DNA from: an uncultured Planctomycetia bacterium
GTDB taxonomy: Bacteria > Omnitrophota > Gorgyraeia > 1-14-0-20-64-10
Length of the DNA: 64,000 nt
Assembly: GCA_964373295.1 (NCBI GenBank)
Contig: CAYJUA010000001.1
Location: 4,608 to 68,607 of the forward strand
Reading direction: 5' to 3'
Shown: piece after piece, positions 1 through 64,000 of the stretch
Position numbering within the stretch: position 1 is the stretch's first letter
Layout of the letters: every line of letters starts with the position of its first letter
The notes under the pieces: generated by a model
The model's input: only the letters and a program-made list of their open reading frames with translations
Database searches by the model: none
What the model was told of the DNA's origin: nothing
Translations under genes and position numbers: made by a program

Positions 1-506
1 CCGGCTCCGCCGCGATCGACCGCCGGCTCCGCTCCCTGCGGGCCCACGGCAGGCGGGAGGGGCTGGTCCAGGCGGAGCTGGGCCGCAACAGCCGACTGGA
101 TGAGCTCCAGGCCGCCGTGCTCCGGGTGAAGCTGGCGCGGCTCAGGGGGTGGGTCGCGCGGCGGCGGCGGCTGGCCCGCATTTACACGCGGGGGCTGTCC
201 GGCCTGCGCGGCGTGACATGCCCCGCGGAGGCGCCGGGCGCGGAGCACGCGTTCCATCTTTACGTGATCCGGTGCCGCGCGCGCCGGCGCCTGCAGAAGG
301 GCCTGGCGCGCAGGGGGATCGCCTCCCAGGTCTACTACCCGGTGCCGGTGCACCGCCAGCCGACGCACCGGGCGCGGTCGCGCGGCGCGCGCCTCCCTGA
401 AACCGACCGGGCCGCGCGGGAGGCGCTGGCCCTGCCGCTGTTCCCGGAGATGAGGGTGGAGGAGGTGCGGCGCGTCTGCCGCGCGGCGCGGGAGGCGCTG
501 CGCTAG
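1..506 (+). CDS. DegT/DnrJ/EryC1/StrS-family PLP-dependent sugar aminotransferase, C-terminal fragment (5' part outside window)
   Basis: Frame is open from the window edge to TGA 504-506. The translation (...[12 protein letters not shown]...[15 protein letters not shown]...[20 protein letters not shown]...) matches the conserved C-terminal blocks of DegT-type aminotransferases. Confidence 0.7.
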
Positions 507-1714
507 AGGCTGAGCTTGCGGGCGGCGAGGCCTGCGATCGTATCGCCGATCGCGAGCGAGGCGGTCGCGGCCGGGGAAGGGGTGTTGCAGACGTGGAGGG
601 CCCTCTCCCCCTGGATGATCCGGAAGTCGTCCAGGAGCGTCCCATCCGGGTCGACCGCCTGCGCCCGGACGCCGGCCCCCGCCGGGACCAGGTCACCCCG
701 TTCCAGGCAGGGCACCAGCCGCCGCGCCGAGCGCAGGAAGGCCGCCGCGCTGAGAGACCGCCAGCACTCCATCAGCCCCGTCCTCCAGTGACGGCCCGCC
801 ATCCGCCAGAAGCCAGGGTAGAGGGCCACCTCGGCTGCGTCCCGCAGGCTCACATCCGTTTTGCGGTACCCCTCCCGCTTGAGCGCCAGCACGGCGTTTG
901 GGCCCACCTCGACGCGGCCGTCCACGCGCCGGGAGAGGTGCACCCCCAGGAACGGGAAGCGGGGGTCCGGCACCGGGTAAATCAGGCCGCGCACCAGGGA
1001 CCGTTTGGAGGGGACCAGCTCGTAATATTCACCCCGGAAGGGAAGGATCCGCGTCGGGAGGAGGGCCCCGGAGGAGCGCGCCACCCGGTCGGCGTGCAGG
1101 CCCGCGCAATTGATAAGGAAGCGGGCGGAGAATTCGCCCCCGGTGGTTTCCAGCACCACCCCGCCCGGCACCGCGCGGCTGCGCAGGAGGCGGGTCCCGG
1201 TGAAGATCCGGACCCCCAGGCGGCGGGCTTCGGCGGCCATCTCCTCGGCGACCCGGCCGAAATCCACGCTCCAGACATGGGGGACATGGAGGGCGCGGAT
1301 CCCCGCGGCCGAGGGCTCGACCTCCCGCAGCTCTTCCGGGCTGAGGAGGCGCAGGTCCCGCACCCCGTTGGCCTTGCCCCGGTGGTAGAGCTCCTCGAGG
1401 CGGGCGATCTCAGCGGGCTCGATGGCGACAACCACTTTCCCACAGCGGCGAAGAGGGATGCCCCGCTCCTGGCAGAAGCCCACCATCCGCCGCCCTCCCC
1501 GGACGCAGAGCCCGGCCTTGAGGGAGCCCGGGCGGTAATAGATCCCCGAATGGATGACCCCGCTGTTGTGCCCGGTCTGGTGCGAGCCGGGGGCGCTCTC
1601 CTTCTCAAGCAGGGTGAGGCTGAGGCGCGGGAAATCGCGGGCGAGGGCGAGGGCGGCGGCGAGCCCGACAATCCCGCCCCCCACCACCGCCAGATCGGAC
1701 TCCTGAGTCGGCAT
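503..1714 (-). CDS. lhgO: FAD-dependent L-2-hydroxyglutarate oxidase/dehydrogenase-like oxidoreductase
   Basis: 403-aa ORF. N-terminal FAD dinucleotide-binding motif [19 protein letters not shown], plus the segment [23 protein letters not shown] that is typical of LhgO-family enzymes. It is the only convincing minus-strand gene and is convergent with the DegT fragment. Confidence 0.7.
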
Positions 1715-1765
1715 TCTCCCTTTCGTTTTTCCCTCGTATCATATAACATGAGGATTCAATCTCAA
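1715..1765. promoter_or_regulatory. Divergent intergenic region with an AT-rich island (tttcgttttt ... TATCATATAAC); candidate promoter/operator for lhgO and the UXS operon
   Basis: 51 bp between the divergent starts. The AT-rich 11-mer at about 1737-1747 stands out in GC-rich DNA. An AGGA Shine-Dalgarno motif lies about 11 nt before ATG 1766. Confidence 0.3.
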
Positions 1766-4108
1766 ATGCGGATCCTCATCACCGGGGGCGCCGGTTTCAT
1801 CGGCTCGCACCTCACCGAGCGTTTCCTCGCGGAGGGCCACGAGGTCCTCTGCGTGGACAACTTCATCACCGGCGCGGAGAAGAACCTTTCCGGGGCGGAC
1901 GGGAAGAGCTCCTTTCAGCTGGTCCGGCATGACATCAGCCGGCCGCTGGAGGTGGAAGGTTCGGTGGATTTCGTCCTCCATTTCGCGTCGCCCGCCAGCC
2001 CGCCGGACTACATGCGGTACCCCATCCAGACGATGAAGGTGGGCGCCCTGGGAACGCACAACGCCTTGGGGATCGCCAAGGCGAAGAAAGCGAAGTTCCT
2101 GCTGGCCTCCACCTCGGAGGTGTACGGGGACCCGGAGATCCACCCTCAGAAGGAGAGTTATTGGGGCCACGTGAACCCCGTGGGGCCGCGCGGGGTCTAC
2201 GACGAAGCCAAGCGGTTCGCCGAGGCGCTCACCATGGCGTACCACCGGGAGCACGAGGTGGACACCCGGATCGTCCGGATCTTCAACAGTATTCTTGCGG
2301 ATGAGACGGTGGTTCTCTTCAATGAGCGCAAGCTGCATCTGGAGCCCATCGCGGACTACGTGGCCGGTTTGGAGCGCCGTCTGGAGCTCGATCCGCCGAA
2401 GATTCTTGTTCCGTCCTTTGATCCCGAGACCTGCCGAGTGTCTTTGGCGGAAGTCAGCGCGGTCATCAAGCATCCCTGCCAAACCGAGTGCTTTCAGCTC
2501 CATCTTCGCTATGGCCGCAGCGTCAAGGTGACCGGCGATCATAGCGTCTTCACCTGCGATGAAAACGGTGCGCCGATCGCAATCCCTGTTCGTCAATTGC
2601 AGGTTGGCGATTACGTTGCGATCCCTGCAGCCTTGCCTGCCGTCGAAAATGACGTTGAACGCTTTCATCTGGGGGACGCTCTCATGCGAGCCCTACCCGA
2701 AGCTGAGCTGTGGGATTATGTCGTTCAGGCTCCCAGCCTCCGGGCAATCATCGACAGCCGAAGGGACGATCTGCACAGGATCCTTGAGGAAAGCGCGCGC
2801 CTTCAGGCAAAGCGGAGGAAAAACGCTCTGGGATGCGCCGCAAGAAAGTATCTGAAGCAGTCTTTTCTGCCGCTTTATGTCCTCAAGCGGTTGGGGATCG
2901 CTGTCCCCGAGGGGGGTCGGTTGCGGGTCTTCAAGTCGGGTGCGCACATCCGGCTGCCTGCGACGATTGAACTTACCGATGACCTTTTGTGGCTCATCGG
3001 CTTCTTCATCGCGGAAGGCGGCTTCCATTATTCGGCCGGGAAAAGCGCGTACATCTCGTTTTGCTCCAACGGCTACTTGCTTGACCGCGCCGCAAGCATC
3101 CTGCAGGGGTTGGGTTGCCACGTCGTTCGGGTCCCTCCAACTGAGAAAACAGGCCCTGCAGTGACGGCGCATTCCCGGCTTCTCCATCATTTGTTCAAAG
3201 ATGTTTTCGGGGTCGTCGGAGAGGGAAAGAGATTTCCAACATGGATTCTCCAGTTGCCGCTCTCCCGGCTGAAGCATGTCCTGGAAGGTTTCCGGGAAGG
3301 GGACGGCACCCACAGCGGGAAGAAAATGGGCAAGGAGCTTTGTTTCGATACGACCAGCGAGCCTCTAGCCCAGCAACTCCTGTATCTCTTGCTTCGGTTC
3401 GGAATCGTCGGTAGCTTCGGAAAGTACGGCACTACGTTCCGGAAAAAATATGGAGACCGACGGTTCCCGTTCTTCCGCGTGACCATCTGCGAGTTGGATA
3501 ATTTCGATGTTCTCGGTTGGGATCGAGGGGTTCGGCAAACACTTGATGCAAGACGGAAGGGCGACTTGGTGTGGTCCAGAGTGAAGCGGATTGAGCCTTG
3601 TGAACCGACGGGATTTGTCTACGACTTCTCCGTGCCGCAGAGGGAGAATTTTGTGGCTGGAAACGGCGTCTTCTGCCATAACACCTACGGTCCCCGGATG
3701 CGGGAGGAGGACGGCCGCGCCATTCCCAACTTCATCACCCAGGCGCTCGCGGGGAAGCCGGTGACGGTCTTCGGGGGCGGTTCCCAGACCCGGTCGTTCT
3801 GCTACATCTCGGACATGGTCGAGGGGATCGCGCGCCTGATGAAGAGCGATTTGCACGACCCGGTGAATCTGGGGAATCCCAATGAGATGACCCTTCTGGC
3901 CCTGGCGCGGTTCATTCTGCGGCTGAGCGGCAGCAAAAGCCTCATCGAGTTCCGCCCGCTGCCGGTGGACGACCCGAAGGTCCGGTGCCCGGACATTTCC
4001 CGCGCCCGGGAGGTGCTGCGCTGGAGGCCGGCTGTGCCGCTGGAGGAAGGGCTGCTGAAGACGGTCGAGTGGTTCCGCCAGCTTGACACCCGCTTAAAAT
4101 TTCGGTAA
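1766..4108 (+). CDS. UDP-glucuronate decarboxylase (UDP-xylose synthase)-like NAD-dependent epimerase/dehydratase, interrupted in-frame by an intein
   Basis: N-extein [16 protein letters not shown]...YDEAKR...RIVRIFN and C-extein [18 protein letters not shown]...GNPNEMTL... together give a contiguous UXS/ArnA-like SDR with the hallmark RIFNTYGPRM motif once the insert is removed. An alternative in-frame ATG lies at 1748. The AGGA RBS favours 1766. Confidence 0.85.
2288..3682 (+). mobile_element. Intein (465 aa) with LAGLIDADG homing-endonuclease domain, inserted between N and T of the RIFN|TYGPRM motif
   Basis: Starts with Ser1 ([11 protein letters not shown], block A). TxxH block B ([10 protein letters not shown]). 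Dodecapeptide-like blocks [14 protein letters not shown] and [14 protein letters not shown]. Block [18 protein letters not shown]. Terminal ...VFCHN followed by +1 Thr. In frame with no stops. Confidence 0.8.
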
Positions 4109-4112
4109 TGTT

Positions 4113-4131
4113 CATCCATTGAACATGGATG
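4113..4131 (+). terminator. Short hairpin (CATCCAT-tgaac-ATGGATG) 5 nt after the UXS stop
   Basis: 7-bp inverted repeat with a 5-nt loop seen directly in the sequence. The stem is AT-rich and there is no T-tract, so terminator function is doubtful. It could equally be a protein-binding site. Confidence 0.2.
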
Positions 4132-4182
4132 CCTGCGTGTACCCAACCCCCTGTCCCATCGTGAGCTAGTGGGGCCTGCCTG

Positions 4183-5574
4183 GTGAGGATCGAGGAGTAC
4201 CGGAGCCTTCAACTCCTCCACGAGCTCTCCGAGGATCCCGAAGTGACGCAGCGGGGTCTGGGCCGGAGGGTCGGCTTGGCCCTGGGGCTCATCAACGCCC
4301 ACCTGCACCGCCTGAGCACGCAGGGGCTCATCGAGATCCTGGATGGGAACAGGGGGCGCATCCGCTATCAGATCACGGCCGCCGGGGTGGAGGAGAAGAG
4401 CCACCTGATCGGGGAATACCTCGAATACTCCTTGCATTTCTACCGCGATCTCCGGCGTTTCCTGAGGGAGCGTCTTGTCCAGCTGGCGGGGCAAGGGGTG
4501 CAGCGGATCCTCCTGGTCGGGACGGGCGACCTGGCGGAGGTGGCCTATCTCACGCTGCAGGAAGTGGGCCTGGCCCTTGCCGGGGTGGTGGGGGAAGGAG
4601 AGGGCCGGAGGCAGACCTTCTTCAATCTCCCGGTCCGCGATCTCTCGGCGGCCGGCTCTTTGGAGTTCGACCATGTCATCGTGGCGGCCGAAAAATCCGA
4701 CGGCCGCCTCTCGCGGGAACTGGCCGCCCTGGGCATCCCGCAAAAGAGGGTGATTCTCCTTCCCCACGACCCCTCCTCCTTCGCCGGGCTGGGCCTCAAG
4801 GATTGGTTCGTGCCGAGCTCGGAGAATGGAAGACCTTTGCGTCCCTCGACCACGGATGTGGTGGTCCTCTGCGGCGGGAGGGGGACCCGCCTGGGCTCGC
4901 TGACGGCGGAGACGCCGAAACCGCTCCTCCCCGTGGGGGAGGAGCCGTTTCTCCTGCGCCTCATCGCCCGCCTGAAAAGGGAAGGGTTCACGCGGATCGT
5001 GCTGGCGGCCCACTACCGCCCCGACCAGTTCGAGGCGCTCCTCCAGGAACGGCGGGCCGAGCTCGCCGACGTGGAGCTGGTGGTTGAGCCGGAACCCCTG
5101 GGCACCGGCGGGGCGCTCCGGCACGCCGTGGAGCATGTGCTCAGCCCCGCGTTCGTGGTGCTCAACGGGGACACCTGGGTGCGGCAGCCGCTGGGCCCGG
5201 TGCTGGAGGAGCACGGCACGTTGGGGCGCCAGTTCACCGTGGTCGCGGTGCATTCCTCGCGGGTGGAGGGGGAGCCGCTGAAGAAGGGGGTCTGGCGGAT
5301 CGGGCCCCGGGGCGAGGTGCTGGGGTTCGAGACGCAGGATTCGGTGGCGAACGGATGGGTGAACGCGGGCTGCTACGTGCTGGACCGGGGCATGGTGCAG
5401 GCGTGGCCCGTGGGGTCGTACAGCTTGGAGGCGAACCTCCCGGCGCTCCTCAAGGGGCGAAGGAGCGGCGTGTTCTGCTCGGAGGGAAGGATGCTGGACA
5501 TCGGCATGCCGAGCACTTACGACCGGGCGGCGGCGGTCCTGGAATCCTACGGGTCGATGGAGGTCCTCGCGTGA
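4183..5574 (+). CDS. Three-domain protein: N-terminal winged-helix DNA-binding domain plus Rossmann-like domain (Rex-like arrangement) fused to a sugar-1-phosphate nucleotidyltransferase
   Basis: GTG start. N-terminal section (residues 1-95) looks like a wHTH. A GVQRILLVGTGDLAEVAYL Rossmann-type stretch follows. The C-terminal half has the nucleotidyltransferase signature VVVLCGGRGTRLGSLTAETPKPLLPVGEEPFL and later GWVNAGCYVL. It is a single uninterrupted ORF. Confidence 0.6.
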   Translation: MRIEEYRSLQLLHELSEDPEVTQRGLGRRVGLALGLINAHLHRLSTQGLIEILDGNRGRIRYQITAAGVEEKSHLIGEYLEYSLHFYRDLRRFLRERLVQLAGQGVQRILLVGTGDLAEVAYLTLQEVGLALAGVVGEGEGRRQTFFNLPVRDLSAAGSLEFDHVIVAAEKSDGRLSRELAALGIPQKRVILLPHDPSSFAGLGLKDWFVPSSENGRPLRPSTTDVVVLCGGRGTRLGSLTAETPKPLLPVGEEPFLLRLIARLKREGFTRIVLAAHYRPDQFEALLQERRAELADVELVVEPEPLGTGGALRHAVEHVLSPAFVVLNGDTWVRQPLGPVLEEHGTLGRQFTVVAVHSSRVEGEPLKKGVWRIGPRGEVLGFETQDSVANGWVNAGCYVLDRGMVQAWPVGSYSLEANLPALLKGRRSGVFCSEGRMLDIGMPSTYDRAAAVLESYGSMEVLA

Positions 5575-6731
5575 GCTTGGCCACGTCGGCCCCAGCGGAG
5601 GCCAAGCGGCCTTACCGGATCACGTTCGGGTACATCGAGGTGGGGGCGTCGGGGCGGCGCTGGTTGGAGGAGGCGCTGGACCGGAACTGGGTCTCTGAAG
5701 GCCCCAACGTCCAGCGGTTCGAGGAGCTCTTCGCGAAGCGGTTCGGATACCGGCAGGCGGTGGCGACCAGCTCCGGGACGGACGCCGGGATCGTGGCGAT
5801 GTCGGTGCTGATGGATCGCGGGGTGCAGCGGGGCGACGAGGTGATCACCCCGTCGCTGGCGTTCGTGGCCACGGGGAACTGCATCCTCGCGGCGGGGCTG
5901 ACCCCGAAGTTCGTGGACGTGGAGCTCGGGACCCTCAACATCGACCCGGCCCTCCTTGAGCGGGCGATCACGCCCCGGACGCGCGCCATCCAGGTGGTGC
6001 ACACGATGGGCAAGCCGTGCCGGATGGGCCCGATCCTGGAGGTCGCGCGGAGGCACAAGCTCGCCGTCATCGAGGACTGCTGCGAGGCGCATGGGGCGAC
6101 GCTCAACGGCCAGGTGGTCGGCTCCTTCGGGGAGATGGGGCTCTTCAGCTTCTACGTGGCGCACATCATCTGCAGCGGCGAGGGCGGGATGATCTCCACG
6201 GGCGATGCCGGCCTGGCGCTCCTTTGCCGGTCGGTGCGCAGCCACGGCCGCCGGGGCGGGCAGCTCTATTTCCACTTCGACCGGGTCGGTTACAACTCCA
6301 AGATGAACGACCTGGAGGCGGCCATCGGCCTCGAGGGGTTGGAGTTGTTCGACCGGACCTTCGGCATCCGCCGGCGGCATCTCCAGCGGCTCTGGGAGCG
6401 GCTGGCCCCTCTGGAGGACCGTCTGATCCTGTACCGCGACGGGCCGGGCGAGGTGACCTGCCCCCACGCCTTCCCGCTCGTGCTGCGCGACCCCCGGGCC
6501 TCCATCGAGGGGCTCTATCAGCACCTGGAGAGCCGGGGGATCCAGTGCAAGACGCTGTTCGGATCGCTGCCGGTTCAGCACGACTGCTTCAAGTTCCTCG
6601 GCTACCGCACGGGCAGCTTCCCCGTGGCGGAGCGGATCGGGCGGACCGGCCTTCATTTCGGCGTCCATCAGTATTTGACCGAAGGGGACATCCATTATGC
6701 TGCAGAATGCATCCGGTCCTACTTCAAGTAA
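5571..6731 (+). CDS. DegT/DnrJ/EryC1/StrS-family PLP-dependent sugar aminotransferase
   Basis: GTG start overlaps the upstream stop (GTGA). ...FEELFAKRFGYRQAVATSSGTDAGIVAM..., lysine-containing block FSFYVAHIICSGEGG, and C-terminal ...LPVAERIGRTGLHFGVHQYLTEGDI... are typical of DegT enzymes. Confidence 0.85.
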   Translation: MSLATSAPAEAKRPYRITFGYIEVGASGRRWLEEALDRNWVSEGPNVQRFEELFAKRFGYRQAVATSSGTDAGIVAMSVLMDRGVQRGDEVITPSLAFVATGNCILAAGLTPKFVDVELGTLNIDPALLERAITPRTRAIQVVHTMGKPCRMGPILEVARRHKLAVIEDCCEAHGATLNGQVVGSFGEMGLFSFYVAHIICSGEGGMISTGDAGLALLCRSVRSHGRRGGQLYFHFDRVGYNSKMNDLEAAIGLEGLELFDRTFGIRRRHLQRLWERLAPLEDRLILYRDGPGEVTCPHAFPLVLRDPRASIEGLYQHLESRGIQCKTLFGSLPVQHDCFKFLGYRTGSFPVAERIGRTGLHFGVHQYLTEGDIHYAAECIRSYFK

Positions 6732-8802
6732 GCCGCTGAAGACAGCCGAGGCGGCTCCCTTCGGAAACGGGGAGGGCCTGCGCCTCTACCGGAAGCTGAT
6801 CCTGTCCCGCCGGGCGGAGGAGAGGGTCCGCAGGGAATACCCCGGCGACGAGATGAAGACGCCGGTTCATCTGGGCGTCGGCCAGGAGGCGATCCCGGTC
6901 GGCGTTTGCTCTGTCCTTCCTCCCGGGACGCGGGCGTTCGGGACCTACCGGAACCACGCCCTGTACCTCTCCCTCACCGACGACGTGGATGGTTTCTTCG
7001 GGGAACTCTACGGCCGGGCCACGGGGCCGGGCAAGGGCAAAGCCGGCTCCATGCATTTGACTTATCCGGAGCGCGGCTTGATGGCCACCTCCGCGGTGGT
7101 CGGCACCACCCTCCCGCTTGCCGTCGGCGCGGCCCTGGCCAACGCCTACCGGAAGAGCCCCGCTTGGGTGGTGGCCTTCTTCGGGGATGGCGCGGCGGAG
7201 GAAGGCGCTTTCTGGGAAAGCCTCAATTTCGCCTGCCTGCGGCGCCTGCGGATCCTCTTCGTGTGCGAAGACAACGGATTGGCCATCCACACCTCAACCC
7301 CTCAGCGGCAGGGCTTCCGCTCGATCCCGGAGGCGGTGCAGGGGTTTGAATGCCATGTGGACAGCCAGGATGGGAGCGACCTCGCGGCGGTCGTCGCCTC
7401 CACCCGGCGGATGCTGGAGCGGATGGAGAGGGATCCCAAGCCCGGCTTCCTGCACTTCACCTATTTCCGCTTCCTCGAGCACGTGGGACCCCGGGAGGAT
7501 TTTGAGGCGGGATATCGGCGCCGCCCCACGCCGGAGGAGATGGAGCGCCTGGATCCCGTTTCCCGGTTCGAGAAGGCCCTTTGCCGGAACGGCTGCACCC
7601 CGGCGGACCTGCAGCGGGTCCAGTCGGAGGTGGACAGCCGGATCGACCGCGCGGTGCAGGGCGCCCGGACGGCCGCGTTCGCCCCGCCCGCCGAGCTGTA
7701 CACGGATCTCTTCGCCGAGGCGCAGCACGCCCAAGCCCGGCCCGATGCGCCCGAGATCCCGAGGGCGCAGATCTCCTTCCGGCAGGCCCTGACGCTGGCC
7801 CTGCGCAGGGAGATGGAGTCCGACCCGGAGGTTTTTGTTTTCGGGCTGGACGTGCCCGACCACAAGCGGATTTTCGGGAGCACGGCCGGGCTGGTGGAGC
7901 AGTTCGGACCGGAGCGCTGTTTCGGCACCCCTCTTTCGGAGGAGGCGATGACCGGGGTCGCGCTGGGCGCCGCCATCTCCGGCCTGCGCCCCGTCCATGT
8001 CCACATCCGGGCCGATTTCATGCTGCTGGCCATGAACCAGATCGTCAACATGATCTCGAACCTCCGCTACATGACCGGTGGGCGGCTCCGGATCCCCCTG
8101 GTCATCCGGGCGGTGATCGGGCGTGGCTGGGGCCAATCCGCGCAGCACAGCAAGACGCTCCACGGCATCCTCAGCCATTTCCCGGGGCTCAAGGTGGTGA
8201 TGCCATCGACCCCCCAGGACGCGTACAGCCTGCTCCGCTCCTCTGTCCGGGACGACAACCCGGTCATCTTCCTGGAGCACCGGTGGCTTTACGACGTCGT
8301 CGGCGAGGTGGACGAAGCCAAGGCCATCCCGCTGGGGCTCCCCGCCCTCCGGCGCCGCGGCGGAGCCCTGACGGTGGTCAGCACCTCCTGGATGACGGTG
8401 GAGGCCTTGAAGGCGGCGGAGGTCCTTTCCCGGAAGCAGGGGGTGGAGCTGGAGGTCGTGGATGTCCGGACCGTCTCGCCCCTGGACGTGGAGCCGATGG
8501 TGGAGTCGGTCCGGAAGACCCGCCACTGCATCGTGGCCGACTACGACTGGGCATTCTCGGGCTTCTCCGCGGAGCTGGCGGCGCAGATTGGCCATCGCTG
8601 CTTCGGGATCTTAAAGAAGCCGGTGGAACGGCTGGGGTTCGCCCATGTCCCGTGCCCGACGACGCGGCCGCTGGAAAACCTCTTTTACCCCTCCGCCGTC
8701 CACATCATCCGGACGGCCGAGAAGATGCTGGGCCTGTCCGAGCAGGACCTGTCGGGAGAATCGTTCTACAGCTATGAGCACAAGTTCAAGGGGCCCTTCT
8801 GA
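6697..8802 (+). CDS. Fused thiamine-diphosphate-dependent 2-oxoacid dehydrogenase E1 component (alpha and beta subunits in one 701-aa chain)
   Basis: Alpha part: LRLYRKLILSRRAEERV...GDGAAEEGAFWESLNFA (TPP-binding GDG motif). Beta part: ...FGLDVPDHKRIFGSTAGLVEQFGPERCFGTPLSEEAMTGVALGAAISGLRP...MPSTPQDAYSLL... The start overlaps the upstream gene by 35 nt, so a later start is possible. Confidence 0.8.
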   Translation: MLQNASGPTSSKPLKTAEAAPFGNGEGLRLYRKLILSRRAEERVRREYPGDEMKTPVHLGVGQEAIPVGVCSVLPPGTRAFGTYRNHALYLSLTDDVDGFFGELYGRATGPGKGKAGSMHLTYPERGLMATSAVVGTTLPLAVGAALANAYRKSPAWVVAFFGDGAAEEGAFWESLNFACLRRLRILFVCEDNGLAIHTSTPQRQGFRSIPEAVQGFECHVDSQDGSDLAAVVASTRRMLERMERDPKPGFLHFTYFRFLEHVGPREDFEAGYRRRPTPEEMERLDPVSRFEKALCRNGCTPADLQRVQSEVDSRIDRAVQGARTAAFAPPAELYTDLFAEAQHAQARPDAPEIPRAQISFRQALTLALRREMESDPEVFVFGLDVPDHKRIFGSTAGLVEQFGPERCFGTPLSEEAMTGVALGAAISGLRPVHVHIRADFMLLAMNQIVNMISNLRYMTGGRLRIPLVIRAVIGRGWGQSAQHSKTLHGILSHFPGLKVVMPSTPQDAYSLLRSSVRDDNPVIFLEHRWLYDVVGEVDEAKAIPLGLPALRRRGGALTVVSTSWMTVEALKAAEVLSRKQGVELEVVDVRTVSPLDVEPMVESVRKTRHCIVADYDWAFSGFSAELAAQIGHRCFGILKKPVERLGFAHVPCPTTRPLENLFYPSAVHIIRTAEKMLGLSEQDLSGESFYSYEHKFKGPF

Positions 8803-8815
8803 TGAGCTCCGATCC

Positions 8816-9781
8816 ATGAAGAGCATTTTCGTGCCGGGGCACACCGGTTTGGTGGGTTCGGCGCTGTGCCGGCGGTGGGCAGGCCGGCCGGGACTCCGGG
8901 TCATCACCGCGCCGCGGCGCGAGCTGGACCTGGCCGACTCCGCCGCGGTGAAAGGGTTCCTCCAGCGGGAGAAGCCGGAGGCGGTGGTGATCGCCGCCGG
9001 CAGGGTGGGCGGGATCCGGGCGAACGACTCGCGGCCGGCGGAGTTCATCCACGACAACCTGATGATCGAGGCGAATCTCATCCACGGGGCCTGGAAGGCG
9101 GGGATCCGCCTTCTCCTCAACTTCGGGAGCGGCTGCATGTACCCCCGGGAGTGCCCGCAGCCGATGGCTCCGGAGCACCTGATGTCAGGCCCGATGGAGC
9201 CGACCAGCGAGCCGTATTCCCTGGCGAAGCTGGCCGGCTGGATCCTGTGCCGGTCATACAACCGGCAGTACGGGACCCGGTATGTGACGGCGATCCCCTC
9301 CTCGGTGTACGGGCCGGGCGACAACTTCGATCCGGAAGCGGGGCATGTGCTCTCAGGGCTCCTGCGGAAGTTCCACGAGGCGAAGGAAGAGGGACGAGGG
9401 CACGTCACGCTCTGGGGCACGGGGAAGGCTCGCCGCGAGTTCATCTACGCGGATGACCTGGCCGAGGCCTGCGAGCTGCTCCTGGAAAAGCACCCGGGAG
9501 ACGAGCCCATCAACGTGGGCACGGGAGAGCCGGTGAGCATCCGGGAGCTGGCAGGGCTCATCGCGGAAGGGGTGGGTTTTAAAGGCAGGGTCGAGTGGGA
9601 TCCTTCCCGGCCCGATGGCGCTCCGGCCAAGCGGCTGGATTCCCGGCCGCTGCGGGCGATGGGGTGGTCTCCGCGGACGGGTTTAAGGGAAGGGCTGGAG
9701 AGGACGTACGCGTGGTTCCTGCAGAGTGCGGCCGGGAGCCCGGAAGGGCGGGCGGCCGCACAGGCGGGCGTTGAGAGGTGA
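8816..9781 (+). CDS. fcl: GDP-L-fucose synthase-like NDP-4-keto-6-deoxyhexose 3,5-epimerase/4-reductase
   Basis: MKSIFVPGHTGLVGSAL...RELDLADSAAV...FIHDNLMIEANLIHGAWKAGIRLL...PTSEPYSLAKLAG...YNRQYGTRY...VYGPGDNFDPEAGHVLSGLLRKFHEA...TLWGTGKARREFIYADDLAEA is colinear with Fcl/WcaG. The ORF start in the track lies upstream in junk. ATG 8816 is in frame and follows the E1 stop. Confidence 0.75.
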   Translation: MKSIFVPGHTGLVGSALCRRWAGRPGLRVITAPRRELDLADSAAVKGFLQREKPEAVVIAAGRVGGIRANDSRPAEFIHDNLMIEANLIHGAWKAGIRLLLNFGSGCMYPRECPQPMAPEHLMSGPMEPTSEPYSLAKLAGWILCRSYNRQYGTRYVTAIPSSVYGPGDNFDPEAGHVLSGLLRKFHEAKEEGRGHVTLWGTGKARREFIYADDLAEACELLLEKHPGDEPINVGTGEPVSIRELAGLIAEGVGFKGRVEWDPSRPDGAPAKRLDSRPLRAMGWSPRTGLREGLERTYAWFLQSAAGSPEGRAAAQAGVER

Positions 9782-9785
9782 CCGG

Positions 9786-10748
9786 ATGAGAGGATCCAAC
9801 GGACAGGCCGGCGGCTTCAAGGTCCTCGTCACCGGTGGTGCGGGATACATCGGATCCGTCCTCGTGCCGATGCTCCTCGAGGAGGGGCATCAGGTGACGG
9901 TGATGGACAACTTCATGTACGGGCAGACGTCGCTGCTGGACTGCTGCCACCGGGCGAACCTCGCGGTGGTGCGCGGCGACGCGCGGGACGAGCGGGTGGT
10001 GCGGCCCCTGGTTAGCCAAGCGGACGTGGTCCTGCCGCTGGCCTGCCTGACGGGGGCGCCGCTGTGCGAGAAGGATCCCGCGCAGGCCCGGCAGGTGAAC
10101 CTCGACGCCGTCCGCGCCGTCACGCAGTGGAAATCCCGCGGCCAGCGGATCATCTTCCCGACGACCAACAGCGGGTACGGGATCGGGCAGGATGGGATCC
10201 ACTGCACGGAGGAGACGCCCCTGCGGCCGATCTCCACGTACGGGCGCCTCAAGGTGGACGCCGAGAAGGCGGTCCTGGACGCGGGAAACAGCATCACCTT
10301 CCGCCTGGCCACGGCCTTCGGGATCAGCCCCCGGATGCGGCTGGACCTGCTGGTCAACGATTTCGTCTACCGGGCGGTAACGGACGGTTTCCTGGTGCTC
10401 TTCCAGGCGCATTTCAAGCGGAACTACATCCACGTCCGGGACATCGGCGGGGCCTTCCTCCATGCCATCGGCAGCTTCGACGCGATGAAGGGCCATGCCT
10501 ACAACGTGGGCTTGAGCGACGCGAACCTCTCCAAGCGGGAGCTCTGCGAGGAGATCAAGAAGCAGGTCCCGCGGTTCTACTTCATCGAGGCGGAGGTCGG
10601 GGAGGACCCCGACAAACGGAACTACATTGTCAGCAACGAGAAGATGGAGCGGACCGGCTTCAAGCCGGAGGTCTCCCTGCGGGAAGGCATCGCGGGGCTG
10701 ATCAAGGGCTATCAGGTGATTCGCCGGATGCAGTTCGCCAACGCGTAG
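9786..10748 (+). CDS. NAD-dependent sugar epimerase/dehydratase family protein
   Basis: FKVLVTGGAGYIGSVLVPMLLEEGHQVTVMDNF... Rossmann N-terminus. YxxxK region ISTYGRLKVDAEK. Confidence 0.75.
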   Translation: MRGSNGQAGGFKVLVTGGAGYIGSVLVPMLLEEGHQVTVMDNFMYGQTSLLDCCHRANLAVVRGDARDERVVRPLVSQADVVLPLACLTGAPLCEKDPAQARQVNLDAVRAVTQWKSRGQRIIFPTTNSGYGIGQDGIHCTEETPLRPISTYGRLKVDAEKAVLDAGNSITFRLATAFGISPRMRLDLLVNDFVYRAVTDGFLVLFQAHFKRNYIHVRDIGGAFLHAIGSFDAMKGHAYNVGLSDANLSKRELCEEIKKQVPRFYFIEAEVGEDPDKRNYIVSNEKMERTGFKPEVSLREGIAGLIKGYQVIRRMQFANA

Positions 10749-10757
10749 GAGGGGCCG

Positions 10758-11825
10758 ATGATCATCTGCCGGACGCCCTTCCGGATCTCCTTTTTCGGCG
10801 GCGGGACGGATTACCCCGCCTGGTACCGGGAGAACGGGGGGGCCACGCTGGTGACGACGATCAGCAAGTACTGCTACATCACCTGCCGCTGGCTGCCTCC
10901 TTTCTTCCAGCACCGCAGCCGGATTGTTTGGTCGAAGATCGAGCTGGTGCGGGAGACCGGGGAGATCGAGCACCCCGCGGTGCGTGAGGCGCTGCAGCAC
11001 CTCCACATTCGGCACGGGATCGAGATCCACCACGACGGCGACCTCCCGGCTCGAACCGGCCTGGGGTCGAGCTCCGCCTTCACGGTGGGCCTCCTTCACG
11101 CCCTCTACGGCCTGAAGGGGGTCATGCCGAGCAAGCGGCAGCTCGCGCTGGAGGCGATCCGCGTGGAGCAGGGGTGGCTCCAGGAGAATGTGGGGTGCCA
11201 GGACCAGGTGGCGGCGGCCTTCGGAGGCTTCAACCGGATCGATTTCGAGCGCAACGATGGGATCCAGGTTTCCCCGATCCTCTTGGATCCGGGTCGGCTG
11301 GTGGAGCTCCAGAGCCGCCTGATGCTTTACTACACGGGGATCTCGCGGACCGCTTCGGAAATCGCCGGCGAGCAGATCAAGGCGACTTCCCGCAAGAAGG
11401 AGGAGCTTCGGGCGATCTACGGGATGGTGGATGAGGCGGTGCGGATCCTGCAGAGCGGCGAGGATTTGAAGGCCTTCGGGCGGATTCTCCACGAAAGCTG
11501 GAAGCTCAAACGGTCGCTCACCCCGCGGATCTCGACCCCCATGATCGATCAGCTCTACGAAACCGCCCGGGCTGCGGGAGCCACCGGCGGGAAGATCCTG
11601 GGGGCCGGAGGCGGGGGGTTCCTGCTGCTCTTCGTCGAACCGGATCGCCAGCCGGAGGTCCGCGAGGCCCTGGGACAACTGCTGCACGTCCCGGTGCAGT
11701 TCGAGAGCTCTGGGAGCCGAATCATCTTCTATGACCCGGACGGCTACGATCCGGAGGAGGGGGTGGCGCAGCAGCAGCGAACGGGGAGTTCTCCGGAACA
11801 AGAAGGGATTTTGACCCCGGGATGA
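10758..11825 (+). CDS. GHMP-family sugar kinase (HddA / fucokinase-like)
   Basis: MIICRTPFRISFFGGGTDYPAWY N-terminus and GHMP motif PARTGLGSSSAFTVGLLHAL. Strong AGGAGG RBS upstream. Confidence 0.75.
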   Translation: MIICRTPFRISFFGGGTDYPAWYRENGGATLVTTISKYCYITCRWLPPFFQHRSRIVWSKIELVRETGEIEHPAVREALQHLHIRHGIEIHHDGDLPARTGLGSSSAFTVGLLHALYGLKGVMPSKRQLALEAIRVEQGWLQENVGCQDQVAAAFGGFNRIDFERNDGIQVSPILLDPGRLVELQSRLMLYYTGISRTASEIAGEQIKATSRKKEELRAIYGMVDEAVRILQSGEDLKAFGRILHESWKLKRSLTPRISTPMIDQLYETARAAGATGGKILGAGGGGFLLLFVEPDRQPEVREALGQLLHVPVQFESSGSRIIFYDPDGYDPEEGVAQQQRTGSSPEQEGILTPG

Positions 11826-12625
11826 CGGCGCTCTCTGGAGGGGCCCAAACGGTTGCCGCTGGGAGCGGGGTCGGGGCGACGCAGCGGCGTCTGAAGTACA
11901 CGATGCTGGTCATGACGCTCAACGAGATCGAGGGAATGAAGGTGATCATGCCCCGGGTGCGCGGGGAGTGGCTTGACCAGATCATCGTGGTGGACGGGGG
12001 CTCCTCCGACGGCACCATCGAGTGGGCCCGGGAGCGCGGCTATGAGGTCCATGTGCAGCAGCGTCCGGGTTTCCGAAGCGCCTACCAGGAGGTGTGGCCG
12101 AAGGTTTCCGGGGACGTGGTGATCTACTTCACACCCGATGGAAATACCGTGCCGGAGGCGATCCCACAGCTCATCGAGAAAATGGAGGAGGGATACGACC
12201 TCGTGATCGGGTCCCGCTACCTGGGCGACGCGAAGTCCCTGGATGACGACGCGGTGACCTCCTTCGGGAACTGGCTGTTTCGCACGCTGACCAATCTGCT
12301 GCTGAAGCCTCGGGGCTCTCCCCGGATGACCGATCCCATGATCATGTTCCGAGCGCACCGCAGGGACCTCCCCCATCGGCTGGGGCTGGATCGGCCGGAG
12401 CCGTTCGAGGGGCTCGAGCATCTCTTCAGGACCCGGGTGGACTGGATCCCCCTGATGAGCATGCGGGCCCTGAAATGGGGAGCCCGGTGGACCGAGATCC
12501 CGGCGGATGAACCGCCCCGGATCGGAGGGGAGAGGAAGCTCCAGATCCTCAAGTGGGGAGCGGTCTTCCTTCTTCAGCTCCTGCGGGAGGCGGTCTCGGG
12601 ATCCCGGAAAGCGCCGCTGGCCTAG
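11822..12625 (+). CDS. Family-2 glycosyltransferase (polyprenyl-phosphate sugar synthase / DPM-synthase-like)
   Basis: ATGA overlap with the kinase. MLVMTLNEIEG...VVDGGSSDGT...DLVIGSRYLGDAKS pattern of GT2 DPM1-like enzymes. Confidence 0.7.
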   Translation: MTALSGGAQTVAAGSGVGATQRRLKYTMLVMTLNEIEGMKVIMPRVRGEWLDQIIVVDGGSSDGTIEWARERGYEVHVQQRPGFRSAYQEVWPKVSGDVVIYFTPDGNTVPEAIPQLIEKMEEGYDLVIGSRYLGDAKSLDDDAVTSFGNWLFRTLTNLLLKPRGSPRMTDPMIMFRAHRRDLPHRLGLDRPEPFEGLEHLFRTRVDWIPLMSMRALKWGARWTEIPADEPPRIGGERKLQILKWGAVFLLQLLREAVSGSRKAPLA

Positions 12626-12645
12626 CGGAAGGCAGGAAGCTCCCC

Positions 12646-14949
12646 TTGTCCGCGTCCCGGCGGCGGGTCCTCCTTTACAGGGTTGTGCCTGCGGCATCGG
12701 TTCTCCTGTTCCTCGGCCTGCTGGCCCCCGCAGTCCGCGGCGCCGTCCCGGACACCGACCACTGGTGGATCCTCCCGACCTTTTCCCACTACGTGGAAGG
12801 GCAATCCGCCTCGGAGATCGCCTCTTTCCTCCTGAACCATTCCCCGAAATATTTCCGGCCGCCTCTGCTCAAGGGGCTGATCCTGTTTGTGGACGGCTTC
12901 CTGGGACTTCCGTTCCGCGCCTTCCCAGCAGCCGGCCTGCTGATCCACCTGCTCAACGCTGTCCTCCTGGCCCTCCTTTGTCGGAAGATGGGGATCTCCC
13001 TTCGGGCGGCGATCTCCAGCGGGGTCATCTTCCTGGCCCTCTTCATCCATTTCCACGGCTACCTCTGGCTTCCGGCGTCTCAGCACCCCTACTCGATCAC
13101 CACCACCCTGGCGGTGCTGTGGCTCTTCCTCCGGACGGAGGAACTCAGGCGCCGGGGCCGGCCCTGGAAAGGAACCTATGCCCTCACGGCGCTGGGGACC
13201 GCTGTGGGATCGCTCCAGCACTCTGGAATGATCGCGCTGGGCTCGATGGTCTGCCACGCGTGGGTGGCGCCGGGCTTAAGCGGGATCCAGCGGAGGGAAT
13301 TGTGCAGGCGCTGGCTGCCGGTCTGGGGGCTGTTCCTGATCTATCCTTTGTGGGCGATGGCCGCCTTCGGTGACAACACGGCGATCTCGGCCATCGAGAA
13401 GATCCCCCTTCCGCCGCTGGCCAAGACGGCGGCGCTGCTCCTGGCGGCGGCCGCCGGGCTGCTGCTGATCCGCTTCGCGGCGGGAATGAGGAGCCTGCGC
13501 AGGGGCTGGGTCGGCCTGGCCCTGGCTTTGGGGGTCTGGATTCTCCTGATGGCGCGGGACTTGCGGCAGGTTCTCCTGCCGTACAACGGGCTGGTCCCCT
13601 TCATGACGGTGCTGGGCTCTTTCCTGGACCCGATCCATTCCGCTCTGCGGATGGATTCCGTCGACCCCTACCATTACGCGCAGCCCCAGGTCTCCGTTTT
13701 CCTCCTCCTGCTCACCCTCGTTACCGCCGGGACGTTTACCCTGGCCTTCGCGCGGAGAAAGAGAGGCCTGGCGGTGTGGGGGGTGTGGTATGGGATCGCG
13801 CTGGCTTACTTGCTCCTCCATAAGCACGTCGCCTCCAGCATGCCGTTCCGGACGCAGTCCCGCTATTTTCTGTACCTCTCCCCCCTCTTCTCCGTGATGG
13901 CCGGGTGCGGGCTGGCCTATGCCGCCGCGGTTCTGGCGCGGGGCGCCAGGTGGAAGAGACGGGGGCGGGATGCGGCGCTGGCTCTCACGCTGGCCGCGCT
14001 GTGCGTGCCCAATCTCCTGGCGATCCGGTTGGCCTTGTTCCGCGGGAGGCTGGTCAACACCTACTTCGTCTACGACGATGTCCGCGCCGCGGCCCTGATC
14101 GCCAGCGACCTGAAAGGCGCGGGGGATGGGGAACCGGTCGCCGTGGAGGGGCTGACCTCCTTCTGGTTTCGGAAGAAGTGGAGCCGGCCGGTGGAGGGCG
14201 AGCGGATCGCTTTCGACAATTTTCGGAGGATCCTGAGGGACCGAATCGGCCGCTCCCATCCGCTGGAGCTCGCCGGGGAGGCCAGGTGGGGGAAGGGACG
14301 CGGGTACCGGATCGGCGGCGGCCAGGTCTTCGCGCCGGACGGCAGGCCGCTCGATCTGTTCCGGGAGGAGGTCCGGGTGGGGCTGGCGCTCCTACAGGAG
14401 GGGCGCAGGGAGGAGGCGAGACGCCGCTTCCTCGCGGGGGCCGCCCGGCGGCCCTTCCTGGTGAACTACGTCCTGGGGGAGAGAGGGCGGCTGTCCGACG
14501 CGGAGTGGATCACCGGCGGCCTGGATCTGCGGGACTGGGCCGAGTGGATGGGCCGGCGCTACCGGCGATGGAGCATTGCGCCGGCGGAAAAGTGGGAGGC
14601 GGTTTCCTCCCTGATACGCGCCGAACTTTCCGATTACCTGCTCTGCCTATCGGTGCTCGCTTTCCTGGAGGATCAGGGCGGGCGGCCAGAGGAAGCCAAG
14701 CGATGGCTCTGCCAAGTCTACCTGCTGGAGCGTGATCCGGAGCGGGCGGCGGAGCTCCTCCGCGGGGATCCGCGCGCGGGCGAATCGATCCTGCTTCAGG
14801 AATTCTCCGCGCGCTTCCTGGATCCGGAGTGGTTTCACAACCCGGCCCCGTGGCGGAGGAACGACTACGCGTTTGCCAGGTTCCTGGCCCGGGCTCTCTT
14901 TGGATTGGATCTGCGGTCCGGTTGGGACCGGCGGGCAGGGGCGGCGTGA
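12646..14949 (+). CDS. Large polytopic membrane protein with C-terminal soluble domain, GT-C-fold-like putative glycosyltransferase (tandem paralog A)
   Basis: About 11 predicted TM segments in the first ~480 aa. Acidic first-loop motif VPDTDHWWILPTFSHYVEG. The C-terminal domain is rich in Arg and Trp. The ORF track begins at 12553 but that overlaps the GT2 by 73 nt. TTG 12646 has a GGAAGG RBS and is proposed as the start. Confidence 0.5.
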   Translation: MSASRRRVLLYRVVPAASVLLFLGLLAPAVRGAVPDTDHWWILPTFSHYVEGQSASEIASFLLNHSPKYFRPPLLKGLILFVDGFLGLPFRAFPAAGLLIHLLNAVLLALLCRKMGISLRAAISSGVIFLALFIHFHGYLWLPASQHPYSITTTLAVLWLFLRTEELRRRGRPWKGTYALTALGTAVGSLQHSGMIALGSMVCHAWVAPGLSGIQRRELCRRWLPVWGLFLIYPLWAMAAFGDNTAISAIEKIPLPPLAKTAALLLAAAAGLLLIRFAAGMRSLRRGWVGLALALGVWILLMARDLRQVLLPYNGLVPFMTVLGSFLDPIHSALRMDSVDPYHYAQPQVSVFLLLLTLVTAGTFTLAFARRKRGLAVWGVWYGIALAYLLLHKHVASSMPFRTQSRYFLYLSPLFSVMAGCGLAYAAAVLARGARWKRRGRDAALALTLAALCVPNLLAIRLALFRGRLVNTYFVYDDVRAAALIASDLKGAGDGEPVAVEGLTSFWFRKKWSRPVEGERIAFDNFRRILRDRIGRSHPLELAGEARWGKGRGYRIGGGQVFAPDGRPLDLFREEVRVGLALLQEGRREEARRRFLAGAARRPFLVNYVLGERGRLSDAEWITGGLDLRDWAEWMGRRYRRWSIAPAEKWEAVSSLIRAELSDYLLCLSVLAFLEDQGGRPEEAKRWLCQVYLLERDPERAAELLRGDPRAGESILLQEFSARFLDPEWFHNPAPWRRNDYAFARFLARALFGLDLRSGWDRRAGAA

Positions 14950-17270
14950 AGATCGGCGCGCGGGGGTGGCTCCTGATCGCGTCGGTGGCCGCCTACTTTG
15001 CTGTCTTGTGGCCGGCGGCTCTGCGGATCGTCCCGGAGGACGACCTCTGGTGGATGCTGCCCACGATGTCGCACTATCTCGAGGGTCGGTCCCCGTGGGG
15101 AACCCTCCTCTTCCTCCTGGATACCCTGCCGGTGGGCTTTGCCCAGCCCACCCTGAAGCTCTTCCTGTACGCTGTCTCCCGGCTTTTTGGGCCGGAGGTG
15201 CGCTGGCTCCTCCTGGCTTCGATGGTGATCCAGGTCGGCAACGCAGCGCTCCTGGGCCTGCTGGCGCGGCAGTGGGGATTGAGCGTCCGGATCGCCGCCG
15301 TTTCAGCGGTGCTCTTCCTGTTCTTCTTCGGGCATTTCCACGCGGTCCTCTGGCCGACGGCCGCCCAGCACCTGTTGGCCGTGACCACCCTCCTGGCCCT
15401 GCTGAATCTCTATTTCTGGACGGAGGGGCGGGTCCGCGAGGGGAAATGGGGCGCGGCGGCGGGTTTCATCGGGGCGGGGGCGGCGGCCCTCGCGGCCTCG
15501 ATGCAGAGGAGCACCATCATCGCGCTGGCGGTGATGGCGGCGGACCTCGTCGCTTTTTCGCGGGACGCGGAGGAGCGGGCGGCGCGGTTCCGGCGCTGGT
15601 CCTGGATCTTCCTCCTGTACGCGCTCTATCCCATCGTGATGGTGACCTCCTCAGGGGATCCGGTGGTGACGGAAGGCCTGCGCAAGCTCTCGATACCGGA
15701 CTGGCTGAGGGGGCTGGTGGTGACGGATCCCCTCTTCCCCAACTCCATCCCGTGGGGGATCCGCGCGGCGATCCTGATCGGCTTTGTCCTGGGGGGTCTG
15801 GGGGCCGTCTGGGCGGTGTTGCGCGCCGCGCCGGGCCGCTGGCTGGACCGGACCGGCTGGCGGCCGTGGGCGGCGGTCGGGGCGGGCGTGCTCCTCCTGT
15901 GGTGTTGGAAGGACCATCGGCAGCTGCTGTTCCCCTACAGCGGTTCGGTGCCGTTCCTGGCTCCCTTCTCGCTCCTCCTGGACCCTCTCCGGGCGGCTTT
16001 CGAGATGGATTCGACGGAGCCCTACTACTACCTGGCCCCCCAGGTGAGCGCTGGGACCCTCCTGCTGGCGCTGGCGGCCATCGTCGCCTTTTGGAAAACC
16101 CACCTTCTCCGGAACCGGAAGCTGGCTTTGCTCTTCGTCTGGTACGTCGTCACCCTGGGGGTTACGCTCCATCAGGATTCCAGCCATCCGCTGCACACGC
16201 CGTCGCGCTACTTCATTTACCTTTCGCCGTTGGCGGCTATCGTGGTTTCCTGCGGCCTGGAGGATCTGGCCGGCTGGGCGGCCCGGGGGCGGAGGGAGCG
16301 CTGGCGCGAGATCGCGCTGTACGGGATGGCGGGGCTCTTGTGCGCGGCGAACCTGGCGGCCATCCGCGTGGCACTCTTCCGGGGGAGGCTGGTCAACGCG
16401 GTCCTCTTTTATGACGATTTTAGGACGGTCCGCCTCATCCAGGATGAAGCCCTTGAAACTCAGGCGGTTCGGGTGAGCGGCGTGGTGCCAATGCCGATCC
16501 GGGAGGTGTGGAGGGATTTCCCCCTTTCCGTCCCGCCGGATTACGACAACCTGCACGCTGCCGCGGCGGCTTTGGGATCGATCCCGCTGCGAGGAGGGGA
16601 AGGAGCGCCGCAAGGTCTTTCCGTGTACCGCCTGGAGGGCATGCGGGTGTTGAGCCCCCTGGGGCGCTCGATTGAGCCCTTCGACCAGCTGGTCCAGGGG
16701 GGGTGGAACAAGATTTCCAGTCGGGAGTTTCAGGAGGCGTCGGAGACGTTCTTGGACGCCGTGACCAGGCCCCCGTTCCTGGTGCGCTGGCTCACGGAGG
16801 GGATCCGCATCTCCGATCTGCGCTGGGTGACCGGCGGATCGGATCTCAACGATTGGCTGGAGCGGGTTGTGGACTCCCAAAGAGAGCCCGGTCAGCCTGA
16901 GCCCAAGAAGCTGACCCGCGTGAGGGAGCTTCTCCAGGCAGAGTTGGACGCTTACGCTCGGGCGTTGGTGCTTCTCGCTTACGCCCATCACCGCTGCGGG
17001 AGGGACGCCGAAAGCCGATACTGGCTCTCGCAGACTCAGCTCTTGGAGCGTGACCCGCGAGCGATTGTTCATGAAATGGACAAGCTTCCCAAAGGGAGAT
17101 TGTCTCCGGAGCTGATCTCTTTCCTGAACCGCATGGAGGATTCCCGCTTCCTTCCCGAGGCCCATGACGTGAAGAAGGAGGATTATGCGGCAGGCCGCTT
17201 CCTGGTCCGGCTGATCCTGGGATGGGACATCCGCTCGAGCTGGGACCGGCGTTTTTCAAAGACGCTGTGA
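14946..17270 (+). CDS. Large polytopic membrane protein, GT-C-fold-like putative glycosyltransferase (tandem paralog B of the preceding gene)
   Basis: Shares many colinear motifs with paralog A: DLWWMLPTMSHYLEG vs DHWWILPTFSHYVEG, FPYSGSVPFL vs LPYNGLVPFM, EMDSTEPYYYLAPQVS vs RMDSVDPYHYAQPQVS, SRYFIYLSPL vs SRYFLYLSPL, AIRVALFRGRLVN vs AIRLALFRGRLVN, and C-terminal SSWDRR vs SGWDRR. A GTG at 14946 overlaps the stop of paralog A (GTGA). The ORF track start 14829 would overlap by 121 nt. Confidence 0.5.
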   Translation: MKIGARGWLLIASVAAYFAVLWPAALRIVPEDDLWWMLPTMSHYLEGRSPWGTLLFLLDTLPVGFAQPTLKLFLYAVSRLFGPEVRWLLLASMVIQVGNAALLGLLARQWGLSVRIAAVSAVLFLFFFGHFHAVLWPTAAQHLLAVTTLLALLNLYFWTEGRVREGKWGAAAGFIGAGAAALAASMQRSTIIALAVMAADLVAFSRDAEERAARFRRWSWIFLLYALYPIVMVTSSGDPVVTEGLRKLSIPDWLRGLVVTDPLFPNSIPWGIRAAILIGFVLGGLGAVWAVLRAAPGRWLDRTGWRPWAAVGAGVLLLWCWKDHRQLLFPYSGSVPFLAPFSLLLDPLRAAFEMDSTEPYYYLAPQVSAGTLLLALAAIVAFWKTHLLRNRKLALLFVWYVVTLGVTLHQDSSHPLHTPSRYFIYLSPLAAIVVSCGLEDLAGWAARGRRERWREIALYGMAGLLCAANLAAIRVALFRGRLVNAVLFYDDFRTVRLIQDEALETQAVRVSGVVPMPIREVWRDFPLSVPPDYDNLHAAAAALGSIPLRGGEGAPQGLSVYRLEGMRVLSPLGRSIEPFDQLVQGGWNKISSREFQEASETFLDAVTRPPFLVRWLTEGIRISDLRWVTGGSDLNDWLERVVDSQREPGQPEPKKLTRVRELLQAELDAYARALVLLAYAHHRCGRDAESRYWLSQTQLLERDPRAIVHEMDKLPKGRLSPELISFLNRMEDSRFLPEAHDVKKEDYAAGRFLVRLILGWDIRSSWDRRFSKTL

Positions 17271-17319
17271 GCGGAACCTGTGTTATCATAACCCAATCCG
17301 ATAGGGAGGCTTACCCCTC
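17271..17319 (+). promoter_or_regulatory. AT-rich palindromic motif GTTATcATAAC and GGGAGG RBS upstream of the pseB-like gene
   Basis: The palindrome at about 17283-17293 resembles the TATCATATAAC element upstream of the UXS gene. GGGAGG lies about 9 nt before ATG 17320. Confidence 0.3.
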
Positions 17320-18330
17320 ATGATTCTCAAAGAGAAGGTGGTTCTGGTCACCGGAGGCACCGGTTCCTTTGGAAGGAAATTCACCGAGACCGTCCTGCGG
17401 GACCACTCTCCCAAGAAGCTGATCATCTTCAGCCGGGATGAGTGGAAACAGTCGGAGATGGCGCACCAGTTCAACGATCCCCGCGTGCGTTTTTTCCTGG
17501 GGGACGTGCGGGATAAGGACCGGCTGGAGCGGGCGTTCGACGGCGTTCAGGTGGTCGTGCACGCCGCGGCGCTGAAGCAGATCCCCACGGCGGAATACAA
17601 TCCGTTAGAGGTGATCAAAACCAATGTTCTGGGCGCGGCCAACGTGATCGACGCCGCCATCGACCGAGGGGTCGAGCAGGTGGTGGCCCTCTCGACCGAC
17701 AAGGCGGCCAACCCGATCAACCTCTACGGGGCCAGCAAGCTTTGCTCCGACAAGCTCTTCATCGCCGCCAACGTTTACTCGGGGCCCCACCGGGCCAAAT
17801 TCAGCGTGGTGCGCTATGGCAACGTGGTGGGCAGCCGGGGCAGCGTGATCCCCCTCTTCCTGAAGCGCCGGGAGACCGGCAGGATCCCCCTCACCGACCG
17901 GCGGATGACCCGTTTCTGGATCACCTTGGAGCAGGGGGTTCAGCTGGTTCTGCATGCCCTGGCGGGGATGCACGGCGGCGAGATCTTCGTCCCCAAAGTC
18001 CCCAGCATGACGCTGGTGGACCTGGCTGAGGCGATCGCGCCGGACTGCAAGCAGGAGATTGTGGGCATCCGTCCGGGAGAGAAGCTCCACGAGGTCATGA
18101 TCACCACCGATGACTCCCGCCGGACGGTGGAGATGCCTGAATTCTACGTCATCCAACCCGATTTTCCCGCGATCCATCCCGGTTCCAACTGGGAAGAGGG
18201 GAAACCGGTTCCTGCCGGTTTCTCCTACACCAGCGATTCCAACACGCAGTGGCTCAGCAAGGCGGAGCTGCTGAAGCTGGTCGGCCAGGTGGAAGGGGTT
18301 CTGCAGGAAGCGGGCAGGGATGGGGACTGA
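17320..18330 (+). CDS. pseB: UDP-N-acetylglucosamine 4,6-dehydratase (inverting), PseB/FlaA1/CapD-like
   Basis: MILKEKVVLVTGGTGSFGRKF...LIIFSRDEWKQSEM...YGASKLCSDKLF... is about 336 aa and colinear with PseB-type short-form dehydratases. Confidence 0.7.
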   Translation: MILKEKVVLVTGGTGSFGRKFTETVLRDHSPKKLIIFSRDEWKQSEMAHQFNDPRVRFFLGDVRDKDRLERAFDGVQVVVHAAALKQIPTAEYNPLEVIKTNVLGAANVIDAAIDRGVEQVVALSTDKAANPINLYGASKLCSDKLFIAANVYSGPHRAKFSVVRYGNVVGSRGSVIPLFLKRRETGRIPLTDRRMTRFWITLEQGVQLVLHALAGMHGGEIFVPKVPSMTLVDLAEAIAPDCKQEIVGIRPGEKLHEVMITTDDSRRTVEMPEFYVIQPDFPAIHPGSNWEEGKPVPAGFSYTSDSNTQWLSKAELLKLVGQVEGVLQEAGRDGD

Positions 18331-20017
18331 GGAATATTTTTATCAGCGCTTCCGCGACGGCGAGGCGCTGAGCTCCGCCGGGCCCCGGCTCACGACCGGG
18401 GGATCCGCCGCCGAGTTCCCGTCCCGCCCTGAGGGGCTTAAGATCCTCCTGATCAATGCTCCCATCCGGGAGTGGTCTTATCCCAACATCATGCCCATCG
18501 GGCATGGGTACGTGGCTTCCGTCGCCCTCATGGACGGGCACACCGTGGACGTGCTGGATCTCAACGCGGAGCGGCGGCGGCCGATGAAGCGCTCTCCCGA
18601 AGAGATCGCCCGGTGGATCGAAGAGCGGGTGGAGGCCAAGCTCAGCGCCCCCAAGCCGGAGGTCATCGGGCTGGGCGGGATCGTGACGCAGTACAGCCAC
18701 ATCCGGCGGATCTCGCGGATCTGCCGCTCGGTCTATCCCGACGTCTTCCAGGTGCTGGGCGGCGGGATCGGATCCTCCCTGCCGCTCTTCATGGTGAAGC
18801 GGATCGGCGTGGACGCGGTGGTCCAGGAGGAGGGGGAGGTGACCTTCTCGGAGCTGCTCCACCGGCTGGAGGCCGGCGCTCCCCTGGAGGGACTGAAAGG
18901 ATTGGCGTACCGGCGGCAGATTCGGCCCGGGGAATGGGACTACCGGGACAACGGCCTGCGGCCCTCGGTGAAGACCCGCGCCCTTGGCCTCGACGCCCTG
19001 CCGTGGCCGCACCGGGAGCCCTGGCCCCTGGACGACGTTTACAAGCTCAACCCCGTGGGCCACCTGAACTGGCGGACGAAATGGATCGACGGCTCTCCGG
19101 TCTGCGAAGGGCAATACTCGGAGTCGATGATCGCCTCGCGGGGGTGCCCTTACGCCGCCACCGCGTGCGATTACTGCTATGCCGCGTACCTCAGCAAGCA
19201 GTACCGCCTGCGCAGCCCCCAGGACATCGTTGACGAGATGGTTTTCCTCAAGGAGCGGTACGGGCTCACCTACATCCATTTCCTGGACGACCTGATGATG
19301 ACCGACTACCGCTGGGCGCTGGAGTTCTGCGCGGGGCTGCGCGAGCGCCGAAGGGATACCGGCTTCGAGGTCCTCTGGGGGGGCACCTGCCGGACGAACA
19401 TCGTGGCCGACGACGTGATCCGCGCGAAAAAGGAGGGGCGGCCGCACATGCTGGAACAGGCCTACGAGGTGGGAATGCGCCAAGCCGGCTACGGGGTGGA
19501 ATCGGCCAGCCCCACGATCCTCAAGTCCATCGATAAGAGCGGCCAAACCGTCGAGAAGATGGAGATCGCCATCTCCGAGACCAAGCGGATCATGGGGTAC
19601 GCCGACTGCTCCTTCATGATCGGCTCTCCGGGGGAAAGCCGGCAGACGGTGCAGGAGACGGTAGACTTCTGCCGGAAGGTGGGCTTAAAGCCGGAGGTAT
19701 TCTTCTTCACCACGGCCTATCCCGCCACGACCTTCTGGCAGGTGGCGCTGGACCGCGGGCTCATCGCCAAGGCGGTGACCGGCAAGGCAGGCCCGGCAGA
19801 CGAGGATACGGTCGAAGAATACCTGGTCCGGCTGGGGGAGCAGGGGGAAGAGGTCCGCACAAACTTCAGCGATCTGCCGGACGAAGAGGTGATCGACCTC
19901 TCCTGGTGGGCGATCAACGAGCTGGGCGCCCAGAACACGGTGCGGCACCCCCACACCGGAGAAGAGCAGCCGCTTCAGAAGGCCGCCGTCCGCGGGGCCA
20001 GCAGAGCCGACCTGTAG
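18320..20017 (+). CDS. B12-binding-domain radical SAM enzyme (class B), with an atypical Cys spacing
   Basis: N-terminal cobalamin-binding-like domain (LKILLINAPIREWSYPNIMPIGHGYVASVAL...). Radical-SAM core with ASRGCPYAATACDYCYAAY, which gives a CX7CX2C spacing instead of canonical CX3CX2C. Length 565 aa. Confidence 0.65.
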   Translation: MGTEEYFYQRFRDGEALSSAGPRLTTGGSAAEFPSRPEGLKILLINAPIREWSYPNIMPIGHGYVASVALMDGHTVDVLDLNAERRRPMKRSPEEIARWIEERVEAKLSAPKPEVIGLGGIVTQYSHIRRISRICRSVYPDVFQVLGGGIGSSLPLFMVKRIGVDAVVQEEGEVTFSELLHRLEAGAPLEGLKGLAYRRQIRPGEWDYRDNGLRPSVKTRALGLDALPWPHREPWPLDDVYKLNPVGHLNWRTKWIDGSPVCEGQYSESMIASRGCPYAATACDYCYAAYLSKQYRLRSPQDIVDEMVFLKERYGLTYIHFLDDLMMTDYRWALEFCAGLRERRRDTGFEVLWGGTCRTNIVADDVIRAKKEGRPHMLEQAYEVGMRQAGYGVESASPTILKSIDKSGQTVEKMEIAISETKRIMGYADCSFMIGSPGESRQTVQETVDFCRKVGLKPEVFFFTTAYPATTFWQVALDRGLIAKAVTGKAGPADEDTVEEYLVRLGEQGEEVRTNFSDLPDEEVIDLSWWAINELGAQNTVRHPHTGEEQPLQKAAVRGASRADL

Positions 20018-20028
20018 TGGCATTCGCG

Positions 20029-21033
20029 ATGAAGGCGCTGGTGCTGGGCTGCGGTTCAATCGGGTTGAGGCACGTGGGTCACCTGCGGGAGCTCGGGCTC
20101 TCCGACATCCAGGTGGCGGATCCGAGCCCCTCCGCGCGCGACAGGGTCAAGGCCCAGTTCGGCATCCGCGCGCTGGCCGACTCGGAGGAAGCCCTTTCCG
20201 CCCGGCCGGACGCTGTCCTGATCTGCACCCCCGCCGACACGCACATTCCATTGGTGGAAAAGGCGCTGGCTGCCGGCGCGGATGTTTTCGTGGAGAAGCC
20301 GCTCTCCACAAGCCTTCAGGGCAGCGAGGATCTCCTTCGGAAGGTCCGCGCAGACGGCCGTATCGTTCAGGTCGGCTACAACCTCCGCTACCACCCCGCG
20401 GTTCGGGCCACCAAGTCGATTCTGGAATCCGGCCGGCTCGGCCGGGTGGTGTCGGGCCATCTGGAGTTCGGGCTGTACCTGCCCAAGTGGTGGAACAACC
20501 GGGACTACCGGGCAAGCTACATGGCCAACCCCGACCTGGGCGGCGGCCTCCTGCTGGACGCCTCACATGAGATTGATCTCGTCCTCTTTTTCCTCGGTCA
20601 CGTGACCGAAGTGGCTGCTTACGGCGGTCAGCTGAGCAGCCTGGAGATCCGGGGGCTGGATGTCCTCAAGGCTCTTCTCTGGACGAAGGAGCAGGCCCTC
20701 GTTTCCGTGCACATGGACTGCGTGCAGCCGACGTACACCCGCAGCTTCGTGCTGATCGGAGAGGACGCGGCGCTGCGCTGGGATTGCCCCAACGGCAGGG
20801 CGGACGGCAGCGTGGGGCGGCTGCTCCTGTGCGGCCGAGGGTCGGACGGCTATGAGGCGGTGCCGATCGAGGGGAGCCCTTCGGAAACCTACGTCGGCGA
20901 GCTGCGGGATTTCCTGGCCTCCATCTCCAGCAAGAAGCCCCCGGCCATCGGTGTCGAATCGGGAATCGAGGTCCTCCGGGTGGCCACGGCGATCCAGGAA
21001 TCGATGCGGACCGGGACGTCGGTCCGACTCTGA
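20029..21033 (+). CDS. Gfo/Idh/MocA-family NAD(P)-dependent oxidoreductase
   Basis: MKALVLGCGSIGLRHVGHL...LICTPADTHIPLVEKALAAGADVFVEKPLS...GRIVQVGYNLRYHP architecture. Confidence 0.8.
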   Translation: MKALVLGCGSIGLRHVGHLRELGLSDIQVADPSPSARDRVKAQFGIRALADSEEALSARPDAVLICTPADTHIPLVEKALAAGADVFVEKPLSTSLQGSEDLLRKVRADGRIVQVGYNLRYHPAVRATKSILESGRLGRVVSGHLEFGLYLPKWWNNRDYRASYMANPDLGGGLLLDASHEIDLVLFFLGHVTEVAAYGGQLSSLEIRGLDVLKALLWTKEQALVSVHMDCVQPTYTRSFVLIGEDAALRWDCPNGRADGSVGRLLLCGRGSDGYEAVPIEGSPSETYVGELRDFLASISSKKPPAIGVESGIEVLRVATAIQESMRTGTSVRL

Positions 21034-23078
21034 TGCTGGCGGCGATCATCCAAGCGCGGATGGGCTCCTCCCGTTTCCCCGGAAAGACCTTGGCCGACGT
21101 GGAGGGCAAGCCGATGCTCGAGCGGTTTGTGGAGCGGGTCCGCCGCTCCCGCCGCATCGAGCAGGTGATCATCGCGACGACGACCGAGCCGAAGGATGAC
21201 CCGATCGTGGAATTCGCCCGGGCGCGGGGACTTCAATTCACGCGGGGCAGCGAGAGCGATGTGCTGGACCGCTTCTGCCGGGCCGCGGCCGAGCACGGCG
21301 TGGAGACCGTGGTGCGGGTGACCCCGGACTGCCCGCTCATCGACCCGGAGGTGATCGACCAGGTGATCGACCTGTTCCGTTCCGGCGGGTACGACTACGC
21401 CAGCAACACCCTGGGGCGGGGCTGCCCGGACGGGCTGGACGTGGAGGTCTTCTCCCGCGGCGCGCTGGAGAGGGCGCACCGGGAGGCGGGGCTCCCTTCA
21501 GAGCGAGAGCATGTGACCTCGTTCATGAAAAACTCAGGGCAGTTCCGCTTGGGCTGGCTGGAGATGCCGGAGCCGCTGGGCGCGTTCAAGTGGTCCGTGG
21601 ACCGCGAGGAGGATCTCGCTTTTGTCCGAGCCGTGTACAGGCGTCTCGATCGCCTCGACCGCTCCTTTGGCCATCGGGAGATCCTGCAGCTCTTGAAGGA
21701 GCACCCGGAGATGGAAGGGATCAACCGGAGCAGCGTCGTCAACGAGGGGTACTACCGCTCGATCCTGCAGGATCCCCTGATCCCGCCGCGGAAAGTTTCC
21801 CTCGAGCATGGCCGGGCGCTGAAGGAACGGGCGCTGGAGCGGATCCCCGGCTGCTCGCAGACCTTCAGCAAGGGCCCGACGCAGTTCGTGCAGGGAGCGG
21901 CACCCCCATTCGCCGTGCGGGGGAAGGGATGCCGCCTCTGGGATGCCGACGGCAATGAGTACCTCGACTGCGGCATGGCCCTGGGGGCGGTGATCCTGGG
22001 CTATTCGGACGAGGAGGTGAACGAAGCGGTCCGCGCCCAGCTGGGAGCGGGGACGATCTTCACCCTGCCGCACCCGCTGGAGGTGGAAGTCGCCGAGGCC
22101 CTCTGCGGGGCGTTCCCCTGGGCGGAGATGGCCCGCTTCGGGAAGAACGGATCGGATGTCACCTCCGGGGCGGTGCGCCTGGCCCGCGCCGTCACGGGCC
22201 GGGAGGTCATCGCCGCCTGCGGGTACCACGGCTGGCAGGACTGGTACATCGGCACCACGACCCGGGCGCGGGGGGTGCCGGAGTCGGTGAAGCGGCTCAC
22301 GGCTCCGTTCCAGTACAACCGGATCGAATCGCTGGAGCGGATCTTCGCGGAGCATCCGCGAAGCGTCGCCGCGGTGATCATGGAGCCGGTGGGGATCGCG
22401 GAGCCGGAGGGGGGATTCCTTTCGCGGGTGCGCGAGCTCTGCCGGCGGGAGGGGGCGCTGTTGATCTTCGACGAGGTTCTGACCGGCTTCCGGTTCGGTC
22501 TGGGAGGGGCTCAGAGCCGGTTTGGGGTCCAGCCGGACCTCTCGTGCGTGGGCAAGGCGGTGGCCAACGGCTTCCCGCTCTCGGCCATCGTGGGGCCGAG
22601 GGCGCTGCTCAAGGAGTTCGAGGAGATCTTCTTCTCCTTCACGTTCGGCGGGGAGACCCTGTCCCTCGCGGCGGCCAAGGCGACCCTCGCAAGAATCCAG
22701 AGGGACGACGTCGCGGGGCAGATCGGCCGGGAAGGGGAGAGGCTCCGGGACGGGTACAACGTCCTGGCCGGGCACCTGGGGCTGGAGAAGGTCACGCAGT
22801 GTGTGGGGATGGGGCCGCGCACGGTGGCGGAGTTCCACGGGAAGGATGAGAGGGGGTCGCTGGCGCTTAAATCCCTTTTCCAGCAGGAATGCATCCGCAG
22901 GGGCGTGCTGTTCACCGGCTACCACCTGCCTTCCTGGAGCCACGGGGAGGCGGAGGTGGACCAGATCCTGCATGTCTACCACTCCGCGATGCGGGTTCTG
23001 GAAGAAGCGGTGGAGAAAAACGACGTGGAAAACCGGCTTGTGGGCAAGCCGGTGGAGCCGGTCTTCCGGTCGGCCTGA
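21033..23078 (+). CDS. Bifunctional protein: N-terminal CMP-sugar (NeuA/PseF/SpsF-like) cytidylyltransferase domain fused to a class-III (GSA-aminomutase-like) PLP aminotransferase domain
   Basis: N-terminal domain: MLAAIIQARMGSSRFPGKTLADVEGKPML...VIIATT. C-terminal domain: ...GNEYLDCGMALGAVILGYSDEEVNEAV...GTIFTLPHPLEVEVAEAL...ACGYHGWQDWY...DEVLTGFRFG...SCVGKAVANGFPLSAIVG. Single 681-aa ORF. Confidence 0.75.
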   Translation: MLAAIIQARMGSSRFPGKTLADVEGKPMLERFVERVRRSRRIEQVIIATTTEPKDDPIVEFARARGLQFTRGSESDVLDRFCRAAAEHGVETVVRVTPDCPLIDPEVIDQVIDLFRSGGYDYASNTLGRGCPDGLDVEVFSRGALERAHREAGLPSEREHVTSFMKNSGQFRLGWLEMPEPLGAFKWSVDREEDLAFVRAVYRRLDRLDRSFGHREILQLLKEHPEMEGINRSSVVNEGYYRSILQDPLIPPRKVSLEHGRALKERALERIPGCSQTFSKGPTQFVQGAAPPFAVRGKGCRLWDADGNEYLDCGMALGAVILGYSDEEVNEAVRAQLGAGTIFTLPHPLEVEVAEALCGAFPWAEMARFGKNGSDVTSGAVRLARAVTGREVIAACGYHGWQDWYIGTTTRARGVPESVKRLTAPFQYNRIESLERIFAEHPRSVAAVIMEPVGIAEPEGGFLSRVRELCRREGALLIFDEVLTGFRFGLGGAQSRFGVQPDLSCVGKAVANGFPLSAIVGPRALLKEFEEIFFSFTFGGETLSLAAAKATLARIQRDDVAGQIGREGERLRDGYNVLAGHLGLEKVTQCVGMGPRTVAEFHGKDERGSLALKSLFQQECIRRGVLFTGYHLPSWSHGEAEVDQILHVYHSAMRVLEEAVEKNDVENRLVGKPVEPVFRSA

Positions 23079-23091
23079 CGCAGAGGGGGAG

Positions 23092-24258
23092 ATGGCGCGG
23101 GTCCTGTACATCTCGCAGGGATACAACACCCATGACCGCCGCTTTCTCGAGAAACTGACGCAGAGCGGGCATGAGATCTGGTTCCTGCCGTGCGGCAGCG
23201 ATCCCGTGCCGCTGGAATCCCGGCCGATCCCCCCGGGCGTCCGGCGGCTGCCGCCGCTGGCCGACGGAAAAGGCGGGGGGCCGCTCCGTGGATGGCTGAT
23301 TTCCTGGCGGCGGCTCCAGCGGCATCTCCGGGAGATCCGGCCGGACCTGGTGCACGCGGGGCCGGTCCAGTCGGGAGGTTTCCTGGCCGCCGCGGCCGGG
23401 GCCAGGCCGCTCATGGTGATGTCCTGGGGTTCGGACGTCCTGGTGGCGCCCCACCGCGGTCTTTGGCCCCGGTGGGTCACGCGGTTCACGCTCAAGCGAG
23501 CCGGGATGGTGGTGGCGGATTGCCGCGCGGTGAGCGAGCGGATCGCCGTCCTCGGTGGGATTGAGCCGGACAGGATCGTTCAGCTCCCGTTCGGGGTGGA
23601 TCTGGGCCGATTCTCCGGGGAGGCGCCTGCCGCGGGGCTCCGCGGACGGCTGGGGTGGGAGCGGTGCCGGGTGATCTTAAGCACACGCTCCTTCGAGCCG
23701 GGGCGGGGGGCCGAGGTTTTTCTCTCGGCGGTGGAGCGGGTCCTGCGGGGGATGCCGGACGTTCGAGTCCTGATGCTCGGGGATGGGACGCTCCGCCCGC
23801 GTGTCGAGGCGCTTGTGAAGCAGACGGGGCTGGGTCCCCGTGTCCACCTGGCCGGCCAGGTCCCCAACGATCGGATGGCCGGTTACTTCCGGGAGGCGGA
23901 CCTCTACGTGAGCGCCAGCGAGAGCGACGGAACGTCGATCAGCCTGCTGGAGGCGATGGCCTGCGGGCTCGCCGTGGTGGTGCCGGACGCTTTCGGGAAC
24001 CGGGAGTGGGTGACGCCCGGGGTCAACGGCTGGAGATACCCCGTCGGCGATGCTGAGGCGCTGGCCCGCTGCGTCCGCGAGGCGCTGGCTGACCCCGGGC
24101 GGCGGCAGGCGATGGGCGAGGCCAACCGGGCGCTCGTCTCGGAACAGGCGGATTGGAACAGGAACTTCGGGCGTCTTCTTCAGGGGTATGACCGGCTGCT
24201 GACCGCAGCCTCTGCGAACGGAGAGGGAGGCAACGGTGGCTCGATTCAAGATCGGTAA
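23092..24258 (+). CDS. GT4-family (GT-B) glycosyltransferase
   Basis: C-terminal GT4 signature ...DLYVSASESDGTSISLLEAMACGLAVVVPDAFGNREWV... Confidence 0.8.
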   Translation: MARVLYISQGYNTHDRRFLEKLTQSGHEIWFLPCGSDPVPLESRPIPPGVRRLPPLADGKGGGPLRGWLISWRRLQRHLREIRPDLVHAGPVQSGGFLAAAAGARPLMVMSWGSDVLVAPHRGLWPRWVTRFTLKRAGMVVADCRAVSERIAVLGGIEPDRIVQLPFGVDLGRFSGEAPAAGLRGRLGWERCRVILSTRSFEPGRGAEVFLSAVERVLRGMPDVRVLMLGDGTLRPRVEALVKQTGLGPRVHLAGQVPNDRMAGYFREADLYVSASESDGTSISLLEAMACGLAVVVPDAFGNREWVTPGVNGWRYPVGDAEALARCVREALADPGRRQAMGEANRALVSEQADWNRNFGRLLQGYDRLLTAASANGEGGNGGSIQDR

Positions 24259-25342
24259 GCGATGGGTGGGAGATGGGGAGCCGACTTATTTCGTCGCCGA
24301 TATCTCGGCCAACCACGACGGCCGGCTGGAGCGAGCGCTGGAACTGATTCGGTTGGCGAAGGAGGCCGGGGCCGACGGAGCGAAGTTCCAGCACTTCCGG
24401 GCGTCCAAGATCGTAAGCCGCCACGGCTTCGAGTCCCTGGGGAGGCAGCTCTCCCACCAGTCCTCCTGGAAGAAAAACGTCTACCAGGTCTACGAGGAGG
24501 CGTCGCTGCCGTGGGAGTGGACGCCGAAGCTCAAGGCCTGCTGCGGAGAGGTCGGGATCGACTTCTTCTCCGCCCCCTACGACCTGGAGGCGGTGGAGAT
24601 GCTCTCCCCGCACGTGCCGGTCTGGAAGATCGGCTCCGGCGACGTCACCTGGCCGGAGATCTTGGAGAAGATCGCAAGCCAGGGCCAGCCGGTGATCCTG
24701 GCCACGGGCGCCTCCTCCCTGGAGGAGGTCCGGCGCGCCGTGCGGATCATCCTGAATCACGACCGGGATCTGGGGCTGATGCAGTGCAATACCAACTACA
24801 CCGGAAGCCCGGACAACTTCGACCACCTGCACCTGAACGTTCTGCAGACCTACCGAAAGGAATTCCCCGAGGCGGTGCTGGGGCTCTCCGACCACACCCG
24901 CGGCCCCAGCGCGATCCTCGGCGCGGTGGCCCTGGGGGCGCGGATCATCGAGCGCCACTTCACGGATGACAACCGAAGGGAAGGGCCGGACCACCCGTTC
25001 TCCACAACGCCCAAGGAATGGCGCGAGATGGTAGATCGGACGCGGGAGCTCGAGCGCTCCCTGGGCGGAAGCGAGAAGACCGTGGCGGAGAACGAGCAGG
25101 AGACGGTGGTGGTGCAGCGGCGCTGCCTGCGGGCGGCCCGGGACCTGCCGGCGGGACACCTCCTCCGGCGGGAAGAGATCGAGGCCCTGCGGCCCTCACC
25201 GCCCGCCGCGGTCCAGCCGTATGAGCTGGAAGAGCTGATCGGTTCCTTCGTGGTTTCCCCGATGCAGGCGGGCGAGGATTTCACGTGGGCCAAGGTGCGG
25301 CGCCGGATGAGGGGGGCCGTCCCCGCGGCGGTGAACCGATGA
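24236..25342 (+). CDS. NeuB/PseI/LegI-family nonulosonic (sialic-acid-like) acid synthase with C-terminal SAF domain
   Basis: MARFKIGKRWVGDGEPTYFVADISANHDGRLERALELIRLAKEAGADGAKFQHF... is the hallmark N-terminus of the NeuB family. C-terminal SAF-like region ...FTWAKV... Confidence 0.85.
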   Translation: MARFKIGKRWVGDGEPTYFVADISANHDGRLERALELIRLAKEAGADGAKFQHFRASKIVSRHGFESLGRQLSHQSSWKKNVYQVYEEASLPWEWTPKLKACCGEVGIDFFSAPYDLEAVEMLSPHVPVWKIGSGDVTWPEILEKIASQGQPVILATGASSLEEVRRAVRIILNHDRDLGLMQCNTNYTGSPDNFDHLHLNVLQTYRKEFPEAVLGLSDHTRGPSAILGAVALGARIIERHFTDDNRREGPDHPFSTTPKEWREMVDRTRELERSLGGSEKTVAENEQETVVVQRRCLRAARDLPAGHLLRREEIEALRPSPPAAVQPYELEELIGSFVVSPMQAGEDFTWAKVRRRMRGAVPAAVNR

Positions 25343-25932
25343 AGAGCCCCTTCCTGGTCGGGAAGAAGTGCTACCTGCGGCCGTTCGAGGAGTCGGACCT
25401 GCACGACGACTACGCCGCCTGGTTCAATGATCCGGCCATCACGCGGTACCTGGGGATGGGAAAATTCCCGGTCAGCCGGGAGGGCCTGCGCCTGTCGCTG
25501 GACCGGTTCCGAAACTCCACGAGCGACATCCTCCTGGCGATCATCGACGCCAAGACCGAAACCCACATCGGCAACGTGGCTCTGAACCGGATCAACTGGG
25601 TGCACCGGACCGCGGACACCGGCCTCGTGATCGGGCGCAAGGAATTCTGGGGGAAAGGGTACGCGACCGAGGCCTGGGCGTTGCTGGTGCGCTACGCGTT
25701 CGACACCCTCAACCTCCACAAGGTGATCGCCACGGTGGTGGGCGGCCACGACAGCAGCCAGGCGGCGCTGGAGAGGATCGGTTTCAAGGTGGAGGGGAGA
25801 TGCCGGGAGGAATTCTACGTGGACGGGGAGTACCACGACTACATCCGGCTGGGGCTGCTCCGGGGCGATCTCGCGCCGAAGCCGGTGAACGGAGAGAAGG
25901 CGGCCGCCGCCAACTCTAAGAGGGGACGGTGA
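25339..25932 (+). CDS. GNAT-family N-acetyltransferase (PseH/RimL-like)
   Basis: ATGA overlap with the synthase. ...HIGNVALNRINWVHRTADTGLVIGRKEFWGKGYATEAWALLVRYAFDTLNLHKV... is an acetyl-CoA-binding GNAT core. Confidence 0.75.
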   Translation: MKSPFLVGKKCYLRPFEESDLHDDYAAWFNDPAITRYLGMGKFPVSREGLRLSLDRFRNSTSDILLAIIDAKTETHIGNVALNRINWVHRTADTGLVIGRKEFWGKGYATEAWALLVRYAFDTLNLHKVIATVVGGHDSSQAALERIGFKVEGRCREEFYVDGEYHDYIRLGLLRGDLAPKPVNGEKAAAANSKRGR

Positions 25933-27956
25933 CCCGCGAGGTCTTCTTCGAGACGATCACCCGCGGCCATCGCCCGCTCGTGGCCTGGTACCTGGCGCGG
26001 GGTTGGCGGGTCCGCGTGTTCGACTTCAGCTGCCGGTTGAAGTCCATGGCGTGGATGAGGCCGCTCCTCTTCGAGGGCCGTGTGGAACGGGTCTATGTCC
26101 ACATCAATTCAAGGGCCGACGGGCTGGCGATCGATGCGGCGGAATTGCTCTTCCACCGGTTCGCCGGTCATCGGCTCATCCGGCGGATGGGGGCGATCTT
26201 CGGGCGCGAGGAAAGCGAGCCGGTCTTCAAGCATGCGCTGGTCGAGAGCCTGTCGAGGTATTTCTTCTGCCGCCTCTACCTGGAAGAGCGCCTCCGGTCT
26301 GGGGGGGCCGCGGCCCGGGTGGAGTTCGTCCCGGATTCTTACCGGCGATGGGACCGCCTGCTGGAGGAGTGGTGCCGGACGCGCGGGATCGGCGGCATCG
26401 CCGCCGTCCGGATCCCGCCGCTGCCTGCTCTCGGGTCGGAATGGCTGGGGGCGTGGGGTCGGCGCGCTCAACAGCTTCCGCGGTATCTCTCGGCCGGAAT
26501 CCTCGCGCTGGCGGCGGGCGTTCTGCGCGTTTTGCGGCGCGGGTGGAGGTCGGAGCCGCCGGTCGCCTGCACCTACCTGTACGCGATCGACTCCAAATTC
26601 CAGACGAAGTTTGAAGGGGGCCGCCGGTTCGATTTCCTCCTCGATGGGGAGCGGATCACGCGGGAGAACACCCTCTTCCTGGTCCATCCCTCCGTGGAGG
26701 GCCCCTGGCTTGAGCAGACGCGACGGGAGGGGTGCCGGGTCCTGCTCCGTTCCGAATGCCAGGGGTTGAAGGGGTTCCTTCACCATCCGCCGAGGGGGAT
26801 CCCCGTGGGGGCGGCGCTGCGGGCGGTGGGAACGGGGCTGGCGAGGATCGGGGCGCCGGAATGGCTGCATGCGGCGGCGACGACGGGTCTGGGGATCCTG
26901 ACGCGGGAGCTCAACACCCTGGAAAGGGTCCGGTTTTCCCACTACATCTACTCCAGCCAGTACCGGCTGACTCCCCGCTGGCGGAACATCCTGATCCGAA
27001 GGGCGGGGGGGCAAAGCTGGTGGTTCGCCTACTCCAACGGCGGGGGGCACCTCTACCGGCAGCACGGGCCCTTCGGAGGGGACGGCGATTTTGGGGGGCG
27101 GCACCGGTTCTGGGCACACGAGAACGCGGACCATTTCGTCTCTCCCTCCGCGGCGTTGGTCGAGTACCATCGCTCTCACCACCAGAGGATCCGGCATTAC
27201 CACGATGTGGGGAACATCTGGTCCGAGCAGATCCTGGCGATGGGATCCTCCCTGAACGTTGAGCAGGTCCGGGCGGAATGGTTCGGGCCGCGCGCCCGGG
27301 GAAAGAAGGTGATCGCCTGGTTCGACACCACCTTCGTGGAAGCGCCCAACTCCCCCAGCACGATCACGGAGGCCATCCGGTCGTACCGGGACCTCCTGCG
27401 CCTGGTTTCGGAGGACGAGCGGATCTGCGCGGTGATCAAGCCGTCGAAGGACGAGGGCTATTTCGTGGGGGAGGGGCCGGATCGCCAGTGGGCGATCCCG
27501 CGCCTGGGCCACGGCCTGATGGAGGTCTGGAGGGAGATGAGGAGTCAGCCGGGGATCCGCTTCCTGCCGGACAGCGCCGACCCGACTGTGGTGGTCGCCG
27601 CGAGCGACCTGACCGTGACGTTCCACGTCTCCTCGGTGAGCGCCGAGGCCCTCGGCGCCCGGCGGCGGGGCATCTGGTACGAGCCGGGAGAACGCTGGCG
27701 GGACACGCCGATGGGCAGGGAGCCGCTCCTGGCTGCCCACGGCTACGCGGAGCTCAAGGCCCTGGTGGAGAAGCTACTCTTCGAGATGAGCGACACGGCG
27801 TACGAGGTTTTTCTGGAGGAGCGGGTTCGGGGCCGGGTGGAGACTTGGATGGATGGAAAGGGATTGACCCGGTTCCGGGACCTGCTGGCGGGCGGGGCAG
27901 CCGCGGATCGGAGCGTGAGGGAGACGGCGCGATGGGCGATCTCGGCGGCACGCTGA
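25929..27956 (+). CDS. Hypothetical 675-aa protein, possibly a TagF-like/GT-B-fold glycosyl- or phosphotransferase
   Basis: No clear signature. The C-terminal third (KKVIAWFDTTFVEAPNS ... VVVAASDLTVTFHVSSVSAEALGARRRGIWY) loosely matches the xAPTW ... ITDYSS arrangement of the TagF family. It sits directly after the nonulosonate genes. Confidence 0.35.
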   Translation: MTREVFFETITRGHRPLVAWYLARGWRVRVFDFSCRLKSMAWMRPLLFEGRVERVYVHINSRADGLAIDAAELLFHRFAGHRLIRRMGAIFGREESEPVFKHALVESLSRYFFCRLYLEERLRSGGAAARVEFVPDSYRRWDRLLEEWCRTRGIGGIAAVRIPPLPALGSEWLGAWGRRAQQLPRYLSAGILALAAGVLRVLRRGWRSEPPVACTYLYAIDSKFQTKFEGGRRFDFLLDGERITRENTLFLVHPSVEGPWLEQTRREGCRVLLRSECQGLKGFLHHPPRGIPVGAALRAVGTGLARIGAPEWLHAAATTGLGILTRELNTLERVRFSHYIYSSQYRLTPRWRNILIRRAGGQSWWFAYSNGGGHLYRQHGPFGGDGDFGGRHRFWAHENADHFVSPSAALVEYHRSHHQRIRHYHDVGNIWSEQILAMGSSLNVEQVRAEWFGPRARGKKVIAWFDTTFVEAPNSPSTITEAIRSYRDLLRLVSEDERICAVIKPSKDEGYFVGEGPDRQWAIPRLGHGLMEVWREMRSQPGIRFLPDSADPTVVVAASDLTVTFHVSSVSAEALGARRRGIWYEPGERWRDTPMGREPLLAAHGYAELKALVEKLLFEMSDTAYEVFLEERVRGRVETWMDGKGLTRFRDLLAGGAAADRSVRETARWAISAAR

Positions 27957-29125
27957 CGCGGAGGTTGGGCAGGCTGGCGCGGGAGGTGGCCGGCGGGGCC
28001 AAGGGCATTGCGTACACGGATGAAGGCAATCGCTCCATCGTGCGGCTGAACTATCGCTCCTACCTGCGGGACCCGCATCTGCTCCGGCTTTTCACCGAGT
28101 ACCAGGCCACAGGAAACTTCACGGGACACCTCTGCGATCTCTCCCCGGAGGATGCGGAGATGGTCCGGGAGATCCGAGAGGGGCTCCGGGCTCTGCGGAA
28201 GGCCCAGGGCGACCGGGGGTACGCCGCCGGCCCCATGTGGGCGAAGTGGAACGACCGGATGCTGGGGGCCGCCCTGGCGGCCGACCCGCGCCTGTACAAC
28301 CACATCGGCGCGCTCAATTACAAGAGCTTCGAGCCGCAGGCGCTGAGCCTGGAGGCGGTGATCCTGGAGGTCCTCCGCACCCTGGTTCTCCATGACTATT
28401 TCCGGGAGAGAACGCAGGATTTCGGCGGGCTGTTCACCGGTTTGAACAGCCGGCACTTCACGCTGGAAGGGTGCCGGCTCAACGCCGGCCTGCGGGCCAT
28501 CGAGGAGAAGCTGCTCCTGGAGCCGGTTTTGGCCCGCGCGAGGGAGAGGGGCGGCAGGCCCCGCGTGCTGGAGATCGGCGCGGGGAGCGGCCAGCTGGCG
28601 AACCTGCTTTGCCGGGGGGGGGCCCGGATGGTGGTGATCGACCTGCCCGGCATGCACGCCCGGGCGCCGTACTTCCTCTACAAGAGTTCCGGACTTCGGG
28701 TCTGCACCTATTCCCGTTTCCTCTCTTTGGACAGGGATCTGGAGGGGGCGCTGGAGCGTTACGACGTGGTCTACCTGCCCCCCTGGGAGAAGGAGGCGCT
28801 GGCCCCGCTCCGGTTCGATCTGGGGGTGAACGTCCATTCGCTTGGCGAGATGAGCGTCGGGGAGGTGCGGGGCTACCTGGCGCTGGTGCGGGAGAGCTGC
28901 GGCCATTTCTTCTCGATCAACACGAGCACGCGGGACCTGGACCCCCGCAAACAGCCGGGCTATTCGGAGAACGGGACTCTCTTTCAGGAGGTGGGGCTCG
29001 GGATGAAGCTGGTCGCGACGGGAACCCCGCTCTTCGACACGGCGTTCCAGAAGACAGCCCACTACGGGTACGCCCTCTATCAGCGGGCGCAGGCGGCGGG
29101 GAACGGAGGGGGAACGTCGGGATGA
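27932..29125 (+). CDS. Class-I SAM-dependent methyltransferase (sugar O-methyltransferase-like)
   Basis: SAM-binding motif RVLEIGAGSGQLANLL...VVIDLPGM in the C-terminal half. The start overlaps the upstream gene by 25 nt. Confidence 0.6.
   Translation: MGDLGGTLTRRLGRLAREVAGGAKGIAYTDEGNRSIVRLNYRSYLRDPHLLRLFTEYQATGNFTGHLCDLSPEDAEMVREIREGLRALRKAQGDRGYAAGPMWAKWNDRMLGAALAADPRLYNHIGALNYKSFEPQALSLEAVILEVLRTLVLHDYFRERTQDFGGLFTGLNSRHFTLEGCRLNAGLRAIEEKLLLEPVLARARERGGRPRVLEIGAGSGQLANLLCRGGARMVVIDLPGMHARAPYFLYKSSGLRVCTYSRFLSLDRDLEGALERYDVVYLPPWEKEALAPLRFDLGVNVHSLGEMSVGEVRGYLALVRESCGHFFSINTSTRDLDPRKQPGYSENGTLFQEVGLGMKLVATGTPLFDTAFQKTAHYGYALYQRAQAAGNGGGTSG
28614..28622 (+). repeat. Poly-G tract (G9) inside the methyltransferase CDS
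   Basis: ...tgccGGGGGGGGGcccgg... encodes CRGGA. Coordinates are +/-1. Confidence 0.5.
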
Positions 29126-30936
29126 AGCGGACGGGCCTGAAAGCCCTTGGGGTGCTTATCGCCCCGTATCGATGGTGGATGCTGCTTCTTTTGTCAGCGT
29201 CGCTTGCCGTCAGTCTGTTGGAAGGCCTGCACGTCGCCGCTTTCTTCCCGGTTTTTCAGACTCTCTTGGGCGAAAAGGCTGGAGCGCCGGTTGGGCTCCT
29301 GCAATGGATGACGGATTGGGTCGCTGGACTCCCGCTCAGAGATCCGATTGCGGGAGCCACGCTGTTTCTCCTGGCCATCACGGTGCTGCGCTGCCTGATG
29401 ATCCTGGCGTACGACGCCCTGCTTGCCCGGGTGAGCGGGCACGTGCATGACGACCTGAAAAATCGCCTGATGCACCGGCTCGCCGGGTCCGCTTATTCCT
29501 TCTTTCTGGATCACAAGCAAGGAGAGCTGCTTTACACGCTTTACTTCGGGACCAGCCGGGTGGGGACGCTCACCCAGAAGGTGTCAAAGCTGGTGTCGGA
29601 GGCGCTGATGGTCAGCGGGATCGCGGTCCTCCTTTTCATCTCGATGCGGGAAGCGACGGTCCTGTTGGCGCTGATGGGGCTTGTCTACTACGGATTGACG
29701 CGCCGGCTTTCGTCAAAAATCTCTTACCATGTGGGCCGGATGCGCGTGGCCTCCGGCGCGGAACAGACCTCCATTGCCAACGAGTTTCTGACCGGCATCC
29801 GGCAGATCATGGCTTTCGGGACGCAGCCGGCGTGGCTGGGGAGTTTCCGTAGGGAGAGCACCCGCTTCCGGGACCTTTACGTGAAGGACTCCATCTGGTT
29901 GAGCATCCCCAAGGTGCTGCTGGAGTTCTTCGTGATCTCCTTTCTTGTGGGGGTGGTTCTGCTCCTGCGCATCCGGAACCCCGGGTTCCTTTCGAGTCAC
30001 CTGGCGCTCTTTGCCCTGTTCGCCGTGGGAGTGATGCGGATTCTGCCTTCCCTGTCCCTGCTCGGGCATTTGATGATGGAAATTTCCGGGCTGATCCCGG
30101 ACGCGGAGGCGGTCCACCGGCTCCTGACCCAGCCGCTCCCGGCCCATCGGGGGGGGAGCCGTCCCTTTCGGCCGATGAGGCGGGAGATCGCGTTGGAGGG
30201 GGTCCACTTCGGTTATCCCGGCAGAGAGCCTCTCTTCCAGGGCCTGCAGACCACTTTTCCCAGGGGAAAGGTGACCGGCATCGTGGGAACCTCCGGCAGC
30301 GGCAAGAGCACTCTGGCTCACCTGCTCCTGGGGCTCTTGGAGCCGGCGAGGGGCCGGATCCTGGTGGACGGAGTGGAGCTGCGGGAATATCCGTTGGAGG
30401 AATGGAGAAAGCGGATCGGCTTCGTCAGCCAGGAGATGTTTGCCTTCCACGCTTCCATCGCGGACAACATCCGGTTCGGCCGGAAGGGGTATCCCGATGA
30501 GCGCGTCCGGAGGGCGGCGGAACTGGCGAAGGCCCATTCCTTCATTCAGGAGCTTCCCCATGGATACGAGACGGTGGTCGGCGAGCGGGGGATGAAGATC
30601 TCGGGCGGACAGCAGCAGAGGATCGCCATCGCGCGGGCGGCGCTCCACGACCCGGAGATCCTGATCTTCGATGAGGCCACCAGCTTCCTTGATACAGAGT
30701 CGGAGCGTCTCGTCCAGGAGGCGATCGAATCGGTCTCCCGGGAACGGACCGTGATCCTGATCGCGCATCGGCTCTCGACGGTGAGGAACGCGGACCAAAT
30801 CCTGGTGATGGAACGGGGCAGGATCGCGGAGGAGGGGACCCACGAGGAGCTTCTCCGGTTCACTGGGATCTATCACCGGCTGGTGGCCTCGGCAGGGCTC
30901 CAGGCCGAACCCCAGGTGGCGGAGGGAACCCGATGA
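29122..30936 (+). CDS. ABC transporter, fused permease/ATP-binding protein (MsbA-type exporter)
   Basis: Six-TM N-terminal half. C-terminal NBD with Walker A GTSGSGKST, ABC signature ISGGQQQRIAIARAAL and Walker B ILIFDEATS. Confidence 0.85.
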   Translation: MKRTGLKALGVLIAPYRWWMLLLLSASLAVSLLEGLHVAAFFPVFQTLLGEKAGAPVGLLQWMTDWVAGLPLRDPIAGATLFLLAITVLRCLMILAYDALLARVSGHVHDDLKNRLMHRLAGSAYSFFLDHKQGELLYTLYFGTSRVGTLTQKVSKLVSEALMVSGIAVLLFISMREATVLLALMGLVYYGLTRRLSSKISYHVGRMRVASGAEQTSIANEFLTGIRQIMAFGTQPAWLGSFRRESTRFRDLYVKDSIWLSIPKVLLEFFVISFLVGVVLLLRIRNPGFLSSHLALFALFAVGVMRILPSLSLLGHLMMEISGLIPDAEAVHRLLTQPLPAHRGGSRPFRPMRREIALEGVHFGYPGREPLFQGLQTTFPRGKVTGIVGTSGSGKSTLAHLLLGLLEPARGRILVDGVELREYPLEEWRKRIGFVSQEMFAFHASIADNIRFGRKGYPDERVRRAAELAKAHSFIQELPHGYETVVGERGMKISGGQQQRIAIARAALHDPEILIFDEATSFLDTESERLVQEAIESVSRERTVILIAHRLSTVRNADQILVMERGRIAEEGTHEELLRFTGIYHRLVASAGLQAEPQVAEGTR

Positions 30937-31880
30937 GGTCCCGCGCGCTGGTGACCGGCGCCTGCGGCCTCCTCGGGGCCCATCTCGTGGAGCTGCTTTC
31001 CCGGCAGCACCGGGTGACGGGGACCGACCGGCATCCCTGGTGGGGCGACCGGCCCGCGGCCGTGGTGCCCGGGGACCTCACGGACGCGGCCTTCGTCCGA
31101 AAATTCGTGCGGGATACGGCGCCGGACCTGCTGCTCCACTGCGCGGCGATGACCGATGTGGAAGGGTGCGAGCAGGCGCCCTCGCGGGCGCGCGCGGTGA
31201 ACGTGGAGGCCACGCGCCGGCTCGCCCAGGAGGCGGGGAAGGAATGCCTCTTCGTCTACATCTCCACCGACGCGGTCTTCTCCGGTGAGAAGCCGTTCTG
31301 GAGGGAGGAGGATCCAGCGGAACCCCTCTCCGTTTACGCCCGCTCGAAGCTGGAGGGGGAGAAGGCCGCGCGGGAGACGGCCCCGAGGCGCCTGATGATC
31401 CGGACCAACTTCTACGGGTGGGGCTCCGGCCGGAAGGCCACGTTCGGGGAATGGATGTACAGCTCTTTGAAGGAGGGAAGGCCGATCACGCTGTTTGGCG
31501 ACGTCTATTTCAGCCCGATCGACGTGAGCGACCTGGCGGAGCGGATCGGCCTGCTCATTGCCTTGGGGAAGACGGGCCTGTTCCACCTGGGCGGAGCGGA
31601 TCGGGTGTCGAAGGCGGAGTTTGGATTGAAGATGGCGGAGCGGGCCGGGTTCCCGTCGGGCCGGGCGAAGATCGGCTCGGTGGAAAGGTCTCCCCTGCGG
31701 GCTCCACGGGCCAAGGACACCTCGCTGGACAGCTCCCGGTTCCGTCGGGAAACCGGTGCCGCGCTCCCCGACTGCCGGGCCGGCCTGGAGCGGTTCCTGC
31801 GGGAGAGGGGGACGCCCTTGAGCGCCCGTTTCGCAGCGGAATCGCAGCTCTTGAGCGCGGCGGGGAGGGCCGCTCGCTGA
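30933..31880 (+). CDS. dTDP-4-dehydrorhamnose reductase (RmlD)-like NAD(P)-dependent sugar reductase
   Basis: MRSRALVTGACGLLGAHLVELL...ISTDAVFSGEKPFWREEDPAEPLSVYARSKLEGE pattern of the RmlD family. Confidence 0.7.
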   Translation: MRSRALVTGACGLLGAHLVELLSRQHRVTGTDRHPWWGDRPAAVVPGDLTDAAFVRKFVRDTAPDLLLHCAAMTDVEGCEQAPSRARAVNVEATRRLAQEAGKECLFVYISTDAVFSGEKPFWREEDPAEPLSVYARSKLEGEKAARETAPRRLMIRTNFYGWGSGRKATFGEWMYSSLKEGRPITLFGDVYFSPIDVSDLAERIGLLIALGKTGLFHLGGADRVSKAEFGLKMAERAGFPSGRAKIGSVERSPLRAPRAKDTSLDSSRFRRETGAALPDCRAGLERFLRERGTPLSARFAAESQLLSAAGRAAR

Positions 31881-31888
31881 ACGCGCGG

Positions 31889-32722
31889 GTGACGGTGCTG
31901 ATGGCGGTGTACAACGACGCCGGCTACCTGCCGACGGCGGTGGAGAGCATCCTGGGGCAGGGCTACGGGGATTTCCGCTTCCTGATCCTGGACGACTGCT
32001 CGACCGACCGGACGCCGGAGCTCCTGCGCTCCTACGGCCGGGCCGATCCGCGGGTCGAGGTGGTCCGGCTGGAGCGCAACGTGGGCCAGACGGCAGCGCT
32101 CAACATCGGCCTGCGCCGGGCGGAGACTCCCTGGATCGCCCGGATGGACGCGGACGACTACTCCGCCCCGGACCGCCTGGAGCGGCAGATGAAGGCGCTG
32201 GAAGAAACCCCCGATGTCGCCTGCCTCGGGACGGCTGCCTGGGAATTCCGCGAGGACCCCGGGCAGAGGGACAGCATCGTCCGGAGACCCCCAGAGCACG
32301 GGGAGATCCGCCGCGCCGCCCTCTTGGGGGCGGGGATGATCCACGGCACCATCGTGGTGCGGCGGGAAGAGCTCCTGAGCTGCGGCGGGTACGATGAGCG
32401 GTACCGCTACGCCTCCGACCGAGAGATGTTCATCCGGCTTTTCCAGAAGGTGAAGGGGCGCAACCTTTCCGAGCCCCTGATGGGCCTGCGCCGGAACCCG
32501 GGCCAGGATTCTTACTCCCTGCGCGCGGCCGACGAATACATCGACATCTACCTGCGCCTCCTCAAGGCGGATGGGTTCCCGGTCGAGGAAAAGCGCGTCC
32601 TGCGGGACAGCCTGGCCTACAGCTACCTATTCCGGGCCCGCTGCCACCAGGCCGCCGGGAGGTGGGGGCACTGGATGACCGACGTGGCCCGAGCGCTGTG
32701 GACCCGGGGGACACCGCGATGA
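31889..32722 (+). CDS. Family-2 glycosyltransferase
   Basis: VTVLMAVYNDAGYLPTAVESILGQGYGDFRFLILDDCSTDRT...IARMDADD is the classic GT2 N-terminus (DxD). Confidence 0.75.
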   Translation: MTVLMAVYNDAGYLPTAVESILGQGYGDFRFLILDDCSTDRTPELLRSYGRADPRVEVVRLERNVGQTAALNIGLRRAETPWIARMDADDYSAPDRLERQMKALEETPDVACLGTAAWEFREDPGQRDSIVRRPPEHGEIRRAALLGAGMIHGTIVVRREELLSCGGYDERYRYASDREMFIRLFQKVKGRNLSEPLMGLRRNPGQDSYSLRAADEYIDIYLRLLKADGFPVEEKRVLRDSLAYSYLFRARCHQAAGRWGHWMTDVARALWTRGTPR

Positions 32723-34302
32723 TCCTGGCCGCCCCCTCCATCCCAAGGCAGGCCCCTCCCCGCGATCTCTCCCCCCTGCGCCGGCTGTTCGCCGCCATCG
32801 GCCGGGTGCGGCGGGCGGTCCCGGACCCGGTCCTGGCCTGCGTGCCGTGGATGCAGGTGAAGCACCCGCTGGTCCCGGCCCAGGAAGATTTCATGGAGAA
32901 GGGAACGCTGGGAGGGCGGATCTCCGGTATCCAGGCGGCGGGCCGGCTTCTCCTTGCGCTGGCCTATGCCGTCTATCTGTCGCTGCGGATCCTCCAGGTG
33001 AAGGCCGCTTGGGGAAAGAGACTCCGCGCCCTGCGCGCGGCTCGCTTTGATCTCGTGGCAAAAAGCTGGGGCATCGGAAACCTGCCGGGGGGAGGGAGCG
33101 GAAGCGAGGACTTCTACCTGGGGGACCTCCAGGGCAGGGTGGGGGCGGAGGGGGCTTCCCTCCTGGTCCTTTTCGGGGACCCGAACGGACAGAGCTGGAA
33201 GATTCCGGCGCCGTCCCCTCCCGCCGGATGGAGTGGAGCCCGGCTCTGCGAGCTGGCCCTTGTCCCGGCCTGGGCGCCGCTGACGATTCCCTTTCGGCAG
33301 GCGCGCCTGTCGCTGCGTCTGCGCTCCCTGAGCCGGTCCAGCGGGGACCCCCTTGTCCGGGAAGTGGCCGCCCGAGCCGCCGGGGACGTCCTGTCGCGCC
33401 GGATCCTCCACAACGCGCTCTACCTCTGGGTCGGCTCCGTGTCGGCCCGCCTTTGGAGGCCCAAGGGGTGGATCTCGCTCTACGAGGGGAACAGCTGGGA
33501 GCAGTGCCTCTGGAAGGGGGCCAAGTCGGTCCTGCCGGAGTGCCGGACCATCGGCTACCAGCACACGATCCTGCTCCGGCACAACCTCTCCCTCCTGGAC
33601 CCGGAAGGATCCCGGTTCAATGAGCGGCCCGACCTCCTCCTGTGCCTTGGGCCCCGGACCCGCGAGCTGATGGCGCCAGGCCACCCCGAATCTTTCCCCC
33701 TTCTTTTCGGGAGCTTCCGTGCCCCCCGCGGGGGCCAAGCCGCAGGGGTTCCGCGCCCGGAGCGGCGGACCGTCCTGGTCGTTCCGGAGGGTTACCCCTG
33801 GGAGGGGAGGATCCTCTTGGAGTGCGCGATCCGCGCCGCCCGCCTGCGCCCGGATTGGAGGTTCATCCTCCGCTGCCATCCGGTCCTTCCCTTTGAGAGG
33901 ATCCGCGGCCTCCTCCAAGAGGCGCCGGAGCGCCTCTCCAACGTGGAGGTTTCCCGCACACGCTCCCTCCAGGAGGACCTGGCGAGCTCCTCCGTCCTCC
34001 TCTACCGGGGCTCCTCGGTAGTCCTGTACGCCCTGCTGGACGGCCTGAAGCCGGTCTATGTCGAGGATCCCCGCGCCCAGGAGGTGGACCCTCTCTTCGA
34101 GCTGGCACGGTGGCGGGAACGCGTGGGCTCGGCGGAGGAGCTCTCCGCCGTCCTGGGGGAATACGGCGCCGCCGCGGAGCCCCAGGAGGGGTGGGACGAG
34201 GCGGCCCGCTACGTCCGGGAGTACGTGCTCCCGGTCACCGCGGAAAACGTCCGGGCGCTCCTCCGTTCGGTCGAGCGCAGCGATGCGGGGAACAAGGCAT
34301 GA
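32719..34302 (+). CDS. Hypothetical 527-aa protein, possible GT-B/TagF-like transferase
   Basis: ATGA overlap. No strong signature. Segments RRTVLVVPEGYPWEGR and SSVLLYRGSSVVLYALLDGLKPVYV resemble the TagF-type C-terminal domain. Confidence 0.3.
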   Translation: MILAAPSIPRQAPPRDLSPLRRLFAAIGRVRRAVPDPVLACVPWMQVKHPLVPAQEDFMEKGTLGGRISGIQAAGRLLLALAYAVYLSLRILQVKAAWGKRLRALRAARFDLVAKSWGIGNLPGGGSGSEDFYLGDLQGRVGAEGASLLVLFGDPNGQSWKIPAPSPPAGWSGARLCELALVPAWAPLTIPFRQARLSLRLRSLSRSSGDPLVREVAARAAGDVLSRRILHNALYLWVGSVSARLWRPKGWISLYEGNSWEQCLWKGAKSVLPECRTIGYQHTILLRHNLSLLDPEGSRFNERPDLLLCLGPRTRELMAPGHPESFPLLFGSFRAPRGGQAAGVPRPERRTVLVVPEGYPWEGRILLECAIRAARLRPDWRFILRCHPVLPFERIRGLLQEAPERLSNVEVSRTRSLQEDLASSSVLLYRGSSVVLYALLDGLKPVYVEDPRAQEVDPLFELARWRERVGSAEELSAVLGEYGAAAEPQEGWDEAARYVREYVLPVTAENVRALLRSVERSDAGNKA

Positions 34303-35324
34303 GGTGCCTCATCTTCGGCTATGGCTACATGGGCAAGATTCGCTGGCAGGCGCTGCGCAGGCACCCCGTGGTCCGGCGGGTCACCGTCGTGGACCCGGAG
34401 CTTGCCGCTTCCCCGCCGGAGCTGGAGGGGGCGCTCCTTCCACCCGGCGCCGAGATCCCCTGGGAGGAGACCGACGCGGTCTTTGTCTGCACGCCGAACC
34501 ACGTGACGGCTTCCCTCTGCGCCGAGGGGCTGCGCCGCTGCGGACGGGTCTTCTGCGAGAAGCCCCCGGGTCGCGGGTGGGAAGAGTTCCAGCAGATCGC
34601 GGAGGCGGCGCAAAACACTCCCGGACACACGTTGGTGTTCGGATTCAACCACCGCCTTCATCCCTCCATCCAGGCGGCAAAGGCCTGGGTGGGCCAGGGC
34701 GGGCTCGGGGAGATCCTCTACATCAAAGGAACCTACGGCAAGTCGGGAGGGCTAAGGTACCGGGACAGTTGGCGGAACAAGGTGGAGATCTCCGGGGGCG
34801 GGATCCTCCTGGACCAGGGGATCCACATGCTCGACCTCTTCTGCCTGTTCCTTGGCCCCCTGGAGGTGAGCGAGGCGATCCTCCGCGATTCCTTCTGGGG
34901 TTGCGGGGTGGAGGATAACGCCTTCGTCCTTCTGCGCTCCGCGGAGGGGGGCATCCCGGCGTTCCTCCATTCCTCAGCGACCCTCTGGAAGCATACCTTC
35001 CGGCTGGAGATCGGCTGCCGGGACGGCTACCTCGCGGCCGCGGGGCTTCTGTCGCAAAGCGGCAGCTACGGGCGCGAGCAGCTGGTGATCGGCCGGCGGC
35101 AGTTCGAGGATGAGGCGATGGCGCTGGGCAACCCCCGGGAGGAGGTCATCCATTTCGACCGGGACGTTTCATGGGACCAGGAGATCAACGAGTTCCTCCT
35201 GGCCGCCCAGGAGGGCCGCCCCGCCACGCACGGCACCCTGGAGGACGCCCGGAGGGTCATGGAGGTCGTCCGGGACGTGTACGCGCTGGAAAGGCAACAG
35301 GCCACCGCCGGAAGGAAGCCCTGA
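34299..35324 (+). CDS. Gfo/Idh/MocA-family oxidoreductase
   Basis: MRCLIFGYGYMGKIRWQAL...VFVCTPNHVTASLCAEGLRRCGRVFCEKPPG... architecture. Confidence 0.75.
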   Translation: MRCLIFGYGYMGKIRWQALRRHPVVRRVTVVDPELAASPPELEGALLPPGAEIPWEETDAVFVCTPNHVTASLCAEGLRRCGRVFCEKPPGRGWEEFQQIAEAAQNTPGHTLVFGFNHRLHPSIQAAKAWVGQGGLGEILYIKGTYGKSGGLRYRDSWRNKVEISGGGILLDQGIHMLDLFCLFLGPLEVSEAILRDSFWGCGVEDNAFVLLRSAEGGIPAFLHSSATLWKHTFRLEIGCRDGYLAAAGLLSQSGSYGREQLVIGRRQFEDEAMALGNPREEVIHFDRDVSWDQEINEFLLAAQEGRPATHGTLEDARRVMEVVRDVYALERQQATAGRKP

Positions 35325-36298
35325 TGCGGACGATACAGACGCAGACGACATTCCCCCTCTCCTCCGTGAAACCGCTGGAGGGGGTGGCCCAGTACCGGAA
35401 AAGCTGCCTGGCGGCGACCCGGAAAGCGTGCAGGCAGGGGACGCGGCGCAGGGATCGGTCCCCGGTGACGGGCAGCCCCCTGGAAAGGATCGGGGAGATC
35501 GAGGGGATGGGATACTCCCGCTGTCCCGATACCGGATCCCTCTTTCTATCCGAGGCGCCTGAGTGGAAGGAGTGGGCAGCCCTCCTGCGGGAGGTGGCGC
35601 GGTTCCGGCGCTCGCCGGAGGCGTTCCACCTGGACCTGGCCCCTTCGCGCGTTGAAAACGTCCACCGGCCCAAGTTAGAATGGGTGCAGGAGACCCTCCG
35701 GCTTCAGGAATTGGACCGTCCCCGCGTCATCGAGGTGGTCACTCCCCCGAGCGAGCTCTTCCCATTCCTGCGGGAGAGCGGCTCCTTCTCCGAGGTCCAC
35801 AGCATGGACGAGATGGAGATGATCCACGGGGCGGGCGAGGGTCCCAGCGGAGGCCAAACCCAGGCGGCGCTCCTTTTTGAGTCGCTGGACCGGGTGGATG
35901 ACCCGGAGGGGCTTCTGGGCAAGGTGGCGGGCCGGCTGCAGCGGGGCGGCCTGCTCTTCATCACGGGGCTCGTGGCCTCGGGCTTCGACCTGGCGGTTCT
36001 GGGCCTGCGAAGCCTCTACCTGTACCCGCCGGACCGGGCCAATTGCTTTTCGCTGGAGGGCCTGAAGCGCCTCCTCGAGCGGCATGGTTTTTCGCTCCTC
36101 GAGGTGAGCACACCCGGGGTTCTGGACGTGCAGATCGTCCAGGAGCACCGGCGCCTGGACCCCGCGCTGGAGCTGTCGGCGTTCGAACGGGAGATCCTCT
36201 CGGCGCCGGCCGAGGCGCAGGCGGCTTTCCAATCCTTCCTGCAGGAGTGGGGCTGGAGCTCGTTCGCCCGCATCGTGGCGAGGAAAACGCAGTCATGA
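35324..36298 (+). CDS. Methyltransferase-fold protein with degenerate SAM motif and remnants of an N-terminal Zn-ribbon (possibly non-catalytic)
   Basis: TGATG overlap. N-terminal ...SPVTGSPL...YSRCPDTGSLF resembles the Zn-binding domain of TylC3-type methyltransferases but has lost most of the Cys residues. The expected glycine-rich motif I is replaced by RVIEVVTPPSE. Confidence 0.35.
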   Translation: MRTIQTQTTFPLSSVKPLEGVAQYRKSCLAATRKACRQGTRRRDRSPVTGSPLERIGEIEGMGYSRCPDTGSLFLSEAPEWKEWAALLREVARFRRSPEAFHLDLAPSRVENVHRPKLEWVQETLRLQELDRPRVIEVVTPPSELFPFLRESGSFSEVHSMDEMEMIHGAGEGPSGGQTQAALLFESLDRVDDPEGLLGKVAGRLQRGGLLFITGLVASGFDLAVLGLRSLYLYPPDRANCFSLEGLKRLLERHGFSLLEVSTPGVLDVQIVQEHRRLDPALELSAFEREILSAPAEAQAAFQSFLQEWGWSSFARIVARKTQS

Positions 36299-36930
36299 AG
36301 AGCGAGCCTTCGGCGGAATTTCTGCGCACCTACTTCCGGCAGGCGGCGGAGATCGCCTCCCGCATCGACATCGGGACGCTGGACCGGATGGTCGAGCGGC
36401 TGCGCCGCCTCCGGGAGGAGGGCGGGCGGCTGTTCCTGATCGGCGTGGGGGGCAGCGCCGGGAACTGCAGCCACGCGGTGAACGACTTCCGAAAACTCGA
36501 CGGGATCGAGGCTTATTCACCCGTGGACAATGTGTCCGAGCTCACCGCCCGCACCAACGACGAAGGATGGGACACCGTCTTCGCCGCGTGGCTCCGGACC
36601 AGCCGGCTGGGCCCGAAGGATGCCGTGCTGGTCCTGTCGGTGGGGGGGGGGAGCCGCGAGCGGAACATCAGCGCGAACCTCGTCGCCGCCGTTGACGAGG
36701 CCAAGGCCCGCGGCGCCGACGTCCTGGGCATCGTGGGGAGGGACGGGGGCCACACCAAGAAGCGGGGGGACATCGTGCTGGTGATCCCCACGGCCGACGC
36801 GGCCCTTGTCACCCCGCATACCGAGGCGTTCCAGGCGGTGGTCTGGCATGGCCTGGTGTGCGACCCGCGCCTCATGCTCCAGGGAAACAAGTGGGAGACC
36901 ACCGTGACAGCTCCGGGTCAGCCTGCATGA
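36295..36930 (+). CDS. gmhA: SIS-domain sugar-phosphate isomerase (GmhA-like sedoheptulose-7-phosphate isomerase)
   Basis: ...EEGGRLFLIGVGGSAGNCSHAVNDF...VLVLSVGGGSRERNISANLVAAVDEAKARGADVLGIVGRDGG... is a single SIS domain of about 211 aa. Confidence 0.65.
   Translation: MKSEPSAEFLRTYFRQAAEIASRIDIGTLDRMVERLRRLREEGGRLFLIGVGGSAGNCSHAVNDFRKLDGIEAYSPVDNVSELTARTNDEGWDTVFAAWLRTSRLGPKDAVLVLSVGGGSRERNISANLVAAVDEAKARGADVLGIVGRDGGHTKKRGDIVLVIPTADAALVTPHTEAFQAVVWHGLVCDPRLMLQGNKWETTVTAPGQPA
36642..36651 (+). repeat. Poly-G tract (G10) inside the gmhA-like CDS
   Basis: ...tcggtGGGGGGGGGGagc... encodes SVGGGS. It is the longest homopolymer noticed in the window. Coordinates are +/-1. Confidence 0.5.
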
Positions 36931-37802
36931 GCGGGTCAATCCTCCAGGCAGAGACGGCCGCGGCGCAGGCTTCGGACCGCTGGTACATCGACTGGCAGGC
37001 CCAAGGGCACGCGGCCCTTTTCGACAGCCGGGCAGGGCTGTCGGACCTGCGGCTCCGCGTCCAGATGGAGTCCTTCAATGACGTGAGGCTTCTCCGGGAG
37101 CGGTTGGACCGGTCCCGCTCGGTCCGCCTGCTGGAGGTCGGCTGCGCCACCGGCGAGTTCTACCGGTACCTTCGCAACAGCTTTCCCCGCGTGCAGTACT
37201 GGGGCATGGACATCTCCCGCCCAGCGCTCGCCCGCGCCCGGGAGAAGTACCCCCAAGGCAAGTTCTTCGAGTGCGATGAGCGATCCCGTGTCCGAGAGAA
37301 CCTGCGCCGGGCGGAGGAGGAGCTTGTCCCCGAGCTCCTCTATTCGAAAGACGTCCTGCACCACCAGACCGACCCCTGGGGCTTCCTGAAACAGCTCCTG
37401 GAGATCCCTTCCGAAGCGCTGATCCTGCGCACCCGCACCCGCGACACGGGCGCCACGGTGCTCGACCCGGACCTCTCCTGCCAGTACCACTACCAGGGCT
37501 GGATGCCCTACATCGTGCTGAACCTGCAGGAGCTGGTGGAGAGGATCCAGGCGTCCGCCCCCGCGGCCGAGGTCGTGGTCCTGCGGCACCGCAGGGTGCT
37601 GGGCGGAAGGGAGAACCGGTTCCTCCCGAAGGAGTGCTACCAGCCGGAGACGGGGACCGCGGAAACCGCGGTGGGCGTATTCCTGAAGAGCGGGCGGCCG
37701 GGCGCCGTCTGCGTTGAGGACCGGCAGGACTCGAACCCCTCGTATCCCCTCTGGGAGCGGGTCCGGGCGGCCACGGCGCGGTGGGCGGGGAGACGGCATT
37801 GA
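36927..37802 (+). CDS. Class-I SAM-dependent methyltransferase
   Basis: Motif I VRLLEVGCATGEFYRYL and motif II-like YWGMDIS. Confidence 0.7.
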   Translation: MSGSILQAETAAAQASDRWYIDWQAQGHAALFDSRAGLSDLRLRVQMESFNDVRLLRERLDRSRSVRLLEVGCATGEFYRYLRNSFPRVQYWGMDISRPALARAREKYPQGKFFECDERSRVRENLRRAEEELVPELLYSKDVLHHQTDPWGFLKQLLEIPSEALILRTRTRDTGATVLDPDLSCQYHYQGWMPYIVLNLQELVERIQASAPAAEVVVLRHRRVLGGRENRFLPKECYQPETGTAETAVGVFLKSGRPGAVCVEDRQDSNPSYPLWERVRAATARWAGRRH

Positions 37803-39010
37803 GGCGAATTCACTTCGTCCTGGCGGCGAACAACTCCAGCAGCCAGACCCGGGTCACGGTCGAATACGCCAACGAGCTTGCCCGGCGAGGCTGCGAGGTC
37901 ACGGTCTCCGTGCCCCGCTTTGACTTCTTCGACTTCGTGCTCTGGCGGCTGCGCAGGGAGATCGCGCTCGGGCGAAGCCGCCCCCAGCTGTGGCGGCAGT
38001 GGCTCTCGTGGCTCATCCTGCCGGGTCTTCGCTCGCTGGTGTTCAGCCGGCGCTGGATCGGCCAGACGGACCACCGGCTGAACCCCCGGATCCGGGTGCG
38101 CCGGTACGCCTTCCGACCCGGCAGGGGAAACATGCCGGATGCCGACGTGATCCTCGCCTTCCAATGCTATCTCCTCCCCCATCTCATCGGCCTTCCACCC
38201 GGCAAGGGCAGGGTGATCGGGAGCATCCGGCTGGATTACCGGGCGGGAACCGCCGATCCTGTGGAGGAGGTCGCGCAGTGGCGGGAATTCTGCAACTCCT
38301 TCTACCAGCGGTTGAACGTGCCCCTCTTCGCCGTGAGCCGCAGGGTAAAGGAGTCGGCCGTGGAGATGGGGATCGCCGTGGGTGCGGTGATCCAGAACGG
38401 GATCAACATGTCAGAGTTCAGGGACGGCGGCCGCCGCGGCGGCGCGCGTCTTCTCCAGGTCACCCTGTTCACCCATGACCATCCCCAGAAGGGGCAGGAC
38501 TTCGGCTGCGCCGCCCTCCGCCGGATCCGGGAACGCGTCGGAACGCGGCCTGACATCCGCTTCTCCTCGGTGGGCGGAAGCGTCAAGCCCCAGCACCGGG
38601 ACCTCTTCGACCACCATTACGGTTACTTGACCGGCGCCGACTACGTCCGGATGTTCCAGACAACGGACATCTTCATCTTCCCCAGCCAGTATGAGGGGTT
38701 TCCCGCGGTGCCGCTGGAGGCGATGGCATGCGGGTGCGCGCTGGCGACCACGCAGGTCTCGGGCGTCGAGGAGTACGCCGTCCATGGGAAGAACAGCATG
38801 CTCTGCCTCCCCCACGAGGTGGACCGGATGGCGGATCACGTGCTCGCCCTGATCGCCGACGAACGCCTGCGGGATTCGCTCCGGGAAGAGGGGGTCCGAT
38901 CGGCGGCGGAGTATTCCTGGGAAAAGGCGGCGGACCGGCTGTTGGCCTTCCTCGAGGAGCAGGCGACCGCCGGCCGACGCGCCGAGGAGCCGGGGGTGCT
39001 TGTCTCGTGA
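37781..39010 (+). CDS. GT4-family (GT-B) glycosyltransferase
   Basis: C-terminal ...DIFIFPSQYEGFPAVPLEAMACGCALATTQVSGVEEYAVHGKNSML is the GT4 EX7E-type signature. The start is uncertain: GTG 37781 from the track, or TTG 37799. Confidence 0.75.
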   Translation: MGGETALRRIHFVLAANNSSSQTRVTVEYANELARRGCEVTVSVPRFDFFDFVLWRLRREIALGRSRPQLWRQWLSWLILPGLRSLVFSRRWIGQTDHRLNPRIRVRRYAFRPGRGNMPDADVILAFQCYLLPHLIGLPPGKGRVIGSIRLDYRAGTADPVEEVAQWREFCNSFYQRLNVPLFAVSRRVKESAVEMGIAVGAVIQNGINMSEFRDGGRRGGARLLQVTLFTHDHPQKGQDFGCAALRRIRERVGTRPDIRFSSVGGSVKPQHRDLFDHHYGYLTGADYVRMFQTTDIFIFPSQYEGFPAVPLEAMACGCALATTQVSGVEEYAVHGKNSMLCLPHEVDRMADHVLALIADERLRDSLREEGVRSAAEYSWEKAADRLLAFLEEQATAGRRAEEPGVLVS

Positions 39011-39807
39011 ACAACCTGCGCGCGAGGATGCGGGCGCGCGCCCCGGTGTTCGGAGCCTGGACCTCCCTGGGACACCCTTCGATCACCGAGATCTTCGCCC
39101 GGATGGGGGTGGACTTCGTCGGGATCGACATCGAGCACAGCACGATCAGCCAAGAGCAGGCGCAGCGGATCATCGCCGCGGCGCAGGCAGGCGGGACCCG
39201 CTGCCTGCCGCGTGTCGCCTCCCACAACGTGGAGCAGATCCGCAGGGTCCTGGACTCGGGGGCGGACGGCGTGATCGTCCCCAACGTCGGCTCCCTGGCC
39301 GAGGTCAAGCGGCTCGTCGAGTGGGCCAAGTACCCGCCGGAGGGCAAGCGCAGCTACGGGGTGGCCCGGGCGCAGGGCTACGGGTTCGACTTCGGCGAAT
39401 ACGTCACGGAATGGAACCATCGCTCGCCGCTCATCGTCCAGATCGAGTCGGCCGCCGGGGTCGAGCATGTCGAGGAGATCGTGGGCCACCCCGAGGTGGA
39501 TGGGGCGATGGTGGGGCCCTACGACATCTCCGGCTCGCTGGGCATCCCCGGCCAGCTCGAGCACCCGAAGGTGCGCGCCGCGTGCCAGCAGGTGATCGAG
39601 GCCTGCCGGCGGCTGGGCAAGGCCTGCGGCACGCAGCTTGTGGAGCCCAACTCGGGAAGGGTGGCCGATGCCCTGGGGGCCGGCTACACCTTCATCGTCC
39701 TCTCCTCGGATCTCTTCCTCCTCTGGAAATGGTGCGACGCGATGAGGCGCGTGGTGGAGGAGCATCGCCGCTCCGCGGCGGACCGGGTGGGCGGCCGTGA
39801 GCCCTGA
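39007..39807 (+). CDS. HpcH/HpaI-family class-II (pyruvate-dependent) aldolase
   Basis: ...VFGAWTSLGHPSITEIFARMGVDFVGIDIEHSTIS...CLPRVASHNVEQIRRVLDSGADGVIVPNV...KYPPEGKRSYG...IVQIES... is colinear with 2-keto-3-deoxy-sugar-acid aldolases of the HpcH family. Alternative start at ATG 39028. Confidence 0.8.
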   Translation: MNNLRARMRARAPVFGAWTSLGHPSITEIFARMGVDFVGIDIEHSTISQEQAQRIIAAAQAGGTRCLPRVASHNVEQIRRVLDSGADGVIVPNVGSLAEVKRLVEWAKYPPEGKRSYGVARAQGYGFDFGEYVTEWNHRSPLIVQIESAAGVEHVEEIVGHPEVDGAMVGPYDISGSLGIPGQLEHPKVRAACQQVIEACRRLGKACGTQLVEPNSGRVADALGAGYTFIVLSSDLFLLWKWCDAMRRVVEEHRRSAADRVGGREP

Positions 39808-40459
39808 GGCGGGAGTGTCCGCCCTGGAAGAGATCCTGGCGCGCGCGCGCGTCCTCTTCTTTGATTTCGATGGGACGCTGGTGGACTCCAACCGCATCAA
39901 ATGGGCGGCCTTCGAGAGCTGCTTCTCCGGTTTCCCGGAGCATCTGGAGGAGATCATGGCCTACTGCCGGGGCAACAGCCACACCACGCGGCTGGAGAAG
40001 TTCCGGTGGGTGTACGAGCGGATACTGGGCCTCCCCTATACCCGGCGGGTGGAGGAGCGCCTGAGCCGCCAGTTTGAGGGAGCCACCACGGAGCGGATCA
40101 TCCGGGCGCCGGAGATCCCCGGCGCGGAGGCGTTCCTGCGCGCGCAGGGGGTCTCCCGGACGCTGGGGCTGATCTCCTCCACCCCGCACGATATCCTCCT
40201 CCGAATACTCTCCGGCCGGGGCTGGAAGGGGTATTTCCAGGTCATTCGCGGAGCGCCGGTGGACAAGCGGGCCTTCCTTGAGGAATACCAGCGGGAGAGC
40301 GGGTTCCGGCCCGGAGATGGGATTTTCTTCGGCGACACGCCGGAAGACCGCGACGCCGCCGGGGGAGCCGGCTGGCCCTTCGTGGCGGTTCACCCTCTGC
40401 CGGCAACGGATGGAGGAATGGGGATCTCCGATTACCAGGAGGCCTGGGCGCGTGGCTGA
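39797..40459 (+). CDS. HAD-superfamily hydrolase (phosphatase, subfamily IA-like)
   Basis: Motif I VLFFDFDGTLVDS and a C-terminal motif around GIFFGDTPEDRDAA. Confidence 0.7.
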   Translation: MSPEAGVSALEEILARARVLFFDFDGTLVDSNRIKWAAFESCFSGFPEHLEEIMAYCRGNSHTTRLEKFRWVYERILGLPYTRRVEERLSRQFEGATTERIIRAPEIPGAEAFLRAQGVSRTLGLISSTPHDILLRILSGRGWKGYFQVIRGAPVDKRAFLEEYQRESGFRPGDGIFFGDTPEDRDAAGGAGWPFVAVHPLPATDGGMGISDYQEAWARG

Positions 40460-40460
40460 T

Positions 40461-41753
40461 ATGCAGATGGAAACGGTTCTCCTCCAAGGCTGGGAAAAAC
40501 GAGTTCGGCGGATCGAGCGCTGCCGGATCTGCGGGAACCCTTCCTTCGAGCCGGTCATCGACCTGGGCGTTCAGGCGCTGGCCTCCCTCTTCGACGACGG
40601 GCGGGCCCACAACCGGCTGGATGCGCCAATCCCCCTGGACGTGGTTCGCTGCAGCTCGAGGGGCAACCCCAATGCCTGCGGGTTCGTGCAGCTGCGCCAT
40701 ACCGTGCCCCCGGAGCTCATGTTCCGCGACTATGGGTACCGCTCCGGGATCAACACGACGATGCGGACGCACCTCCAAAACCTGGCGCGCGAGATCGAAT
40801 CCAAGATCCACCTCGGGCCAGGGGACATCCTCCTGGACATCGGGGCCAATGACGGCACCCTCCTCTCCGCCTACCGTTCCGCAGGAGTCCACCGCGTGGG
40901 GTTCGAACCCTCGGATGTTCGTCCGACAGGACCCGGGCACAACATCCAATACATCCCCACCTTCTTCCAGGTTGGGGAGTTCAGGAAGGCGCTGCCCGGG
41001 AAGAGGGCGCGCGTGGTCACCAGCATCGCCATGTTCTACGACGTCGACGACCCAATGGAGTTCTGCCGGGACGTGGCCCGAATCCTCGCGGCTGACGGGC
41101 TCTGGGTCATCGAGATGGGCTATTGGGGCGACGTGCTCGACAACGCCGGCTTCGACTCGATCTGTCACGAGCATCTCGGCTACTACACCCTCTCGTCTCT
41201 GCGCTGGCTCTGCGAGTGGACAGGGTTTGAGTTCTTCGACGTCTCGTTCAACTCCTCCAACGGCGGAAGCGTTCGCGCCTACCTGGTTCGCCGAGGATCG
41301 CCGCGGCCCATCCCGCCGGAGAACCGGGCCCGGATCGAATCGGCCCTCTGGAAGGAGCGGAGGTACACTGCCTCCCGCCGGCACGAAGAGTTCCGCGCCA
41401 AGGCCGGGGCGGTCCGCGCCGGCCTGCGGGGGATCCTGGAGGAGGCCCGCCGGGCAGGGAAGAGCGTGTACGGGTATGGGGCCTCCACGAAAGGGAACGT
41501 CCTTCTTCAGTACTGCGGGATCGGGCCGGCGGAAATCCGGGCGATCGCGGACCGCAACCCGGCCAAGCGGGGCCGGTGGACCCCCGGCAGCCGGATCCCC
41601 ATCTGCTCCGAGGAGGAGATGAGGGCCGCGAGGCCGGACCTGCTCCTCATTCTCCCCTGGCACTTCACCAGCGAGTTTTTGGAAAGGGAAGGGGCTCTCC
41701 GGGCCTCTGGGACGCGCTTCATCGTCCCGTTCCCGGAGCCGAGGATCCTCTGA
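40461..41753 (+). CDS. NDP-sugar C-methyltransferase (TylC3/EvaC-like; Zn-ribbon + class-I MTase + C-methyltransferase C-terminal domain)
   Basis: N-terminal CRICGNP...VVRCSSRGNPNACGFVQL Zn-ribbon. SAM motif ILLDIGANDGTLL. Characteristic C-terminal domain ...VYGYGASTKGNVLLQYCGI... Confidence 0.75.
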   Translation: MQMETVLLQGWEKRVRRIERCRICGNPSFEPVIDLGVQALASLFDDGRAHNRLDAPIPLDVVRCSSRGNPNACGFVQLRHTVPPELMFRDYGYRSGINTTMRTHLQNLAREIESKIHLGPGDILLDIGANDGTLLSAYRSAGVHRVGFEPSDVRPTGPGHNIQYIPTFFQVGEFRKALPGKRARVVTSIAMFYDVDDPMEFCRDVARILAADGLWVIEMGYWGDVLDNAGFDSICHEHLGYYTLSSLRWLCEWTGFEFFDVSFNSSNGGSVRAYLVRRGSPRPIPPENRARIESALWKERRYTASRRHEEFRAKAGAVRAGLRGILEEARRAGKSVYGYGASTKGNVLLQYCGIGPAEIRAIADRNPAKRGRWTPGSRIPICSEEEMRAARPDLLLILPWHFTSEFLEREGALRASGTRFIVPFPEPRIL

Positions 41754-42505
41754 TGCCGTCCCGGGCCCTCCTCATCATCCCAACCTACAACGAGGCGGGA
41801 AACATCACGCATCTGATCTCCGAAATCTTGGAGCAGGGGACGGGTCTCGACATCCTCATCATTGACGACAGCTCCCCGGACGGCACGGCCGCCCTGGCGG
41901 AGCGCCTGGCGGAACGCGCCCCCATCACGGTGATCCGGCGGGAGGGGAAGCTGGGCATCGGCTCCGCGCACAAGCGGGGGTTCCAGTACGCGCTCGACCG
42001 GGGCTACGAGTGGGCGCTCACTATGGACGCGGACTTCTCTCACTCTCCCCGCTACCTGCGCGATCTCCTCGAGGCCTCGCGCTGCGCGGACGTCGCCGTC
42101 GGGTCCCGGTACATCCCGGGCGGAGGGCTCTTCGGGTGGGGCGCCTTCCGGCTGCTGCTCACGCACACGGCCCACTGGCTCACCACGCACGTCCTCCGGG
42201 TGCCGTACGACTGCACCGGCGGGTTCCGGCTTTATCACGCCGATGTCCTCCGGGCGATCGATTTCCAGCGAATCCGTTCCGAAGGATACGCCTTCCTCAT
42301 CGAGATGATCTTCCAGGTCTCCCGGAGCGGTTTCCAGGTCCGGGAGGTGCCCATCGTGATCAACTCCCGCCACAAGGGGGTCTCCAAGATATCCCGCTAC
42401 GAGATCTTCAAGGCGGTGAAGACGCTCCTCCGCCTGAGCTTCTCGTACCACCCCCCCGCCGTCCGCCCTGCGGTCCCCCGCGCACGGGTCGAGATGCCGG
42501 TCTGA
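41753..42505 (+). CDS. Family-2 glycosyltransferase (dolichyl/polyprenyl-phosphate sugar synthase-like)
   Basis: ALLIIPTYNEAGNITHLISEIL...ILIIDDSSPDGT...WALTMDADFSH...GSRYIPGGG... is colinear with DPM1/GtrB-type enzymes. Confidence 0.8.
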   Translation: MPSRALLIIPTYNEAGNITHLISEILEQGTGLDILIIDDSSPDGTAALAERLAERAPITVIRREGKLGIGSAHKRGFQYALDRGYEWALTMDADFSHSPRYLRDLLEASRCADVAVGSRYIPGGGLFGWGAFRLLLTHTAHWLTTHVLRVPYDCTGGFRLYHADVLRAIDFQRIRSEGYAFLIEMIFQVSRSGFQVREVPIVINSRHKGVSKISRYEIFKAVKTLLRLSFSYHPPAVRPAVPRARVEMPV

Positions 42506-42518
42506 AGATCCGGCCGAC

Positions 42519-43217
42519 ATGGACTGGAACCTCTACTGGGCGAAGGCGCAGGGCATCCAGCGGAAGAAGGGCCTCTACGAGGTCATCGCCAAGTTCTACC
42601 GTGACCAGATCATCTCCCGCTCGGCGGCCCGGCTCCTTTCCCGCTACTTCCCCGATGAGCAGGGCCGGCGCTACCTCCACGCCGGCTGCGGAAGCGGCGG
42701 CTCGGACTGGCGCATCTCGCTGGGCCGGCCCCGGTTCCACTTCCTCGACATCGCGTCGGTGGCGCTCGCCCTGCACCGCCGGCAGCCCATTCGGTTGAAG
42801 CGCCACTACTCCGGTGGGGACATCTTCCGGCTCCCGTACCGCGACGCCAGCATGGACGGGATCTTCAACTTCGGCGTCATGGAGCATTTCACGGAGGAGG
42901 AGATCGGGCGGATCCTGGCGGAGTTCCGCCGGGTCCTGGACGCCCGCGGGCGGGTCGTCCTTTTCTGGCCTCCGGATTTCGGTCTTTCCGTCATCGCCCT
43001 CGCCTTCTTTCTCGGGGTGGTCAACCGTTTCCGGCGCGAGCCGCTGAAGCTCTACCCGGATGAGATCTCCCGGATCAAGTCGTTCCGGTGGGCCCGGGAG
43101 CTGATGGAGGGGAACGGTTTCCGCGTCCTGCGGCTCGAGTTCGGGCCGGGGGACCTCTTCACCTACGTGGCCGTGGCAGCCGAGAAGGCGCCGGCCAACG
43201 GGAACGGCGCCTCATGA
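42519..43217 (+). CDS. Class-I SAM-dependent methyltransferase
   Basis: Motif I RYLHAGCGSGGSDW and motif ...MDGIFNFGVMEHF... Confidence 0.7.
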   Translation: MDWNLYWAKAQGIQRKKGLYEVIAKFYRDQIISRSAARLLSRYFPDEQGRRYLHAGCGSGGSDWRISLGRPRFHFLDIASVALALHRRQPIRLKRHYSGGDIFRLPYRDASMDGIFNFGVMEHFTEEEIGRILAEFRRVLDARGRVVLFWPPDFGLSVIALAFFLGVVNRFRREPLKLYPDEISRIKSFRWARELMEGNGFRVLRLEFGPGDLFTYVAVAAEKAPANGNGAS

Positions 43218-44518
43218 TCACTTGGCGCAAGGTCTTCTGGGCGGCGGTGGTGGCTTACACGGCGGCGCACCTGGGCTACTCGGTGGTCCGGTACAACATC
43301 TTTTCGGGGCTGGCCAGCGGCGACTTCAACCGCGTCTACCAGGAAGCGACCAACTGGGCCCGCTCAAGCACCTACTCCCCGGACGCCGGGGTCTGGCACC
43401 CGCCCTTCTATTACTGGTTCCTCCTCCACCTGGACAAGGCCGTGGGGGGGCAGCAGCGGCTGGCCCACGCCCTCTATTTCTCGCAGTTCCTCCTGTTCCC
43501 CCTGGCCGTGCACGCGATGGTGAAGGCCGCCCGGCTTGAGAAGCGGCCCGCGGCGATGCTGTACATGGCCGCGGCGGCCCTCACGGTCAACTTCCAGCCG
43601 TTCCTGGAGACGCTCGCCCAGCACAAGGTGGAGGGGATCGAGTTTTTCCTCATCGCCCTGGCCGTTCTCTGGTACCGCCAGGGAAGGGACCTCCTCTGCG
43701 GGGCGGCGGTGATGCTCGCCGCGAACCTCAAGTACCTGCCGGGGATCCTGATCCTTTTCTTTCTGGTGAAGAGGCAGTGGCGGGTGCTCCTCGGGATGCT
43801 CCTCATGGAGGGGGCCATCGTGCTCCTGCTCGCCCACAGCTACGGGCTCGAGGTCCTGCGCTTCGCGCTGATCCAGCACCCTGCGGACCTCCTTTTCTCC
43901 CACAGGCACGAGGGGACCTTCCCGCTGGCCAGCGTGGAGATGCAAACCCTGGCGGGAACGGTCAACCGGCTGCTGGCCCGTCCTGACCCGGCCTACGGCT
44001 TCATGTACTACATCGAGACCGAAAACTACATGCCGGTCTCCCGCCCCGCGTTGGCGCAGGGAATCGCCGGCGCCCTGCGCCTCCTGCTCATCGGCGTCTG
44101 GGTCTTCTTCATCCGGAGGGGCATCCCGGTCCGAGAGAGAGAGCGGGCCTGGCCCCGGCTGCTCCTGGAGCTTTCCTTCACGCTGGTGATGCTCCTGATG
44201 ATCTCCCAGCTGGCGCGGGTCCACTATGGGATCCTCCTGCTCCCGGCCTTCGTGGCCGTGGGCCTGCTCCTGTATCAATGGAGGTGCCGCTTTCGGCCTC
44301 TGGAGCGATGGCTTTTCCTCGCCGCCTATGGCTTAAGCGCCATGCTTATCCCTGGAGGCTTCCTTAATAAGCTGCCTCCCGCGCCCTTGTGGGGGAGCAG
44401 CTACTCCGACCTGTACCTCTGGGCGTCCCTGCCGTTCATCGGGTACGTCCTGCTCGGCGCCTGCATCCTCCTCTGCGCCCGGCGGCTAAGGGCCGCTCCG
44501 CCCGGGAAGTCCTCATGA
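43214..44518 (+). CDS. Polytopic membrane protein, GT87/DUF2029-like putative GT-C glycosyltransferase
   Basis: About 10 predicted TM segments. First loop has GLASGDFNRVYQ and VWHPPFYYWFLL, reminiscent of mannosyltransferase-type GT-C proteins. Confidence 0.45.
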   Translation: MITWRKVFWAAVVAYTAAHLGYSVVRYNIFSGLASGDFNRVYQEATNWARSSTYSPDAGVWHPPFYYWFLLHLDKAVGGQQRLAHALYFSQFLLFPLAVHAMVKAARLEKRPAAMLYMAAAALTVNFQPFLETLAQHKVEGIEFFLIALAVLWYRQGRDLLCGAAVMLAANLKYLPGILILFFLVKRQWRVLLGMLLMEGAIVLLLAHSYGLEVLRFALIQHPADLLFSHRHEGTFPLASVEMQTLAGTVNRLLARPDPAYGFMYYIETENYMPVSRPALAQGIAGALRLLLIGVWVFFIRRGIPVRERERAWPRLLLELSFTLVMLLMISQLARVHYGILLLPAFVAVGLLLYQWRCRFRPLERWLFLAAYGLSAMLIPGGFLNKLPPAPLWGSSYSDLYLWASLPFIGYVLLGACILLCARRLRAAPPGKSS

Positions 44519-45444
44519 GCGGGGCTGTGGGCCAACCTCTCTCGGGGGAAGAGACCGGGCAGAGGATCGCCTTCCCGTGCCCCCTCTGCGGCAGGACGGA
44601 TCTGAAGGTGCTCTACCCGGACACGCTCGGCCAAGAGATGCCGCGCTTCGGGTACGATTTCACGCCGGAGCACACACGGACCTACCGGGTCGTCCTCTGC
44701 CGCCCCTGCCGGCACGCCTTCTGCTCCCCGAGACCCGCGCGCCTGTGGGCGGAATACGCGGAGGTGGAGGACCCTGCCTACCTGGAGCGGCAGGAGGACC
44801 GGATCGCCACCGCTGGCCAGGTGCTCTCGCGCCTCCAACGCTTCGCCCCGTCGGGACGCCTCCTGGACATCGGCTGCGCCACCGGCGATTTCCTCGCCGT
44901 CGCCCGCGAGAACTACCAGGTCGAGGGCTTGGAGCTCTCCGCTTGGGCTGCCGCGATCGCCCGGCGCCGCGGCCTCACCCTCCATGAAACCGACCTGGCC
45001 GGCTTTCACCCCAACGCTCCCTTCGACCTGCTGACCCTGTGGGGAGTGATCGAGCATTTCGAGGACCCGGCGCGGGAGGTGCGCACGATGTCCCGCCTGG
45101 TCCGCCCCGGGGGCCTCGTCTGCCTCTGGACCGGAGACCGGGAGGCCTGGCTGGCCCGGCTGCTGGAGCGGCGGTGGTGGTATATTCAGGGTCAGCACCT
45201 CCAGGTCTTCAGCCGGGCCTCGCTGGAGAAGGTCTTCCGGGACGCCGGCTTCGAGACGCTTTGGGTTGGCCGGTACCCCTGCGTCATGACGATGCGCTCC
45301 ATCGCGAAGTCCCTACGGAGGTACCCGCTGCTGGGATCGGCCACCGCACGGCTGCTGGGCTCGGGGCCGCTGGCATCCCGGTCGGTCACGCTGACCCTGC
45401 CGGGCGAGATGTTCGCAGTCTTCAGGAGGAAAACGTCATCGTGA
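44515..45444 (+). CDS. Class-I SAM-dependent methyltransferase with N-terminal Zn-ribbon
   Basis: CPLCG...CRPCRHAFC Zn-ribbon. SAM motif RLLDIGCATGDFL... Confidence 0.7.
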   Translation: MSGAVGQPLSGEETGQRIAFPCPLCGRTDLKVLYPDTLGQEMPRFGYDFTPEHTRTYRVVLCRPCRHAFCSPRPARLWAEYAEVEDPAYLERQEDRIATAGQVLSRLQRFAPSGRLLDIGCATGDFLAVARENYQVEGLELSAWAAAIARRRGLTLHETDLAGFHPNAPFDLLTLWGVIEHFEDPAREVRTMSRLVRPGGLVCLWTGDREAWLARLLERRWWYIQGQHLQVFSRASLEKVFRDAGFETLWVGRYPCVMTMRSIAKSLRRYPLLGSATARLLGSGPLASRSVTLTLPGEMFAVFRRKTSS

Positions 45445-45581
45445 ATCTGCCGTTGGCCTACATGAACCCCGGCGCGGGGAGCCTCCTGCTCCAGCTGATC
45501 CTGATGGGGACGGCCGGCCTCTTCCTGGCGGGTAAGTCCCTCTGGCACTCCTTCCGATCGCTCTGTTCGCGCAAGAAGTAG
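45441..45581 (+). CDS. Small hydrophobic ORF (46 aa, one predicted TM helix); may instead be the displaced 5' end of the next gene
   Basis: GTGA overlap with the upstream stop. Peptide VNLPLAYMNPGAGSLLLQLILMGTAGLFLAGKSLWHSFRSLCSRKK. See the finding on a possible frameshift. Confidence 0.25.
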   Translation: MNLPLAYMNPGAGSLLLQLILMGTAGLFLAGKSLWHSFRSLCSRKK

Positions 45582-45733
45582 ATTCTCTGGCAGGGGAGCT
45601 GGACGAGCTGCGCCGCTTCCACCGGAATGGGAGCTGGCTGCGGCAGGCGCTGGTCTTCTACTCGGAGACGGCCGGTTACTACCCCTGCTTCCGGCCGGTC
45701 CTCCGCGCCCTCCAGCAGCGCTCGCGGGAGGAG

Positions 45734-46711
45734 ATGGGCTACATCACCTCCGACCCCGCCGACCCGCTGCGGTCCTCCGCGCCGGAAGGCCTGCGGGTGT
45801 TCTGGTTCCGGCGCCTCCTCCCCTTCGTGATCCAGTTCCTCCGCGCGCCAGCCCTGGTTATGACGACGACCGACCTCCACCGCTTCCACCTCCGCCGCTC
45901 CGTCTTCCCCGTGAACCACGTCTACCTGTTCCACGCGCTGGTGAGCACCCACATGATCTATCGCTTCGGCGCCTTCGACCATTACGACACGATCCTCTGC
46001 GGCGGCCCCCACCACGTGCGGGAGATCCGCCGGGCCGAGGAGCTTTACCGGCTCCGGCCCAAGCGCCTGCTCGAGGCAGGCTACCCCCACCTGGACGAAC
46101 TGGCGGATGCCCACCGGCGCCGGCTCGGGCGCCCGCGGGAGGGAAAGGGGACCGTTCTCATCGCGCCCTCCTGGGGGGCGGCGAACATCCTGGAGTCCTG
46201 CGAACCCCGCCTGACCCAGGCCCTTTCCGGGGCGGGGTACCGGGTGATCGTCCGACCGCATCCGGAGTTCTGCAGGAGAAACCCTGATCGGATCGCCCAA
46301 CTTTCAAAAATTCTCGCTTCGAAGGGGGGGGTCATGGACATGGACTACGGCTCCGAGGAATCGCTCCACGCCGCCGACCTGCTGATCACCGATTGGTCCG
46401 GGATCGCGATGGAATACGCCTTCGCCACCGAGAGGCCGGTGCTGTTCCTGGACGTCCTGCGGAAAGTCAATAACCCCAGGTACGAGGAGCTGGGGATCCC
46501 TTCCCTGGAGGCCGAGATCCGGGAAAGGATCGGGCAGGTGGTTTCTCCTGTGGAGGTCGAGCGGATCCCCGGCCGTGCCGAACAGATGCTGCGGGAGGGC
46601 CCGGACTACCGGCCGCGCATCGTTGAGGAGCGCGCCCGACGCCTCTTCAACGCAGGATCCTCCGCCGCGGCCTGCGCCGACTTCCTCCTTGAACTCCGCC
46701 GGCCCGTCTGA
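45734..46711 (+). CDS. TagB/TagF-family (CDP-alcohol phosphotransferase-type, GT-B) protein. The annotated start is probably too far downstream
   Basis: ...KGTVLIAPSWGAANI... and ...ADLLITDWSGIAMEYAFATERPVLFLD... match the TagF catalytic domain. The frame stays open upstream to 45536 and there encodes ALVFYSETAGYYPCFRPVL, a conserved TagF N-terminal motif, but without an ATG, GTG or TTG. Confidence 0.65.
   Translation: MGYITSDPADPLRSSAPEGLRVFWFRRLLPFVIQFLRAPALVMTTTDLHRFHLRRSVFPVNHVYLFHALVSTHMIYRFGAFDHYDTILCGGPHHVREIRRAEELYRLRPKRLLEAGYPHLDELADAHRRRLGRPREGKGTVLIAPSWGAANILESCEPRLTQALSGAGYRVIVRPHPEFCRRNPDRIAQLSKILASKGGVMDMDYGSEESLHAADLLITDWSGIAMEYAFATERPVLFLDVLRKVNNPRYEELGIPSLEAEIRERIGQVVSPVEVERIPGRAEQMLREGPDYRPRIVEERARRLFNAGSSAAACADFLLELRRPV
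46324..46331 (+). repeat. Poly-G tract (G8) inside the TagF-like CDS
   Basis: ...cgaagGGGGGGGGtcatgg... encodes SKGGV. Coordinates are +/-1. Confidence 0.45.
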
Positions 46712-46754
46712 TAGCATGGCTGTCAACTGATAGCTGACAGGTGAACCCCTGCCC
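46709..46754 (+). promoter_or_regulatory. Candidate operator: direct repeat TGATAGC (x2) interleaved with the inverted repeat CTGTCA-n9-TGACAG, immediately upstream of the XRE-HTH nucleotidyltransferase gene
   Basis: tgatagcatggCTGTCAactgatagcTGACAGgtgaa read directly from the sequence. AGGTGA Shine-Dalgarno about 12 nt before GTG 46755. Confidence 0.3.
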
Positions 46755-47924
46755 GTGAAAAGCTCCGCCAAAAAAACCAACGGATCCCGGCCCACGAACG
46801 GCTCCCGGAAGCCCTTCGGGAGTGTGGTCCGCTCCCTCCGCAAAAAGGCCAACTTGAGCCTCCGCGAGATGGCCCGCCGGACGGGGATCACCGCCTCGTA
46901 CCTCAGCGACATCGAGGCCCTCCACCGGCGGCCGCCTTCCAAGGAGGTCATCCAGCGGTTGGCCGCCGAACTGCGCGTCGCCCCGGAGGGGCTGTTCGAC
47001 CTGGCGGGGCTGGACGGCGACCGGATCCCCCCGGACGTCCCCGACATCATCAAATGGAGGCCGGAGTCGGTCTCCCTCCTGCGGGCCATCCGGCACCACC
47101 AATCCTCCTCGCAGCAGATTCGGGACCTCACCCGCCGGGTGGGCGGGGCGGAGGTGCGGGCCCTGATCCTGGCGGCGGGGATGGGCACGCGGCTGAAAGA
47201 ATACACGCAGGACCTCCCCAAGTGCATGGCCGTGGTGCTCAACGGCAAACCGCTCATCGAGATCCAGATGGATACCCTCCGAGCCTGCGGGATCAGCGAC
47301 ATCTCGATCGTCCGGGGGTACAGAGCCGAGAAGATGCGGTTTCCGGAGGTGCGCTGCTACCACAACCCCGACTATGCGCGCACCAACATCCTCGCCTCCC
47401 TATTCAGCGCCGAGGAGGCGCTCGATGGTGACGTGATCGTCTCCTATTCCGACATCTGGTACGAGACCGCCGTGGTGAAGCGGCTCCTCCGGTGCGAGAA
47501 GGACATCGCCATCGGCGTGGACATCGACTGGAAGGAGTATTACCTGGGCCGGAAGGACCACCCCATCGAGGAGGCCGAGAACGTCATCCTCGACAGCGAC
47601 AACCGCGTGGTGAAGATCGGCAAGATCGCCGCTGAGAAGGCGGAGGTCCACGGCGAGTTCATCGGGATGATGAAGCTCACCCGCCGGGGCTGCGAGCTGC
47701 TCCGGCGCCACTACCACCGGGCGAAGGCGGCGCACGAGGGCAAGCCGTTCCAGCGGGCCGCCCGCTTCGAGGAGGCGTACCTGACCGACCTCCTCCAGGA
47801 GATGGCGGACCTCGGGGTGCCGATCCACGGCGAGATCATCGGCTCCGGCTGGAAGGAGATCGACACCGTGGAGGATCTCCAGAAGGCGATCGCTGTTTTC
47901 CATCAGAAGGAGACGCTTTCATGA
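46755..47924 (+). CDS. XRE-family HTH domain fused to a sugar/alcohol-phosphate nucleotidyltransferase (LicC/cytidylyltransferase-like)
   Basis: GTG start. HTH SLREMARRTGITASYLSDIE. Nucleotidyltransferase signature RALILAAGMGTRLKEYTQDLPKCMAVVLNGKPLIE. C-terminal ...HGEIIGSGWKEIDTVEDL. An A7 run sits at codons 6-7. Confidence 0.75.
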   Translation: MKSSAKKTNGSRPTNGSRKPFGSVVRSLRKKANLSLREMARRTGITASYLSDIEALHRRPPSKEVIQRLAAELRVAPEGLFDLAGLDGDRIPPDVPDIIKWRPESVSLLRAIRHHQSSSQQIRDLTRRVGGAEVRALILAAGMGTRLKEYTQDLPKCMAVVLNGKPLIEIQMDTLRACGISDISIVRGYRAEKMRFPEVRCYHNPDYARTNILASLFSAEEALDGDVIVSYSDIWYETAVVKRLLRCEKDIAIGVDIDWKEYYLGRKDHPIEEAENVILDSDNRVVKIGKIAAEKAEVHGEFIGMMKLTRRGCELLRRHYHRAKAAHEGKPFQRAARFEEAYLTDLLQEMADLGVPIHGEIIGSGWKEIDTVEDLQKAIAVFHQKETLS

Positions 47925-48640
47925 TGCAGTCCCAGAATGTTGTCCAGCAGGCCCTCTACAAGAGTCACGGAACCCTGATCCATGCCTGGCGCAACGAAGT
48001 CAAGCACACCTTCGAGATGGTTTCCCGGGACACCGGCATCCCGGTCGAGCGCCTCCGCTCCCTCGAGGCGGGAATGGAGAAGCCCTCCTGGGAGGAGCTG
48101 GAGCTCCTGGCCAGGCAATTCACCGTGAGCGTCCGGGACCTCCTCCCCTTTGAGAACGACCTCGACCGCGGCATGAAGTTCCTGAGGAACCGGGACGCCC
48201 GCGCCTTTGACCAAAAGAGAGCGGGGCAGCTGCAGTACACCTATTGGGAGAGGGTGATGACCTCCGCGATCCCGGGGATCAAGCCGGTCGAACTGCTCCT
48301 CCATCTGAACCGGAGGGAGGAGGTCGTCATGAACCGCGGGCATTTCTTCCATCAGTACACGCAGGTCCTCCACGGCGGGCCTGTGGCCTATCTGTGGGAG
48401 TGGAAGGGCGCCACGCATGAGGATGTCTTCGAGGAAGGGGACTCCTGGCTGATCCCCGGTTTCGTCCCCCACGGCTTCTACTCTCCCGATGCGCAGCGGC
48501 CCGGGCAGATCCTGGCGATCACCTTCGGCCAAAACCTCACCGGGGACGCGCGCCAGGAGCTGGCCCTCCTCGGACGGGAGAACGCCTCTCGGATCGTCTC
48601 CGATGACCAGGACTACTACCCCCAGGAGGGGCGGAAGTGA
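47921..48640 (+). CDS. XRE-like HTH domain fused to a single metal-binding cupin domain (HppE-like architecture; could also be a cupin-sensor regulator)
   Basis: ATGA overlap. HTH TFEMVSRDTGIPVERLRSLEAG. Cupin motifs NRGHFFHQYTQVLHG and GDSWLIPGFVPHGF with conserved His residues. Confidence 0.7.
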   Translation: MMQSQNVVQQALYKSHGTLIHAWRNEVKHTFEMVSRDTGIPVERLRSLEAGMEKPSWEELELLARQFTVSVRDLLPFENDLDRGMKFLRNRDARAFDQKRAGQLQYTYWERVMTSAIPGIKPVELLLHLNRREEVVMNRGHFFHQYTQVLHGGPVAYLWEWKGATHEDVFEEGDSWLIPGFVPHGFYSPDAQRPGQILAITFGQNLTGDARQELALLGRENASRIVSDDQDYYPQEGRK

Positions 48641-48644
48641 GTCG

Positions 48645-50342
48645 ATGACCGAGCGGGCGTCTTCCTTAAGAAAGCGCCTCCGATCCGGGAAGATCGTCCG
48701 GGCCATGGGAGCCCACAATGGGCTGGGGGCCCGACTCATCGAGCGGACCGGCTTCGACGCCGTCTGGGCCAGTGGCTTGGAGATCTCCACCGCCTACGGC
48801 GTGCCCGATGCCAACATCCTCACCATGACGGAAAATCTCGATGCCGCCCGGGCGATCCACGAGGCGACGGCGCTGCCGATCATCTGCGACTGCGACACCG
48901 GCTACGGCAACGCTTCCAACGTCCGCCACATGGTCCGCCGCTACGAGGCGGCGGGGCTGGCGGCCATCGTCATCGAGGACAAGATCTTCCCCAAGGTCAA
49001 CAGCTTCATCCCGGACGGACAGGAGCTGGCCCCCGTGGGCGAGTTCATGGGGCGAATCCGGGCGGCCAAGGCCACCCAACGCAACCCGGATTTCATGGTC
49101 TTCGCGCGGGTGGAAGCGCTGATTGCCGGCTGGGGCCTCGAGGAGGCGATGCGCCGCGCCAATGCCTACGTGGATGCCGGCGCCGACGGGATCGTGATTC
49201 ACTCGAAGGCTTCTTCTCCCGAAGAGGTGCTTGCCTTCGCCCGGAGCTGGAAGCGGCCCGTGCCCCTCGTGGCGATCCCGACCACCTACTACCAAATCAC
49301 GGCCGAGGAGCTGCAGCGGGCAGGCTTCTCCATGGTGATCTACGCCAACCATGGCCTCCGGGCGGCGATCCGCGCGATGGAATCCACCTTCCGCGAGATC
49401 CAGCGGACCGGGACGACCCTGGGAGTGGAGGGAAAGATCGCCACCCTGAAAGAGGTCTTCGAGCTCCAGGGGATGAAGGACCTCAAGGAGGACGAAAAGC
49501 GCTTCTCCGGCGAAGAGCCGATCCGGGTGGTGATCCCCGCGGCCCGCGACCACCGGAGGCAGACGGACCTCTGGGAGCTGCTCCCTGACAAGCCTCTCTG
49601 CATGCTGGAGATGGGAGGGAAGACCCTCCTCGACCGGCAGATGGAGCTTCTCCGCTCGGTGGGTGCCGCCGACATCCACGTGGTCGGCGGCTATCTCCAC
49701 GAGCGGATCAAGGCGGAGGGGGCCCACGTCCTCTTCAACCCGGACTACGCCCGGTACCACTGCGCCCAGTCGATCCTCTTCGCCAAGGAGCACCTCCAGG
49801 GAAGGACCCTGCTGGTCTATTCCGATGTCCTGTTCGACCGACAGATCCTGGAGCGCCTCGTGGAGAGCCCCCACCCCATCACCCTCGTCATCGACCGGGC
49901 CTACCAGACCCTTCCCCTGCGCGAGAAGTCGCTGGACCTCGTTGCGGTGGATGCGGTCGGCGAGGCGGCGGGGCGTCGGCTGCGCATGAACCTGTTCAAG
50001 CCGATCCGGCAGATCGGGAAAGGCGTCGTCCAGCGGCCCACGCACGAGTTCATCGGAGTCGCTTTCCTCCGCGACAACGGAGCCGAGGAGCTCAAGCGCG
50101 CCTGGGAGGAGGCGCTGGCCGAGTTCCGCGGCAAGCCGTTCCATGAAGCGCGCAGCGTGGAGGAGGCTGACCTCACGGACCTGCTCCAGCACATGATCCG
50201 CCGGGGCACCCCCGTCTTCGGGATGGAGATCGAGCACGGCTGGTCCGAGATCCATTCGCGGGACGACTACGATCGGGTGCGGCAGCATTTTCAGAAGCCG
50301 GCCATGGCGCTGGCCGGCGGGAGAAGCCTTTCGCCGCGCTGA
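48645..50342 (+). CDS. Phosphoenolpyruvate phosphomutase (Ppm) fused to a C-terminal nucleotidyltransferase-like domain with a degenerate active-site loop
   Basis: Ppm N-terminus LRKRLRSGKIVRAMGAHNGLGARLIERTGFDAVWASGLE and signature AIVIEDKIFPKVNSF. The C-terminal about 250 aa is a paralog of the 46755 nucleotidyltransferase domain (LTDLLQHMIRRGTPVFGMEIEHGWSEI vs LTDLLQEMADLGVPIHGEIIGSGWKEI), but the glycine-rich loop is VVIPAARDHRRQ instead of LAAGxGTRL. Confidence 0.85.
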   Translation: MTERASSLRKRLRSGKIVRAMGAHNGLGARLIERTGFDAVWASGLEISTAYGVPDANILTMTENLDAARAIHEATALPIICDCDTGYGNASNVRHMVRRYEAAGLAAIVIEDKIFPKVNSFIPDGQELAPVGEFMGRIRAAKATQRNPDFMVFARVEALIAGWGLEEAMRRANAYVDAGADGIVIHSKASSPEEVLAFARSWKRPVPLVAIPTTYYQITAEELQRAGFSMVIYANHGLRAAIRAMESTFREIQRTGTTLGVEGKIATLKEVFELQGMKDLKEDEKRFSGEEPIRVVIPAARDHRRQTDLWELLPDKPLCMLEMGGKTLLDRQMELLRSVGAADIHVVGGYLHERIKAEGAHVLFNPDYARYHCAQSILFAKEHLQGRTLLVYSDVLFDRQILERLVESPHPITLVIDRAYQTLPLREKSLDLVAVDAVGEAAGRRLRMNLFKPIRQIGKGVVQRPTHEFIGVAFLRDNGAEELKRAWEEALAEFRGKPFHEARSVEEADLTDLLQHMIRRGTPVFGMEIEHGWSEIHSRDDYDRVRQHFQKPAMALAGGRSLSPR

Positions 50343-50350
50343 AAGCAGCC

Positions 50351-51484
50351 ATGACCTTGCCGGCCCCATACTGGAACCCGACCCGGCGGCTGATCGCCGA
50401 GGGAGCGCTCGCCCGGATCGGCGAGGCGGCCGGAGAATACCGGCCCAAGAAGATCCTCCTGGTCCTGGGCCGTTCCTCTTTCCGCGGGTCCGCCCATGAC
50501 CGCGCCCTGCGGGACGCCCTCACGGGTTTCCAGGTGGAGGAGTCCAATCCGGTGCAGCACAGCCCCAGCATCGCCTTCATCCAGGAAATGTGGAACGCCC
50601 TGAAGGGGAGGGGCATCGATCTCGTGGTCGGGGTGGGAGGGGGGAGCGTGATCGACTGCGCGAAAGCGATCCGGATCCTTCTCACGCAGGGAGAGGGCAC
50701 CTTGGAGGATTACGCCGAGAAGCGCCGTGCGTTCCGGAAGCCGGGGCTGCCGTTCATCGCCGTGCCCACCACCGCCGGAACCGGCAGCGAGGTGACGCCC
50801 TACTCCTCCCTGCAGACCGCGGCGCACCAGAAGATCAGTCTGACGCACCCCTGGCTTTTCCCGGAGCTGGCGCTCATCGACCCCCTGCTCACCCACTCGA
50901 TGCCCCGCTACGTCACCGCCTGCACGGCGTTGGACGCCCTGGCGCAGGCGATCGAGTCCTTCTGGTCCGTCCACCACACGCCGTTCTCCGAGACGCATTC
51001 GATCCGCGCCATCACCTTGATCCTGGAGAACCTGCCCGTGGTCCTGCGGGAGCCGGGGAACGCCCCTGCCAGGTTCGCCATGTCGGTGGCGAGCTGCGAG
51101 GCAGGGCTGGCGATCACGCAGACCCGCACCACGGCGGTCCACGCCGTTTCCTATCCCCTGACCACCTTCTTCGACATCCCCCACGGCCACGCCTGCGCCC
51201 TCACGCTCCCCTCCTTCATCCGGTACAACGGCACGGCGCTGGAGCCCGTCCGGGGAGTCGTCCTCTGGAGGGCGCTGGGGTGCAGCTCCTGGGAGGAGGC
51301 GGCGCGGCGGGTCGAGCACCTGATGGACGAAGCGGGCGTCGAGCGTTCCCTGCGCAAGATGGGACTGGACGAGAAAGGGATCCAGACGGTGATCGACCAC
51401 GGGTTCCGCTCGGACCGCGTGGTGAACAACCCCCGGGAAGTCACTCAGGAGGCGCTGCGTGAAATCCTCGAAAAGATCTACTGA
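50351..51484 (+). CDS. Iron-containing (group III) alcohol dehydrogenase, phosphonoacetaldehyde-reductase (PhpC/FomC)-like by context
   Basis: ...DLVVGVGGGSVIDCAKAI...PFIAVPTTAGTGSEVTPYSS... and His-rich metal site ...AVHAVSYPLTTFFDIPHGHACAL... are typical of the Fe-ADH family. Confidence 0.8.
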   Translation: MTLPAPYWNPTRRLIAEGALARIGEAAGEYRPKKILLVLGRSSFRGSAHDRALRDALTGFQVEESNPVQHSPSIAFIQEMWNALKGRGIDLVVGVGGGSVIDCAKAIRILLTQGEGTLEDYAEKRRAFRKPGLPFIAVPTTAGTGSEVTPYSSLQTAAHQKISLTHPWLFPELALIDPLLTHSMPRYVTACTALDALAQAIESFWSVHHTPFSETHSIRAITLILENLPVVLREPGNAPARFAMSVASCEAGLAITQTRTTAVHAVSYPLTTFFDIPHGHACALTLPSFIRYNGTALEPVRGVVLWRALGCSSWEEAARRVEHLMDEAGVERSLRKMGLDEKGIQTVIDHGFRSDRVVNNPREVTQEALREILEKIY

Positions 51485-53123
51485 CGCGGCGGGCATGGCC
51501 CCCCCGGACCTCTTCTGGGCGGCGTGGGGCGCCACCACGCTGCTCGTCCAGATCCCGCTGAGCGGGATGATCCTGCAGGACCCCCAATCCCTCCTGCTCG
51601 GCGTCTGGAACCTGAAAACCCTGGCGCTGTTTTGCGCGGTGACCTTCCTGGGCCTCCCCCTTGCGGTGGGGGCCGCCTGGGCCGCGGCGGCCAGGGTCTC
51701 CACGCGCTGGGCCTGCCTCCTCCTGGCGGTTGGGATCGCCTATGTCCTGACGATGCAGATCAATTTCCATTACCTCCAGGTCCGCTTCTTCGATATGGCT
51801 TGGCGCCGCATGGCGGAAGTGGTGCTGTTCGGTGTCGGCGCCGCAGCCTGCTGGGCGGGACGGAGAGGGCTCACCCGGCTTCTCAAGGTCTGCGCCGGGC
51901 TGAGCGCCGCGGTCTGCCTCCTTTTCGCCTTCCAGGCCTGGCCCTCCTCCTCGGGAAAGGCCTCCCCGGCGGATGAGGCTCCTCAGACGCAGGATTCCCC
52001 ATCGGCGGAATTCCCGGTTTTCTTCCTGACCTTCGAGAAGCTCTGCGCCTCGTACGTGGCGGATGAGCAGGGCCGCGTCGTCGCCGACCGGCTGCCCAAC
52101 CTGGCGAAGTTCGCCTCGGAGGCCGACGACTATCCGGAAACCCACGCCAACTGCACGGCCACGGTTTACTCTCTGAAGACCCTCTATTCCGGCAGAGTGA
52201 CCACGCGCGCGAAGGACTGGGCCCGCCGCCCGAACCTGAGGGACATCGTGGGCGCGAACCGCAAGGTCGTGATGCAGCTGGACCTTCTGACAAACTACTG
52301 CGACCCCGAGCGCAACGTCTGCCTGAGGGCGATCGGATTGGAAGGGATCCGCGGGGTGGACCTCATCGCAGGCTGGTACAAAACGTACGTGCTCACGATC
52401 CTGCCGGATCCGCTGGAGCTGCGCCTGACCCTGCGGGGTTGGAACTTCAACCCCTGGACGGACCTGTGGATCCGCGAGGAGGAGGGGTTGGCTCCGGGAG
52501 AGGAAGTACACCACCGGGTAGGCCGCCGGCAATTCCAGCGCCTCCGCGAGGAAATCCAGCGGCAGGGGAATGCCCCGAACCTCTACCTCATGCACAATTT
52601 CATCTCCGACACGCCCGAGGTGAAGGCTTCCGGCCTGTCTGGAAAGCACTGGGAACGGTACGCGGAGGAGCTGGACGGGGCGCGCCGCAACCTGGCCGTC
52701 TTCGATGAGGAACTGGGGAAGTTCTTCGATTTCCTCAAGGAGAAGGGCCTTTACGACCGGTCGCTGATCGTGGTCACCACCGACACCGGATACGACTACG
52801 ATTCGCGGCGGGTCCTGGGCGACGCGGAGCTGCCCCCTTCGCGCGACCTCACGCGGATCTTCTTCGCGCTCAAGCGCCCCGGCCAGAAAGAGGGAAGGGT
52901 CTTCCGCTCGTCCCTGCGGCATGTGGACGTTCTGCCGACCCTGCTCGCCCACTTGGGCATCGATCCCAAACCCTACGGGTTCGAGGGGGTCCCGGTCACG
53001 GACCCTTCCGAGCAGGCCACGCTGCGGGAGCGCCCGCTGGATTTCATGCTGACCTCCGAGCAGGCCGGCGTGCTGCGCTATCGGATGGACCAGCCGCAGG
53101 GCGGCATGCGGAGGGTCCGGTAG
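51459..53123 (+). CDS. Membrane-anchored alkaline-phosphatase-superfamily (sulfatase/LtaS/EptA-like) transferase
   Basis: About 5 N-terminal TM segments. The soluble domain has ...[13 protein letters not shown]..., ...[17 protein letters not shown]... and ...[16 protein letters not shown]..., which are characteristic of sulfatase-fold phospho-headgroup transferases. The track start overlaps the ADH by 26 nt. An in-frame ATG at 51495 is an alternative. Confidence 0.6.
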
Positions 53124-53127
53124 CGCG

Positions 53128-54177
53128 ATGAACATCCTGGTCACCGGGAGCAGCGGCCTGATCGGCTCGGAAGCGGTGGAGTACTTCGACAAGCGCGGGC
53201 ACACCGTTCACGGCGTTGACAACAACATGCGGATGGAGTTCTTCGGGCCGGGAGGGGACACCCGCTGGAACCTGCGGCGGCTGCGGGCCTCCTGCAGGCG
53301 TTTTCAGCACCACGAGCTGGACATCCGCGACCGGGCGGGGGTCCTGCGGCTCTTCGGGGAGGTCCTCATCGATTGGGTGATCCACTGCGCAGCCCAGCCG
53401 TCCCACGATCTGGCCAAGCAGCGGCCCCTGGACGACTTCGACGTCAACGCGGTCGGGACCATCAACCTGTTGGAAGCGACCCGCCGGCACGCGCCGGAAG
53501 CGGTCTTCTGCCTGCTCAGCACGAACAAGGTCTACGGGGACGCACCGAACAAGCTCCCCCTCAAGGAGGAGCCGACCCGCTGGGACTACGCCGACCCCAA
53601 ACAGGCTCACGGCGTGGACGAGCGTTGCCGGCTGGACTTCTCCACCCACAGCGTCTTCGGCGCCAGCAAGGCGGCCGCCGACCTGATGACCCAGGAGTAC
53701 GCCCGCACGTTCGGGATGAAGACCGGCGTTTTCCGGGGGGGATGCCTGACCGGGCCCCAGCATTCGGGCGTGGAGCTGCATGGGTTCCTTTCGTACCTCG
53801 TCAAGGTCGTGAAGAGCGGGACTCCCTACCGGATCTATGGCTACAAGGGCAAGCAGGTCAGGGACCAGATCCACAGCTTCGATGTGATCCGCGCCCTCGA
53901 GGAGTTCGCCGACAATCCCCGCCCGGGCGAGGTCTACAACATCGGAGGGGGGCGGGGCAACAGCCTTTCCATCCTGGAGGCCATCGACACGGCGGAGCGT
54001 CTGACCGGCAGGAAGTTCGAATACGAGTACGTGGAGACGCCAAGGGTCGGCGACCACATCTGCTACATCACCGATTTCCGGAAGCTGCAGTCCCACTATC
54101 CCAACTGGGAGATCACGAGAAGCCTGCTCTCGATTTGGGAGGAGATGATGGAGGCCGTCCCGTGCGCGTCACGCTGA
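53128..54177 (+). CDS. NAD-dependent epimerase/dehydratase, CDP-paratose-2-epimerase-like
   Basis: [52 protein letters not shown]... is the pattern of the RfbE/CDP-tyvelose epimerase subgroup. Confidence 0.7.
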
Positions 54178-55703
54178 TCCACCCACCGCAGTTCGTCGCC
54201 TACGGGAACCAGGTCTCCACCATCGCGATGCCCCCCCTGGGGCTCGCTTACCTGGCCAGCAGCCTGAGGGAAGCGGGCCACCCGGTGTCGCTGGTGGACG
54301 GCTTCGGCGATGGGCTGGACCGGCAGACGCCGTTCGGCCACGGGTCGGTCTACCTCTGGGGGCTTCCGGACGAGGAGATCGTTTCCCGGATCCCGCGAGA
54401 CACCGAGGTGATCGGGGTCGGCCAGATGTTCTCCTCGGGCTGGCTTTCCGTCCGGATCCTCCTGAAGAAGATCAAAGAGGCTTTTCCCTCGGTGCCCCTC
54501 CTCCTGGGCGGAGAGCACGCCTCCGGCCTGCCGGCGATGTGCTTCTCGCAGAGCCCCATCGACCTGCTGGTCCAGGGGGAAGGGGAGGAGACCCTCGTGG
54601 AGCTGGTGGGGAAGCTGGCTTCGGGAGATCCGGTTGAGGCGGTCCCCGGGGTCGGCTACCGCAAGGACGGACGGATGATGCTGAACCCCAGGCGGAACCG
54701 GATTCGCAACGTGAACGACATACCCTGGCCGGCCTGGGATCTCGTAGACCTGGAGGGCTACATCCGGGTGAACTGCCCCCACGGCATCGCGCGCGGGCGC
54801 TTCATCCCCATGCTGGCGACCCGGGGATGCCCGTTTCAGTGCACCTTCTGCACCAGCCCTCAGATGTGGACCCAGCTTTGGATCGCGCGCGACGTCAAAG
54901 GCGTGGTCGACGAGATCGAGCATTACGTCCGCGAGTACCGGATCCAGGACATCCAGTTCGAGGACCTCACCGCGATCGTGCGGAGGGACTGGATCGTCGA
55001 GTTCTGTCGGGAGATCCTGAGAAGAGGGCTCGAGATCACTTTCCAGCTTCCCTCCGGGACCCGCAGCGAAGCGGTGGACAAGGAGGTGGCGGCCCTGATG
55101 AAGCAGGCCGGCTGCCCGGAGTTCTCCTTCGCCCCGGAGTCCGGGGACGAGGAGACCCTGAAGATCATCAAGAAGCAGGTCAACCTGAAGAAGATGTTTG
55201 CCTCTGCGCGCGACGCGATCCGAGCCGGGATCGGCGTCTCCTGCTTCTTCATCATTGGATTTCCCCACGAGCGCTGGAAGCACATCCTCAACACCTACGG
55301 GGCCCTGGTTCGGTGCGCCGTCATGGGGATCAAGACGGTCAGCGTCAACGTCTTCTCGCCGGAGCCCTCCACGCGCCTGTTCAACGAGCTGCTGGAGCAG
55401 AAGAAGATCCAGCTGGACGATCCCTTCCTCTGGTCGCTGTTTGATTTCCCCGCGTTCGGCCGGAAGAAGACGTCGTTCAACGACCGGTTCAGCGACGTCC
55501 AGATCACGGCGATTTCGGTCGGCGGGATGTTCCTTTTCTACGCGATCCGCTACCTCCTGCGCCCCCACCTGCTCATCGGGGTCCTCCGGGAGACGTTTGG
55601 GGAGACCCCCCACAACGACAACCGGCTGGGGAAATACCTCCGCGCGATGCGGAAGGAACTCATCCGCTCGCTCAAGTTCAAGTTCCGGCGGGCGGTGGCG
55701 TAA
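54162..55703 (+). CDS. B12-binding-domain radical SAM enzyme (class B; Fom3/GenK-type C-methyltransferase candidate)
   Basis: GTG start overlapping the epimerase by 16 nt. B12-like N-terminal domain. Canonical cluster motif [17 protein letters not shown]. About 514 aa. Confidence 0.8.
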
Positions 55704-55704
55704 C

Positions 55705-56427
55705 ATGTATCCCCGGGAACGGCTCGAATACGAGCGGCAGGTTTGGAAGCGGAAACCCTCGCTGAGGATCCTGAAGGCGGACTATTATGCCCAAGTCCGC
55801 GACCACCTCCCTCCCGGGGGAAGGAAGGTGGTCGAGCTGGGCTCCGGCTGCGGGGGCCTGAAGGAGTCGATCCCCGGGGTGATCCAGACCGACATCTTTC
55901 CTACCCCCTGGGTGGATGTGGTGACCGCAGCTGAGCGGCTGCCGTTCGCCGACGGGTCGGTGGACGGGCTGATCGGACTCGATGTGCTGCACCACCTGGA
56001 GGAGCCGCTCCGGTTCTTCCGAGAAGCGGCGCGGGTGCTGCAGGCCGGCGGACGGCTGATCCTGATCGACCCCTACGTGAGCCTGGGCTCCTGGATCCCG
56101 TGGCATTACCTCCACCACGAGGCCTGCTTGATGCGGGAACCCTACAGCCTGGCCGGCCGGTTCGAGCGCGAGAACAACGCCCGGGCCACGCTGTGGTTTG
56201 ACGGCAACCGCGCCCGCACCGAAGCCCTGATCCGGCCCTTGCGCCTCCAGACGATGAAAACCTTCGACCTGTTTTATTACCCCCTCACCGGCGGGTTCCG
56301 GCCGTGGTCCTTGATCCCTCCCGGGTTCGCCCGCGGGCTGCTGCGGGCGGACCGCTGGCTCGGGAACTGGCTCGGCCGGTGGCTCGGCTATCGGATGCTT
56401 CTGGTCTTTGAAAAGGCTCCGGTATGA
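55705..56427 (+). CDS. Class-I SAM-dependent methyltransferase
   Basis: Motif I KVVELGSGCGGL and motif ...VDGLIGLDVLHHLEEP...GGRLILIDP. Confidence 0.7.
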   Translation: MYPRERLEYERQVWKRKPSLRILKADYYAQVRDHLPPGGRKVVELGSGCGGLKESIPGVIQTDIFPTPWVDVVTAAERLPFADGSVDGLIGLDVLHHLEEPLRFFREAARVLQAGGRLILIDPYVSLGSWIPWHYLHHEACLMREPYSLAGRFERENNARATLWFDGNRARTEALIRPLRLQTMKTFDLFYYPLTGGFRPWSLIPPGFARGLLRADRWLGNWLGRWLGYRMLLVFEKAPV

Positions 56428-57941
56428 GCCGACAGGCCCACCACGAGCGGATCCGGCGGCATTTCGACTCCATCGCGCCCGCTTACCTCCGCTGGAAGGG
56501 TGTGAACGCCTACTACAACAACCAGCTGATCCGCTGGTGCCGCTCCCGGGTCCCGCCGGGGCGGAGGATCCTGGACCTCGGGTGCGGGCGGGGAGACACC
56601 CTCGCGGCGCTCGAGCCCCGGGAAGGGACCGGCATCGACCTCAGCGGAGAGATGATCCGCCGAGCCGCCGTCGACCACCCGGCCTTCGATTTCGAGGAGA
56701 CCCGGATCGAGGAGTTCGAGCCGCGGAGGGAATACGACGTGGTCCTGTGCGTCAACACGCTCGAGTACACGTGGGACATCAGCGCCGTGCTGGACAAGAT
56801 CCACGCCTGTCTGCGCGACAACGGCCGGGTCCTCATCGCCACCGGGAACCCCCTCTGGTCCCCCATCTTCCACCTGGCCAGCTCCTGGGGGCTCCGGATG
56901 CCGGAATGCACGCGCCTGTTCATCACCAACAAGGACCTGGAGAACATGCTGGCCCTGCACGGGTTCGACGTGGTGGACTCCCGGATGGCGCTGCCCCTCC
57001 CGAAATTCATCCCCCTCCTGACCCCTCTTGTGAACTGGCTCCTCCCCCGGATCCCGCTCCTGAACCTGCTCTGCTCGACCCAGCTGATCACCGCCCGGAA
57101 GATCCCGCCGGTCCGAAAGGACTACTCGGTGTCGATCATCGTCCCCTGCCACAACGAGGCGGGCAACGTTGAGCGCTGTGTGCGGGAGACGAGGAGGCTG
57201 GGGCTGCGGACCGAGCTGATCTTCGTGGACGACGGATCCACCGATGGGACCGCGCAGGCGGTCCGGCCGGAGATGAACCCCGGTCTGGAGGTGAAGGTCG
57301 TCCGCTACACGCCCAACCGCGGCAAGGGCCGCGCCGTCCAGGCAGGCATCGAAGCGGCCACAGGGGACATCGTCATGATCGTGGACGCGGATCTCACCAC
57401 CCATCCCGCGGAGCTGGGCCCCCTCTACGAGGCCTTCGCATCGGGCCACGCCGAATTCGTCAACTGCACCCGCTTCGTCTATCCTCGGGAGCGCAACTCC
57501 ATGCGGATGGCCAACTACATCGGCAACAAGCTGTTCGCCATCTGGGTGAGCCTCGTGATGGAGGCGAGGGTGAGCGACACCCTCTGCGGGACGAAGGCGA
57601 TGTTCCGGTGGGACTACGACCACATGGCGATGGGCCGGGACCGGTGGGGGGATTACGACCTGCTGTTCGGCGCGGCCCAGCAGCGCCTGGTGATCCGCGA
57701 ACTGCCGGTCCACTACCAGGGGCGGCGGGCGGGCCAATCCAAGATGAAGACCCTCCGGCACACGCTCAACCTGTTCCGAATGTGCTGGCATGGGTTCTGG
57801 CAGGTGAAGACGCTCCGTCCGCTGCCACCGGCCCGCCGCCGGAAGCCCTTGCCCGCGCGCGGACCGGGGCAGGATCTCGCGGGCGCGCCGCGCGAAGCCG
57901 CGCCCTCAGCGCCCATCCTGGAAGGCGGGGAAGAGGGATGA
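56424..57941 (+). CDS. Bifunctional SAM-dependent methyltransferase (N-terminal) / family-2 glycosyltransferase (C-terminal)
   Basis: ATGA overlap. MTase motif RILDLGCGRGDTL. GT2 part SVSIIVPCHNEAGNVERCV...LIFVDDGSTDGT...IVMIVDADL. Confidence 0.75.
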   Translation: MSRQAHHERIRRHFDSIAPAYLRWKGVNAYYNNQLIRWCRSRVPPGRRILDLGCGRGDTLAALEPREGTGIDLSGEMIRRAAVDHPAFDFEETRIEEFEPRREYDVVLCVNTLEYTWDISAVLDKIHACLRDNGRVLIATGNPLWSPIFHLASSWGLRMPECTRLFITNKDLENMLALHGFDVVDSRMALPLPKFIPLLTPLVNWLLPRIPLLNLLCSTQLITARKIPPVRKDYSVSIIVPCHNEAGNVERCVRETRRLGLRTELIFVDDGSTDGTAQAVRPEMNPGLEVKVVRYTPNRGKGRAVQAGIEAATGDIVMIVDADLTTHPAELGPLYEAFASGHAEFVNCTRFVYPRERNSMRMANYIGNKLFAIWVSLVMEARVSDTLCGTKAMFRWDYDHMAMGRDRWGDYDLLFGAAQQRLVIRELPVHYQGRRAGQSKMKTLRHTLNLFRMCWHGFWQVKTLRPLPPARRRKPLPARGPGQDLAGAPREAAPSAPILEGGEEG

Positions 57942-58759
57942 GCAGCCTCGCGGAAGGCGGTTTTGTTCAGAGTGCCCTCCTCCGGACGTACCGCGCAGCC
58001 GTTGACACGGGCCTGCTGAAGAGCCGGGTCGGGGTGCCTCTCTACGAATGGGGCTATGGATGGTACAAGGCGCGTGTGGAGGCCCCGTGGCTGCGCCTCC
58101 TGCGCCCCTTCGTCCGGCCGGGGAGTACGGCGGTGGACGTGGGCGCGAACATCGGGTTTTTCAGCCAGCCCTTCGCGCGCTGGGTGGGCTCGGAGGGGCG
58201 CGTCGTCGCCATCGAGCCGGAGCCGGCCAATTTCGAACGGCTCCGCCGCCGGATGCGCCGCGGGATGGAGGAGGGCCGGGTTTTTCTTCACCGGGCGGCG
58301 GCCGCCGAGCGGGGGGGAGAAACCTTCCTGACGCTCAACCCTTACCACCCTGGAGACCACCGCCTCGGAGATTCGGGCATCCGGGTGCGCGCCGTGACGC
58401 TGGACGCCCTGCTGGATCAGACCCCGTCGCCCCCTGTTTCCTTGATCAAGATCGACGTCCAGGGCGCGGAGACGAGGGTCATCGCCGGGGCTCGGCACAT
58501 TCTTGCGGAATCCCGCCCGGCGCTGTGCGTGGAGGTGGACGACTCGGCGCTCCGGCAGCAGGGAAGCAGCTGCTCGGAATTGGCGCGGATCCTGCAGGCC
58601 CTGGGCTATCGGGCCCGCAGGCTGCGTCCCGGATCCCTCTCGGATCCGCTGGAGCCCGAAGAGGCGATCGCTCCGATGTCGCGCAGCGGGACCTACGCGG
58701 ATTTCCTGTTCCTCCGGGACGGGGATCCCGGGAGGGGCGGGGAGGGGCGTGCCGAATGA
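57938..58759 (+). CDS. FkbM-family methyltransferase
   Basis: ...GSTAVDVGANIGFFSQPFA...VVAIEPEPANFERL...LIKIDVQGAETRVIAGA... is the pattern of FkbM-type O-methyltransferases. Confidence 0.7.
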   Translation: MSSLAEGGFVQSALLRTYRAAVDTGLLKSRVGVPLYEWGYGWYKARVEAPWLRLLRPFVRPGSTAVDVGANIGFFSQPFARWVGSEGRVVAIEPEPANFERLRRRMRRGMEEGRVFLHRAAAAERGGETFLTLNPYHPGDHRLGDSGIRVRAVTLDALLDQTPSPPVSLIKIDVQGAETRVIAGARHILAESRPALCVEVDDSALRQQGSSCSELARILQALGYRARRLRPGSLSDPLEPEEAIAPMSRSGTYADFLFLRDGDPGRGGEGRAE

Positions 58760-60288
58760 AGCAAGCGCAAGGGATCCTTCTTCCTGTTCTGGCGGTGGTC
58801 GGCCTGAACCTCCTGGCCCACTTCCTCCCCTTTGAGCGGGCGGCGTGGTCCGGCGACGACTTCCAGTACCTGGCGGTCTCTTCCTGGCAGGCCCGGTGGG
58901 ACCTGGTGCGGGACCATCTGACGACGGCGCTCCGGCGGCCTCTCGAGGTCTCGCACCAGGTCCTCCACTGGGGGATCGGGGAAAACCAGCTGCTCTGGGT
59001 GGCGCCTCTTTTCCTGGCCGCAAGCCTGTTCGCGGTGTCGGTCTATTTCGTGATGCGGGAACTGCTCGGCGACCCCCGGCTGAGCCTGGCCTGCGCGATG
59101 CTCTACGTGCTTCTTCCCAACAAAGCGCAGCTTTACAGCTACGTCGCTTACACGCACATCAACGCCGTCTACACCTTCACGGCGGCAAGCCTGGCCTTTT
59201 TTCTGGCCTACCTCAGGACGTCGCGGCGGACCTGGCTCTGGGCCTCGCTGGCCTGCTACACGCTCACCCTCTTCTGGTACGAGCTGGGCTTCTTCCTTCC
59301 CCTTGTGCTGGCCGCGACGGCGGCTCTGTACGGCAAAAAGAAGATGGGGGCCTGTCTCTTCTTCCTCCTGCCCATCCTCCTCAACGTGCTCTGGAGAGCC
59401 GGCGTTCTCCTGGGACAGGACTTCCTTCTAAAGCCTGAATGGGTGGGGGGAACCGCGTTGTGGCCGAAGTTCATCGACGGGGCGGGGAGCCTCTATTTCG
59501 GGCGGCAGATGCTGAAGTTCCTCCTTTACGGCCTGGGCCGTTTTCCTTCCATGGATCTGCCCTGGCTGGCGGCCTTGACGGCGGCCGATGCCCTGGTCCT
59601 CGGGGGGATGTATCGGTGGCTTCGGAAAAAACCGCTGCCGCCGGTCCCCGGGAGGGCGCTGGGCGTCGCGGCCGCGGCGTGGATTTTCCTGATGATCCCC
59701 GCCGCCATGGGGCACGGGATCCTGGACCGGCACACCGGCCTGTCCTCCATCGGTTTCGCCGTCTTTCTTGCGGCGGCCGCCCGCTTCGCCACCGGCTCCC
59801 GGCCCGTCCTTCTGGCGGCCTTCCTGACCCTGCTTTCCGGCGTGGGCCTGGTCGTCTGCCAGACGACGGCCTGGAACCAGGTCGTTTCCTGCCGGATCAA
59901 CCACGCGGTCCTGGAAACGCTGCGGGAGAAGAGGCAGGCCCTCGGCTCCCTCCGCCGCACGGGTTTGGTTCTCATCGACCAGTACAGTTTCTCTGAAAAA
60001 ATCCCTTACACCTGGGTGAAGGACCCCCACAATCACCTCGATACCTATTGGGGGGTGGGGGGGATGGCGGGGGAAGGGTACGGGGGATATGTTTCCTGGG
60101 TCGCCGGGAAGAGAAAGCGCGTGGAGATCGTCCGGTCCCCGATCCGGGCGGAAGGGAGTGCGCTCACCTTCGAAGCCTACAACCCCGGCACCTATCAATT
60201 CGATCGGAGATCCGTTCCTCGGAAGGGGACGCTCCTGATCGACTACGCGGCGGTCTACCCGCGCGGCTTTCACCAGGGGAAGAGATGA
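58756..60288 (+). CDS. Polytopic membrane protein, GT-C-fold-like putative glycosyltransferase
   Basis: About 11 predicted TM segments. First loop has the acidic motif ERAAWSGDDFQYLAV. No recognisable soluble catalytic domain. Confidence 0.45.
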   Translation: MKQAQGILLPVLAVVGLNLLAHFLPFERAAWSGDDFQYLAVSSWQARWDLVRDHLTTALRRPLEVSHQVLHWGIGENQLLWVAPLFLAASLFAVSVYFVMRELLGDPRLSLACAMLYVLLPNKAQLYSYVAYTHINAVYTFTAASLAFFLAYLRTSRRTWLWASLACYTLTLFWYELGFFLPLVLAATAALYGKKKMGACLFFLLPILLNVLWRAGVLLGQDFLLKPEWVGGTALWPKFIDGAGSLYFGRQMLKFLLYGLGRFPSMDLPWLAALTAADALVLGGMYRWLRKKPLPPVPGRALGVAAAAWIFLMIPAAMGHGILDRHTGLSSIGFAVFLAAAARFATGSRPVLLAAFLTLLSGVGLVVCQTTAWNQVVSCRINHAVLETLREKRQALGSLRRTGLVLIDQYSFSEKIPYTWVKDPHNHLDTYWGVGGMAGEGYGGYVSWVAGKRKRVEIVRSPIRAEGSALTFEAYNPGTYQFDRRSVPRKGTLLIDYAAVYPRGFHQGKR

Positions 60289-61046
60289 GAACCGCTGAGC
60301 AGGGCTTCGACCTGCGGGGGAAGACCGCCGTGGTCATCGGGGGGGCCGGCCACCTCTGCTCCGTGCTGGCCGGGGCCATGCAGGGGCGCGGTATGAAGGT
60401 GGCGGTGCTGGACCCCCTCCCCCCCGGCAGGGTGCCGGGAGACCGGAGGGCGGGGGAGCTCTACCTGCAGTGCGACGTTACGTCCAAGCCCCGACTCGCC
60501 CAATGCCGGGAGCGGATCCTCCGGCGCTTCGGCAGGGTTGACGTCCTGCTCAACGGGGCCGGCGCCAATGCCCCCACGCCGTTTTTTAAAATCACGCCGC
60601 AGGAGATCCGCCGGATCATGGGCGCGCACGTAGAAGGGCTCATCTACAGCTGCCAGGTTTTCGGCGAGACCATGCTCCGGCAGAGGTCGGGCAGCATCAT
60701 CAACTTCGCGTCGGTCTCCGCAGGCCCGCCGCTGTCCAAGGCCTTCGTCTATTCAGCGGCCAAGTCGGGGGTCGTCAGTCTCACGCAGAACCTGGCCCGG
60801 GAATGGGCGCCGTACAACGTGCGGGTGAACGCCCTCAAGCCCGGCTTTTTCCCCACGGAGTGGAGCATGAAGCATTTCATCGACAAGGGCAGGAAGGCGG
60901 ACATCTTCCGACACACCCCCATGCGCCGGTTTGGCCGTCCCGAAGAGCTCGTCGGGGCGGTCCTGTGGCTCGCCTCGGATTCGGCCGGCTTCGTGACCGG
61001 ATCGGTGGTGACGGTGGACGGCGGTTTCACCGCCATGACCCTATGA
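60285..61046 (+). CDS. Short-chain dehydrogenase/reductase (SDR) family oxidoreductase
   Basis: TAVVIGGAGHLCSVLA glycine-rich motif. Catalytic YSAAKSG (YxxxK). Confidence 0.8.
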   Translation: MRTAEQGFDLRGKTAVVIGGAGHLCSVLAGAMQGRGMKVAVLDPLPPGRVPGDRRAGELYLQCDVTSKPRLAQCRERILRRFGRVDVLLNGAGANAPTPFFKITPQEIRRIMGAHVEGLIYSCQVFGETMLRQRSGSIINFASVSAGPPLSKAFVYSAAKSGVVSLTQNLAREWAPYNVRVNALKPGFFPTEWSMKHFIDKGRKADIFRHTPMRRFGRPEELVGAVLWLASDSAGFVTGSVVTVDGGFTAMTL

Positions 61047-61795
61047 GAAACGGCGCGCTGCGCGTCGCAGTCACGGGCGGCAACCGGGGAATCGGGCGGG
61101 CCATCGCGGAGCTGTTCCAGAGCCGGGGCCACCGGGTGGCGGTCTGCTCCCGCTCGCCGCGGGGTCCCCGCCTGCCCAAGGGAATCCTCCATTTCCGGCT
61201 CGATGCCGGCCGGCGGGAGCAGGCCCGGCTCTTCCTCCGCGGAGCGAGAAAACGTCTGGGGGGCCTGGACGTGATCATCAATTCGGCCGGCACCTCGTTG
61301 TGGAGAGCCCTGCCGGACGTGGACGAGCGGTTCGTGGAGGAGATGTTCCGATCGAACCTGCTCAGCGCCCTCTGGACCTGCGCGGAGGGGGCCCGGTTCC
61401 TGAAGCGGGGCGGGGTGATCCTCAACGTCTCGAGCCTTGCCGGCAAGCGGGGGAGCGCCAACAACAGCGTCTACTGCGCCGCCAAGTTCGCATTGAACGG
61501 CGTCACCCAGGCGCTGGCCAAGGAGCTCGGCCCCCAGGGTGTCCGGGTGAATGCCGTCTGCCCGGTGTACGTGAAGACGCGTCGCATCCTGCGCTCCCTT
61601 TCCGATCCCGCCTCGCCGGCCGGAGGCAAGGGCGTGGAGCGGTACCTGGCGCAGTTCGCCTCCGGCCAGACCGCGCTCGGGCGCCTCCCCACGGACAGGG
61701 AGGTCGCGGAGGTGGCCTACTTTTTAGCCAGCCCCGCCGCGGCCGCCGTGACCGGCCAGTGCCTGAACGTCGACTGCGGGGCACTGCCTCAGTAG
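61043..61795 (+). CDS. Short-chain dehydrogenase/reductase (SDR) family oxidoreductase
   Basis: VAVTGGNRGIGRAIAE glycine-rich motif. YCAAKFAL catalytic motif. Confidence 0.8.
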   Translation: MRNGALRVAVTGGNRGIGRAIAELFQSRGHRVAVCSRSPRGPRLPKGILHFRLDAGRREQARLFLRGARKRLGGLDVIINSAGTSLWRALPDVDERFVEEMFRSNLLSALWTCAEGARFLKRGGVILNVSSLAGKRGSANNSVYCAAKFALNGVTQALAKELGPQGVRVNAVCPVYVKTRRILRSLSDPASPAGGKGVERYLAQFASGQTALGRLPTDREVAEVAYFLASPAAAAVTGQCLNVDCGALPQ

Positions 61796-61807
61796 GGGGA
61801 TTCCAGC

Positions 61808-62587
61808 ATGCCCGACATCAGGATTGCAGCGATTATTCCAGCCCGGATGGCCTCCCGCCGTTTCCCCGGGAAACCCCTCCTCAAGATCGAGGGGCTTCCG
61901 ATGGTGGAGCACGTCCGACGGAGGGCCTGCCTCTGCCGCGGTTTTTCCGAGGTGGCGGTGGCCACCTGCGACGAGGAGATCGCGCGGGCCGTCAGGGGCT
62001 TCGGAGGCCAGGTGGTGATGACCTCCCCCGACCACCCTGCGGCCACGGACCGGGTGGCCGAGGCGGCCCGGAAGATCGACTGCACCCACGTCGTCAACGT
62101 GCAGGGGGACGAGGTGCTCGTCCTGCCGGCCGACCTGGAGCGGATGGCGCGGGGGATTCGATCGGAGCCGGACGCGCCGGCGTGGAACGCCATGGCGCAC
62201 GTGGAGCGGGCAGGTGAGCTGTCCGACCCATCCGTCGTCAAGTGCGGCGTCTCCGTCTCCAGCCGGATCCTGTTCTGCGCGCGGGACCTCTCCCATCTTG
62301 CGGGGACGTTGAAGGCCCCGTGGGAAGGGGTGCGCAGGATCCTGGGGATCCTGGGCTACCGGAAGGATTTCCTCGAACGCTACCTCACGATGGGGCGGAC
62401 CCCCCTGGAGAGGGCCGAATCGATCGACCAGTTCAGGATCCTCGAGCACGATGTCCCGCTCCGGGGAATCCTCTTCCACAAGGGATACCTGGGGATCAAT
62501 GAGAGCAGGGAGCTGCCGGTGGTCCGATGCTTCCTGGAGAAGGACCCGCTCCAGCAGGCGGTCCTCCAGGATGTCCTGGCCGGATGA
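61808..62587 (+). CDS. KdsB/NeuA-family 3-deoxy-2-ulosonate (CMP-Kdo / CMP-nonulosonate) cytidylyltransferase
   Basis: MPDIRIAAIIPARMASRRFPGKPLLKIEGLPMVEHV...VVNVQGDEVL... is colinear with CMP-Kdo synthetase. Confidence 0.8.
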   Translation: MPDIRIAAIIPARMASRRFPGKPLLKIEGLPMVEHVRRRACLCRGFSEVAVATCDEEIARAVRGFGGQVVMTSPDHPAATDRVAEAARKIDCTHVVNVQGDEVLVLPADLERMARGIRSEPDAPAWNAMAHVERAGELSDPSVVKCGVSVSSRILFCARDLSHLAGTLKAPWEGVRRILGILGYRKDFLERYLTMGRTPLERAESIDQFRILEHDVPLRGILFHKGYLGINESRELPVVRCFLEKDPLQQAVLQDVLAG

Positions 62588-63507
62588 GCGCGCCCCGCGT
62601 CTACATCGCCCTCCAGAGCTTCTGCGAGTGGGATGATCAGCCGCTCGACCTCCTCCGCGAGGCGGGGATCGAAATCCGGAGGAACACCCTCGGCCGTCGG
62701 CTGCGCCGGGAAGAGGTGGCCGCCGCCCTCGGCGACAGCGACGCCGTCCTCGCCGGGGTGGAGCCGTACGACGCGCAGATCCTCTGCGCCCTCCCCCACC
62801 TGCGCTGCATCAGCCGCTGCGGGGTGGGGACCGATTCGATCGACCTCGAGGCGGCCCGCAGCCGGAAGGTCGCGGTGCTGACCACGGCGGAGGAGGCGGC
62901 CGAACCGGTCGCCCAGCTGACCGCCGCGATGATCCTGGCGCTGGCGAGGAACATTCCCCAGCATGTTCGGGAGATGGCCGTGGGGGAGTGGAAGAAGCAG
63001 ACCGGGCACCTGCTCTCGGAATGGAAGATCGGCTTGGTCGGCTTCGGCAGGATCGGGCAGGCGGTGGAGCGCTGCCTGCGGCCGTTCGGGCCCGCGGTGC
63101 TCGTCCACGACCCCCAGATGGACGCCTCCAAGTTGCCGCCGGGGATCCGGGCGTGCATCCTGGAGGAGCTGCTGGGGGAGTCCGACCTGGTTTCGCTCCA
63201 TGCCGCCCGACGGGCGGAGCAGGGGGTCCTCCTGGGGGCCCCGGAGATCGCCCGCATGAAGAGAGGCAGCCGCCTCGTCAACACGGCGCGCGGCTACCTG
63301 CTCGATGAGAAGGCGCTGGCCGCGGCGCTGGAGTCGGGCCACCTTTCCGCCGCCGCCCTCGATGTCTTCCAGGAAGAGCCGTACACCGGGCCGCTGGGCC
63401 GGCTGCCCCAGGTCCTCCTGACTCCCCATGTGGCCACGCTGACCGAGTCCTCCCGCGCGGCGATGGAGCTCCGGGCGGTGCGCAACCTCCTGGAGTTCCT
63501 CCAATGA
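62584..63507 (+). CDS. D-isomer-specific 2-hydroxyacid dehydrogenase family NAD-dependent oxidoreductase
   Basis: KIGLVGFGRIGQAVERCL NAD motif. ...LVNTARGYLLDEKALAAAL... and ...LTPHVATLTE... Confidence 0.8.
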   Translation: MSAPRVYIALQSFCEWDDQPLDLLREAGIEIRRNTLGRRLRREEVAAALGDSDAVLAGVEPYDAQILCALPHLRCISRCGVGTDSIDLEAARSRKVAVLTTAEEAAEPVAQLTAAMILALARNIPQHVREMAVGEWKKQTGHLLSEWKIGLVGFGRIGQAVERCLRPFGPAVLVHDPQMDASKLPPGIRACILEELLGESDLVSLHAARRAEQGVLLGAPEIARMKRGSRLVNTARGYLLDEKALAAALESGHLSAAALDVFQEEPYTGPLGRLPQVLLTPHVATLTESSRAAMELRAVRNLLEFLQ

Positions 63508-64000
63508 GCCCGGCCGTCTCGGTCGTGGTCATCGCCTACAACAAGGCCGATACCATCGGACCGGCCATCGAGTCGGTCCTCCGCCAGACCTACACCGACT
63601 ACGAGCTCCTGGTCGTGGACGACGGCTCCACCGACAATACCGCCGGGGTGGTGGGCCGGTACGGGACGCGGGTGCGGTGCCTCCCCAAGGAGAACGGCGG
63701 GACCGGCTCCGCGCGGAACCTGGGGATCGCACAGGCGAAAGGGAAGTACGTCGCCCTGCTGGATGGGGACGATCTGTGGCTGCCGGGCAAGCTGGAGCGG
63801 CAGATGGCCGCGTTCGAGCGGGAGCCGGGGATCCTCGCGGCGCAGTGCAGCGCCTACCTCGTGGATGAGCGGCTCCGCGTCTTCGACCTGCGGGTCTGCC
63901 GGCCGGAGCGGGACACACTGAAGGATTTCCTCCTGTTCCGGAACCTGCCGGCTTTCTCCTCCACCGTCGTGGTGCGCCGGGAAGCCCTCGATGCCGTGGG
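63504..64000 (+). CDS. Family-2 glycosyltransferase, N-terminal fragment (3' end outside window)
   Basis: MSPAVSVVVIAYNKADTIGPAIESVLRQTYTDYELLVVDDGSTDNT...YVALLDGDDLW is the classic GT2 N-terminus. Open to the window edge. Confidence 0.75.
   Translation, partial: MSPAVSVVVIAYNKADTIGPAIESVLRQTYTDYELLVVDDGSTDNTAGVVGRYGTRVRCLPKENGGTGSARNLGIAQAKGKYVALLDGDDLWLPGKLERQMAAFEREPGILAAQCSAYLVDERLRVFDLRVCRPERDTLKDFLLFRNLPAFSSTVVVRREALDAV

Follow-up and report, generated by a model that had tools for sequence, protein, structure and literature searches.

A UDP-xylose synthase gene interrupted by a class-1 LAGLIDADG intein with predicted splicing and homing

Can an enzyme of nucleotide-sugar metabolism host a complete intein that still splices and moves? 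This question is raised by one locus in a stretch of DNA of 64,000 nucleotides, referred to here as the window: a gene of the UDP-xylose synthase (UXS) type that is interrupted by an insert of 465 codons. The original prediction had placed a full-length LAGLIDADG intein at positions 2288-3682 of a UXS-like gene; these coordinates proved exact to the base, and sequence profiles, structural model and motifs agree on the assignment. We consider it very likely that the locus codes for a UXS precursor with one class-1 intein, which carries a nested double-motif LAGLIDADG endonuclease and for which we infer splicing, DNA cleavage and homing.

The interrupted gene and the enzyme restored by excision

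The precursor gene, a UDP-xylose synthase (UDP-glucuronate decarboxylase) with one intein, was delineated by its ORF, translation and Pfam matches at 1766..4108 on the plus strand, as are all features described below. It encodes 780 aa (87.5 kDa) followed by a TAA stop, and the whole frame 593-4108 is open. A second possible ATG lies upstream at 1748; the start at 1766 is the one common to the homologues (MRILITGG). The Pfam matches to Epimerase and GDP_Man_Dehyd are each split in two around a match to Intein_splicing. Alignment to human UXS1 (hUXS1) delimits an N-extein of 174 aa (1766..2287), which is the Rossmann NAD-binding part and ends in ...RIVRIFN, and a C-extein of 141 aa (3683..4105), which runs from TYGPRM onwards and begins with Thr+1, the predicted second nucleophile. 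As originally predicted, the insert between them (2288..3682; 1395 nt, 465 aa) is in frame and stop-free: it begins with AGT (Ser1, 2288-2290), ends with AAC (the terminal Asn, 3680-3682) and is directly followed by ACC (Thr+1, 3683-3685). An Rfam search found no RNA genes in the window.

Removal of the insert was predicted to restore the motif RIFN-TYGPRM (the hyphen marks the junction), and it does so precisely. The spliced extein matches human UXS1 without a gap over residues 2-307 (E = 1.1e-115), with rifnTYgprm opposite rifnTFgprm across the junction. Among PDB entries hUXS1 scores 389 bits, the next family 151 and ArnA about 85. Counted from the ATG at 1766, the spliced product has 315 aa (35.2 kDa) rather than the anticipated ~316, and the expected intein mass of ~52 kDa agrees with the 52.3 kDa calculated here.

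All six active-site residues of hUXS1 are kept: the SDR triad T118, Y147 and K151 and the UXS-specific S119, E120 and R277 (PMC3438964) correspond to T116, Y145, K149, S117, E118 and R275 in spliced numbering. T116/S117/E118, Y145 and K149 are found in the N-extein along with the GGAGFIG segment, and the UXS-specific R275 (R740 of the precursor) in the C-extein. The full-length match, the active-site residues and the GxxGxxG NAD motif are shared with human UXS1 and with bacterial UXS/ArnA-type extended SDRs; the characterised UXS enzymes, in contrast to this 780-aa precursor, are without an intein. By its extein sequence the host gene is a UXS-type extended SDR, with predicted activity in the conversion of UDP-GlcUA to UDP-xylose.

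In the mature enzyme the insertion site is flanked by N174 and T175, the equivalents of N176/T177 in hUXS1, whose NAD domain extends over residues 4-181 and whose UDP-GlcUA domain extends over 182-215 (PMC3438964). Mapped in this way, it is 5 residues ahead of the crossing from the NAD to the UDP-GlcUA domain and beside the interdomain active-site cleft, so that the earlier placement of the insert at the substrate-binding loop was roughly right. Each extein contributes only some of the six active-site residues, and the hinge next to the cleft is taken up by the insert; splicing is therefore probably needed for UXS activity.

Anatomy and conservation of the intein

The identity of the insert follows from family and PDB sequence matches and from an AF2 model. 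A search of intein databases had been proposed as a check, and the Pfam and NCBIfam intein profiles all scored above their cut-offs: Intein_splicing (PF14890) with 81.0 bits (cut-off 35.8), LAGLIDADG_3 (PF14528) with 47.4 bits (cut-off 22.5) over intein residues 332-406, TIGR01445 (intein_Nterm) with 28.9 bits (cut-off 24.5) and TIGR01443 (intein_Cterm) with 27.1 bits (cut-off 15.6). With the AF2 model (pLDDT 89, pTM 0.88) as query, Foldseek retrieved 2cw7 (PI-PkoII/PI-TkoII) as the best match (E = 3.8e-30, TMq 0.71), and further matches were to TliVMA, PI-PfuI, PI-SceI and mini-inteins.

Every motif named in the original prediction was found. Block A (2288..2326, matched by TIGR01445) opens with Ser1, the predicted first nucleophile; block B (2513..2554) holds the TxxH motif (T82-G-D-H85); block F (3611-3667) contributes D446; and block G (3668-3682, matched by TIGR01443) reads VFCHN, with the penultimate H464 and the terminal N465 directly ahead of Thr+1. 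These residues, the HINT profile and fold, and an excision that restores the host protein are the hallmarks of a class-1 intein. The interior of the insert comprises an accessory or linker domain, mostly helical in the AF2 secondary structure (intein residues ~121-225, approximately 2648..2962), and the endonuclease. In the latter, LAGLIDADG motif 1 (block C, LIGFFIAE243G, 2984..3025) and motif 2 (block E, LEGFREGD339G, 3269..3313) each close with an acidic residue followed by Gly, as in two-motif LAGLIDADG endonucleases, and E243 and D339 are the predicted catalytic acidic residues. The endonuclease domains of PI-PkoII, TliVMA and PI-SceI, as well as I-DmoI (TMt ~0.65), align to model residues ~226-405, and this I-DmoI-like region adopts in the model the pseudo-symmetric alpha-beta-beta-alpha-beta-beta-alpha fold of the LAGLIDADG class. 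By analogy with the accessory domains of PI-TkoII, PI-PfuI and TliVMA (PMC8966425), the accessory domain probably helps in DNA binding.

Conservation was assessed in a family alignment of 80 inteins from many phyla. S1, T82, H85, E243, D446 and N465 are invariant (80/80 each), as are G238 and G340; D339 is present in 78/80 and H464 in 68/80. Thr+1 likewise shows no variation, neither in an alignment of 14 sequences nor among the 79 loci with the junction pattern described below. Mean column identity reaches similar levels in the LAGLIDADG core (0.62) and the HINT N-part (0.59), and within the intein it is lowest in the accessory domain (0.45). At the 86 highly conserved columns the window intein deviates only twice, neither time at a catalytic residue: T288 (R in the family) and Q363 (D in the family), both in the endonuclease domain, where they could reduce DNA binding. 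Against the closest relative, L001, dN/dS is 0.08 for the intein, 0.12 for its endonuclease part and 0.18 for the exteins, values that are rough, as the synonymous sites of this pair are near saturation. All domains are under purifying selection.

With these residues in place, the precursor would be expected to follow the standard class-1 pathway. After translation, an N-to-O acyl shift at Ser1 would generate an ester, which Thr+1 would attack (transesterification); Asn465 would then form a succinimide, aided by H464 and the block-F D446, with release of the 52-kDa intein; finally, an O-to-N shift would join RIFN-TYGPRM to give the 35-kDa enzyme. Ser1 and Thr+1 are weaker nucleophiles than Cys, and hence splicing could be slow or conditional. 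That such all-oxygen nucleophiles can splice poorly in heterologous hosts is also what speaks, if only indirectly, for a non-splicing insert, by which the gene would be inactivated, leaving a pseudogene-like precursor, or the insert would be a retained domain that changed the function of the protein. We regard this as highly improbable and reject it: the splicing residues are all present and conserved across the family to the extent given above, the exteins are under purifying selection (at their dN/dS of 0.18) with every UXS catalytic residue kept, and the same architecture recurs in at least 255 species. Moreover, the interrupted gene keeps its position in a conserved glycan cluster, and the 64-kb window contains neither a second UXS nor a second intein, its remaining SDRs being 22-27% identical.

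Distribution, empty alleles and homing

Relatives of the UXS intein are present in at least 255 GTDB species representatives, a lower bound, as they were found through two peptide patterns. The 80 best loci (L002-L081) span about 15 bacterial phyla and two archaeal lineages; carriers include CPR bacteria and a cultured thermophile, Thermus composti JCM 19902 (L027). The junction pattern RIFN-S...N-T(Y/F)G occurs in 78 of these 80 loci and in L001. The other two, L008 and L046, are by tblastn full-length, single-frame intein-containing genes as well: L008 has the RIFN-S junction and lacks the match to N-T(Y/F)G, and L046 has HN-TYG and lacks the match to RIFN-S.

The third-position GC content (GC3) drops from 0.91 in the N-extein to 0.66 in the intein and returns to 0.88 in the C-extein, as might be seen in a chimeric contig or other assembly artefact that joined a foreign intein to a UXS gene. 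The chance of this appears negligible, and we reject it: both junctions keep the frame and fall exactly between codons, and the identical junction pattern recurs in the independently assembled genomes counted above. Intein GC3 is below extein GC3 in nearly every host, a general feature of the family rather than a peculiarity of this contig. For the same reason, we do not accept the GC3 drop as proof of a very recent acquisition.

The 120 closest relatives of the exteins are all without the intein, the best being 85% identical, and the nearest intein-bearing relative, L001, has an extein identity of only 78%. The nearest named extein relatives are MAGs of Rokubacteria, Omnitrophica and Latescibacterota, at 70-74% identity. 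In L083 and L084 the locus is fully syntenic and the intein is absent; the syntenic loci come from groundwater samples (ERZ978390, ERZ27280021). A further empty allele, L082, allows the former homing site to be delimited: its left half is the 30 nt of extein DNA directly 5' of the intein (2258..2287, GTGGACACCCGGATCGTCCGGATCTTCAAC), identical to L082 at 30/30 nt, and its right half (3683..3712, ACCTACGGTCCCCGGATGCGGGAGGAGGAC) matches at 26/30 nt, of which the first 8 are identical, making 38 identical nt across the junction. The empty site of L082 reads GTGGACACCCGGATCGTCCGGATCTTCAAC directly followed by ACCTACGGCCCCCGGATGCGGAAAGAGGAT, and the candidate homing-site sequence is GTGGACACCCGGATCGTCCGGATCTTCAAC directly followed by ACCTACGGCCCCCGGATGCGG. 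Thus, the distribution is sporadic and close relatives carry empty cognate sites, as is characteristic of inteins with a homing endonuclease. The similarities of intein and exteins are also incongruent: a Saccharibacteria intein is 61% identical, with exteins at 53-55%. In addition, the same site holds at least two intein clades, which are only ~30% identical to each other, and in an SDR paralogue outside the UXS type the equivalent site harbours a related intein.

After its release, the intein would act as a site-specific endonuclease that cuts intein-less UXS alleles at the conserved DNA coding for RIFN-TYGP; repair templated by the occupied allele would then copy the intein into the cut allele. 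Alternatively, the intein might splice with an inactive endonuclease, as a fixed and vertically inherited passenger whose endonuclease domain is kept as a stabiliser of the fold or cannot be deleted precisely. Consistent with this, the window and L001 have diverged to a similar extent in the intein (82% aa identity) and in the exteins (78%), as in vertical descent, and the two substituted residues of the window intein both fall in the endonuclease domain. The low dN/dS of this domain could also reflect a structural role in splicing rather than nuclease activity, and mutualism between HINT and endonuclease domains has been documented and discussed for other inteins (PMC8966425). Nevertheless, we judge an inactive endonuclease unlikely. 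Degenerate intein endonucleases typically lose the catalytic acidic or Gly residues, as in PhoVMA (PMC8966425), whereas here both acidic residues and the neighbouring Gly are intact and occur in 78-80 of the 80 family members. The endonuclease part has a dN/dS of 0.12, and the incongruence of intein and extein similarity likewise argues against purely vertical inheritance. Further, the closer relatives retain empty alleles with an intact target, which means that target sites are not depleted. In our preferred reading, the UXS intein is a standard class-1 LAGLIDADG intein that probably splices and probably remains mobile.

As for a vector, tblastn gave no match among 50,697 phage records, and in a scan of viral contigs the only matches were three weak ones to HINT, 70 residues long and 29% identical. 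A more far-reaching proposal, which we offer as a rather improbable speculation, is that the RIFN-T site of UXS-type SDRs is a long-lived homing hot spot across domains with continuing traffic between phyla, and that in some hosts Ser1/Thr+1 splicing might gate the supply of UDP-xylose for glycan synthesis post-translationally. The low GC3 of the intein in almost every host, the divergent clades at the site together with the related intein in an SDR paralogue, and the strong purifying selection on the endonuclease are compatible with the ongoing traffic but do not bear on the gating. Were the gating real, the UXS intein would not be purely selfish.

The UXS intein among described inteins

Full-text literature searches returned no description of a UXS intein. 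Published intein surveys stress replication and repair proteins (PMC4760082). The main text of Novikova 2016 makes no mention of UXS or epimerases, and in its tables the only such sugar-nucleotide enzyme with inteins is the archaeal UDP-glucose dehydrogenase (UDP-GlcDH; in Euryarchaeota, 10 inteins under UDP-glucose/GDP-mannose dehydrogenase; PMC4760082). The rarity originally claimed for an intein in such an enzyme thus holds for the described literature, as covered by this survey and the full-text searches, and does not hold for sequence data, with its at least 255 species: the UXS insertion site is common in metagenomes and absent from the searchable literature. The UXS-intein genes (~775 aa) frequently carry just the name ‘GDP-mannose 4,6-dehydratase’ or ‘SDR family oxidoreductase’, with the intein unmentioned, and NCBIfam offers no intein-aware model for such genes; some relatives bear the IMG automatic label ‘nucleoside-diphosphate-sugar epimerase/intein/homing endonuclease’. 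The frequent omission of the intein from gene names is a practical point for annotation.

Through this family the intein catalogue gains a host protein from outside replication, and with it an insertion site that is well populated. For work on homing the family provides one syntenic setting in which the allele is occupied (the window) or empty (L083/L084), a candidate target of defined sequence, Thermus composti JCM 19902 as a cultured carrier, and a single site shared by bacterial, CPR and archaeal members. As a Cys-free Ser1/Thr+1 family with many natural variants, it may also serve protein engineering. The understanding of how inteins work is unchanged by it.

Among characterized systems, the best solved relative, both by sequence and by fold, is PI-PkoII/PI-TkoII (2cw7), intein 2 of the T. 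kodakarensis DNA polymerase, which matches the UXS intein (E = 3.5e-25) in three segments that correspond to the N-splicing, endonuclease and C-splicing parts. Both have a HINT N-part, an accessory domain, a double-LAGLIDADG endonuclease, a HINT C-part and a terminal HN; however, they are only ~23% identical, and PI-PkoII has a different host, a family-B DNA polymerase, and a different insertion site. TliVMA and PI-SceI (V-ATPase subunit A) are, like the UXS intein, full-length class-1 inteins in which a LAGLIDADG endonuclease is combined with an accessory domain, DNA-binding in their case; they are strong fold matches (Foldseek E = 1e-18 and 8.5e-18 for TliVMA 7qsu/7qss, 5e-11 for PI-SceI). 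Their endonucleases are active, and the model of the homing cycle was established with these inteins. They differ from the UXS intein in host and site, at 10-17% identity, and in their nucleophiles, which are Cys1/Cys+1. PI-TkoII, at 537 aa, contains a further domain, IV (PMC8966425), which could not be accommodated in the 465 aa of the UXS intein. Finally, the archaeal UDP-GlcDH inteins resemble the UXS intein in residing in a nucleotide-sugar enzyme, one step upstream of UXS. Protein fold and insertion site are different, and so is the taxonomic range, which in the survey tables is limited to Euryarchaeota (PMC4760082).

An in-frame insert in a UDP-xylose synthase gene

A single long reading frame, open from 593 to 4108 (+), contains the intein-bearing gene, which starts with an ATG at 1766, a start common to its homologues, and ends with a TAA stop at 4106-4108. 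The original prediction had placed the insert at 2288-3682, in frame and without stops, and the codons read at both junctions show this to be exact. AGT (Ser1; 2288-2290, +) directly follows ...RIVRIFN, AAC (the terminal Asn; 3680-3682, +) closes ...GNGVFCHN, and ACC (Thr+1; 3683-3685, +) opens the C-extein at TYGPRM. The insert thus spans 1395 nt, or 465 aa.

In a PDB sequence search the spliced product recovers human UDP-xylose synthase (hUXS1; 4gll, 2b69) with E 1.1e-115, in one alignment over residues 2-307 that is gapless at the junction (rifnTYgprm versus rifnTFgprm); removal of the intein therefore restores the RIFN/TYGPRM motif, as had been proposed. Because scores drop to 151 bits for the PDB family that ranks second and to ~85 bits for ArnA, the host protein is, on sequence comparison, a UDP-xylose synthase (UXS) orthologue. 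The six active-site residues of hUXS1 (T118, S119, E120, Y147, K151 and R277; PMC3438964) are all matched: T116, S117, E118, Y145 and K149 (spliced numbering) in the N-extein and R275 in the C-extein. The insertion point falls between N176 and T177 of hUXS1, five residues ahead of the crossing from the NAD domain (4-181) to the UDP-GlcUA domain (182-215; PMC3438964), and adjoins the interdomain active-site cleft. Before splicing, the precursor is probably inactive.

Intein architecture, conservation and predicted chemistry

Profile searches identify the Pfam domains Intein_splicing (81.0 bits; cut-off 35.8) and LAGLIDADG_3 (47.4 bits; cut-off 22.5) within the insert, with Epimerase and GDP_Man_Dehyd each divided in two on either side of them. 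The NCBIfam intein N- and C-terminal models both score above their cut-offs, and the other matches in this database are to intein-bearing regions of the archaeal RNA polymerase A'', PolII, Tes, DnaB and RecA models; the same profile search found no intein-aware model for intein-bearing UXS. The top PDB sequence match is PI-PkoII, a DNA-polymerase intein endonuclease (2cw7; E 3.5e-25), aligned in three segments: the N-splicing, endonuclease and C-splicing regions. An AlphaFold2 model based on 11 aligned sequences has high confidence (pLDDT 89.0, pTM 0.88), and a Foldseek search of the PDB likewise matches it to 2cw7 (E 3.8e-30, TMq 0.71). Further whole-chain matches are TliVMA, PhoVMA, PI-PfuI and PI-SceI, with mini-inteins matching the HINT part and I-DmoI the endonuclease core. 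Hence, the postulated full-length LAGLIDADG intein is borne out, and by all testable features of sequence and modelled structure the insert belongs to the class-1 intein and LAGLIDADG families. Residues ~121-225, mostly helical in the model and weakly conserved, form an accessory domain that is likely to contact DNA, by analogy with described inteins (PMC8966425).

Across the best 80 intein-bearing loci S1, T82, H85, E243, D446 and N465 are invariant, D339 is present in 78 and the penultimate His in 68. The window intein carries every element attributed to it from the sequence (Ser1, TxxH, two dodecapeptide motifs, block F, terminal HN and Thr at +1) with its catalytic residues intact, and differs at only two of 86 highly conserved columns (T288 and Q363), both non-catalytic. 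Degenerate intein endonucleases usually lack the catalytic acidic residues (PMC8966425), whereas both are retained here. In conservation the LAGLIDADG core is on a par with the HINT N-part (mean column identity 0.62 vs 0.59 over the 80 inteins). Comparison with L001, the intein-bearing relative closest to the window copy (82% identical in the intein), gives dN/dS values of 0.08 (intein), 0.12 (its endonuclease part) and 0.18 (exteins), all of them rough since synonymous sites are near saturation. In 12 of the 80 inteins (L020, L029, L051, L054-L056, L059, L067, L077 and L079-L081) Lys, Ala, Arg or Ser replaces the block G penultimate His with retention of the terminal Asn; to judge from these sequences, such members may use a variant Asn-cyclisation chemistry or splice less.

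By analogy with the established class-1 pathway, Ser1 would perform an N-to-O acyl shift, followed by transesterification by Thr+1, cyclisation of Asn465 with the help of H464 and D446, and an O-to-N shift yielding the RIFN-TYGPRM peptide bond. Splicing is predicted to convert the precursor (computed mass 87.5 kDa) into a 35.2-kDa UXS and a 52.3-kDa intein; the latter agrees with the ~52 kDa first proposed, while the UXS, put at ~316 aa, comes to 315 aa. The free intein would then cut empty UXS alleles at the RIFN/TYGP coding sequence via E243 and D339, and repair would copy the intein into the cut allele.

Gene neighbourhood and probable mobility

The gene is the first of a large nucleotide-sugar and glycan cluster, with a divergent FAD oxidoreductase (503-1714, -) on its other side. 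It is followed by an HTH-nucleotidyltransferase (4183-5574, +), a DegT aminotransferase, an E1/transketolase-like protein (6697-8802, +), and then two more SDR epimerases, a GHMP kinase and a GT2. The 64-kb window holds no second UXS, second intein or Rfam RNA. The nucleotidyltransferase is of the sugar-phosphate type with an N-terminally fused winged-helix HTH_24; as this fusion is kept in a fully syntenic intein-less locus (L083/L084), it may be a self-regulating enzyme. The E1-like gene is one 701-aa ORF (E1_dh, Transket_pyr and Transketolase_C), while in L083 the corresponding stretch (9529-11609) is split into genes for 340 and 353 aa; the discrepancy reflects either a genuine alpha-beta fusion or the sequencing or ORF reading. 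Farther along, the genes at 17320-31880 (+) resemble a nonulosonic-acid (pseudaminic or legionaminic-type) pathway plus exporter: PseB-like Polysacc_synt_2, B12-binding radical SAM, GFO/IDH/MocA, NeuB, a cytidylyltransferase fused to a class-III aminotransferase, an ABC exporter and RmlD. Within the glycan cluster, four long ORFs of 546-813 aa (12553-14949, 14829-17270, 25929-27956 and 32662-34302, all +) have no Pfam match at E<1e-5; they could encode membrane polymerases, flippases or novel proteins, or be spurious frames that arise where DNA is GC-rich.

The best 120 matches of the spliced extein are all intein-less and nearly all ~310 aa, the best being 85% identical as against 78% for the nearest intein-bearing relative. 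The locus of one intein-less UXS from groundwater metagenomes (P0125; 80% identical) is syntenic throughout, with the gene order DAO, UXS of 313 aa, HTH-NTP transferase, DegT, E1, transketolase, epimerase, epimerase; it provides a natural empty-site counterpart of the window locus. Another empty allele (L082) matches the spliced junction at 56 of 60 nt, with 38 consecutive identical nt over the insertion point. The intein of a Saccharibacteria MAG (L003) is 61% identical to the window's, third closest of the 80, whereas its exteins, at just 53-55%, are among the most distant: a clear intein-extein incongruence in sequence across the CPR/non-CPR boundary. Overall, intein and extein similarity correlate at 0.48. 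GC3 is 0.66 in the window intein and 0.91 and 0.88 in its exteins; expression level cannot explain this, because all lie on one mRNA. The intein falls below its own exteins in all but ~3 of the 80 hosts, GC-poor or GC-rich, and we therefore reject low GC3 as proof of recent acquisition here and regard it as a trait of the family, consistent with horizontal flux; the deficit suggests such flux or a different mutational history. Searches of phage records and viral contigs found no copy of this intein.

Distribution of the family and its known relatives

At E<1e-5 the intein alone as query retrieves 870 proteins, of which the top 120 all have a UXS/SDR host, with 47-82% identity, and are mostly full length (~775 aa) with few fragments. 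IMG automatic names already mark some intein-bearing members. A GTDB scan (one genome per species) gives at least 255 genomes with a relative. The best 80 of these loci include Planctomycetota, Omnitrophota, Rokubacteria, Chloroflexota, Gemmatimonadota, KSB1, Bacillota, Actinomycetota, Acidobacteriota, Armatimonadota, Nitrospiraceae and Methylomirabilales; CPR bacteria (Saccharibacteria, Nealsonbacteria); archaea (Altiarchaeota, Methanosarcinales); and a cultured isolate, Thermus composti JCM 19902. A simple pattern finds the junction ...RIFN/S...N/T(Y/F)G in 78 of the 80, in L001 and in the window; the other two are full-length, single-frame genes matched at one junction only.

A deeper search of 1.84 billion cluster representatives gives 70 clusters at E<1e-30, multi-intein archaeal-type giants among them. 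Its proteins P0249, P0258, P0288 and P0244 reveal a second intein clade, only ~30% identical, at the identical UXS site (RIFN/SLTGDQ...CCHN/TYG), and a related intein at the homologous RIFN/S site of a non-UXS SDR paralogue, with Ser instead of Thr at +1 (...MAHN/SFAPGM). The RIFN/S site therefore seems, from these sequences, to be an insertion hot spot in extended SDRs.

Full-text literature searches found no published description of a UXS intein, and the main text of Novikova et al. 2016 is likewise silent on one. The UXS intein can inform annotation and intein ecology and offers a Cys-free intein resource; it is of a known type and would not surprise a specialist. Its nearest solved relative is PI-PkoII/PI-TkoII, at an identity of only ~23%; in biological terms, the archaeal UDP-GlcDH intein in the tables of Novikova et al. 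2016 (PMC4760082) comes closest.

Follow-up and report, generated by a model that had tools for sequence, protein, structure and literature searches.

What does an E1-type ThDP enzyme do among genes for sugar-nucleotide metabolism? The question is raised by a 64-kb stretch of DNA (the window, by which we mean the whole stretch analysed), in which a fused E1 alpha-beta protein is encoded beside a DegT-family gene (Table 1), and a preliminary description had answered it with a branched amino-deoxy sugar. The part of that reading which places an E1-type ThDP enzyme in a sugar pathway stands, while the amino part does not. The 701-aa enzyme most probably puts a two-carbon branch on an activated sugar of seven carbons, and judged by its sequence and setting we favour, with moderate confidence, an E1-type ThDP carboligase that works independently of E2 and E3 within a GDP-heptose modification pathway.

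Table 1. Genes around the fused E1 gene and the basis of each assignment.
Feature	Coordinates	Strand	Basis
L-2-hydroxyglutarate oxidase (LhgO) equivalog	503..1714	-	NCBIfam NF008726, 526 bits (cut-off 299)
Winged-helix (MarR/EPS-type) + sugar-1-phosphate nucleotidyltransferase (ManC/HddC-like)	4183..5574	+	Pfam HTH_24 + NTP_transferase
DegT-family PLP/PMP enzyme, His replacing catalytic Lys	5571..6731	+	Pfam DegT_DnrJ_EryC1, E=5.9e-90
Fused E1 alpha-beta ThDP enzyme	6697..8802	+	701 aa; Pfam domains, ThDP residues, neighbourhood
Fcl-like (GDP-L-fucose synthase family) epimerase/reductase	8816..9781	+	NCBIfam GDP-fucose synthase, 392 bits (cut-off 500)
Cj1427-like C4-dehydrogenase	9786..10748	+	410 bits to PDB 6VO6/6VO8, full-length, ~60% identity by eye
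GHMP-family sugar kinase, HddA-like	10758..11825	+	Pfam GHMP_kinases_N/C; best NCBIfam match HddA, 134 bits, below cut-off
Small GT2 glycosyltransferase, polyprenyl-phosphate sugar synthase-like	11822..12625	+	Pfam Glycos_transf_2
Two paralogous large membrane proteins	12553-14949 and 14829-17270	+	~37% identical in C-terminal parts
B12-binding radical-SAM enzyme	18320..20017	+	Pfam B12-binding + Radical_SAM

The fused E1 enzyme

Three Pfam domains cover the chain, namely E1_dh (residues 33-328, E=5e-42), Transket_pyr (residues 358-532, E=2.6e-31) and Transketolase_C (residues 552-670, E=9.9e-25), laid out as an alpha part (approximately residues 1-340), a linker (341-358) and a beta part (approximately 359-701) that ends in the tail FKGPF. 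In phmmer searches, the alpha half matches solved PDH and BCKDH E1 alpha structures (1e-27) and the beta half solved E1 beta structures (1e-66). The ThDP catalytic set is complete, comprising the GDG...N motif, the alpha histidine equivalent to human His263 and the equivalents of beta Glu59 and beta His128. The sole in-frame start of the ORF is the ATG at 6697, with AAGGGG upstream, and the TAA of the DegT gene (6729-6731) falls inside the E1 ORF, giving an overlap of 35 nt; the ATG of the Fcl-like gene at 8816 lies 13 nt past the E1 stop. Public gene calls for the contig agree on the same three proteins, of 701, 386 and 320 aa. Domains, ThDP residues and overlap bear out the description of a fused E1 gene beside a DegT gene.

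The fusion itself is not what sets the enzyme apart. Relatives of the enzyme are found in more than 590 species-level genomes, where they occupy cell-surface glycan islands in many phyla, some archaea included, mostly as split alpha and beta genes; cultured carriers include Marinomonas aquimarina CECT 5080 and Floridaenema fluviatile BLCC-F154. Two sets of loci were compared, 87 related loci and 80 genome loci from species-level genomes. Twenty-one of the 87 related loci, from several phyla, have the single-chain architecture as well (20 independent contigs, L001 and L010 being on one contig), which is therefore not a sequencing artefact. It is present in 14 of the 80 genome loci, and near relatives, 75-79% identical in the beta part, have separate genes; since most relatives are split, we regard the fusion as incidental. 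A protein resembling an E1-Fcl fusion (P0018) proved to be a frameshift artefact and lends no support.

Distance from housekeeping dehydrogenases

By chance, the island could house the E1 of an ordinary pyruvate or acetoin dehydrogenase, which would work with an E2 and E3 encoded elsewhere and, for example, supply acetyl-CoA for the many glycan acetylations. The nearest solved structures are indeed PDH E1 alpha and beta, with the PDH E1s of Geobacillus (1W85/3DUF) and human (1NI4) sharing the fold, domain order, ThDP motif and catalytic Glu and His of the 701-aa enzyme, and the alpha and beta histidines used in classical E1s for lipoamide acetylation are kept. The enzyme departs from PDH E1s, however, in its scores, which remain below the NCBIfam cut-offs for both the alpha part (219 against 394 bits) and the beta part (290 against 321 bits), and in a beta-part tree, whose classical reference consisted of two PDH E1 beta sequences (Bacillus and human), it falls with its relatives in a clade separate from both. 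A second departure is the family-specific C-terminal tail F[KR]GPF, invariant in the family and present in 84 ORFs, which is an addition located where Bacillus E1 beta stops; in classical E1 beta, the C-terminal region that bears it here presumably helps to bind the E2 subunit-binding domain. No E2 or E3 Pfam domain was found within the 64-kb window, and neither the E3 disulfide motif nor the E2 DHRxxDG motif in the window or the 87 related loci; an E2 could be encoded beyond these. The setting differs as well, as the E1 genes always stand among sugar-nucleotide genes, genome-reduced lineages included. A housekeeping role is accordingly very unlikely, and the preliminary description, which had named tight grouping with housekeeping E1s and an E2/E3 partner nearby as the findings that would speak for one, was right to set the enzyme apart on this count.

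The DegT-family neighbour as a predicted C3-dehydratase

The DegT gene begins at a GTG that shares bases with the stop codon TGA of the upstream nucleotidyltransferase gene (GTGA at 5571-5574). Its product had been taken for an aminotransferase, an identity that is not supported, as a histidine stands at the position of the catalytic lysine. In the alignment to GDP-perosamine synthase, whose catalytic Lys site is marked by a K-to-A mutant in the PDB, the two stand opposite each other (FSFYVAHIICSGEGG against FSFFGNKIITTGEGG), and the histidine is kept in all six aligned E1-adjacent orthologues. His-type DegT genes accompany E1 genes in 47 of the 80 species-level genomes, adjacent to them in 25, and Lys-type genes occur in only four loci of this set. 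The top NCBIfam match of the protein is RfbH, and a distant orthologue finds its best PDB match in ColD, where its His falls on H188, the residue changed in the H-to-N variant 3B8X. As His-for-Lys is the signature of ColD/RfbH 3-dehydratases, by which oxygen is removed and an amine is not added, the protein is by this signature a ColD/RfbH-type sugar C3-dehydratase, and the sugar is predicted to be 3-deoxy, not amino.

Other genes of the neighbourhood

The Cj1427-like C4-dehydrogenase, the L-2-hydroxyglutarate oxidase and the HddA/HddC-like genes had been missed in the preliminary description. PDB entry 6VO6, matched by the first of these, is presumably C. jejuni Cj1427, a GDP-heptose C4-dehydrogenase, and orthologues with at least 50% identity are present in 28 of the 80 genome loci. 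LhgO homologues (36-60% identity) recur beside E1 genes in nine of the 87 related loci, from different phyla. The HddA-like kinase (51 of 80 loci) is proposed to carry out anomeric phosphorylation en route to a GDP-sugar, which the ManC/HddC-like nucleotidyltransferase (42 of 80) would form; the top NCBIfam matches of the latter are mannose-1-phosphate guanylyltransferase and HddC, both below cut-off, and its HddC score, like that of the kinase against HddA, is well under the cut-off. Together, the Cj1427-like, LhgO and HddA/HddC-like genes point to a GDP-heptose substrate. SIS (GmhA-like) and HAD (GmhB-like) genes also occur in several related loci, and no GmhA or GmhB homologue was found in the 64-kb window.

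The Fcl-like protein, encoded in 56 of the 80 loci, aligns with PDB 8DU0 (328 bits) at the catalytic S..C, YxxxK and His, and may serve as a reductase once the dehydratase and the E1 enzyme have acted, perhaps epimerising C5 as well. In 10 of the 80 loci aldo-keto reductases are encoded close to the E1 genes, and the paulomycin branch ketoreductase Pau7 is an aldo-keto reductase too (PMC4753412). The B12-radical-SAM enzyme is a candidate C-methyltransferase; its gene is found in 30 of the 80 loci and directly adjoins the E1 and His-type DegT genes in L003, L005 and L007. The GT2 protein, conserved in 14 of the 80 loci and matching AglJ, dolichyl-phosphate hexose transferase and ArnC-like families below their cut-offs, possibly places the finished sugar on a lipid carrier. 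Neither large membrane protein has a Pfam or NCBIfam match; in L001 and L009 the GT2 gene is likewise followed by their homologues, and we tentatively count them as part of the system, as possible lipid-linked-sugar transferases.

A proposed pathway and its alternatives

Domain content, catalytic residues, the exchange of Lys for His and the conservation of the neighbourhood are direct observations; in the pathway that we propose, C4 oxidation and C3 dehydration lean on the literature about homologues. The Cj1427-like dehydrogenase would oxidise C4 while converting 2-oxoglutarate to L-2-hydroxyglutarate, the documented by-product of Cj1427 (PMC10680097), and the LhgO homologue may return it to 2-oxoglutarate, a link to this gene that we infer; the dehydrogenase (410 bits to 6VO6) and the LhgO equivalog fit the published Cj1427 chemistry. 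The His-type DegT enzyme would then strip the C3 hydroxyl in the manner of ColD to give GDP-3-deoxy-4-keto-heptose. Cj1427 and a C3-dehydratase yield GDP-D-glycero-3-deoxy-4-keto-heptose in vitro (PMC10680097), and YerE uses the same kind of 3-deoxy-4-keto acceptor in yersiniose synthesis (PMC9306805). Further on, both the donor and the position of attack are our suggestions: the E1 enzyme would decarboxylate pyruvate on ThDP, and the hydroxyethyl carbanion would attack the C4 ketone, producing a 4-C-acetyl tertiary alcohol and hence a branched nine-carbon sugar. The Fcl-like SDR would reduce and/or epimerise this product, a role in which an aldo-keto reductase may replace it in other lineages, methyl groups may be added by B12-radical-SAM enzymes, and the GT2 and membrane proteins may hand the sugar to a surface glycan.

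The carboligation might instead use another donor or position, 2-oxoglutarate or hydroxypyruvate for example, resulting in a longer or hydroxylated branch or in attack on a different keto intermediate. The donor is not fixed by anything in the sequence, 2-oxoglutarate turns over locally in the reactions of Cj1427, ColD and LhgO (PMC10680097), and YerE-type enzymes with C4-C8 donors are known (PMC9306805); yet all E1-type (alphaKADH2) branching enzymes so far make C2 branches, KbDH took only pyruvate (PMC12247030), and the top database matches of the chain are pyruvate-specific E1s, not 2-oxoglutarate or branched-chain enzymes, which makes this variant unlikely. Equally improbable, in our judgement, is a sugar pathway that is complete before the E1 enzyme is considered. 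Cj1427-, ColD- and Fcl-like enzymes make up a full colitose-like route to a 3-deoxy-heptose (C4 oxidation, C3 dehydration, C5 epimerisation and C4 reduction), so that an E1 step is not logically required, and the E1 enzyme would then make another part of the glycan, such as an acyloin- or acetyl-type substituent, or use a non-sugar substrate. In vitro, Cj1427, a C3-dehydratase and C4-reductases do yield GDP-3-deoxy-heptoses although no ThDP enzyme is present (PMC10680097), and none of the epimerase and reductase residues of GDP-fucose synthase is missing from the Fcl-like protein. On the other side, the E1 gene is flanked by the dehydratase gene, which it overlaps, and the Fcl-like gene, its presence co-varies with that of His-type DegT genes over many phyla, and in some loci, such as L003, the module consists of just a 4-keto-forming SDR, the E1, the His-type DegT and a radical-SAM enzyme, a minimal set in which the E1 would find few other substrates.

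Comparison with known systems

For the sugar, the proposed C2-branching pathway has a counterpart in the capsular heptose enzymes of C. jejuni (Cj1427, the HS:5 C3-dehydratase, Cj1428 and other C4-reductases; PMC10680097, PMC10440746), with which the window has in common a Cj1427 orthologue, the PLP-dependent C3-dehydratase type, an Fcl-like reductase and, for activation, HddA/HddC-like genes. What has been described for C. jejuni, by contrast, includes no ThDP enzyme, L-2-hydroxyglutarate oxidase or B12-radical-SAM enzyme, and there the pairing of Cj1427 with the C3-dehydratase was only assembled artificially in vitro. A His-type DegT dehydratase and, after it, an Fcl-family epimerase/reductase also act on a GDP-4-keto sugar as ColD and ColC in colitose synthesis, which differs in having no C-C bond-forming step and in starting from GDP-mannose through a 4,6-dehydratase that is absent from the window.

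Yersiniose synthesis (DdhC/RfbH, YerE and YerF) shares the logic: a PMP-dependent His-for-Lys 3-dehydratase gives a 3-deoxy-4-keto nucleotide sugar, a ThDP enzyme puts a pyruvate-derived C2 unit on C4, and a reductase follows (PMC9306805, PMC4753412). YerE, however, is a single-chain acetolactate-synthase-like flavoprotein instead of an E1, the route runs on a CDP-hexose, and its dehydrase depends on an Fe-S cluster and on an E3 reductase as partner, whereas the DegT protein of the window is ColD- or perosamine-synthase-like.

For the E1 enzyme itself, the AviB-type precedent invoked in the preliminary description is real. E1-type alpha/beta catalysts of C2 branching are established or proposed for avilamycin, paulomycin, aldgamycin and kibdelomycin (PMC12247030, PMC4425429), and AviB1/B2, Pau11/12 and KbDH alpha/beta add the C2 branch from pyruvate (PMC4425429, PMC4753412, PMC12247030). 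An acetyl equivalent is thought to pass from pyruvate to a keto-sugar, as demonstrated in vitro for KbDH (PMC12247030), which was assayed with pyruvate and ketones (PMC12247030, PMC4425429). Compared by description, these systems and the window agree in E1 alpha and beta homologues free of E2 and E3 and surrounded by deoxysugar genes, and a branch ketoreductase or aminotransferase is often encoded nearby in the AviB, Pau and KbDH clusters (PMC12247030, PMC4425429, PMC4753412). There the alpha and beta subunits are separate, the clusters are actinobacterial and serve secondary metabolism, and the acceptors are (d)TDP-hexoses or glycosylated intermediates, whereas the enzyme of the window is fused, carries the F[KR]GPF tail and belongs to a glycan island with GDP-heptose-type genes and a ColD-like dehydratase.

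A fused E1-type enzyme in a glycan locus

The window has a GC content of about 67%, carries nearly all of its genes on the plus strand and, in a Pfam search of about 40 proteins spanning the 64 kb, shows glycan-related functions only, including pseudaminic-acid-type genes, many glycosyltransferases and methyltransferases, an ABC exporter and a PEP mutase. Within this setting, a single 701-aa chain combines E1_dh (5e-42), Transket_pyr (2.6e-31) and Transketolase_C (9.9e-25) domains (Pfam), and solved PDH/BCKDH E1 structures align with it in two parts, alpha chains with the N-terminal half and beta chains with the C-terminal half. The preceding DegT-family gene (Pfam 5.9e-90) starts at a GTG that shares bases with the stop codon of the nucleotidyltransferase gene before it and ends 35 nt within the E1 ORF, whose sole possible start is the ATG at 6697 with an AAGGGG motif upstream; 13 nt then separate the E1 stop from the start of the Fcl-like gene. 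This layout is confirmed by the domains, overlaps and starts and by the deposited gene calls for the contig, which give identical proteins, so the fused alpha-beta chain that the preliminary description placed between DegT and Fcl-like genes is real.

In E1 enzymes, GDG...N forms the ThDP/Mg motif, a beta Glu activates the cofactor and one His from each of the alpha and beta chains is catalytic. The 701-aa protein retains every one of these features: aligned with human E1 alpha and Geobacillus E1 beta, it has GDGAAEEG...CEDN, LEH, PLSEE and AQHS at the expected positions, and its alpha His is the equivalent of human His263. The ThDP-motif and catalytic positions are invariant in the family alignment (n=33). 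By its domains and motifs, the protein is assigned to the heterotetrameric-type alpha/beta 2-oxoacid dehydrogenase E1 structural superfamily. The TPP_enzyme_N/M/C architecture of YerE-type enzymes is absent, TPP_enzyme_C giving a partial, sub-threshold match, and Pfam recognizes E1 alpha and beta instead. In nearly all members of the clade the C-terminus reads F[KR]GPF. This tail is carried by 84 ORFs (E1 beta or fused), in the window and at the beta ends of related loci from L003 to L087, and is missing from the PDH E1 beta chains of Geobacillus and human.

The fusion itself is real yet incidental. Alpha and beta are joined in only 14 of the 80 genome loci counted, and relatives with split subunits share 75-79% identity over the beta part, which rules out the fusion as a functional hallmark; the weight that it was initially given was misplaced. 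A 1019-aa protein, P0018, encoded at 5379-8438 in L001 and L010 (one contig of a Planctomycetia MAG), was considered as a Rosetta-stone fusion of E1 alpha-beta with Fcl and rejected as a frameshift. Since it lacks the invariant FKGPF tail, and since an out-of-frame reading of the tail-coding DNA, in the frame seen in window ORF 8645-9781, accounts for its linker RENPSTAMNSALRG, it represents read-through rather than a true fusion, and the frameshift is probably an assembly error.

The DegT-family protein as a predicted 3-dehydratase

Work on ColD and the E1 dehydrase has established that a Lys-to-His change turns the DegT fold into a PMP-dependent C3-dehydratase. In the alignment with GDP-perosamine synthase, whose catalytic Lys site is marked by the structure of a K-to-A mutant (PDB), a His of the window protein, in the motif FSFYVAH, faces the catalytic Lys (FSFYVAHIICSGEGG versus FSFFGNKIITTGEGG), and the Lys with which an aminotransferase forms its internal aldimine with PLP is thus missing. 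The best NCBIfam match is RfbH, a CDP-sugar 3-dehydrase (236 against a cut-off of 423); GDP-perosamine synthase is matched at 206 bits and ColD at 151, with ColD and E1-dehydrase structures together spanning 151-157 bits. The same His is found in all six aligned E1-adjacent DegT genes from other phyla, and for a cyanobacterial orthologue the best solved relative is ColD, the His aligning to the position mutated to Asn in PDB 3B8X, presumably H188. By this His-for-Lys signature, the protein is a putative ColD/RfbH-type 3-dehydratase, and a 3-deoxy rather than an amino sugar is predicted. The lack of the catalytic Lys also led to the rejection of this protein as the PseC of the nearby PseB/NeuB/GNAT pseudaminic-acid-type genes; a Lys-type DegT (PseC) gene was not found within the window.

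Neighbouring genes and a probable GDP-heptose substrate

The SDR that follows the Fcl-like gene shows full-length similarity to PDB 6VO6/6VO8 (410 bits; its residues 12-319 pair with 4-311 of 6VO6), and with 6VO6, which we take to be C. jejuni Cj1427, as its reference it is a predicted Cj1427-type GDP-heptose C4-dehydrogenase. Two SDRs were considered as 4,6-dehydratases and rejected: this one is a Cj1427 orthologue in which, as its sequence reads, TTN replaces the dehydratase acid/base pair, and the intein-bearing one resembles UDP-glucuronate decarboxylase instead. In NCBIfam, HddA is the best match of the GHMP kinase, and ManC/HddC that of the nucleotidyltransferase; SIS (GmhA-like) and HAD (GmhB-like) genes occur in several related loci and are absent from the window. 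The catalytic residues of GDP-fucose synthase are conserved in the Fcl-like protein, which nevertheless scores 391.8 bits, below the GDP-L-fucose synthase cut-off of 500. The window has a gene for L-2-hydroxyglutarate oxidase (LhgO) beside its Cj1427-type pathway, and such genes adjoin E1 genes in cyanobacteria, Verrucomicrobia, Omnitrophota, Nitrospiraceae and other groups (9 of the 87 related loci), which suggests that LhgO is a dedicated recycler of the L-2-hydroxyglutarate from Cj1427-type enzymes and the physiological partner of the unusual ping-pong dehydrogenase Cj1427.

The neighbours in the window point to a GDP-heptose as the likely substrate, and the proposed pathway is better described as GDP-heptose oxidation, 3-deoxygenation and branching. 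In vitro, Raushel's group has obtained GDP-D-glycero-3-deoxy-4-keto-heptose from the joint action of Cj1427 and a C3-dehydratase that depends on PLP (PMC10680097; compare PMC10440746). The two enzymes were combined in vitro for that C. jejuni work, whereas the window encodes the same pair natively.

Distribution among genomes

Screening of one genome per species yielded more than 590 E1-family loci, carried by Nitrospira, Planctomycetia, Omnitrophota, Verrucomicrobia, Patescibacteria, cyanobacteria, Rickettsiales, Pelagibacteraceae, a few cultured proteobacteria and Bacteroidota, and some archaeal MAGs. Marinomonas aquimarina CECT 5080, Catenovulum maritimum Q1, Mucilaginibacter sp. PPCGB 2223, Rhodospirillum sp. 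A1_3_36 and Floridaenema fluviatile BLCC-F154 are among the carriers available in culture. Among the 80 genome loci, where neighbour counts are lower bounds because many contigs end early, a His-type DegT gene is present in 47 (directly adjacent in 25) and a Lys-type one in 4, a GHMP kinase in 51, a nucleotidyltransferase in 42, a Cj1427 orthologue (at least 50% identity) in 28, a B12-radical-SAM gene in 30 and an aldo-keto reductase in 10. The smallest recurring module consists of a 4-keto-forming SDR, E1, the His-type DegT and a B12-radical-SAM gene (L003, L005 and L007).

L002 (18827-22073), L019 (15229-17096) and L068 each hold a further E1 alpha/beta pair, which is split, divergent and without F[KR]GPF. 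In L002, it adjoins a second DegT gene, which is of the Lys type in the MAFFT alignment (Asn by a cruder BLAST-based call), an arrangement that recalls the branch-then-transaminate logic described for kibdelomycin.

Other features of the window

Besides its PseB equivalog, the nonulosonic-acid-type set includes a B12-radical-SAM enzyme, a Gfo/Idh/MocA oxidoreductase, NeuB, GNAT, a PFTS-motif protein, a cytidylyltransferase fused to a class-III aminotransferase and a second CMP-transferase. A phosphonate module is also encoded; a phosphonopyruvate decarboxylase did not turn up in the window ORFs scanned. Two sugar nucleotidyltransferases, one upstream of the DegT gene and one in the phosphonate module, each have a DNA-binding domain at the N-terminus (of the MarR/EPS type and the HTH_3 type, respectively), a possible sign that these enzymes act as regulators of the island as well. 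The two large membrane proteins come after a small GT2 gene in the window, L001 and L009, and may be undescribed lipid-linked-sugar transferases.

The UDP-glucuronate-decarboxylase-like SDR is split between RIFN and TYGPRM by a 465-aa intein with Ser1, a C-terminal His-Asn, Thr at +1 and LAGLIDADG-type endonuclease blocks, in a region where the local GC is 0.59 against about 0.67 elsewhere. In L002, a B12-radical-SAM gene of the same glycan pathway (14930-17674) is also intein-bearing (Pfam Hint/Intein_splicing), so that inteins are found in two different genes of the pathway in different organisms.

Features of the window, with coordinates
Feature	Position	Strand	Remarks
L-2-hydroxyglutarate oxidase (LhgO) equivalog	503-1714	-	526 bits against a cut-off of 299; divergently transcribed
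UDP-glucuronate-decarboxylase-like SDR with intein	1766-4108	+	Extein 315 aa; intein 2288-3682
Sugar nucleotidyltransferase with DNA-binding domain	4183-5574	+	
DegT-family protein, His replacing the catalytic Lys	5571-6731	+	
Fused E1 alpha-beta enzyme	6697-8802	+	701 aa; F[KR]GPF tail at 8788-8799
Fcl-like gene	8816-9781	+	
Cj1427-like SDR	9786-10748	+	
Two paralogous membrane proteins	12553-14949 and 14829-17270	+	About 800 aa each; without Pfam or NCBIfam match
PseB equivalog and further nonulosonic-acid-type genes	17320-27956 and 61808-62587	+	PseB 515 bits
Phosphonate module	46755-53123	+	
HTH and nucleotidyltransferase (phosphonate module)	46755-47924	+	
PEP mutase fused to a nucleotidyltransferase domain	48489-50342	+	
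Fe-alcohol dehydrogenase (phosphonate module)	50351-51484	+	
LtaS/sulfatase-like transferase (phosphonate module)	51459-53123	+	

Proposed pathway and alternative readings

Because the locus joins YerE-type acceptor logic to an E1-type catalyst, we propose a pathway in which the Cj1427-like enzyme would oxidize C4, the His-type DegT protein would then dehydrate C3, the E1 enzyme would transfer an acetyl group from pyruvate to C4 in a ThDP-mediated reaction and the Fcl-like enzyme, or aldo-keto reductases in other lineages, would reduce the branched product; later steps could include radical-SAM methylation and export via the GT2 enzyme and membrane proteins. The order from C4 oxidation through C3 dehydration and acetyl transfer to reduction is, in our judgement, slightly favoured. 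The sequence features and the gene neighbourhood are what the analysis shows directly; the dehydrogenase and dehydratase steps are modelled on characterised homologues, and the E1 step, pyruvate as the donor and the later steps are inferred. The proposal in the preliminary description of an E1 enzyme making a two-carbon branched sugar stays the best-supported reading, and its amino-deoxy part gives way, given the His at the catalytic Lys position, to the predicted 3-deoxy sugar.

As the remaining genes would already form a complete colitose-like 3-deoxy-heptose pathway, the E1 enzyme could serve another purpose. The keto-sugar-forming context of C4-dehydrogenase and 3-dehydratase surrounds E1 in the window and in most of the 80 genomes. 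An E2 partner may also be encoded at a distance, beyond the window. An E2/E3 partner nearby, which was named at the outset as evidence against sugar branching, was not found: Pfam detected no Biotin_lipoyl, 2-oxoacid_dh or Pyr_redox domain in the approximately 40 window proteins, and a motif scan, in itself a crude test, gave no E3 redox disulfide or E2 DHRxxDG motif in the window and the 87 loci. In NCBIfam, the alpha part (218.6 bits against 393.85) and the beta part (289.7 against 321, and 259 against 454) fall below the PDH E1 alpha and beta cut-offs, and in a neighbour-joining tree of the beta part all clade enzymes are separated from the only two outgroups, the PDH E1 beta sequences of Geobacillus and human, taken from PDB alignments. 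Even within the branching pathway, the donor could be another 2-oxo acid instead of pyruvate.

Extended to the whole clade, the branching pathway would be a widespread and uncharacterised route to C-branched nine-carbon cell-surface sugars, with F[KR]GPF-tailed E1-type carboligases and with LhgO closing the cofactor cycle of the Cj1427-type enzyme. This joint reading, in which the products would be 4-C-acetyl- or 4-C-hydroxyethyl-3-deoxy-heptoses, possibly C-methylated, is offered tentatively, as a possibility that we rate slightly below an even chance. If the E1 clade branches GDP-heptoses, the surfaces of abundant environmental bacteria, most of them uncultured, would commonly carry branched higher-carbon sugars, and a large new set of carboligases forming tertiary alcohols would be of value for biocatalysis. 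The substrates for testing the branching idea are all obtainable with published C. jejuni enzymes.

Comparison with known branching enzymes

Surface polysaccharides are thought to use YerE-type branching enzymes, and E1-type ThDP C-branching has, to our knowledge, been documented so far only for actinomycete antibiotics; a literature search for E1 genes in O-antigen clusters returned nothing useful. Two routes to two-carbon sugar branches are on record, namely YerE and E1-type alpha/beta pairs (PMC4425429, PMC4753412, PMC9306805, PMC12247030). YerE is an acetolactate-synthase-like flavoprotein whose acceptor, CDP-3,6-dideoxy-4-keto-glucose, comes from a His-type dehydrase (PMC9306805). The E1-type pairs, AviB1/2 (AAK83190 and AAK83191), Pau11/12, the aldgamycin enzyme and KbDH, belong to actinomycete antibiotic pathways (PMC4425429, PMC4753412, PMC12247030); coupling of pyruvate to ketones has been demonstrated for KbDH (PMC12247030), and the branch ketone of paulomycin is reduced by an aldo-keto reductase (PMC4753412). 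Likened by gene context, the window locus shares with AviB1/2, Pau11/12 and KbDH an E1 alpha/beta homologue within a keto-sugar-forming nucleotide-sugar pathway, and it combines the acceptor logic of the YerE route with the catalyst type of the AviB/Pau/KbDH route.

Follow-up and report, generated by a model that had tools for sequence, protein, structure and literature searches.

Tandem genes for putative GT-C glycosyltransferases with oligosaccharyltransferase-like architecture in uncultured Planctomycetia and Omnitrophota

Results

In the window, the 64,000-nucleotide stretch of DNA that was analysed, positions 12646-17270 are filled by two co-directional open reading frames on the plus strand. 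Gene A (12646-14949) begins with TTG and encodes a protein of 767 amino acids, with 13 transmembrane (TM) helices (residues ~8-465) followed by a COOH-terminal domain (residues 466-767). Gene B (14946-17270) begins with GTG and encodes a 774-amino-acid paralog. An earlier sequence-only reading had described a tandem pair of paralogous polytopic membrane proteins of about 780 amino acids, colinear and 35-40% identical by eye, and BLASTP analysis agreed, aligning 772 residues of which 36% are identical and 48% positive (E = 7e-107). This similarity is far above chance and colinear over the full length, and A and B are paralogs. The TTG codon at 12646 is preceded, 8-14 nt to the 5' side, by the Shine-Dalgarno-like sequence AGGAAG, and the product read from it is identical to the database protein P0001 (767 amino acids). 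The start of B is most likely the GTG at 14946, from which the product corresponds to database protein P0010 (774 amino acids). This GTG overlaps the TGA stop codon of A in the sequence GTGA, suggestive of translational coupling, and together with a gap of 21 nt between A and the gene preceding it the overlap gives the tight packing of an operon.

The genes immediately upstream, also on the plus strand, encode an HddA-like GHMP sugar kinase (10758-11825; Pfam and NCBIfam) and a 267-amino-acid GT2 protein resembling polyprenyl-phosphate sugar synthases (11822-12625; Pfam Glycos_transf_2). In the PDB this GT2 is closest to dolichol-P-mannose synthase (5mlz, E = 1.6e-10) and ArnC, and its weak NCBIfam matches are to AglJ (the best), Dol-P-hexose transferase and ArnC; it presumably makes the lipid-linked donor for A and B. 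The GT2 gene adjoins the family gene in 12 of the 12 clade-1 loci examined that have an upstream flank, at 55-86% identity. It is absent beside the family gene in deeper clades (loci L021/L022, L019, L024 and L016), and its link to the donor is therefore not family-wide. The kinase is the most persistent neighbour across clades, being retained in distant ones that lack the GT2, and is 58-73% identical beside the family genes of L001, L004, L009, L011, L014-L017, L021 and L024; together with epimerases it makes up the constant neighbourhood of the family. Downstream, PseB (inverting UDP-GlcNAc 4,6-dehydratase; 17320-18330, plus strand) was assigned by the NCBIfam equivalog at 515 bits (cutoff 407.75). 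In every clade-1 locus with a flank, this first gene of a nonulosonic-acid cassette directly follows the family genes (75-93% identical).

Elsewhere in the window, the three GT2 genes previously likened to dolichol-P-mannose synthase (at 11822, 41753 and 56424) are indeed closest, among solved structures, to that enzyme, ArnC or GtrB. A GT-C-like protein placed at 43214 corresponds to an open reading frame (43088-44518) that matches the Pfam GT-C family GT87. The frame at 58756, also thought to be GT-C-like, is polytopic and carries SGDDFQY after its first helix but has no Pfam match. A crude hydropathy/GC3 scan of the window revealed no GtrA- or ArnE/F-like flippase and no small polytopic frame of this kind. 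We found no recognised Wzy, Wzx or ligase in the window, and no initiating phosphoglycosyltransferase, Wzx or module for assembly of lipid-linked oligosaccharide (LLO)-type glycans among the scanned frames. The window also holds an MsbA/PglK-like ABC exporter.

An exhaustive HMMER search matched ~370 representative clusters (50% identity), of which 123 reached E <= 1e-30; every cluster is unnamed, and the genome matches of the family were all to uncultured Planctomycetia and Omnitrophota metagenome-assembled genomes. The sequence-only reading did not recognise the family, with good reason, given that A and B have no Pfam or NCBIfam match at E <= 1 and no sequence match in the PDB by phmmer or hmmsearch. 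No confident match to a non-glycosyltransferase membrane family, which would have refuted that reading, was obtained. Pfam STT3 (PF02516) did not match any of 60 family members even at E <= 10, oligosaccharyltransferases (OSTs) were absent from the PDB sequence matches of the family, and on sequence grounds the family falls outside GT66, as A and B do outside the Gtr, ArnT and GT136 families. Neither A nor B belongs to Pfam PMT (PF02366), PMT_2 (PF13231) or DPY19, with one of 60 members giving a weak, sub-threshold PMT_2 match (E = 0.0038).

Hydropathy, the helices of an AlphaFold2 model and the density of K+R in 86 family sequences concurred on 13 TM helices with an N-in/C-out orientation. 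Loops on the cytoplasmic side had 0.21-0.44 K+R per residue and those on the periplasmic side 0.01-0.08, with the exception of a four-residue loop containing conserved R192. The loop after TM1, whose topology the earlier reading had wished to see predicted, is low in K+R and is therefore placed in the periplasm rather than the cytoplasm; with this topology the COOH-terminal domain is periplasmic as well. By our own mapping onto the topology, ~17 of the ~21 membrane-domain residues with the highest conservation are located at the periplasmic face, and all conserved polar motifs of the family face that side.

The structure prediction likewise called for was performed with A, for which AlphaFold2 gave a model with a pLDDT of 76.6 and a pTM of 0.79 from an alignment of just nine sequences. 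The 21 best PDB matches of this model in Foldseek were all GT-C_A enzymes, comprising STT3, AglB, PglB and DPY19 (probability 1.00), and the probability dropped below 0.3 straight after them; TM-scores against solved GT-C enzymes were low (0.30-0.38) for this nine-sequence model. An OST catalytic subunit (8agc_A) matched with E = 9e-5, and OST matches ranked above those to DPY19 (7zli) and PMT, with Pmt1-Pmt2 (6p25_B) at rank 37 (E = 0.27). Emb structures were not among the fold matches listed. The earlier assignment of the pair to GT-C glycosyltransferases thus gains support from the fold matches, the periplasmic acidic loop and the adjacent GT2 resembling polyprenyl-P-sugar synthases.

These matches also bear on the polymerase- or ligase-type function that had been raised as an alternative, in which A and B would be Wzy/WaaL/O-antigen-ligase-like enzymes, or a non-enzymatic transporter or scaffold, for a nonulosonic-acid-containing glycan. 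The location within a sugar-biosynthesis cassette, the fast evolution and variable copy number reminiscent of Wzy and Wzx, and the lack of a recognised Wzy, Wzx or ligase elsewhere in the window would suit such a role. However, no Wzy, WaaL, SEDS or RodA/FtsW structure was among the 50 fold matches listed, transporters and pyrophosphatases matched only at a probability of <0.3 with TM-scores of ~0.1, Pfam Wzy_C or O-antigen-ligase models matched neither A, B nor the 60 members, and the conserved periplasmic set of E-x-D, His and Arg is typical of GT-C_A active sites. We therefore regard this alternative as unsupported and highly improbable.

Conservation was counted in 86 divergent family members and is given in A numbering. 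The first periplasmic loop starts with D-T-D-H-W-W-I-L-P in A (residues 36-44; 12751-12777, plus strand) and E-D-D-L-W-W-M-L-P in B (residues 31-39; 15036-15062, plus strand), with the sequences PDTDHWWILPTFSHYVEG (A, residues 35-52) and PEDDLWWMLPTMSHYLEG (B). The two loops are thus present as quoted in the earlier description of a D-x-D-WW motif, but the first W of the WW pair is found in only 33/86 members. Position 36 is E in 75/86 (D in A), D38 is conserved in 81 of 83 non-gap sequences, W41 in 79/86 and P44 in 84/86, which makes [ED]-x-D-x-x-W-x-x-P the true signature. E36 and D38 are situated 5-7 residues past TM1, and D38 is a candidate catalytic base; GT-C enzymes of solved structure have their catalytic Asp after TM1 (PMC11127046).

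A second motif, H-F-H-G-Y-L-W-L-P-A-S-Q-H (A residues 135-147; 13048-13086, plus strand; 15333-15371 in B), lies where TM3 ends and TM4 begins on the periplasmic side. H135 is conserved in 65/86 members, H137 in 66/86, W141 in 76/86 and H147 in 86/86, making H147 the sole invariant residue among the 86 members. This loop is the one in which PglB has D154-x-D156 (numbering checked against the PDB sequence). The periplasmic loop between TM9 and TM10 (A residues 304-350; 13555-13695, plus strand) is long and occupies the position of external loop 5 (EL5) of OSTs. It contains two short helices in the model (317-327 and 329-335), and its NH2-terminal part was modelled at low confidence (pLDDT < 50 for residues 298-313). 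L327/P329 and D337 are conserved in this loop, the acidic residues at the EL5 position only in part (D337 in 49/86, D/E328 in 29/86).

The periplasmic start of TM12 carries S-R-Y-F-L-Y-L-S-P (A residues 405-413; 13858-13884, plus strand; 16203-16229 in B), with S405 conserved in 82/86 members, R406 in 84/86 (K in the other two), Y407 and Y410 each in 79/86 and P413 in 82/86. R406, Y410 and P413 equal R375, Y379 and P382 of Campylobacter lari PglB in spacing and topological position (PglB sequence verified), and by this analogy R406 is a candidate (pyro)phosphate-binding Arg. The S-R-Y segment was the sole alignment obtained with PglB in hhalign, and it was not significant (probability 0.6%, P = 0.097). 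Approximately 11 residues past TM13 lies Y-D-D-V-R (A residues 476-480; 14071-14085, plus strand; 16410-16424 in B), belonging to the motif Y-D-[Y/D]-[ILV]-[RK] (Y476 in 79/86; position 477 D in 72 and E in 8; position 478 Y in 41 and D in 32; R/K480 in 78/86). Y-D-[Y/D] resembles WWDYG of OSTs in position and sequence, yet WWDYG itself is absent. All conserved candidate catalytic residues are present in B, and E36 (D in A), D38, H137, H147, R406 and Y476 are kept by all copies.

The periplasmic COOH-terminal domain of A (residues 466-767; 14041-14946, plus strand) consists of a small alpha/beta part followed by a helical, TPR-like part, and its conserved residues include F572, P603-F604, K649 and E660. 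When modelled alone it reached a pLDDT of 79.4. The model had no PDB fold match at E < 0.1, TPR proteins being matched weakly, and showed no similarity to the alpha/beta periplasmic domain fold of OSTs. Matches to consensus TPR sequences were also weak, with ~1 recognisable TPR-like unit and weak TPR_2 matches in 15 of 60 members. The enrichment of this ~300-amino-acid domain in Arg and Trp, as described previously, is clear for A (15.2% Arg and 4.0% Trp) and modest for B (11.4% and 2.7%), compared with 9.0% and 1.4% in soluble neighbour proteins. The domain is presumed to bind the acceptor.

Family genes are present as one copy at L005, L010/L011, L014 and L015, as two at the window, L001, L004, L009, L013, L025 and L026, and as three at L006. 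At the closest locus, L025, A and B are 62% and 68% identical to their counterparts, compared with 85.5% for the GT2 and 92.6% for PseB; at other loci identity is 32-39% for the family proteins and 55-85% for the flanking enzymes. Divergence is thus several times faster in the family proteins than in the products of adjacent genes.

EmbA and EmbB are known to form heterodimers, and A and B might likewise constitute an obligatory heterodimeric GT-C enzyme, as for EmbA-EmbB or Pmt1-Pmt2, with the pair as the functional unit. The tandem arrangement with stop/start overlap in the window, L001, L025 and L026, the retention of orthologs of both genes at L025, the preservation of catalytic residues in both proteins and the presence of Pmt1-Pmt2 (6p25_B) among the fold matches are compatible with this idea. 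Fully flanked singletons (L014, L015, L010/L011 and L005) and the triplet at L006 speak against it, as do a neighbour-joining tree without clean A-type and B-type orthogroups, in which the L004 pair are sisters, and the second gene of L026, which falls in a different clade from B. Given the one to three copies, the catalytic residues in every copy and the fast divergence relative to donor-pathway genes, A and B do not appear to be an obligatory heterodimer, and we consider such a dependence improbable.

Discussion

A and B are most likely enzymes that transfer sugars from lipid carriers to acceptors lying outside the cell membrane. We propose that they represent a previously undescribed GT-C family of the GT-C_A class with an OST-like architecture, that both are active, and that they act by the transfer mechanism outlined below as specificity variants; to this explanation as a whole we assign a probability of about 0.6. 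We infer a polyprenyl-linked donor from the GT2 adjacent to the genes in the window's clade, and the acceptor is likewise putative.

A cytoplasmic pathway centred on the HddA-like kinase, and including a nucleotidyltransferase, epimerases/dehydratases, an RfbH-like PLP enzyme, a PDH-E1-like ThDP enzyme and B12-radical-SAM enzymes, would produce an unusual NDP-sugar. The adjacent DPMS/ArnC-like GT2 would place the sugar on undecaprenyl phosphate, and the lipid-linked sugar would then be flipped to the periplasmic side, where A and B may each pass it to a periplasmic acceptor. In this scheme, D38 would serve as the general base; E/D36, H135/H137 and H147 may form a metal- or phosphate-binding site; R406 and Y407 would bind the lipid phosphate; and the Y-D-[Y/D] motif and the TPR-like, Arg/Trp-rich COOH-terminal domain would hold the acceptor. 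The tandem copies may be variants specific for different acceptor sites or linkages.

An oligosaccharide donor on a lipid-(P)P carrier would fit the OST-like motifs equally well. A and B could then be true OSTs, a highly divergent bacterial sister family of STT3/AglB/PglB (GT66) in which a preassembled glycan passes en bloc from undecaprenyl-(pyro)phosphate to proteins of the periplasm or cell surface in N- or O-linkage, and whose tandem paralogs prefer different acceptors or donors like trypanosomatid STT3A/B/C. The top fold matches are OST catalytic subunits, with 8agc_A at E = 9e-5, and the two groups share 13 TM helices in the N-in/C-out orientation with a periplasmic or lumenal COOH-terminal domain, conserved motifs in the first external loop (acidic) and the TM3-TM4 loop, a long TM9-TM10 loop at the EL5 position (partly of low confidence in the model), R-x3-Y-x2-P at the TM11-TM12 loop (PglB R375/Y379/P382) and an aromatic-Asp-Tyr motif soon after TM13, in the place of WWDYG. 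Protein binding by the TPR-like domain is conceivable, the window contains an MsbA/PglK-like ABC exporter, and AglJ, the best NCBIfam match of the GT2, belongs to an archaeal N-glycosylation pathway. Tandem STT3 paralogs with distinct specificities are described for Trypanosoma brucei (PMC5724017).

The differences from OSTs are nevertheless substantial. Sequence homology was not detected with Pfam (STT3, 60 members, E = 10), PDB phmmer/hmmsearch or hhalign (non-significant); WWDYG is replaced by Y-D-[Y/D], and the D-x-D/E metal motif of EL2 by H-F-H and an invariant His. TM1 and the acidic motif are 5-7 residues apart, against ~20 in PglB, and the helical, TPR-like COOH-terminal domain has no fold match to OST domains. 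Moreover, the genomic partner is an Und-P-sugar synthase of the monosaccharide type rather than the LLO assembly pathway of OSTs, and no initiating phosphoglycosyltransferase, Wzx or LLO assembly module was detected among the scanned frames. We consider en bloc transfer possible but unlikely. A bolder version, also unlikely, is a bacterial branch of the OST lineage in which WWDYG became Y-D-Y, D-x-D became H-x-H and the periplasmic domain was swapped for a TPR-like module, serving protein or S-layer glycosylation. If such a branch exists, Planctomycetota, Omnitrophota and other uncultured bacteria of groundwater would use it to attach unusual glycans (branched, methylated or nonulosonic-acid-containing), and the tandem paralogs would reflect different sequon or donor specificities.

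Transfer of a single lipid-linked sugar, the reading that we favour, has parallels in three-component systems of a GT2, a flippase and a GT-C enzyme, some of which include several GT-Cs (PMC11127046). GtrA/GtrB/Gtr*, ArnC/ArnE-F/ArnT and the GT136 pentofuranose systems (Kelly et al. 2024, PMC11127046) likewise combine a DPMS/GtrB/ArnC-like GT2 with a GT-C that has its candidate catalytic Asp directly past TM1, evolves rapidly and apparently determines specificity. Those systems possess a flippase, whereas our crude scan found no GtrA- or ArnE/F-like one near A and B; A and B, at ~770 amino acids with a periplasmic domain of 300 residues, are much larger than the GT-Cs of these systems; and in deeper clades of the A/B family a GT2 of this type is missing beside the family gene. 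TMTC1-4 and bacterial PMT_2+TPR proteins resemble A and B in that a GT-C_A membrane domain is followed by extracytoplasmic helical repeats of the TPR type, and DPY19 (GT98; 7zli) and PMT (GT39/GT105; Pmt1-Pmt2, 6p25) are among the fold matches of A; A and B differ in lacking Pfam membership of PMT, PMT_2 or DPY19 and in having about one recognisable TPR-like unit. The TMTC, PMT and DPY19 enzymes use polyprenyl-P-monosaccharide donors.

Outside the cytoplasm, GT-C enzymes perform the decisive steps in glycosylating proteins and in assembling the glycans of the cell envelope, and the OSTs, the closest structural relatives of A and B, glycosylate proteins in all domains of life. GT-C families are still being founded, GT136 as recently as 2024, and the present family, confined to uncultured lineages, is unnamed in databases and lacks both a Pfam model and a solved relative. 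Its OST-like architecture with altered motifs amounts to a natural experiment on which features of OSTs are essential, and it may provide a new glycoengineering tool for rare sugars. A conserved donor cassette beside fast-evolving transferases in one to three copies looks like serotype-style diversification, and this arrangement makes donor and acceptor directly testable by genetics. EmbA/EmbB/EmbC and trypanosomatid STT3A/B/C, which have no sequence relationship to A and B, are likewise tandem GT-C paralogs in a single locus.

A tandem gene pair founding a new family

The interval 12646-17270 contains two co-directional open reading frames: A (12646-14949, + strand; 767 amino acids), with a TTG start codon preceded by AGGAAG, and B (14946-17270, + strand; 774 amino acids), for which GTG is the most likely start and overlaps the TGA stop of A (GTGA). 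The encoded proteins are identical to the database entries P0001 and P0010, respectively. A and B are paralogs, as a sequence-only reading had proposed: BLASTP aligned 772 of their residues at 36% identity (E = 7e-107), and the match stays colinear all the way from helix 1 to the C-terminal end. The loops quoted in that reading were found in both proteins, and the C-terminal ~300 residues are indeed rich in Arg and Trp (15.2% R and 4.0% W for A, 11.4% R and 2.7% W for B, compared with 9.0% R and 1.4% W for soluble neighbours).

No Pfam or NCBIfam model matched A or B at E <= 1. A word-indexed search of 5.8 billion proteins returned only nine relatives, even with an 86-sequence profile, and none of the nine has a Pfam domain or a name. 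An exhaustive HMMER search was needed to see the family; among 1.84 billion representatives, it yielded 370 clusters at E <= 1e-3, of which 123 reached E <= 1e-30, and most are 750-800 amino acids long. Nine longer relatives (~1000 amino acids) showed no informative additional domain in a Pfam scan, and the most distant members of this length lie in unrelated genomic contexts. Matches in a collection of species-representative genomes were restricted to two uncultured Planctomycetia MAGs and one Candidatus Omnitrophota MAG, the remaining matches being on contigs from metagenomes, groundwater ones among them; no PLSDB plasmid matched A in a tblastn search. No source names any member, and no description of the family was found in the literature on this cassette or on divergent oligosaccharyltransferases (OSTs).

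Conservation was assessed in an alignment of 86 sequences with identities to A as low as 18%, in which H147 (numbering of A) is the sole invariant residue. The first loop carries the signature E36 (D in A)-x-D38-x-x-W41-x-x-P44, and further conserved positions of the membrane part are H101, H135-F-H137, W141-P, S189, R192, W223-x-P225, and P329. These are followed by S405-R406-Y407-x-x-Y410-x-x-P413, N456, R466, and Y476-D477-[Y/D]478-[ILV]-[RK]480, and, in the C-terminal domain, by F572, P603-F604, K649, and E660.

Fold and membrane topology

An AlphaFold2 model of A, obtained from a nine-sequence alignment, had a mean pLDDT of 76.6 and a pTM of 0.79. When this model was searched against the PDB with Foldseek, GT-C_A enzymes took all of ranks 1-21: yeast and human STT3, Archaeoglobus AglB, Campylobacter PglB, and the C-mannosyltransferase DPY19. 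On these matches we rejected the polymerase/ligase-type protein that the sequence-only reading had kept as an alternative to a GT-C enzyme, and a polymerase, ligase, or nonenzymatic role is considered highly improbable. A search of PDB sequences with two family profiles gave nothing meaningful, returning noise and weak matches to consensus tetratricopeptide repeat (TPR) proteins.

Model helices, hydropathy, and the density of K+R across the 86 sequences agree on 13 transmembrane (TM) helices with the N-terminus inside and the C-terminus outside. The K+R content per residue is 0.21-0.44 in all seven cytoplasmic segments and 0.01-0.08 in the periplasmic loops, with the exception of a four-residue loop that contains the conserved R192. 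The [ED]-x-D loop and the C-terminal domain are thus periplasmic, and almost every conserved polar residue sits at the membrane surface on the periplasmic side. A cytoplasmic location of the acidic loop, which had been named beforehand as evidence against a GT-C enzyme, is contradicted by positive charge, helices, and hydropathy alike.

In a model of the C-terminal domain alone (pLDDT of 79.4), about twelve helices come after a small alpha/beta unit. Compared with PDB folds, this domain had no match below E = 0.1, the weak matches being TPR proteins. Profile positions 582-610 weakly match a consensus TPR sequence (E = 1e-3), Pfam TPR_2 gave a sub-threshold match in 15 of 60 members, and TPR proteins were weakly drawn into the word-indexed search with the 86-sequence profile. 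We therefore read the domain as a divergent TPR-like domain, which presumably binds the acceptor. Single-copy members at two related loci (L014, 9809-11875; L015, 9815-11938) are only 689-708 amino acids long and lack ~90-120 profile positions of the domain (roughly 483-576/605), so that its first alpha/beta part is dispensable in some members.

Resemblance to oligosaccharyltransferases

Comparison was made with C. lari PglB, whose residues were numbered from an alignment of its sequence to PDB entries 5ogl and 3rce (E = 1e-265). The family and PglB share 13 TM helices, a C-terminal periplasmic domain, and an acidic motif in EL1. The TM3-TM4 loop has a motif at a common position, H-F-H plus H147 in the family and D154-T-D156 in PglB. 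A TM9-TM10 loop of 46 residues, modelled in part with low confidence, occupies the position of EL5. In the TM11-TM12 loop, S-R406-Y-F-I-Y410-L-S-P413 of the family corresponds to L-R375-F-T-I-Y379-A-V-P382 of PglB, with identical spacing of R, Y, and P. Alignment of the family profile with the PglB sequence by hhalign produced one short alignment covering exactly this segment; given that its score was not significant (probability of 0.6%, P = 0.097), the match is suggestive only, a pointer. About 11 residues past TM13, Y-D-[Y/D] resembles the OST motif WWDYG in position and chemistry but is not WWDYG. The family therefore does not belong to GT66 by any sequence criterion, yet it is built like GT66.

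GT-C families continue to be founded, as Kelly et al. 2024 (PMC11127046) show. The present family is new within the known GT-C superfamily, with an unusually OST-like architecture and an occurrence restricted to uncultured lineages.

Genomic neighbourhood

The genes around A and B are all co-directional and tightly packed. A UXS-like dehydratase gene with an intein (~1760-4108, + strand; intein at ~2423-3683) is followed by genes for a ManC/HddC-like HTH-nucleotidyltransferase, an RfbH/PseC-like DegT protein, a ThDP enzyme resembling fused PDH-E1 alpha/beta, an Fcl-like epimerase/reductase, an SDR epimerase, an HddA-like GHMP kinase, and a GT2 glycosyltransferase, and then by A and B. Downstream lie genes for PseB (NCBIfam equivalog, 515 bits), a B12-radical SAM enzyme, a Gfo/Idh/MocA oxidoreductase, a class-III aminotransferase fused to a cytidylyltransferase, NeuB, a GNAT acetyltransferase, a 675-residue protein with no Pfam match (25929-27956, + strand), and an 821-residue ABC exporter (ABC_membrane and ABC_tran) with a long N-terminal extension (28471-30936, + strand), which we read as MsbA/PglK-like. 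The nearest solved relatives of the GT2 are Pyrococcus dolichol-P-mannose synthase (E = 1.6e-10) and ArnC, and its sub-threshold NCBIfam matches are AglJ, Dol-P-hexose transferase, and ArnC.

In all loci of the window's own clade with enough flank (L001, L004, L005, L006, L009, L011, L014, L015, L017, L025, and L026), the family gene or genes follow the GT2 gene and directly precede PseB; an extra gene, usually for a B12-radical SAM enzyme, separates GT2 from the family gene in L004, L009, L011, and L014. Deeper clades (L021/L022, 28% identical to A; L024, 24%; L019; and L016) have no adjacent GT2, with the HddA-like kinase and epimerases still adjoining the family gene.

A cassette of ~20 kb (window 4165-25342) recurs in L001, L004, L009, L014, L015, and L021 with protein identities of 55-85%. 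It comprises the HTH-nucleotidyltransferase, RfbH-like DegT, PDH-E1-like ThDP enzyme, Fcl-like, SDR, and B12-radical SAM genes, together with those for the HddA-like kinase, GT2, PseB, PseC-like DegT, B12-radical SAM, Gfo oxidoreductase, CMP-transferase/aminotransferase, and NeuB. The contigs concerned range from 53% to 67% GC and are assigned to different phyla, a distribution that suggests horizontal transfer.

Copy number and divergence

The family gene is present once in L005, L010/L011, L014, and L015, twice in the window and in L001, L004, L009, L013, L025, and L026, and three times in L006. A rough neighbor-joining tree showed several deep clades without clean A-type and B-type orthogroups, the L004 pair being sisters. 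Clear orthologs of both A (62% identity) and B (68%) were apparent only in the nearest locus, L025, whose GT2 and PseB are 85.5% and 92.6% identical to those of the window; elsewhere, family proteins are 32-39% identical as against 55-85% for flanking enzymes. Every copy in every array retains E36, D38, H137, H147, R406, and Y476.

Such a pattern is expected of specificity-determining transferases linked to a conserved donor pathway, and speaks against a dead paralog as well as an obligatory heterodimer. Because loci with a single copy and with three copies exist and A/B orthogroups are lacking, an obligate A/B heterodimer was rejected as the main model and appears improbable; a degenerate pseudo-enzyme paralog was rejected because the key residues occur in all copies.

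Proposed function

GT-C enzymes have been placed in a framework of Und-P-sugar synthase, flippase, and transferase, with a catalytic Asp after TM1 (Kelly et al. 2024, PMC11127046). We propose, with a probability of about 0.6, that A and B are periplasm-facing GT-C transferases that move a lipid-phosphate-linked sugar onto an envelope acceptor. The upstream cassette would provide an NDP-sugar, from which the adjacent GT2 would, in this clade, form the lipid-phosphate-linked donor. D38 may serve as the base, E36 together with the His cluster may make up a site for metal or phosphate, R406/Y407 may be phosphate ligands, and the Y-D-[Y/D] motif and the TPR-like domain may hold the acceptor. The analysis demonstrates paralogy, family conservation, topology, fold class, the type of GT2, and synteny, from which donor, acceptor, and residue roles are inferred. 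A crude scan of the window found no GtrA-like flippase.

The main rival, that A and B are true en bloc oligosaccharyltransferases, is favoured by the OST-like motifs, but WWDYG is missing, the C-terminal fold is unrelated, the neighbouring GT2 is of a monosaccharide type, and the ORFs scanned in the window included no module for assembly of a lipid-linked oligosaccharide; we consider it unlikely, though less so than the heterodimer or nontransferase models. Among the window ORFs scanned, no initiating phosphoglycosyltransferase (Bac_transf, Glycos_transf_4), Wzx, or Wzy was found.

Other features of the window

The further GT2 and GT-C-like proteins noted from sequence are present at 41576-42505, 43088-44518, 56424-57941, and 58756-60288 (+ strand). 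These four include two additional DPMS/ArnC/GtrB-like GT2s, one with an N-terminal SAM methyltransferase fusion, a GT-C protein with Pfam GT87, and a polytopic protein that has SGDDFQY following the first helix and matched nothing in Pfam. A 546-residue ORF in the glycan island (32662-34302, + strand) has no Pfam match, and its coding status is uncertain (GC3 of about 0.80).

A phosphonate-type cassette (48489-54177, + strand) encodes a fusion of PEP mutase with a nucleotidyltransferase domain, an Fe-alcohol dehydrogenase, a 554-residue membrane protein of the sulfatase superfamily, and an epimerase. The membrane protein, with a Pfam Sulfatase match just below threshold (24.7 bits, cutoff of 25), is read as LtaS/EptA-like, and the cassette points to a surface glycan decorated with phosphonate.

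The intein carries a LAGLIDADG homing endonuclease and interrupts the UXS/UDP-glucuronate-decarboxylase-like SDR gene within the conserved motif RIFN|TYGPRM, ending in ...VFCHN|T. At 0.566, its GC content is below that of the exteins on either side (0.64-0.655). In L001, the gene occupying this position, immediately before that for the HTH-nucleotidyltransferase, encodes a 373-residue protein of the epimerase/dehydratase family, too short to contain such an intein.
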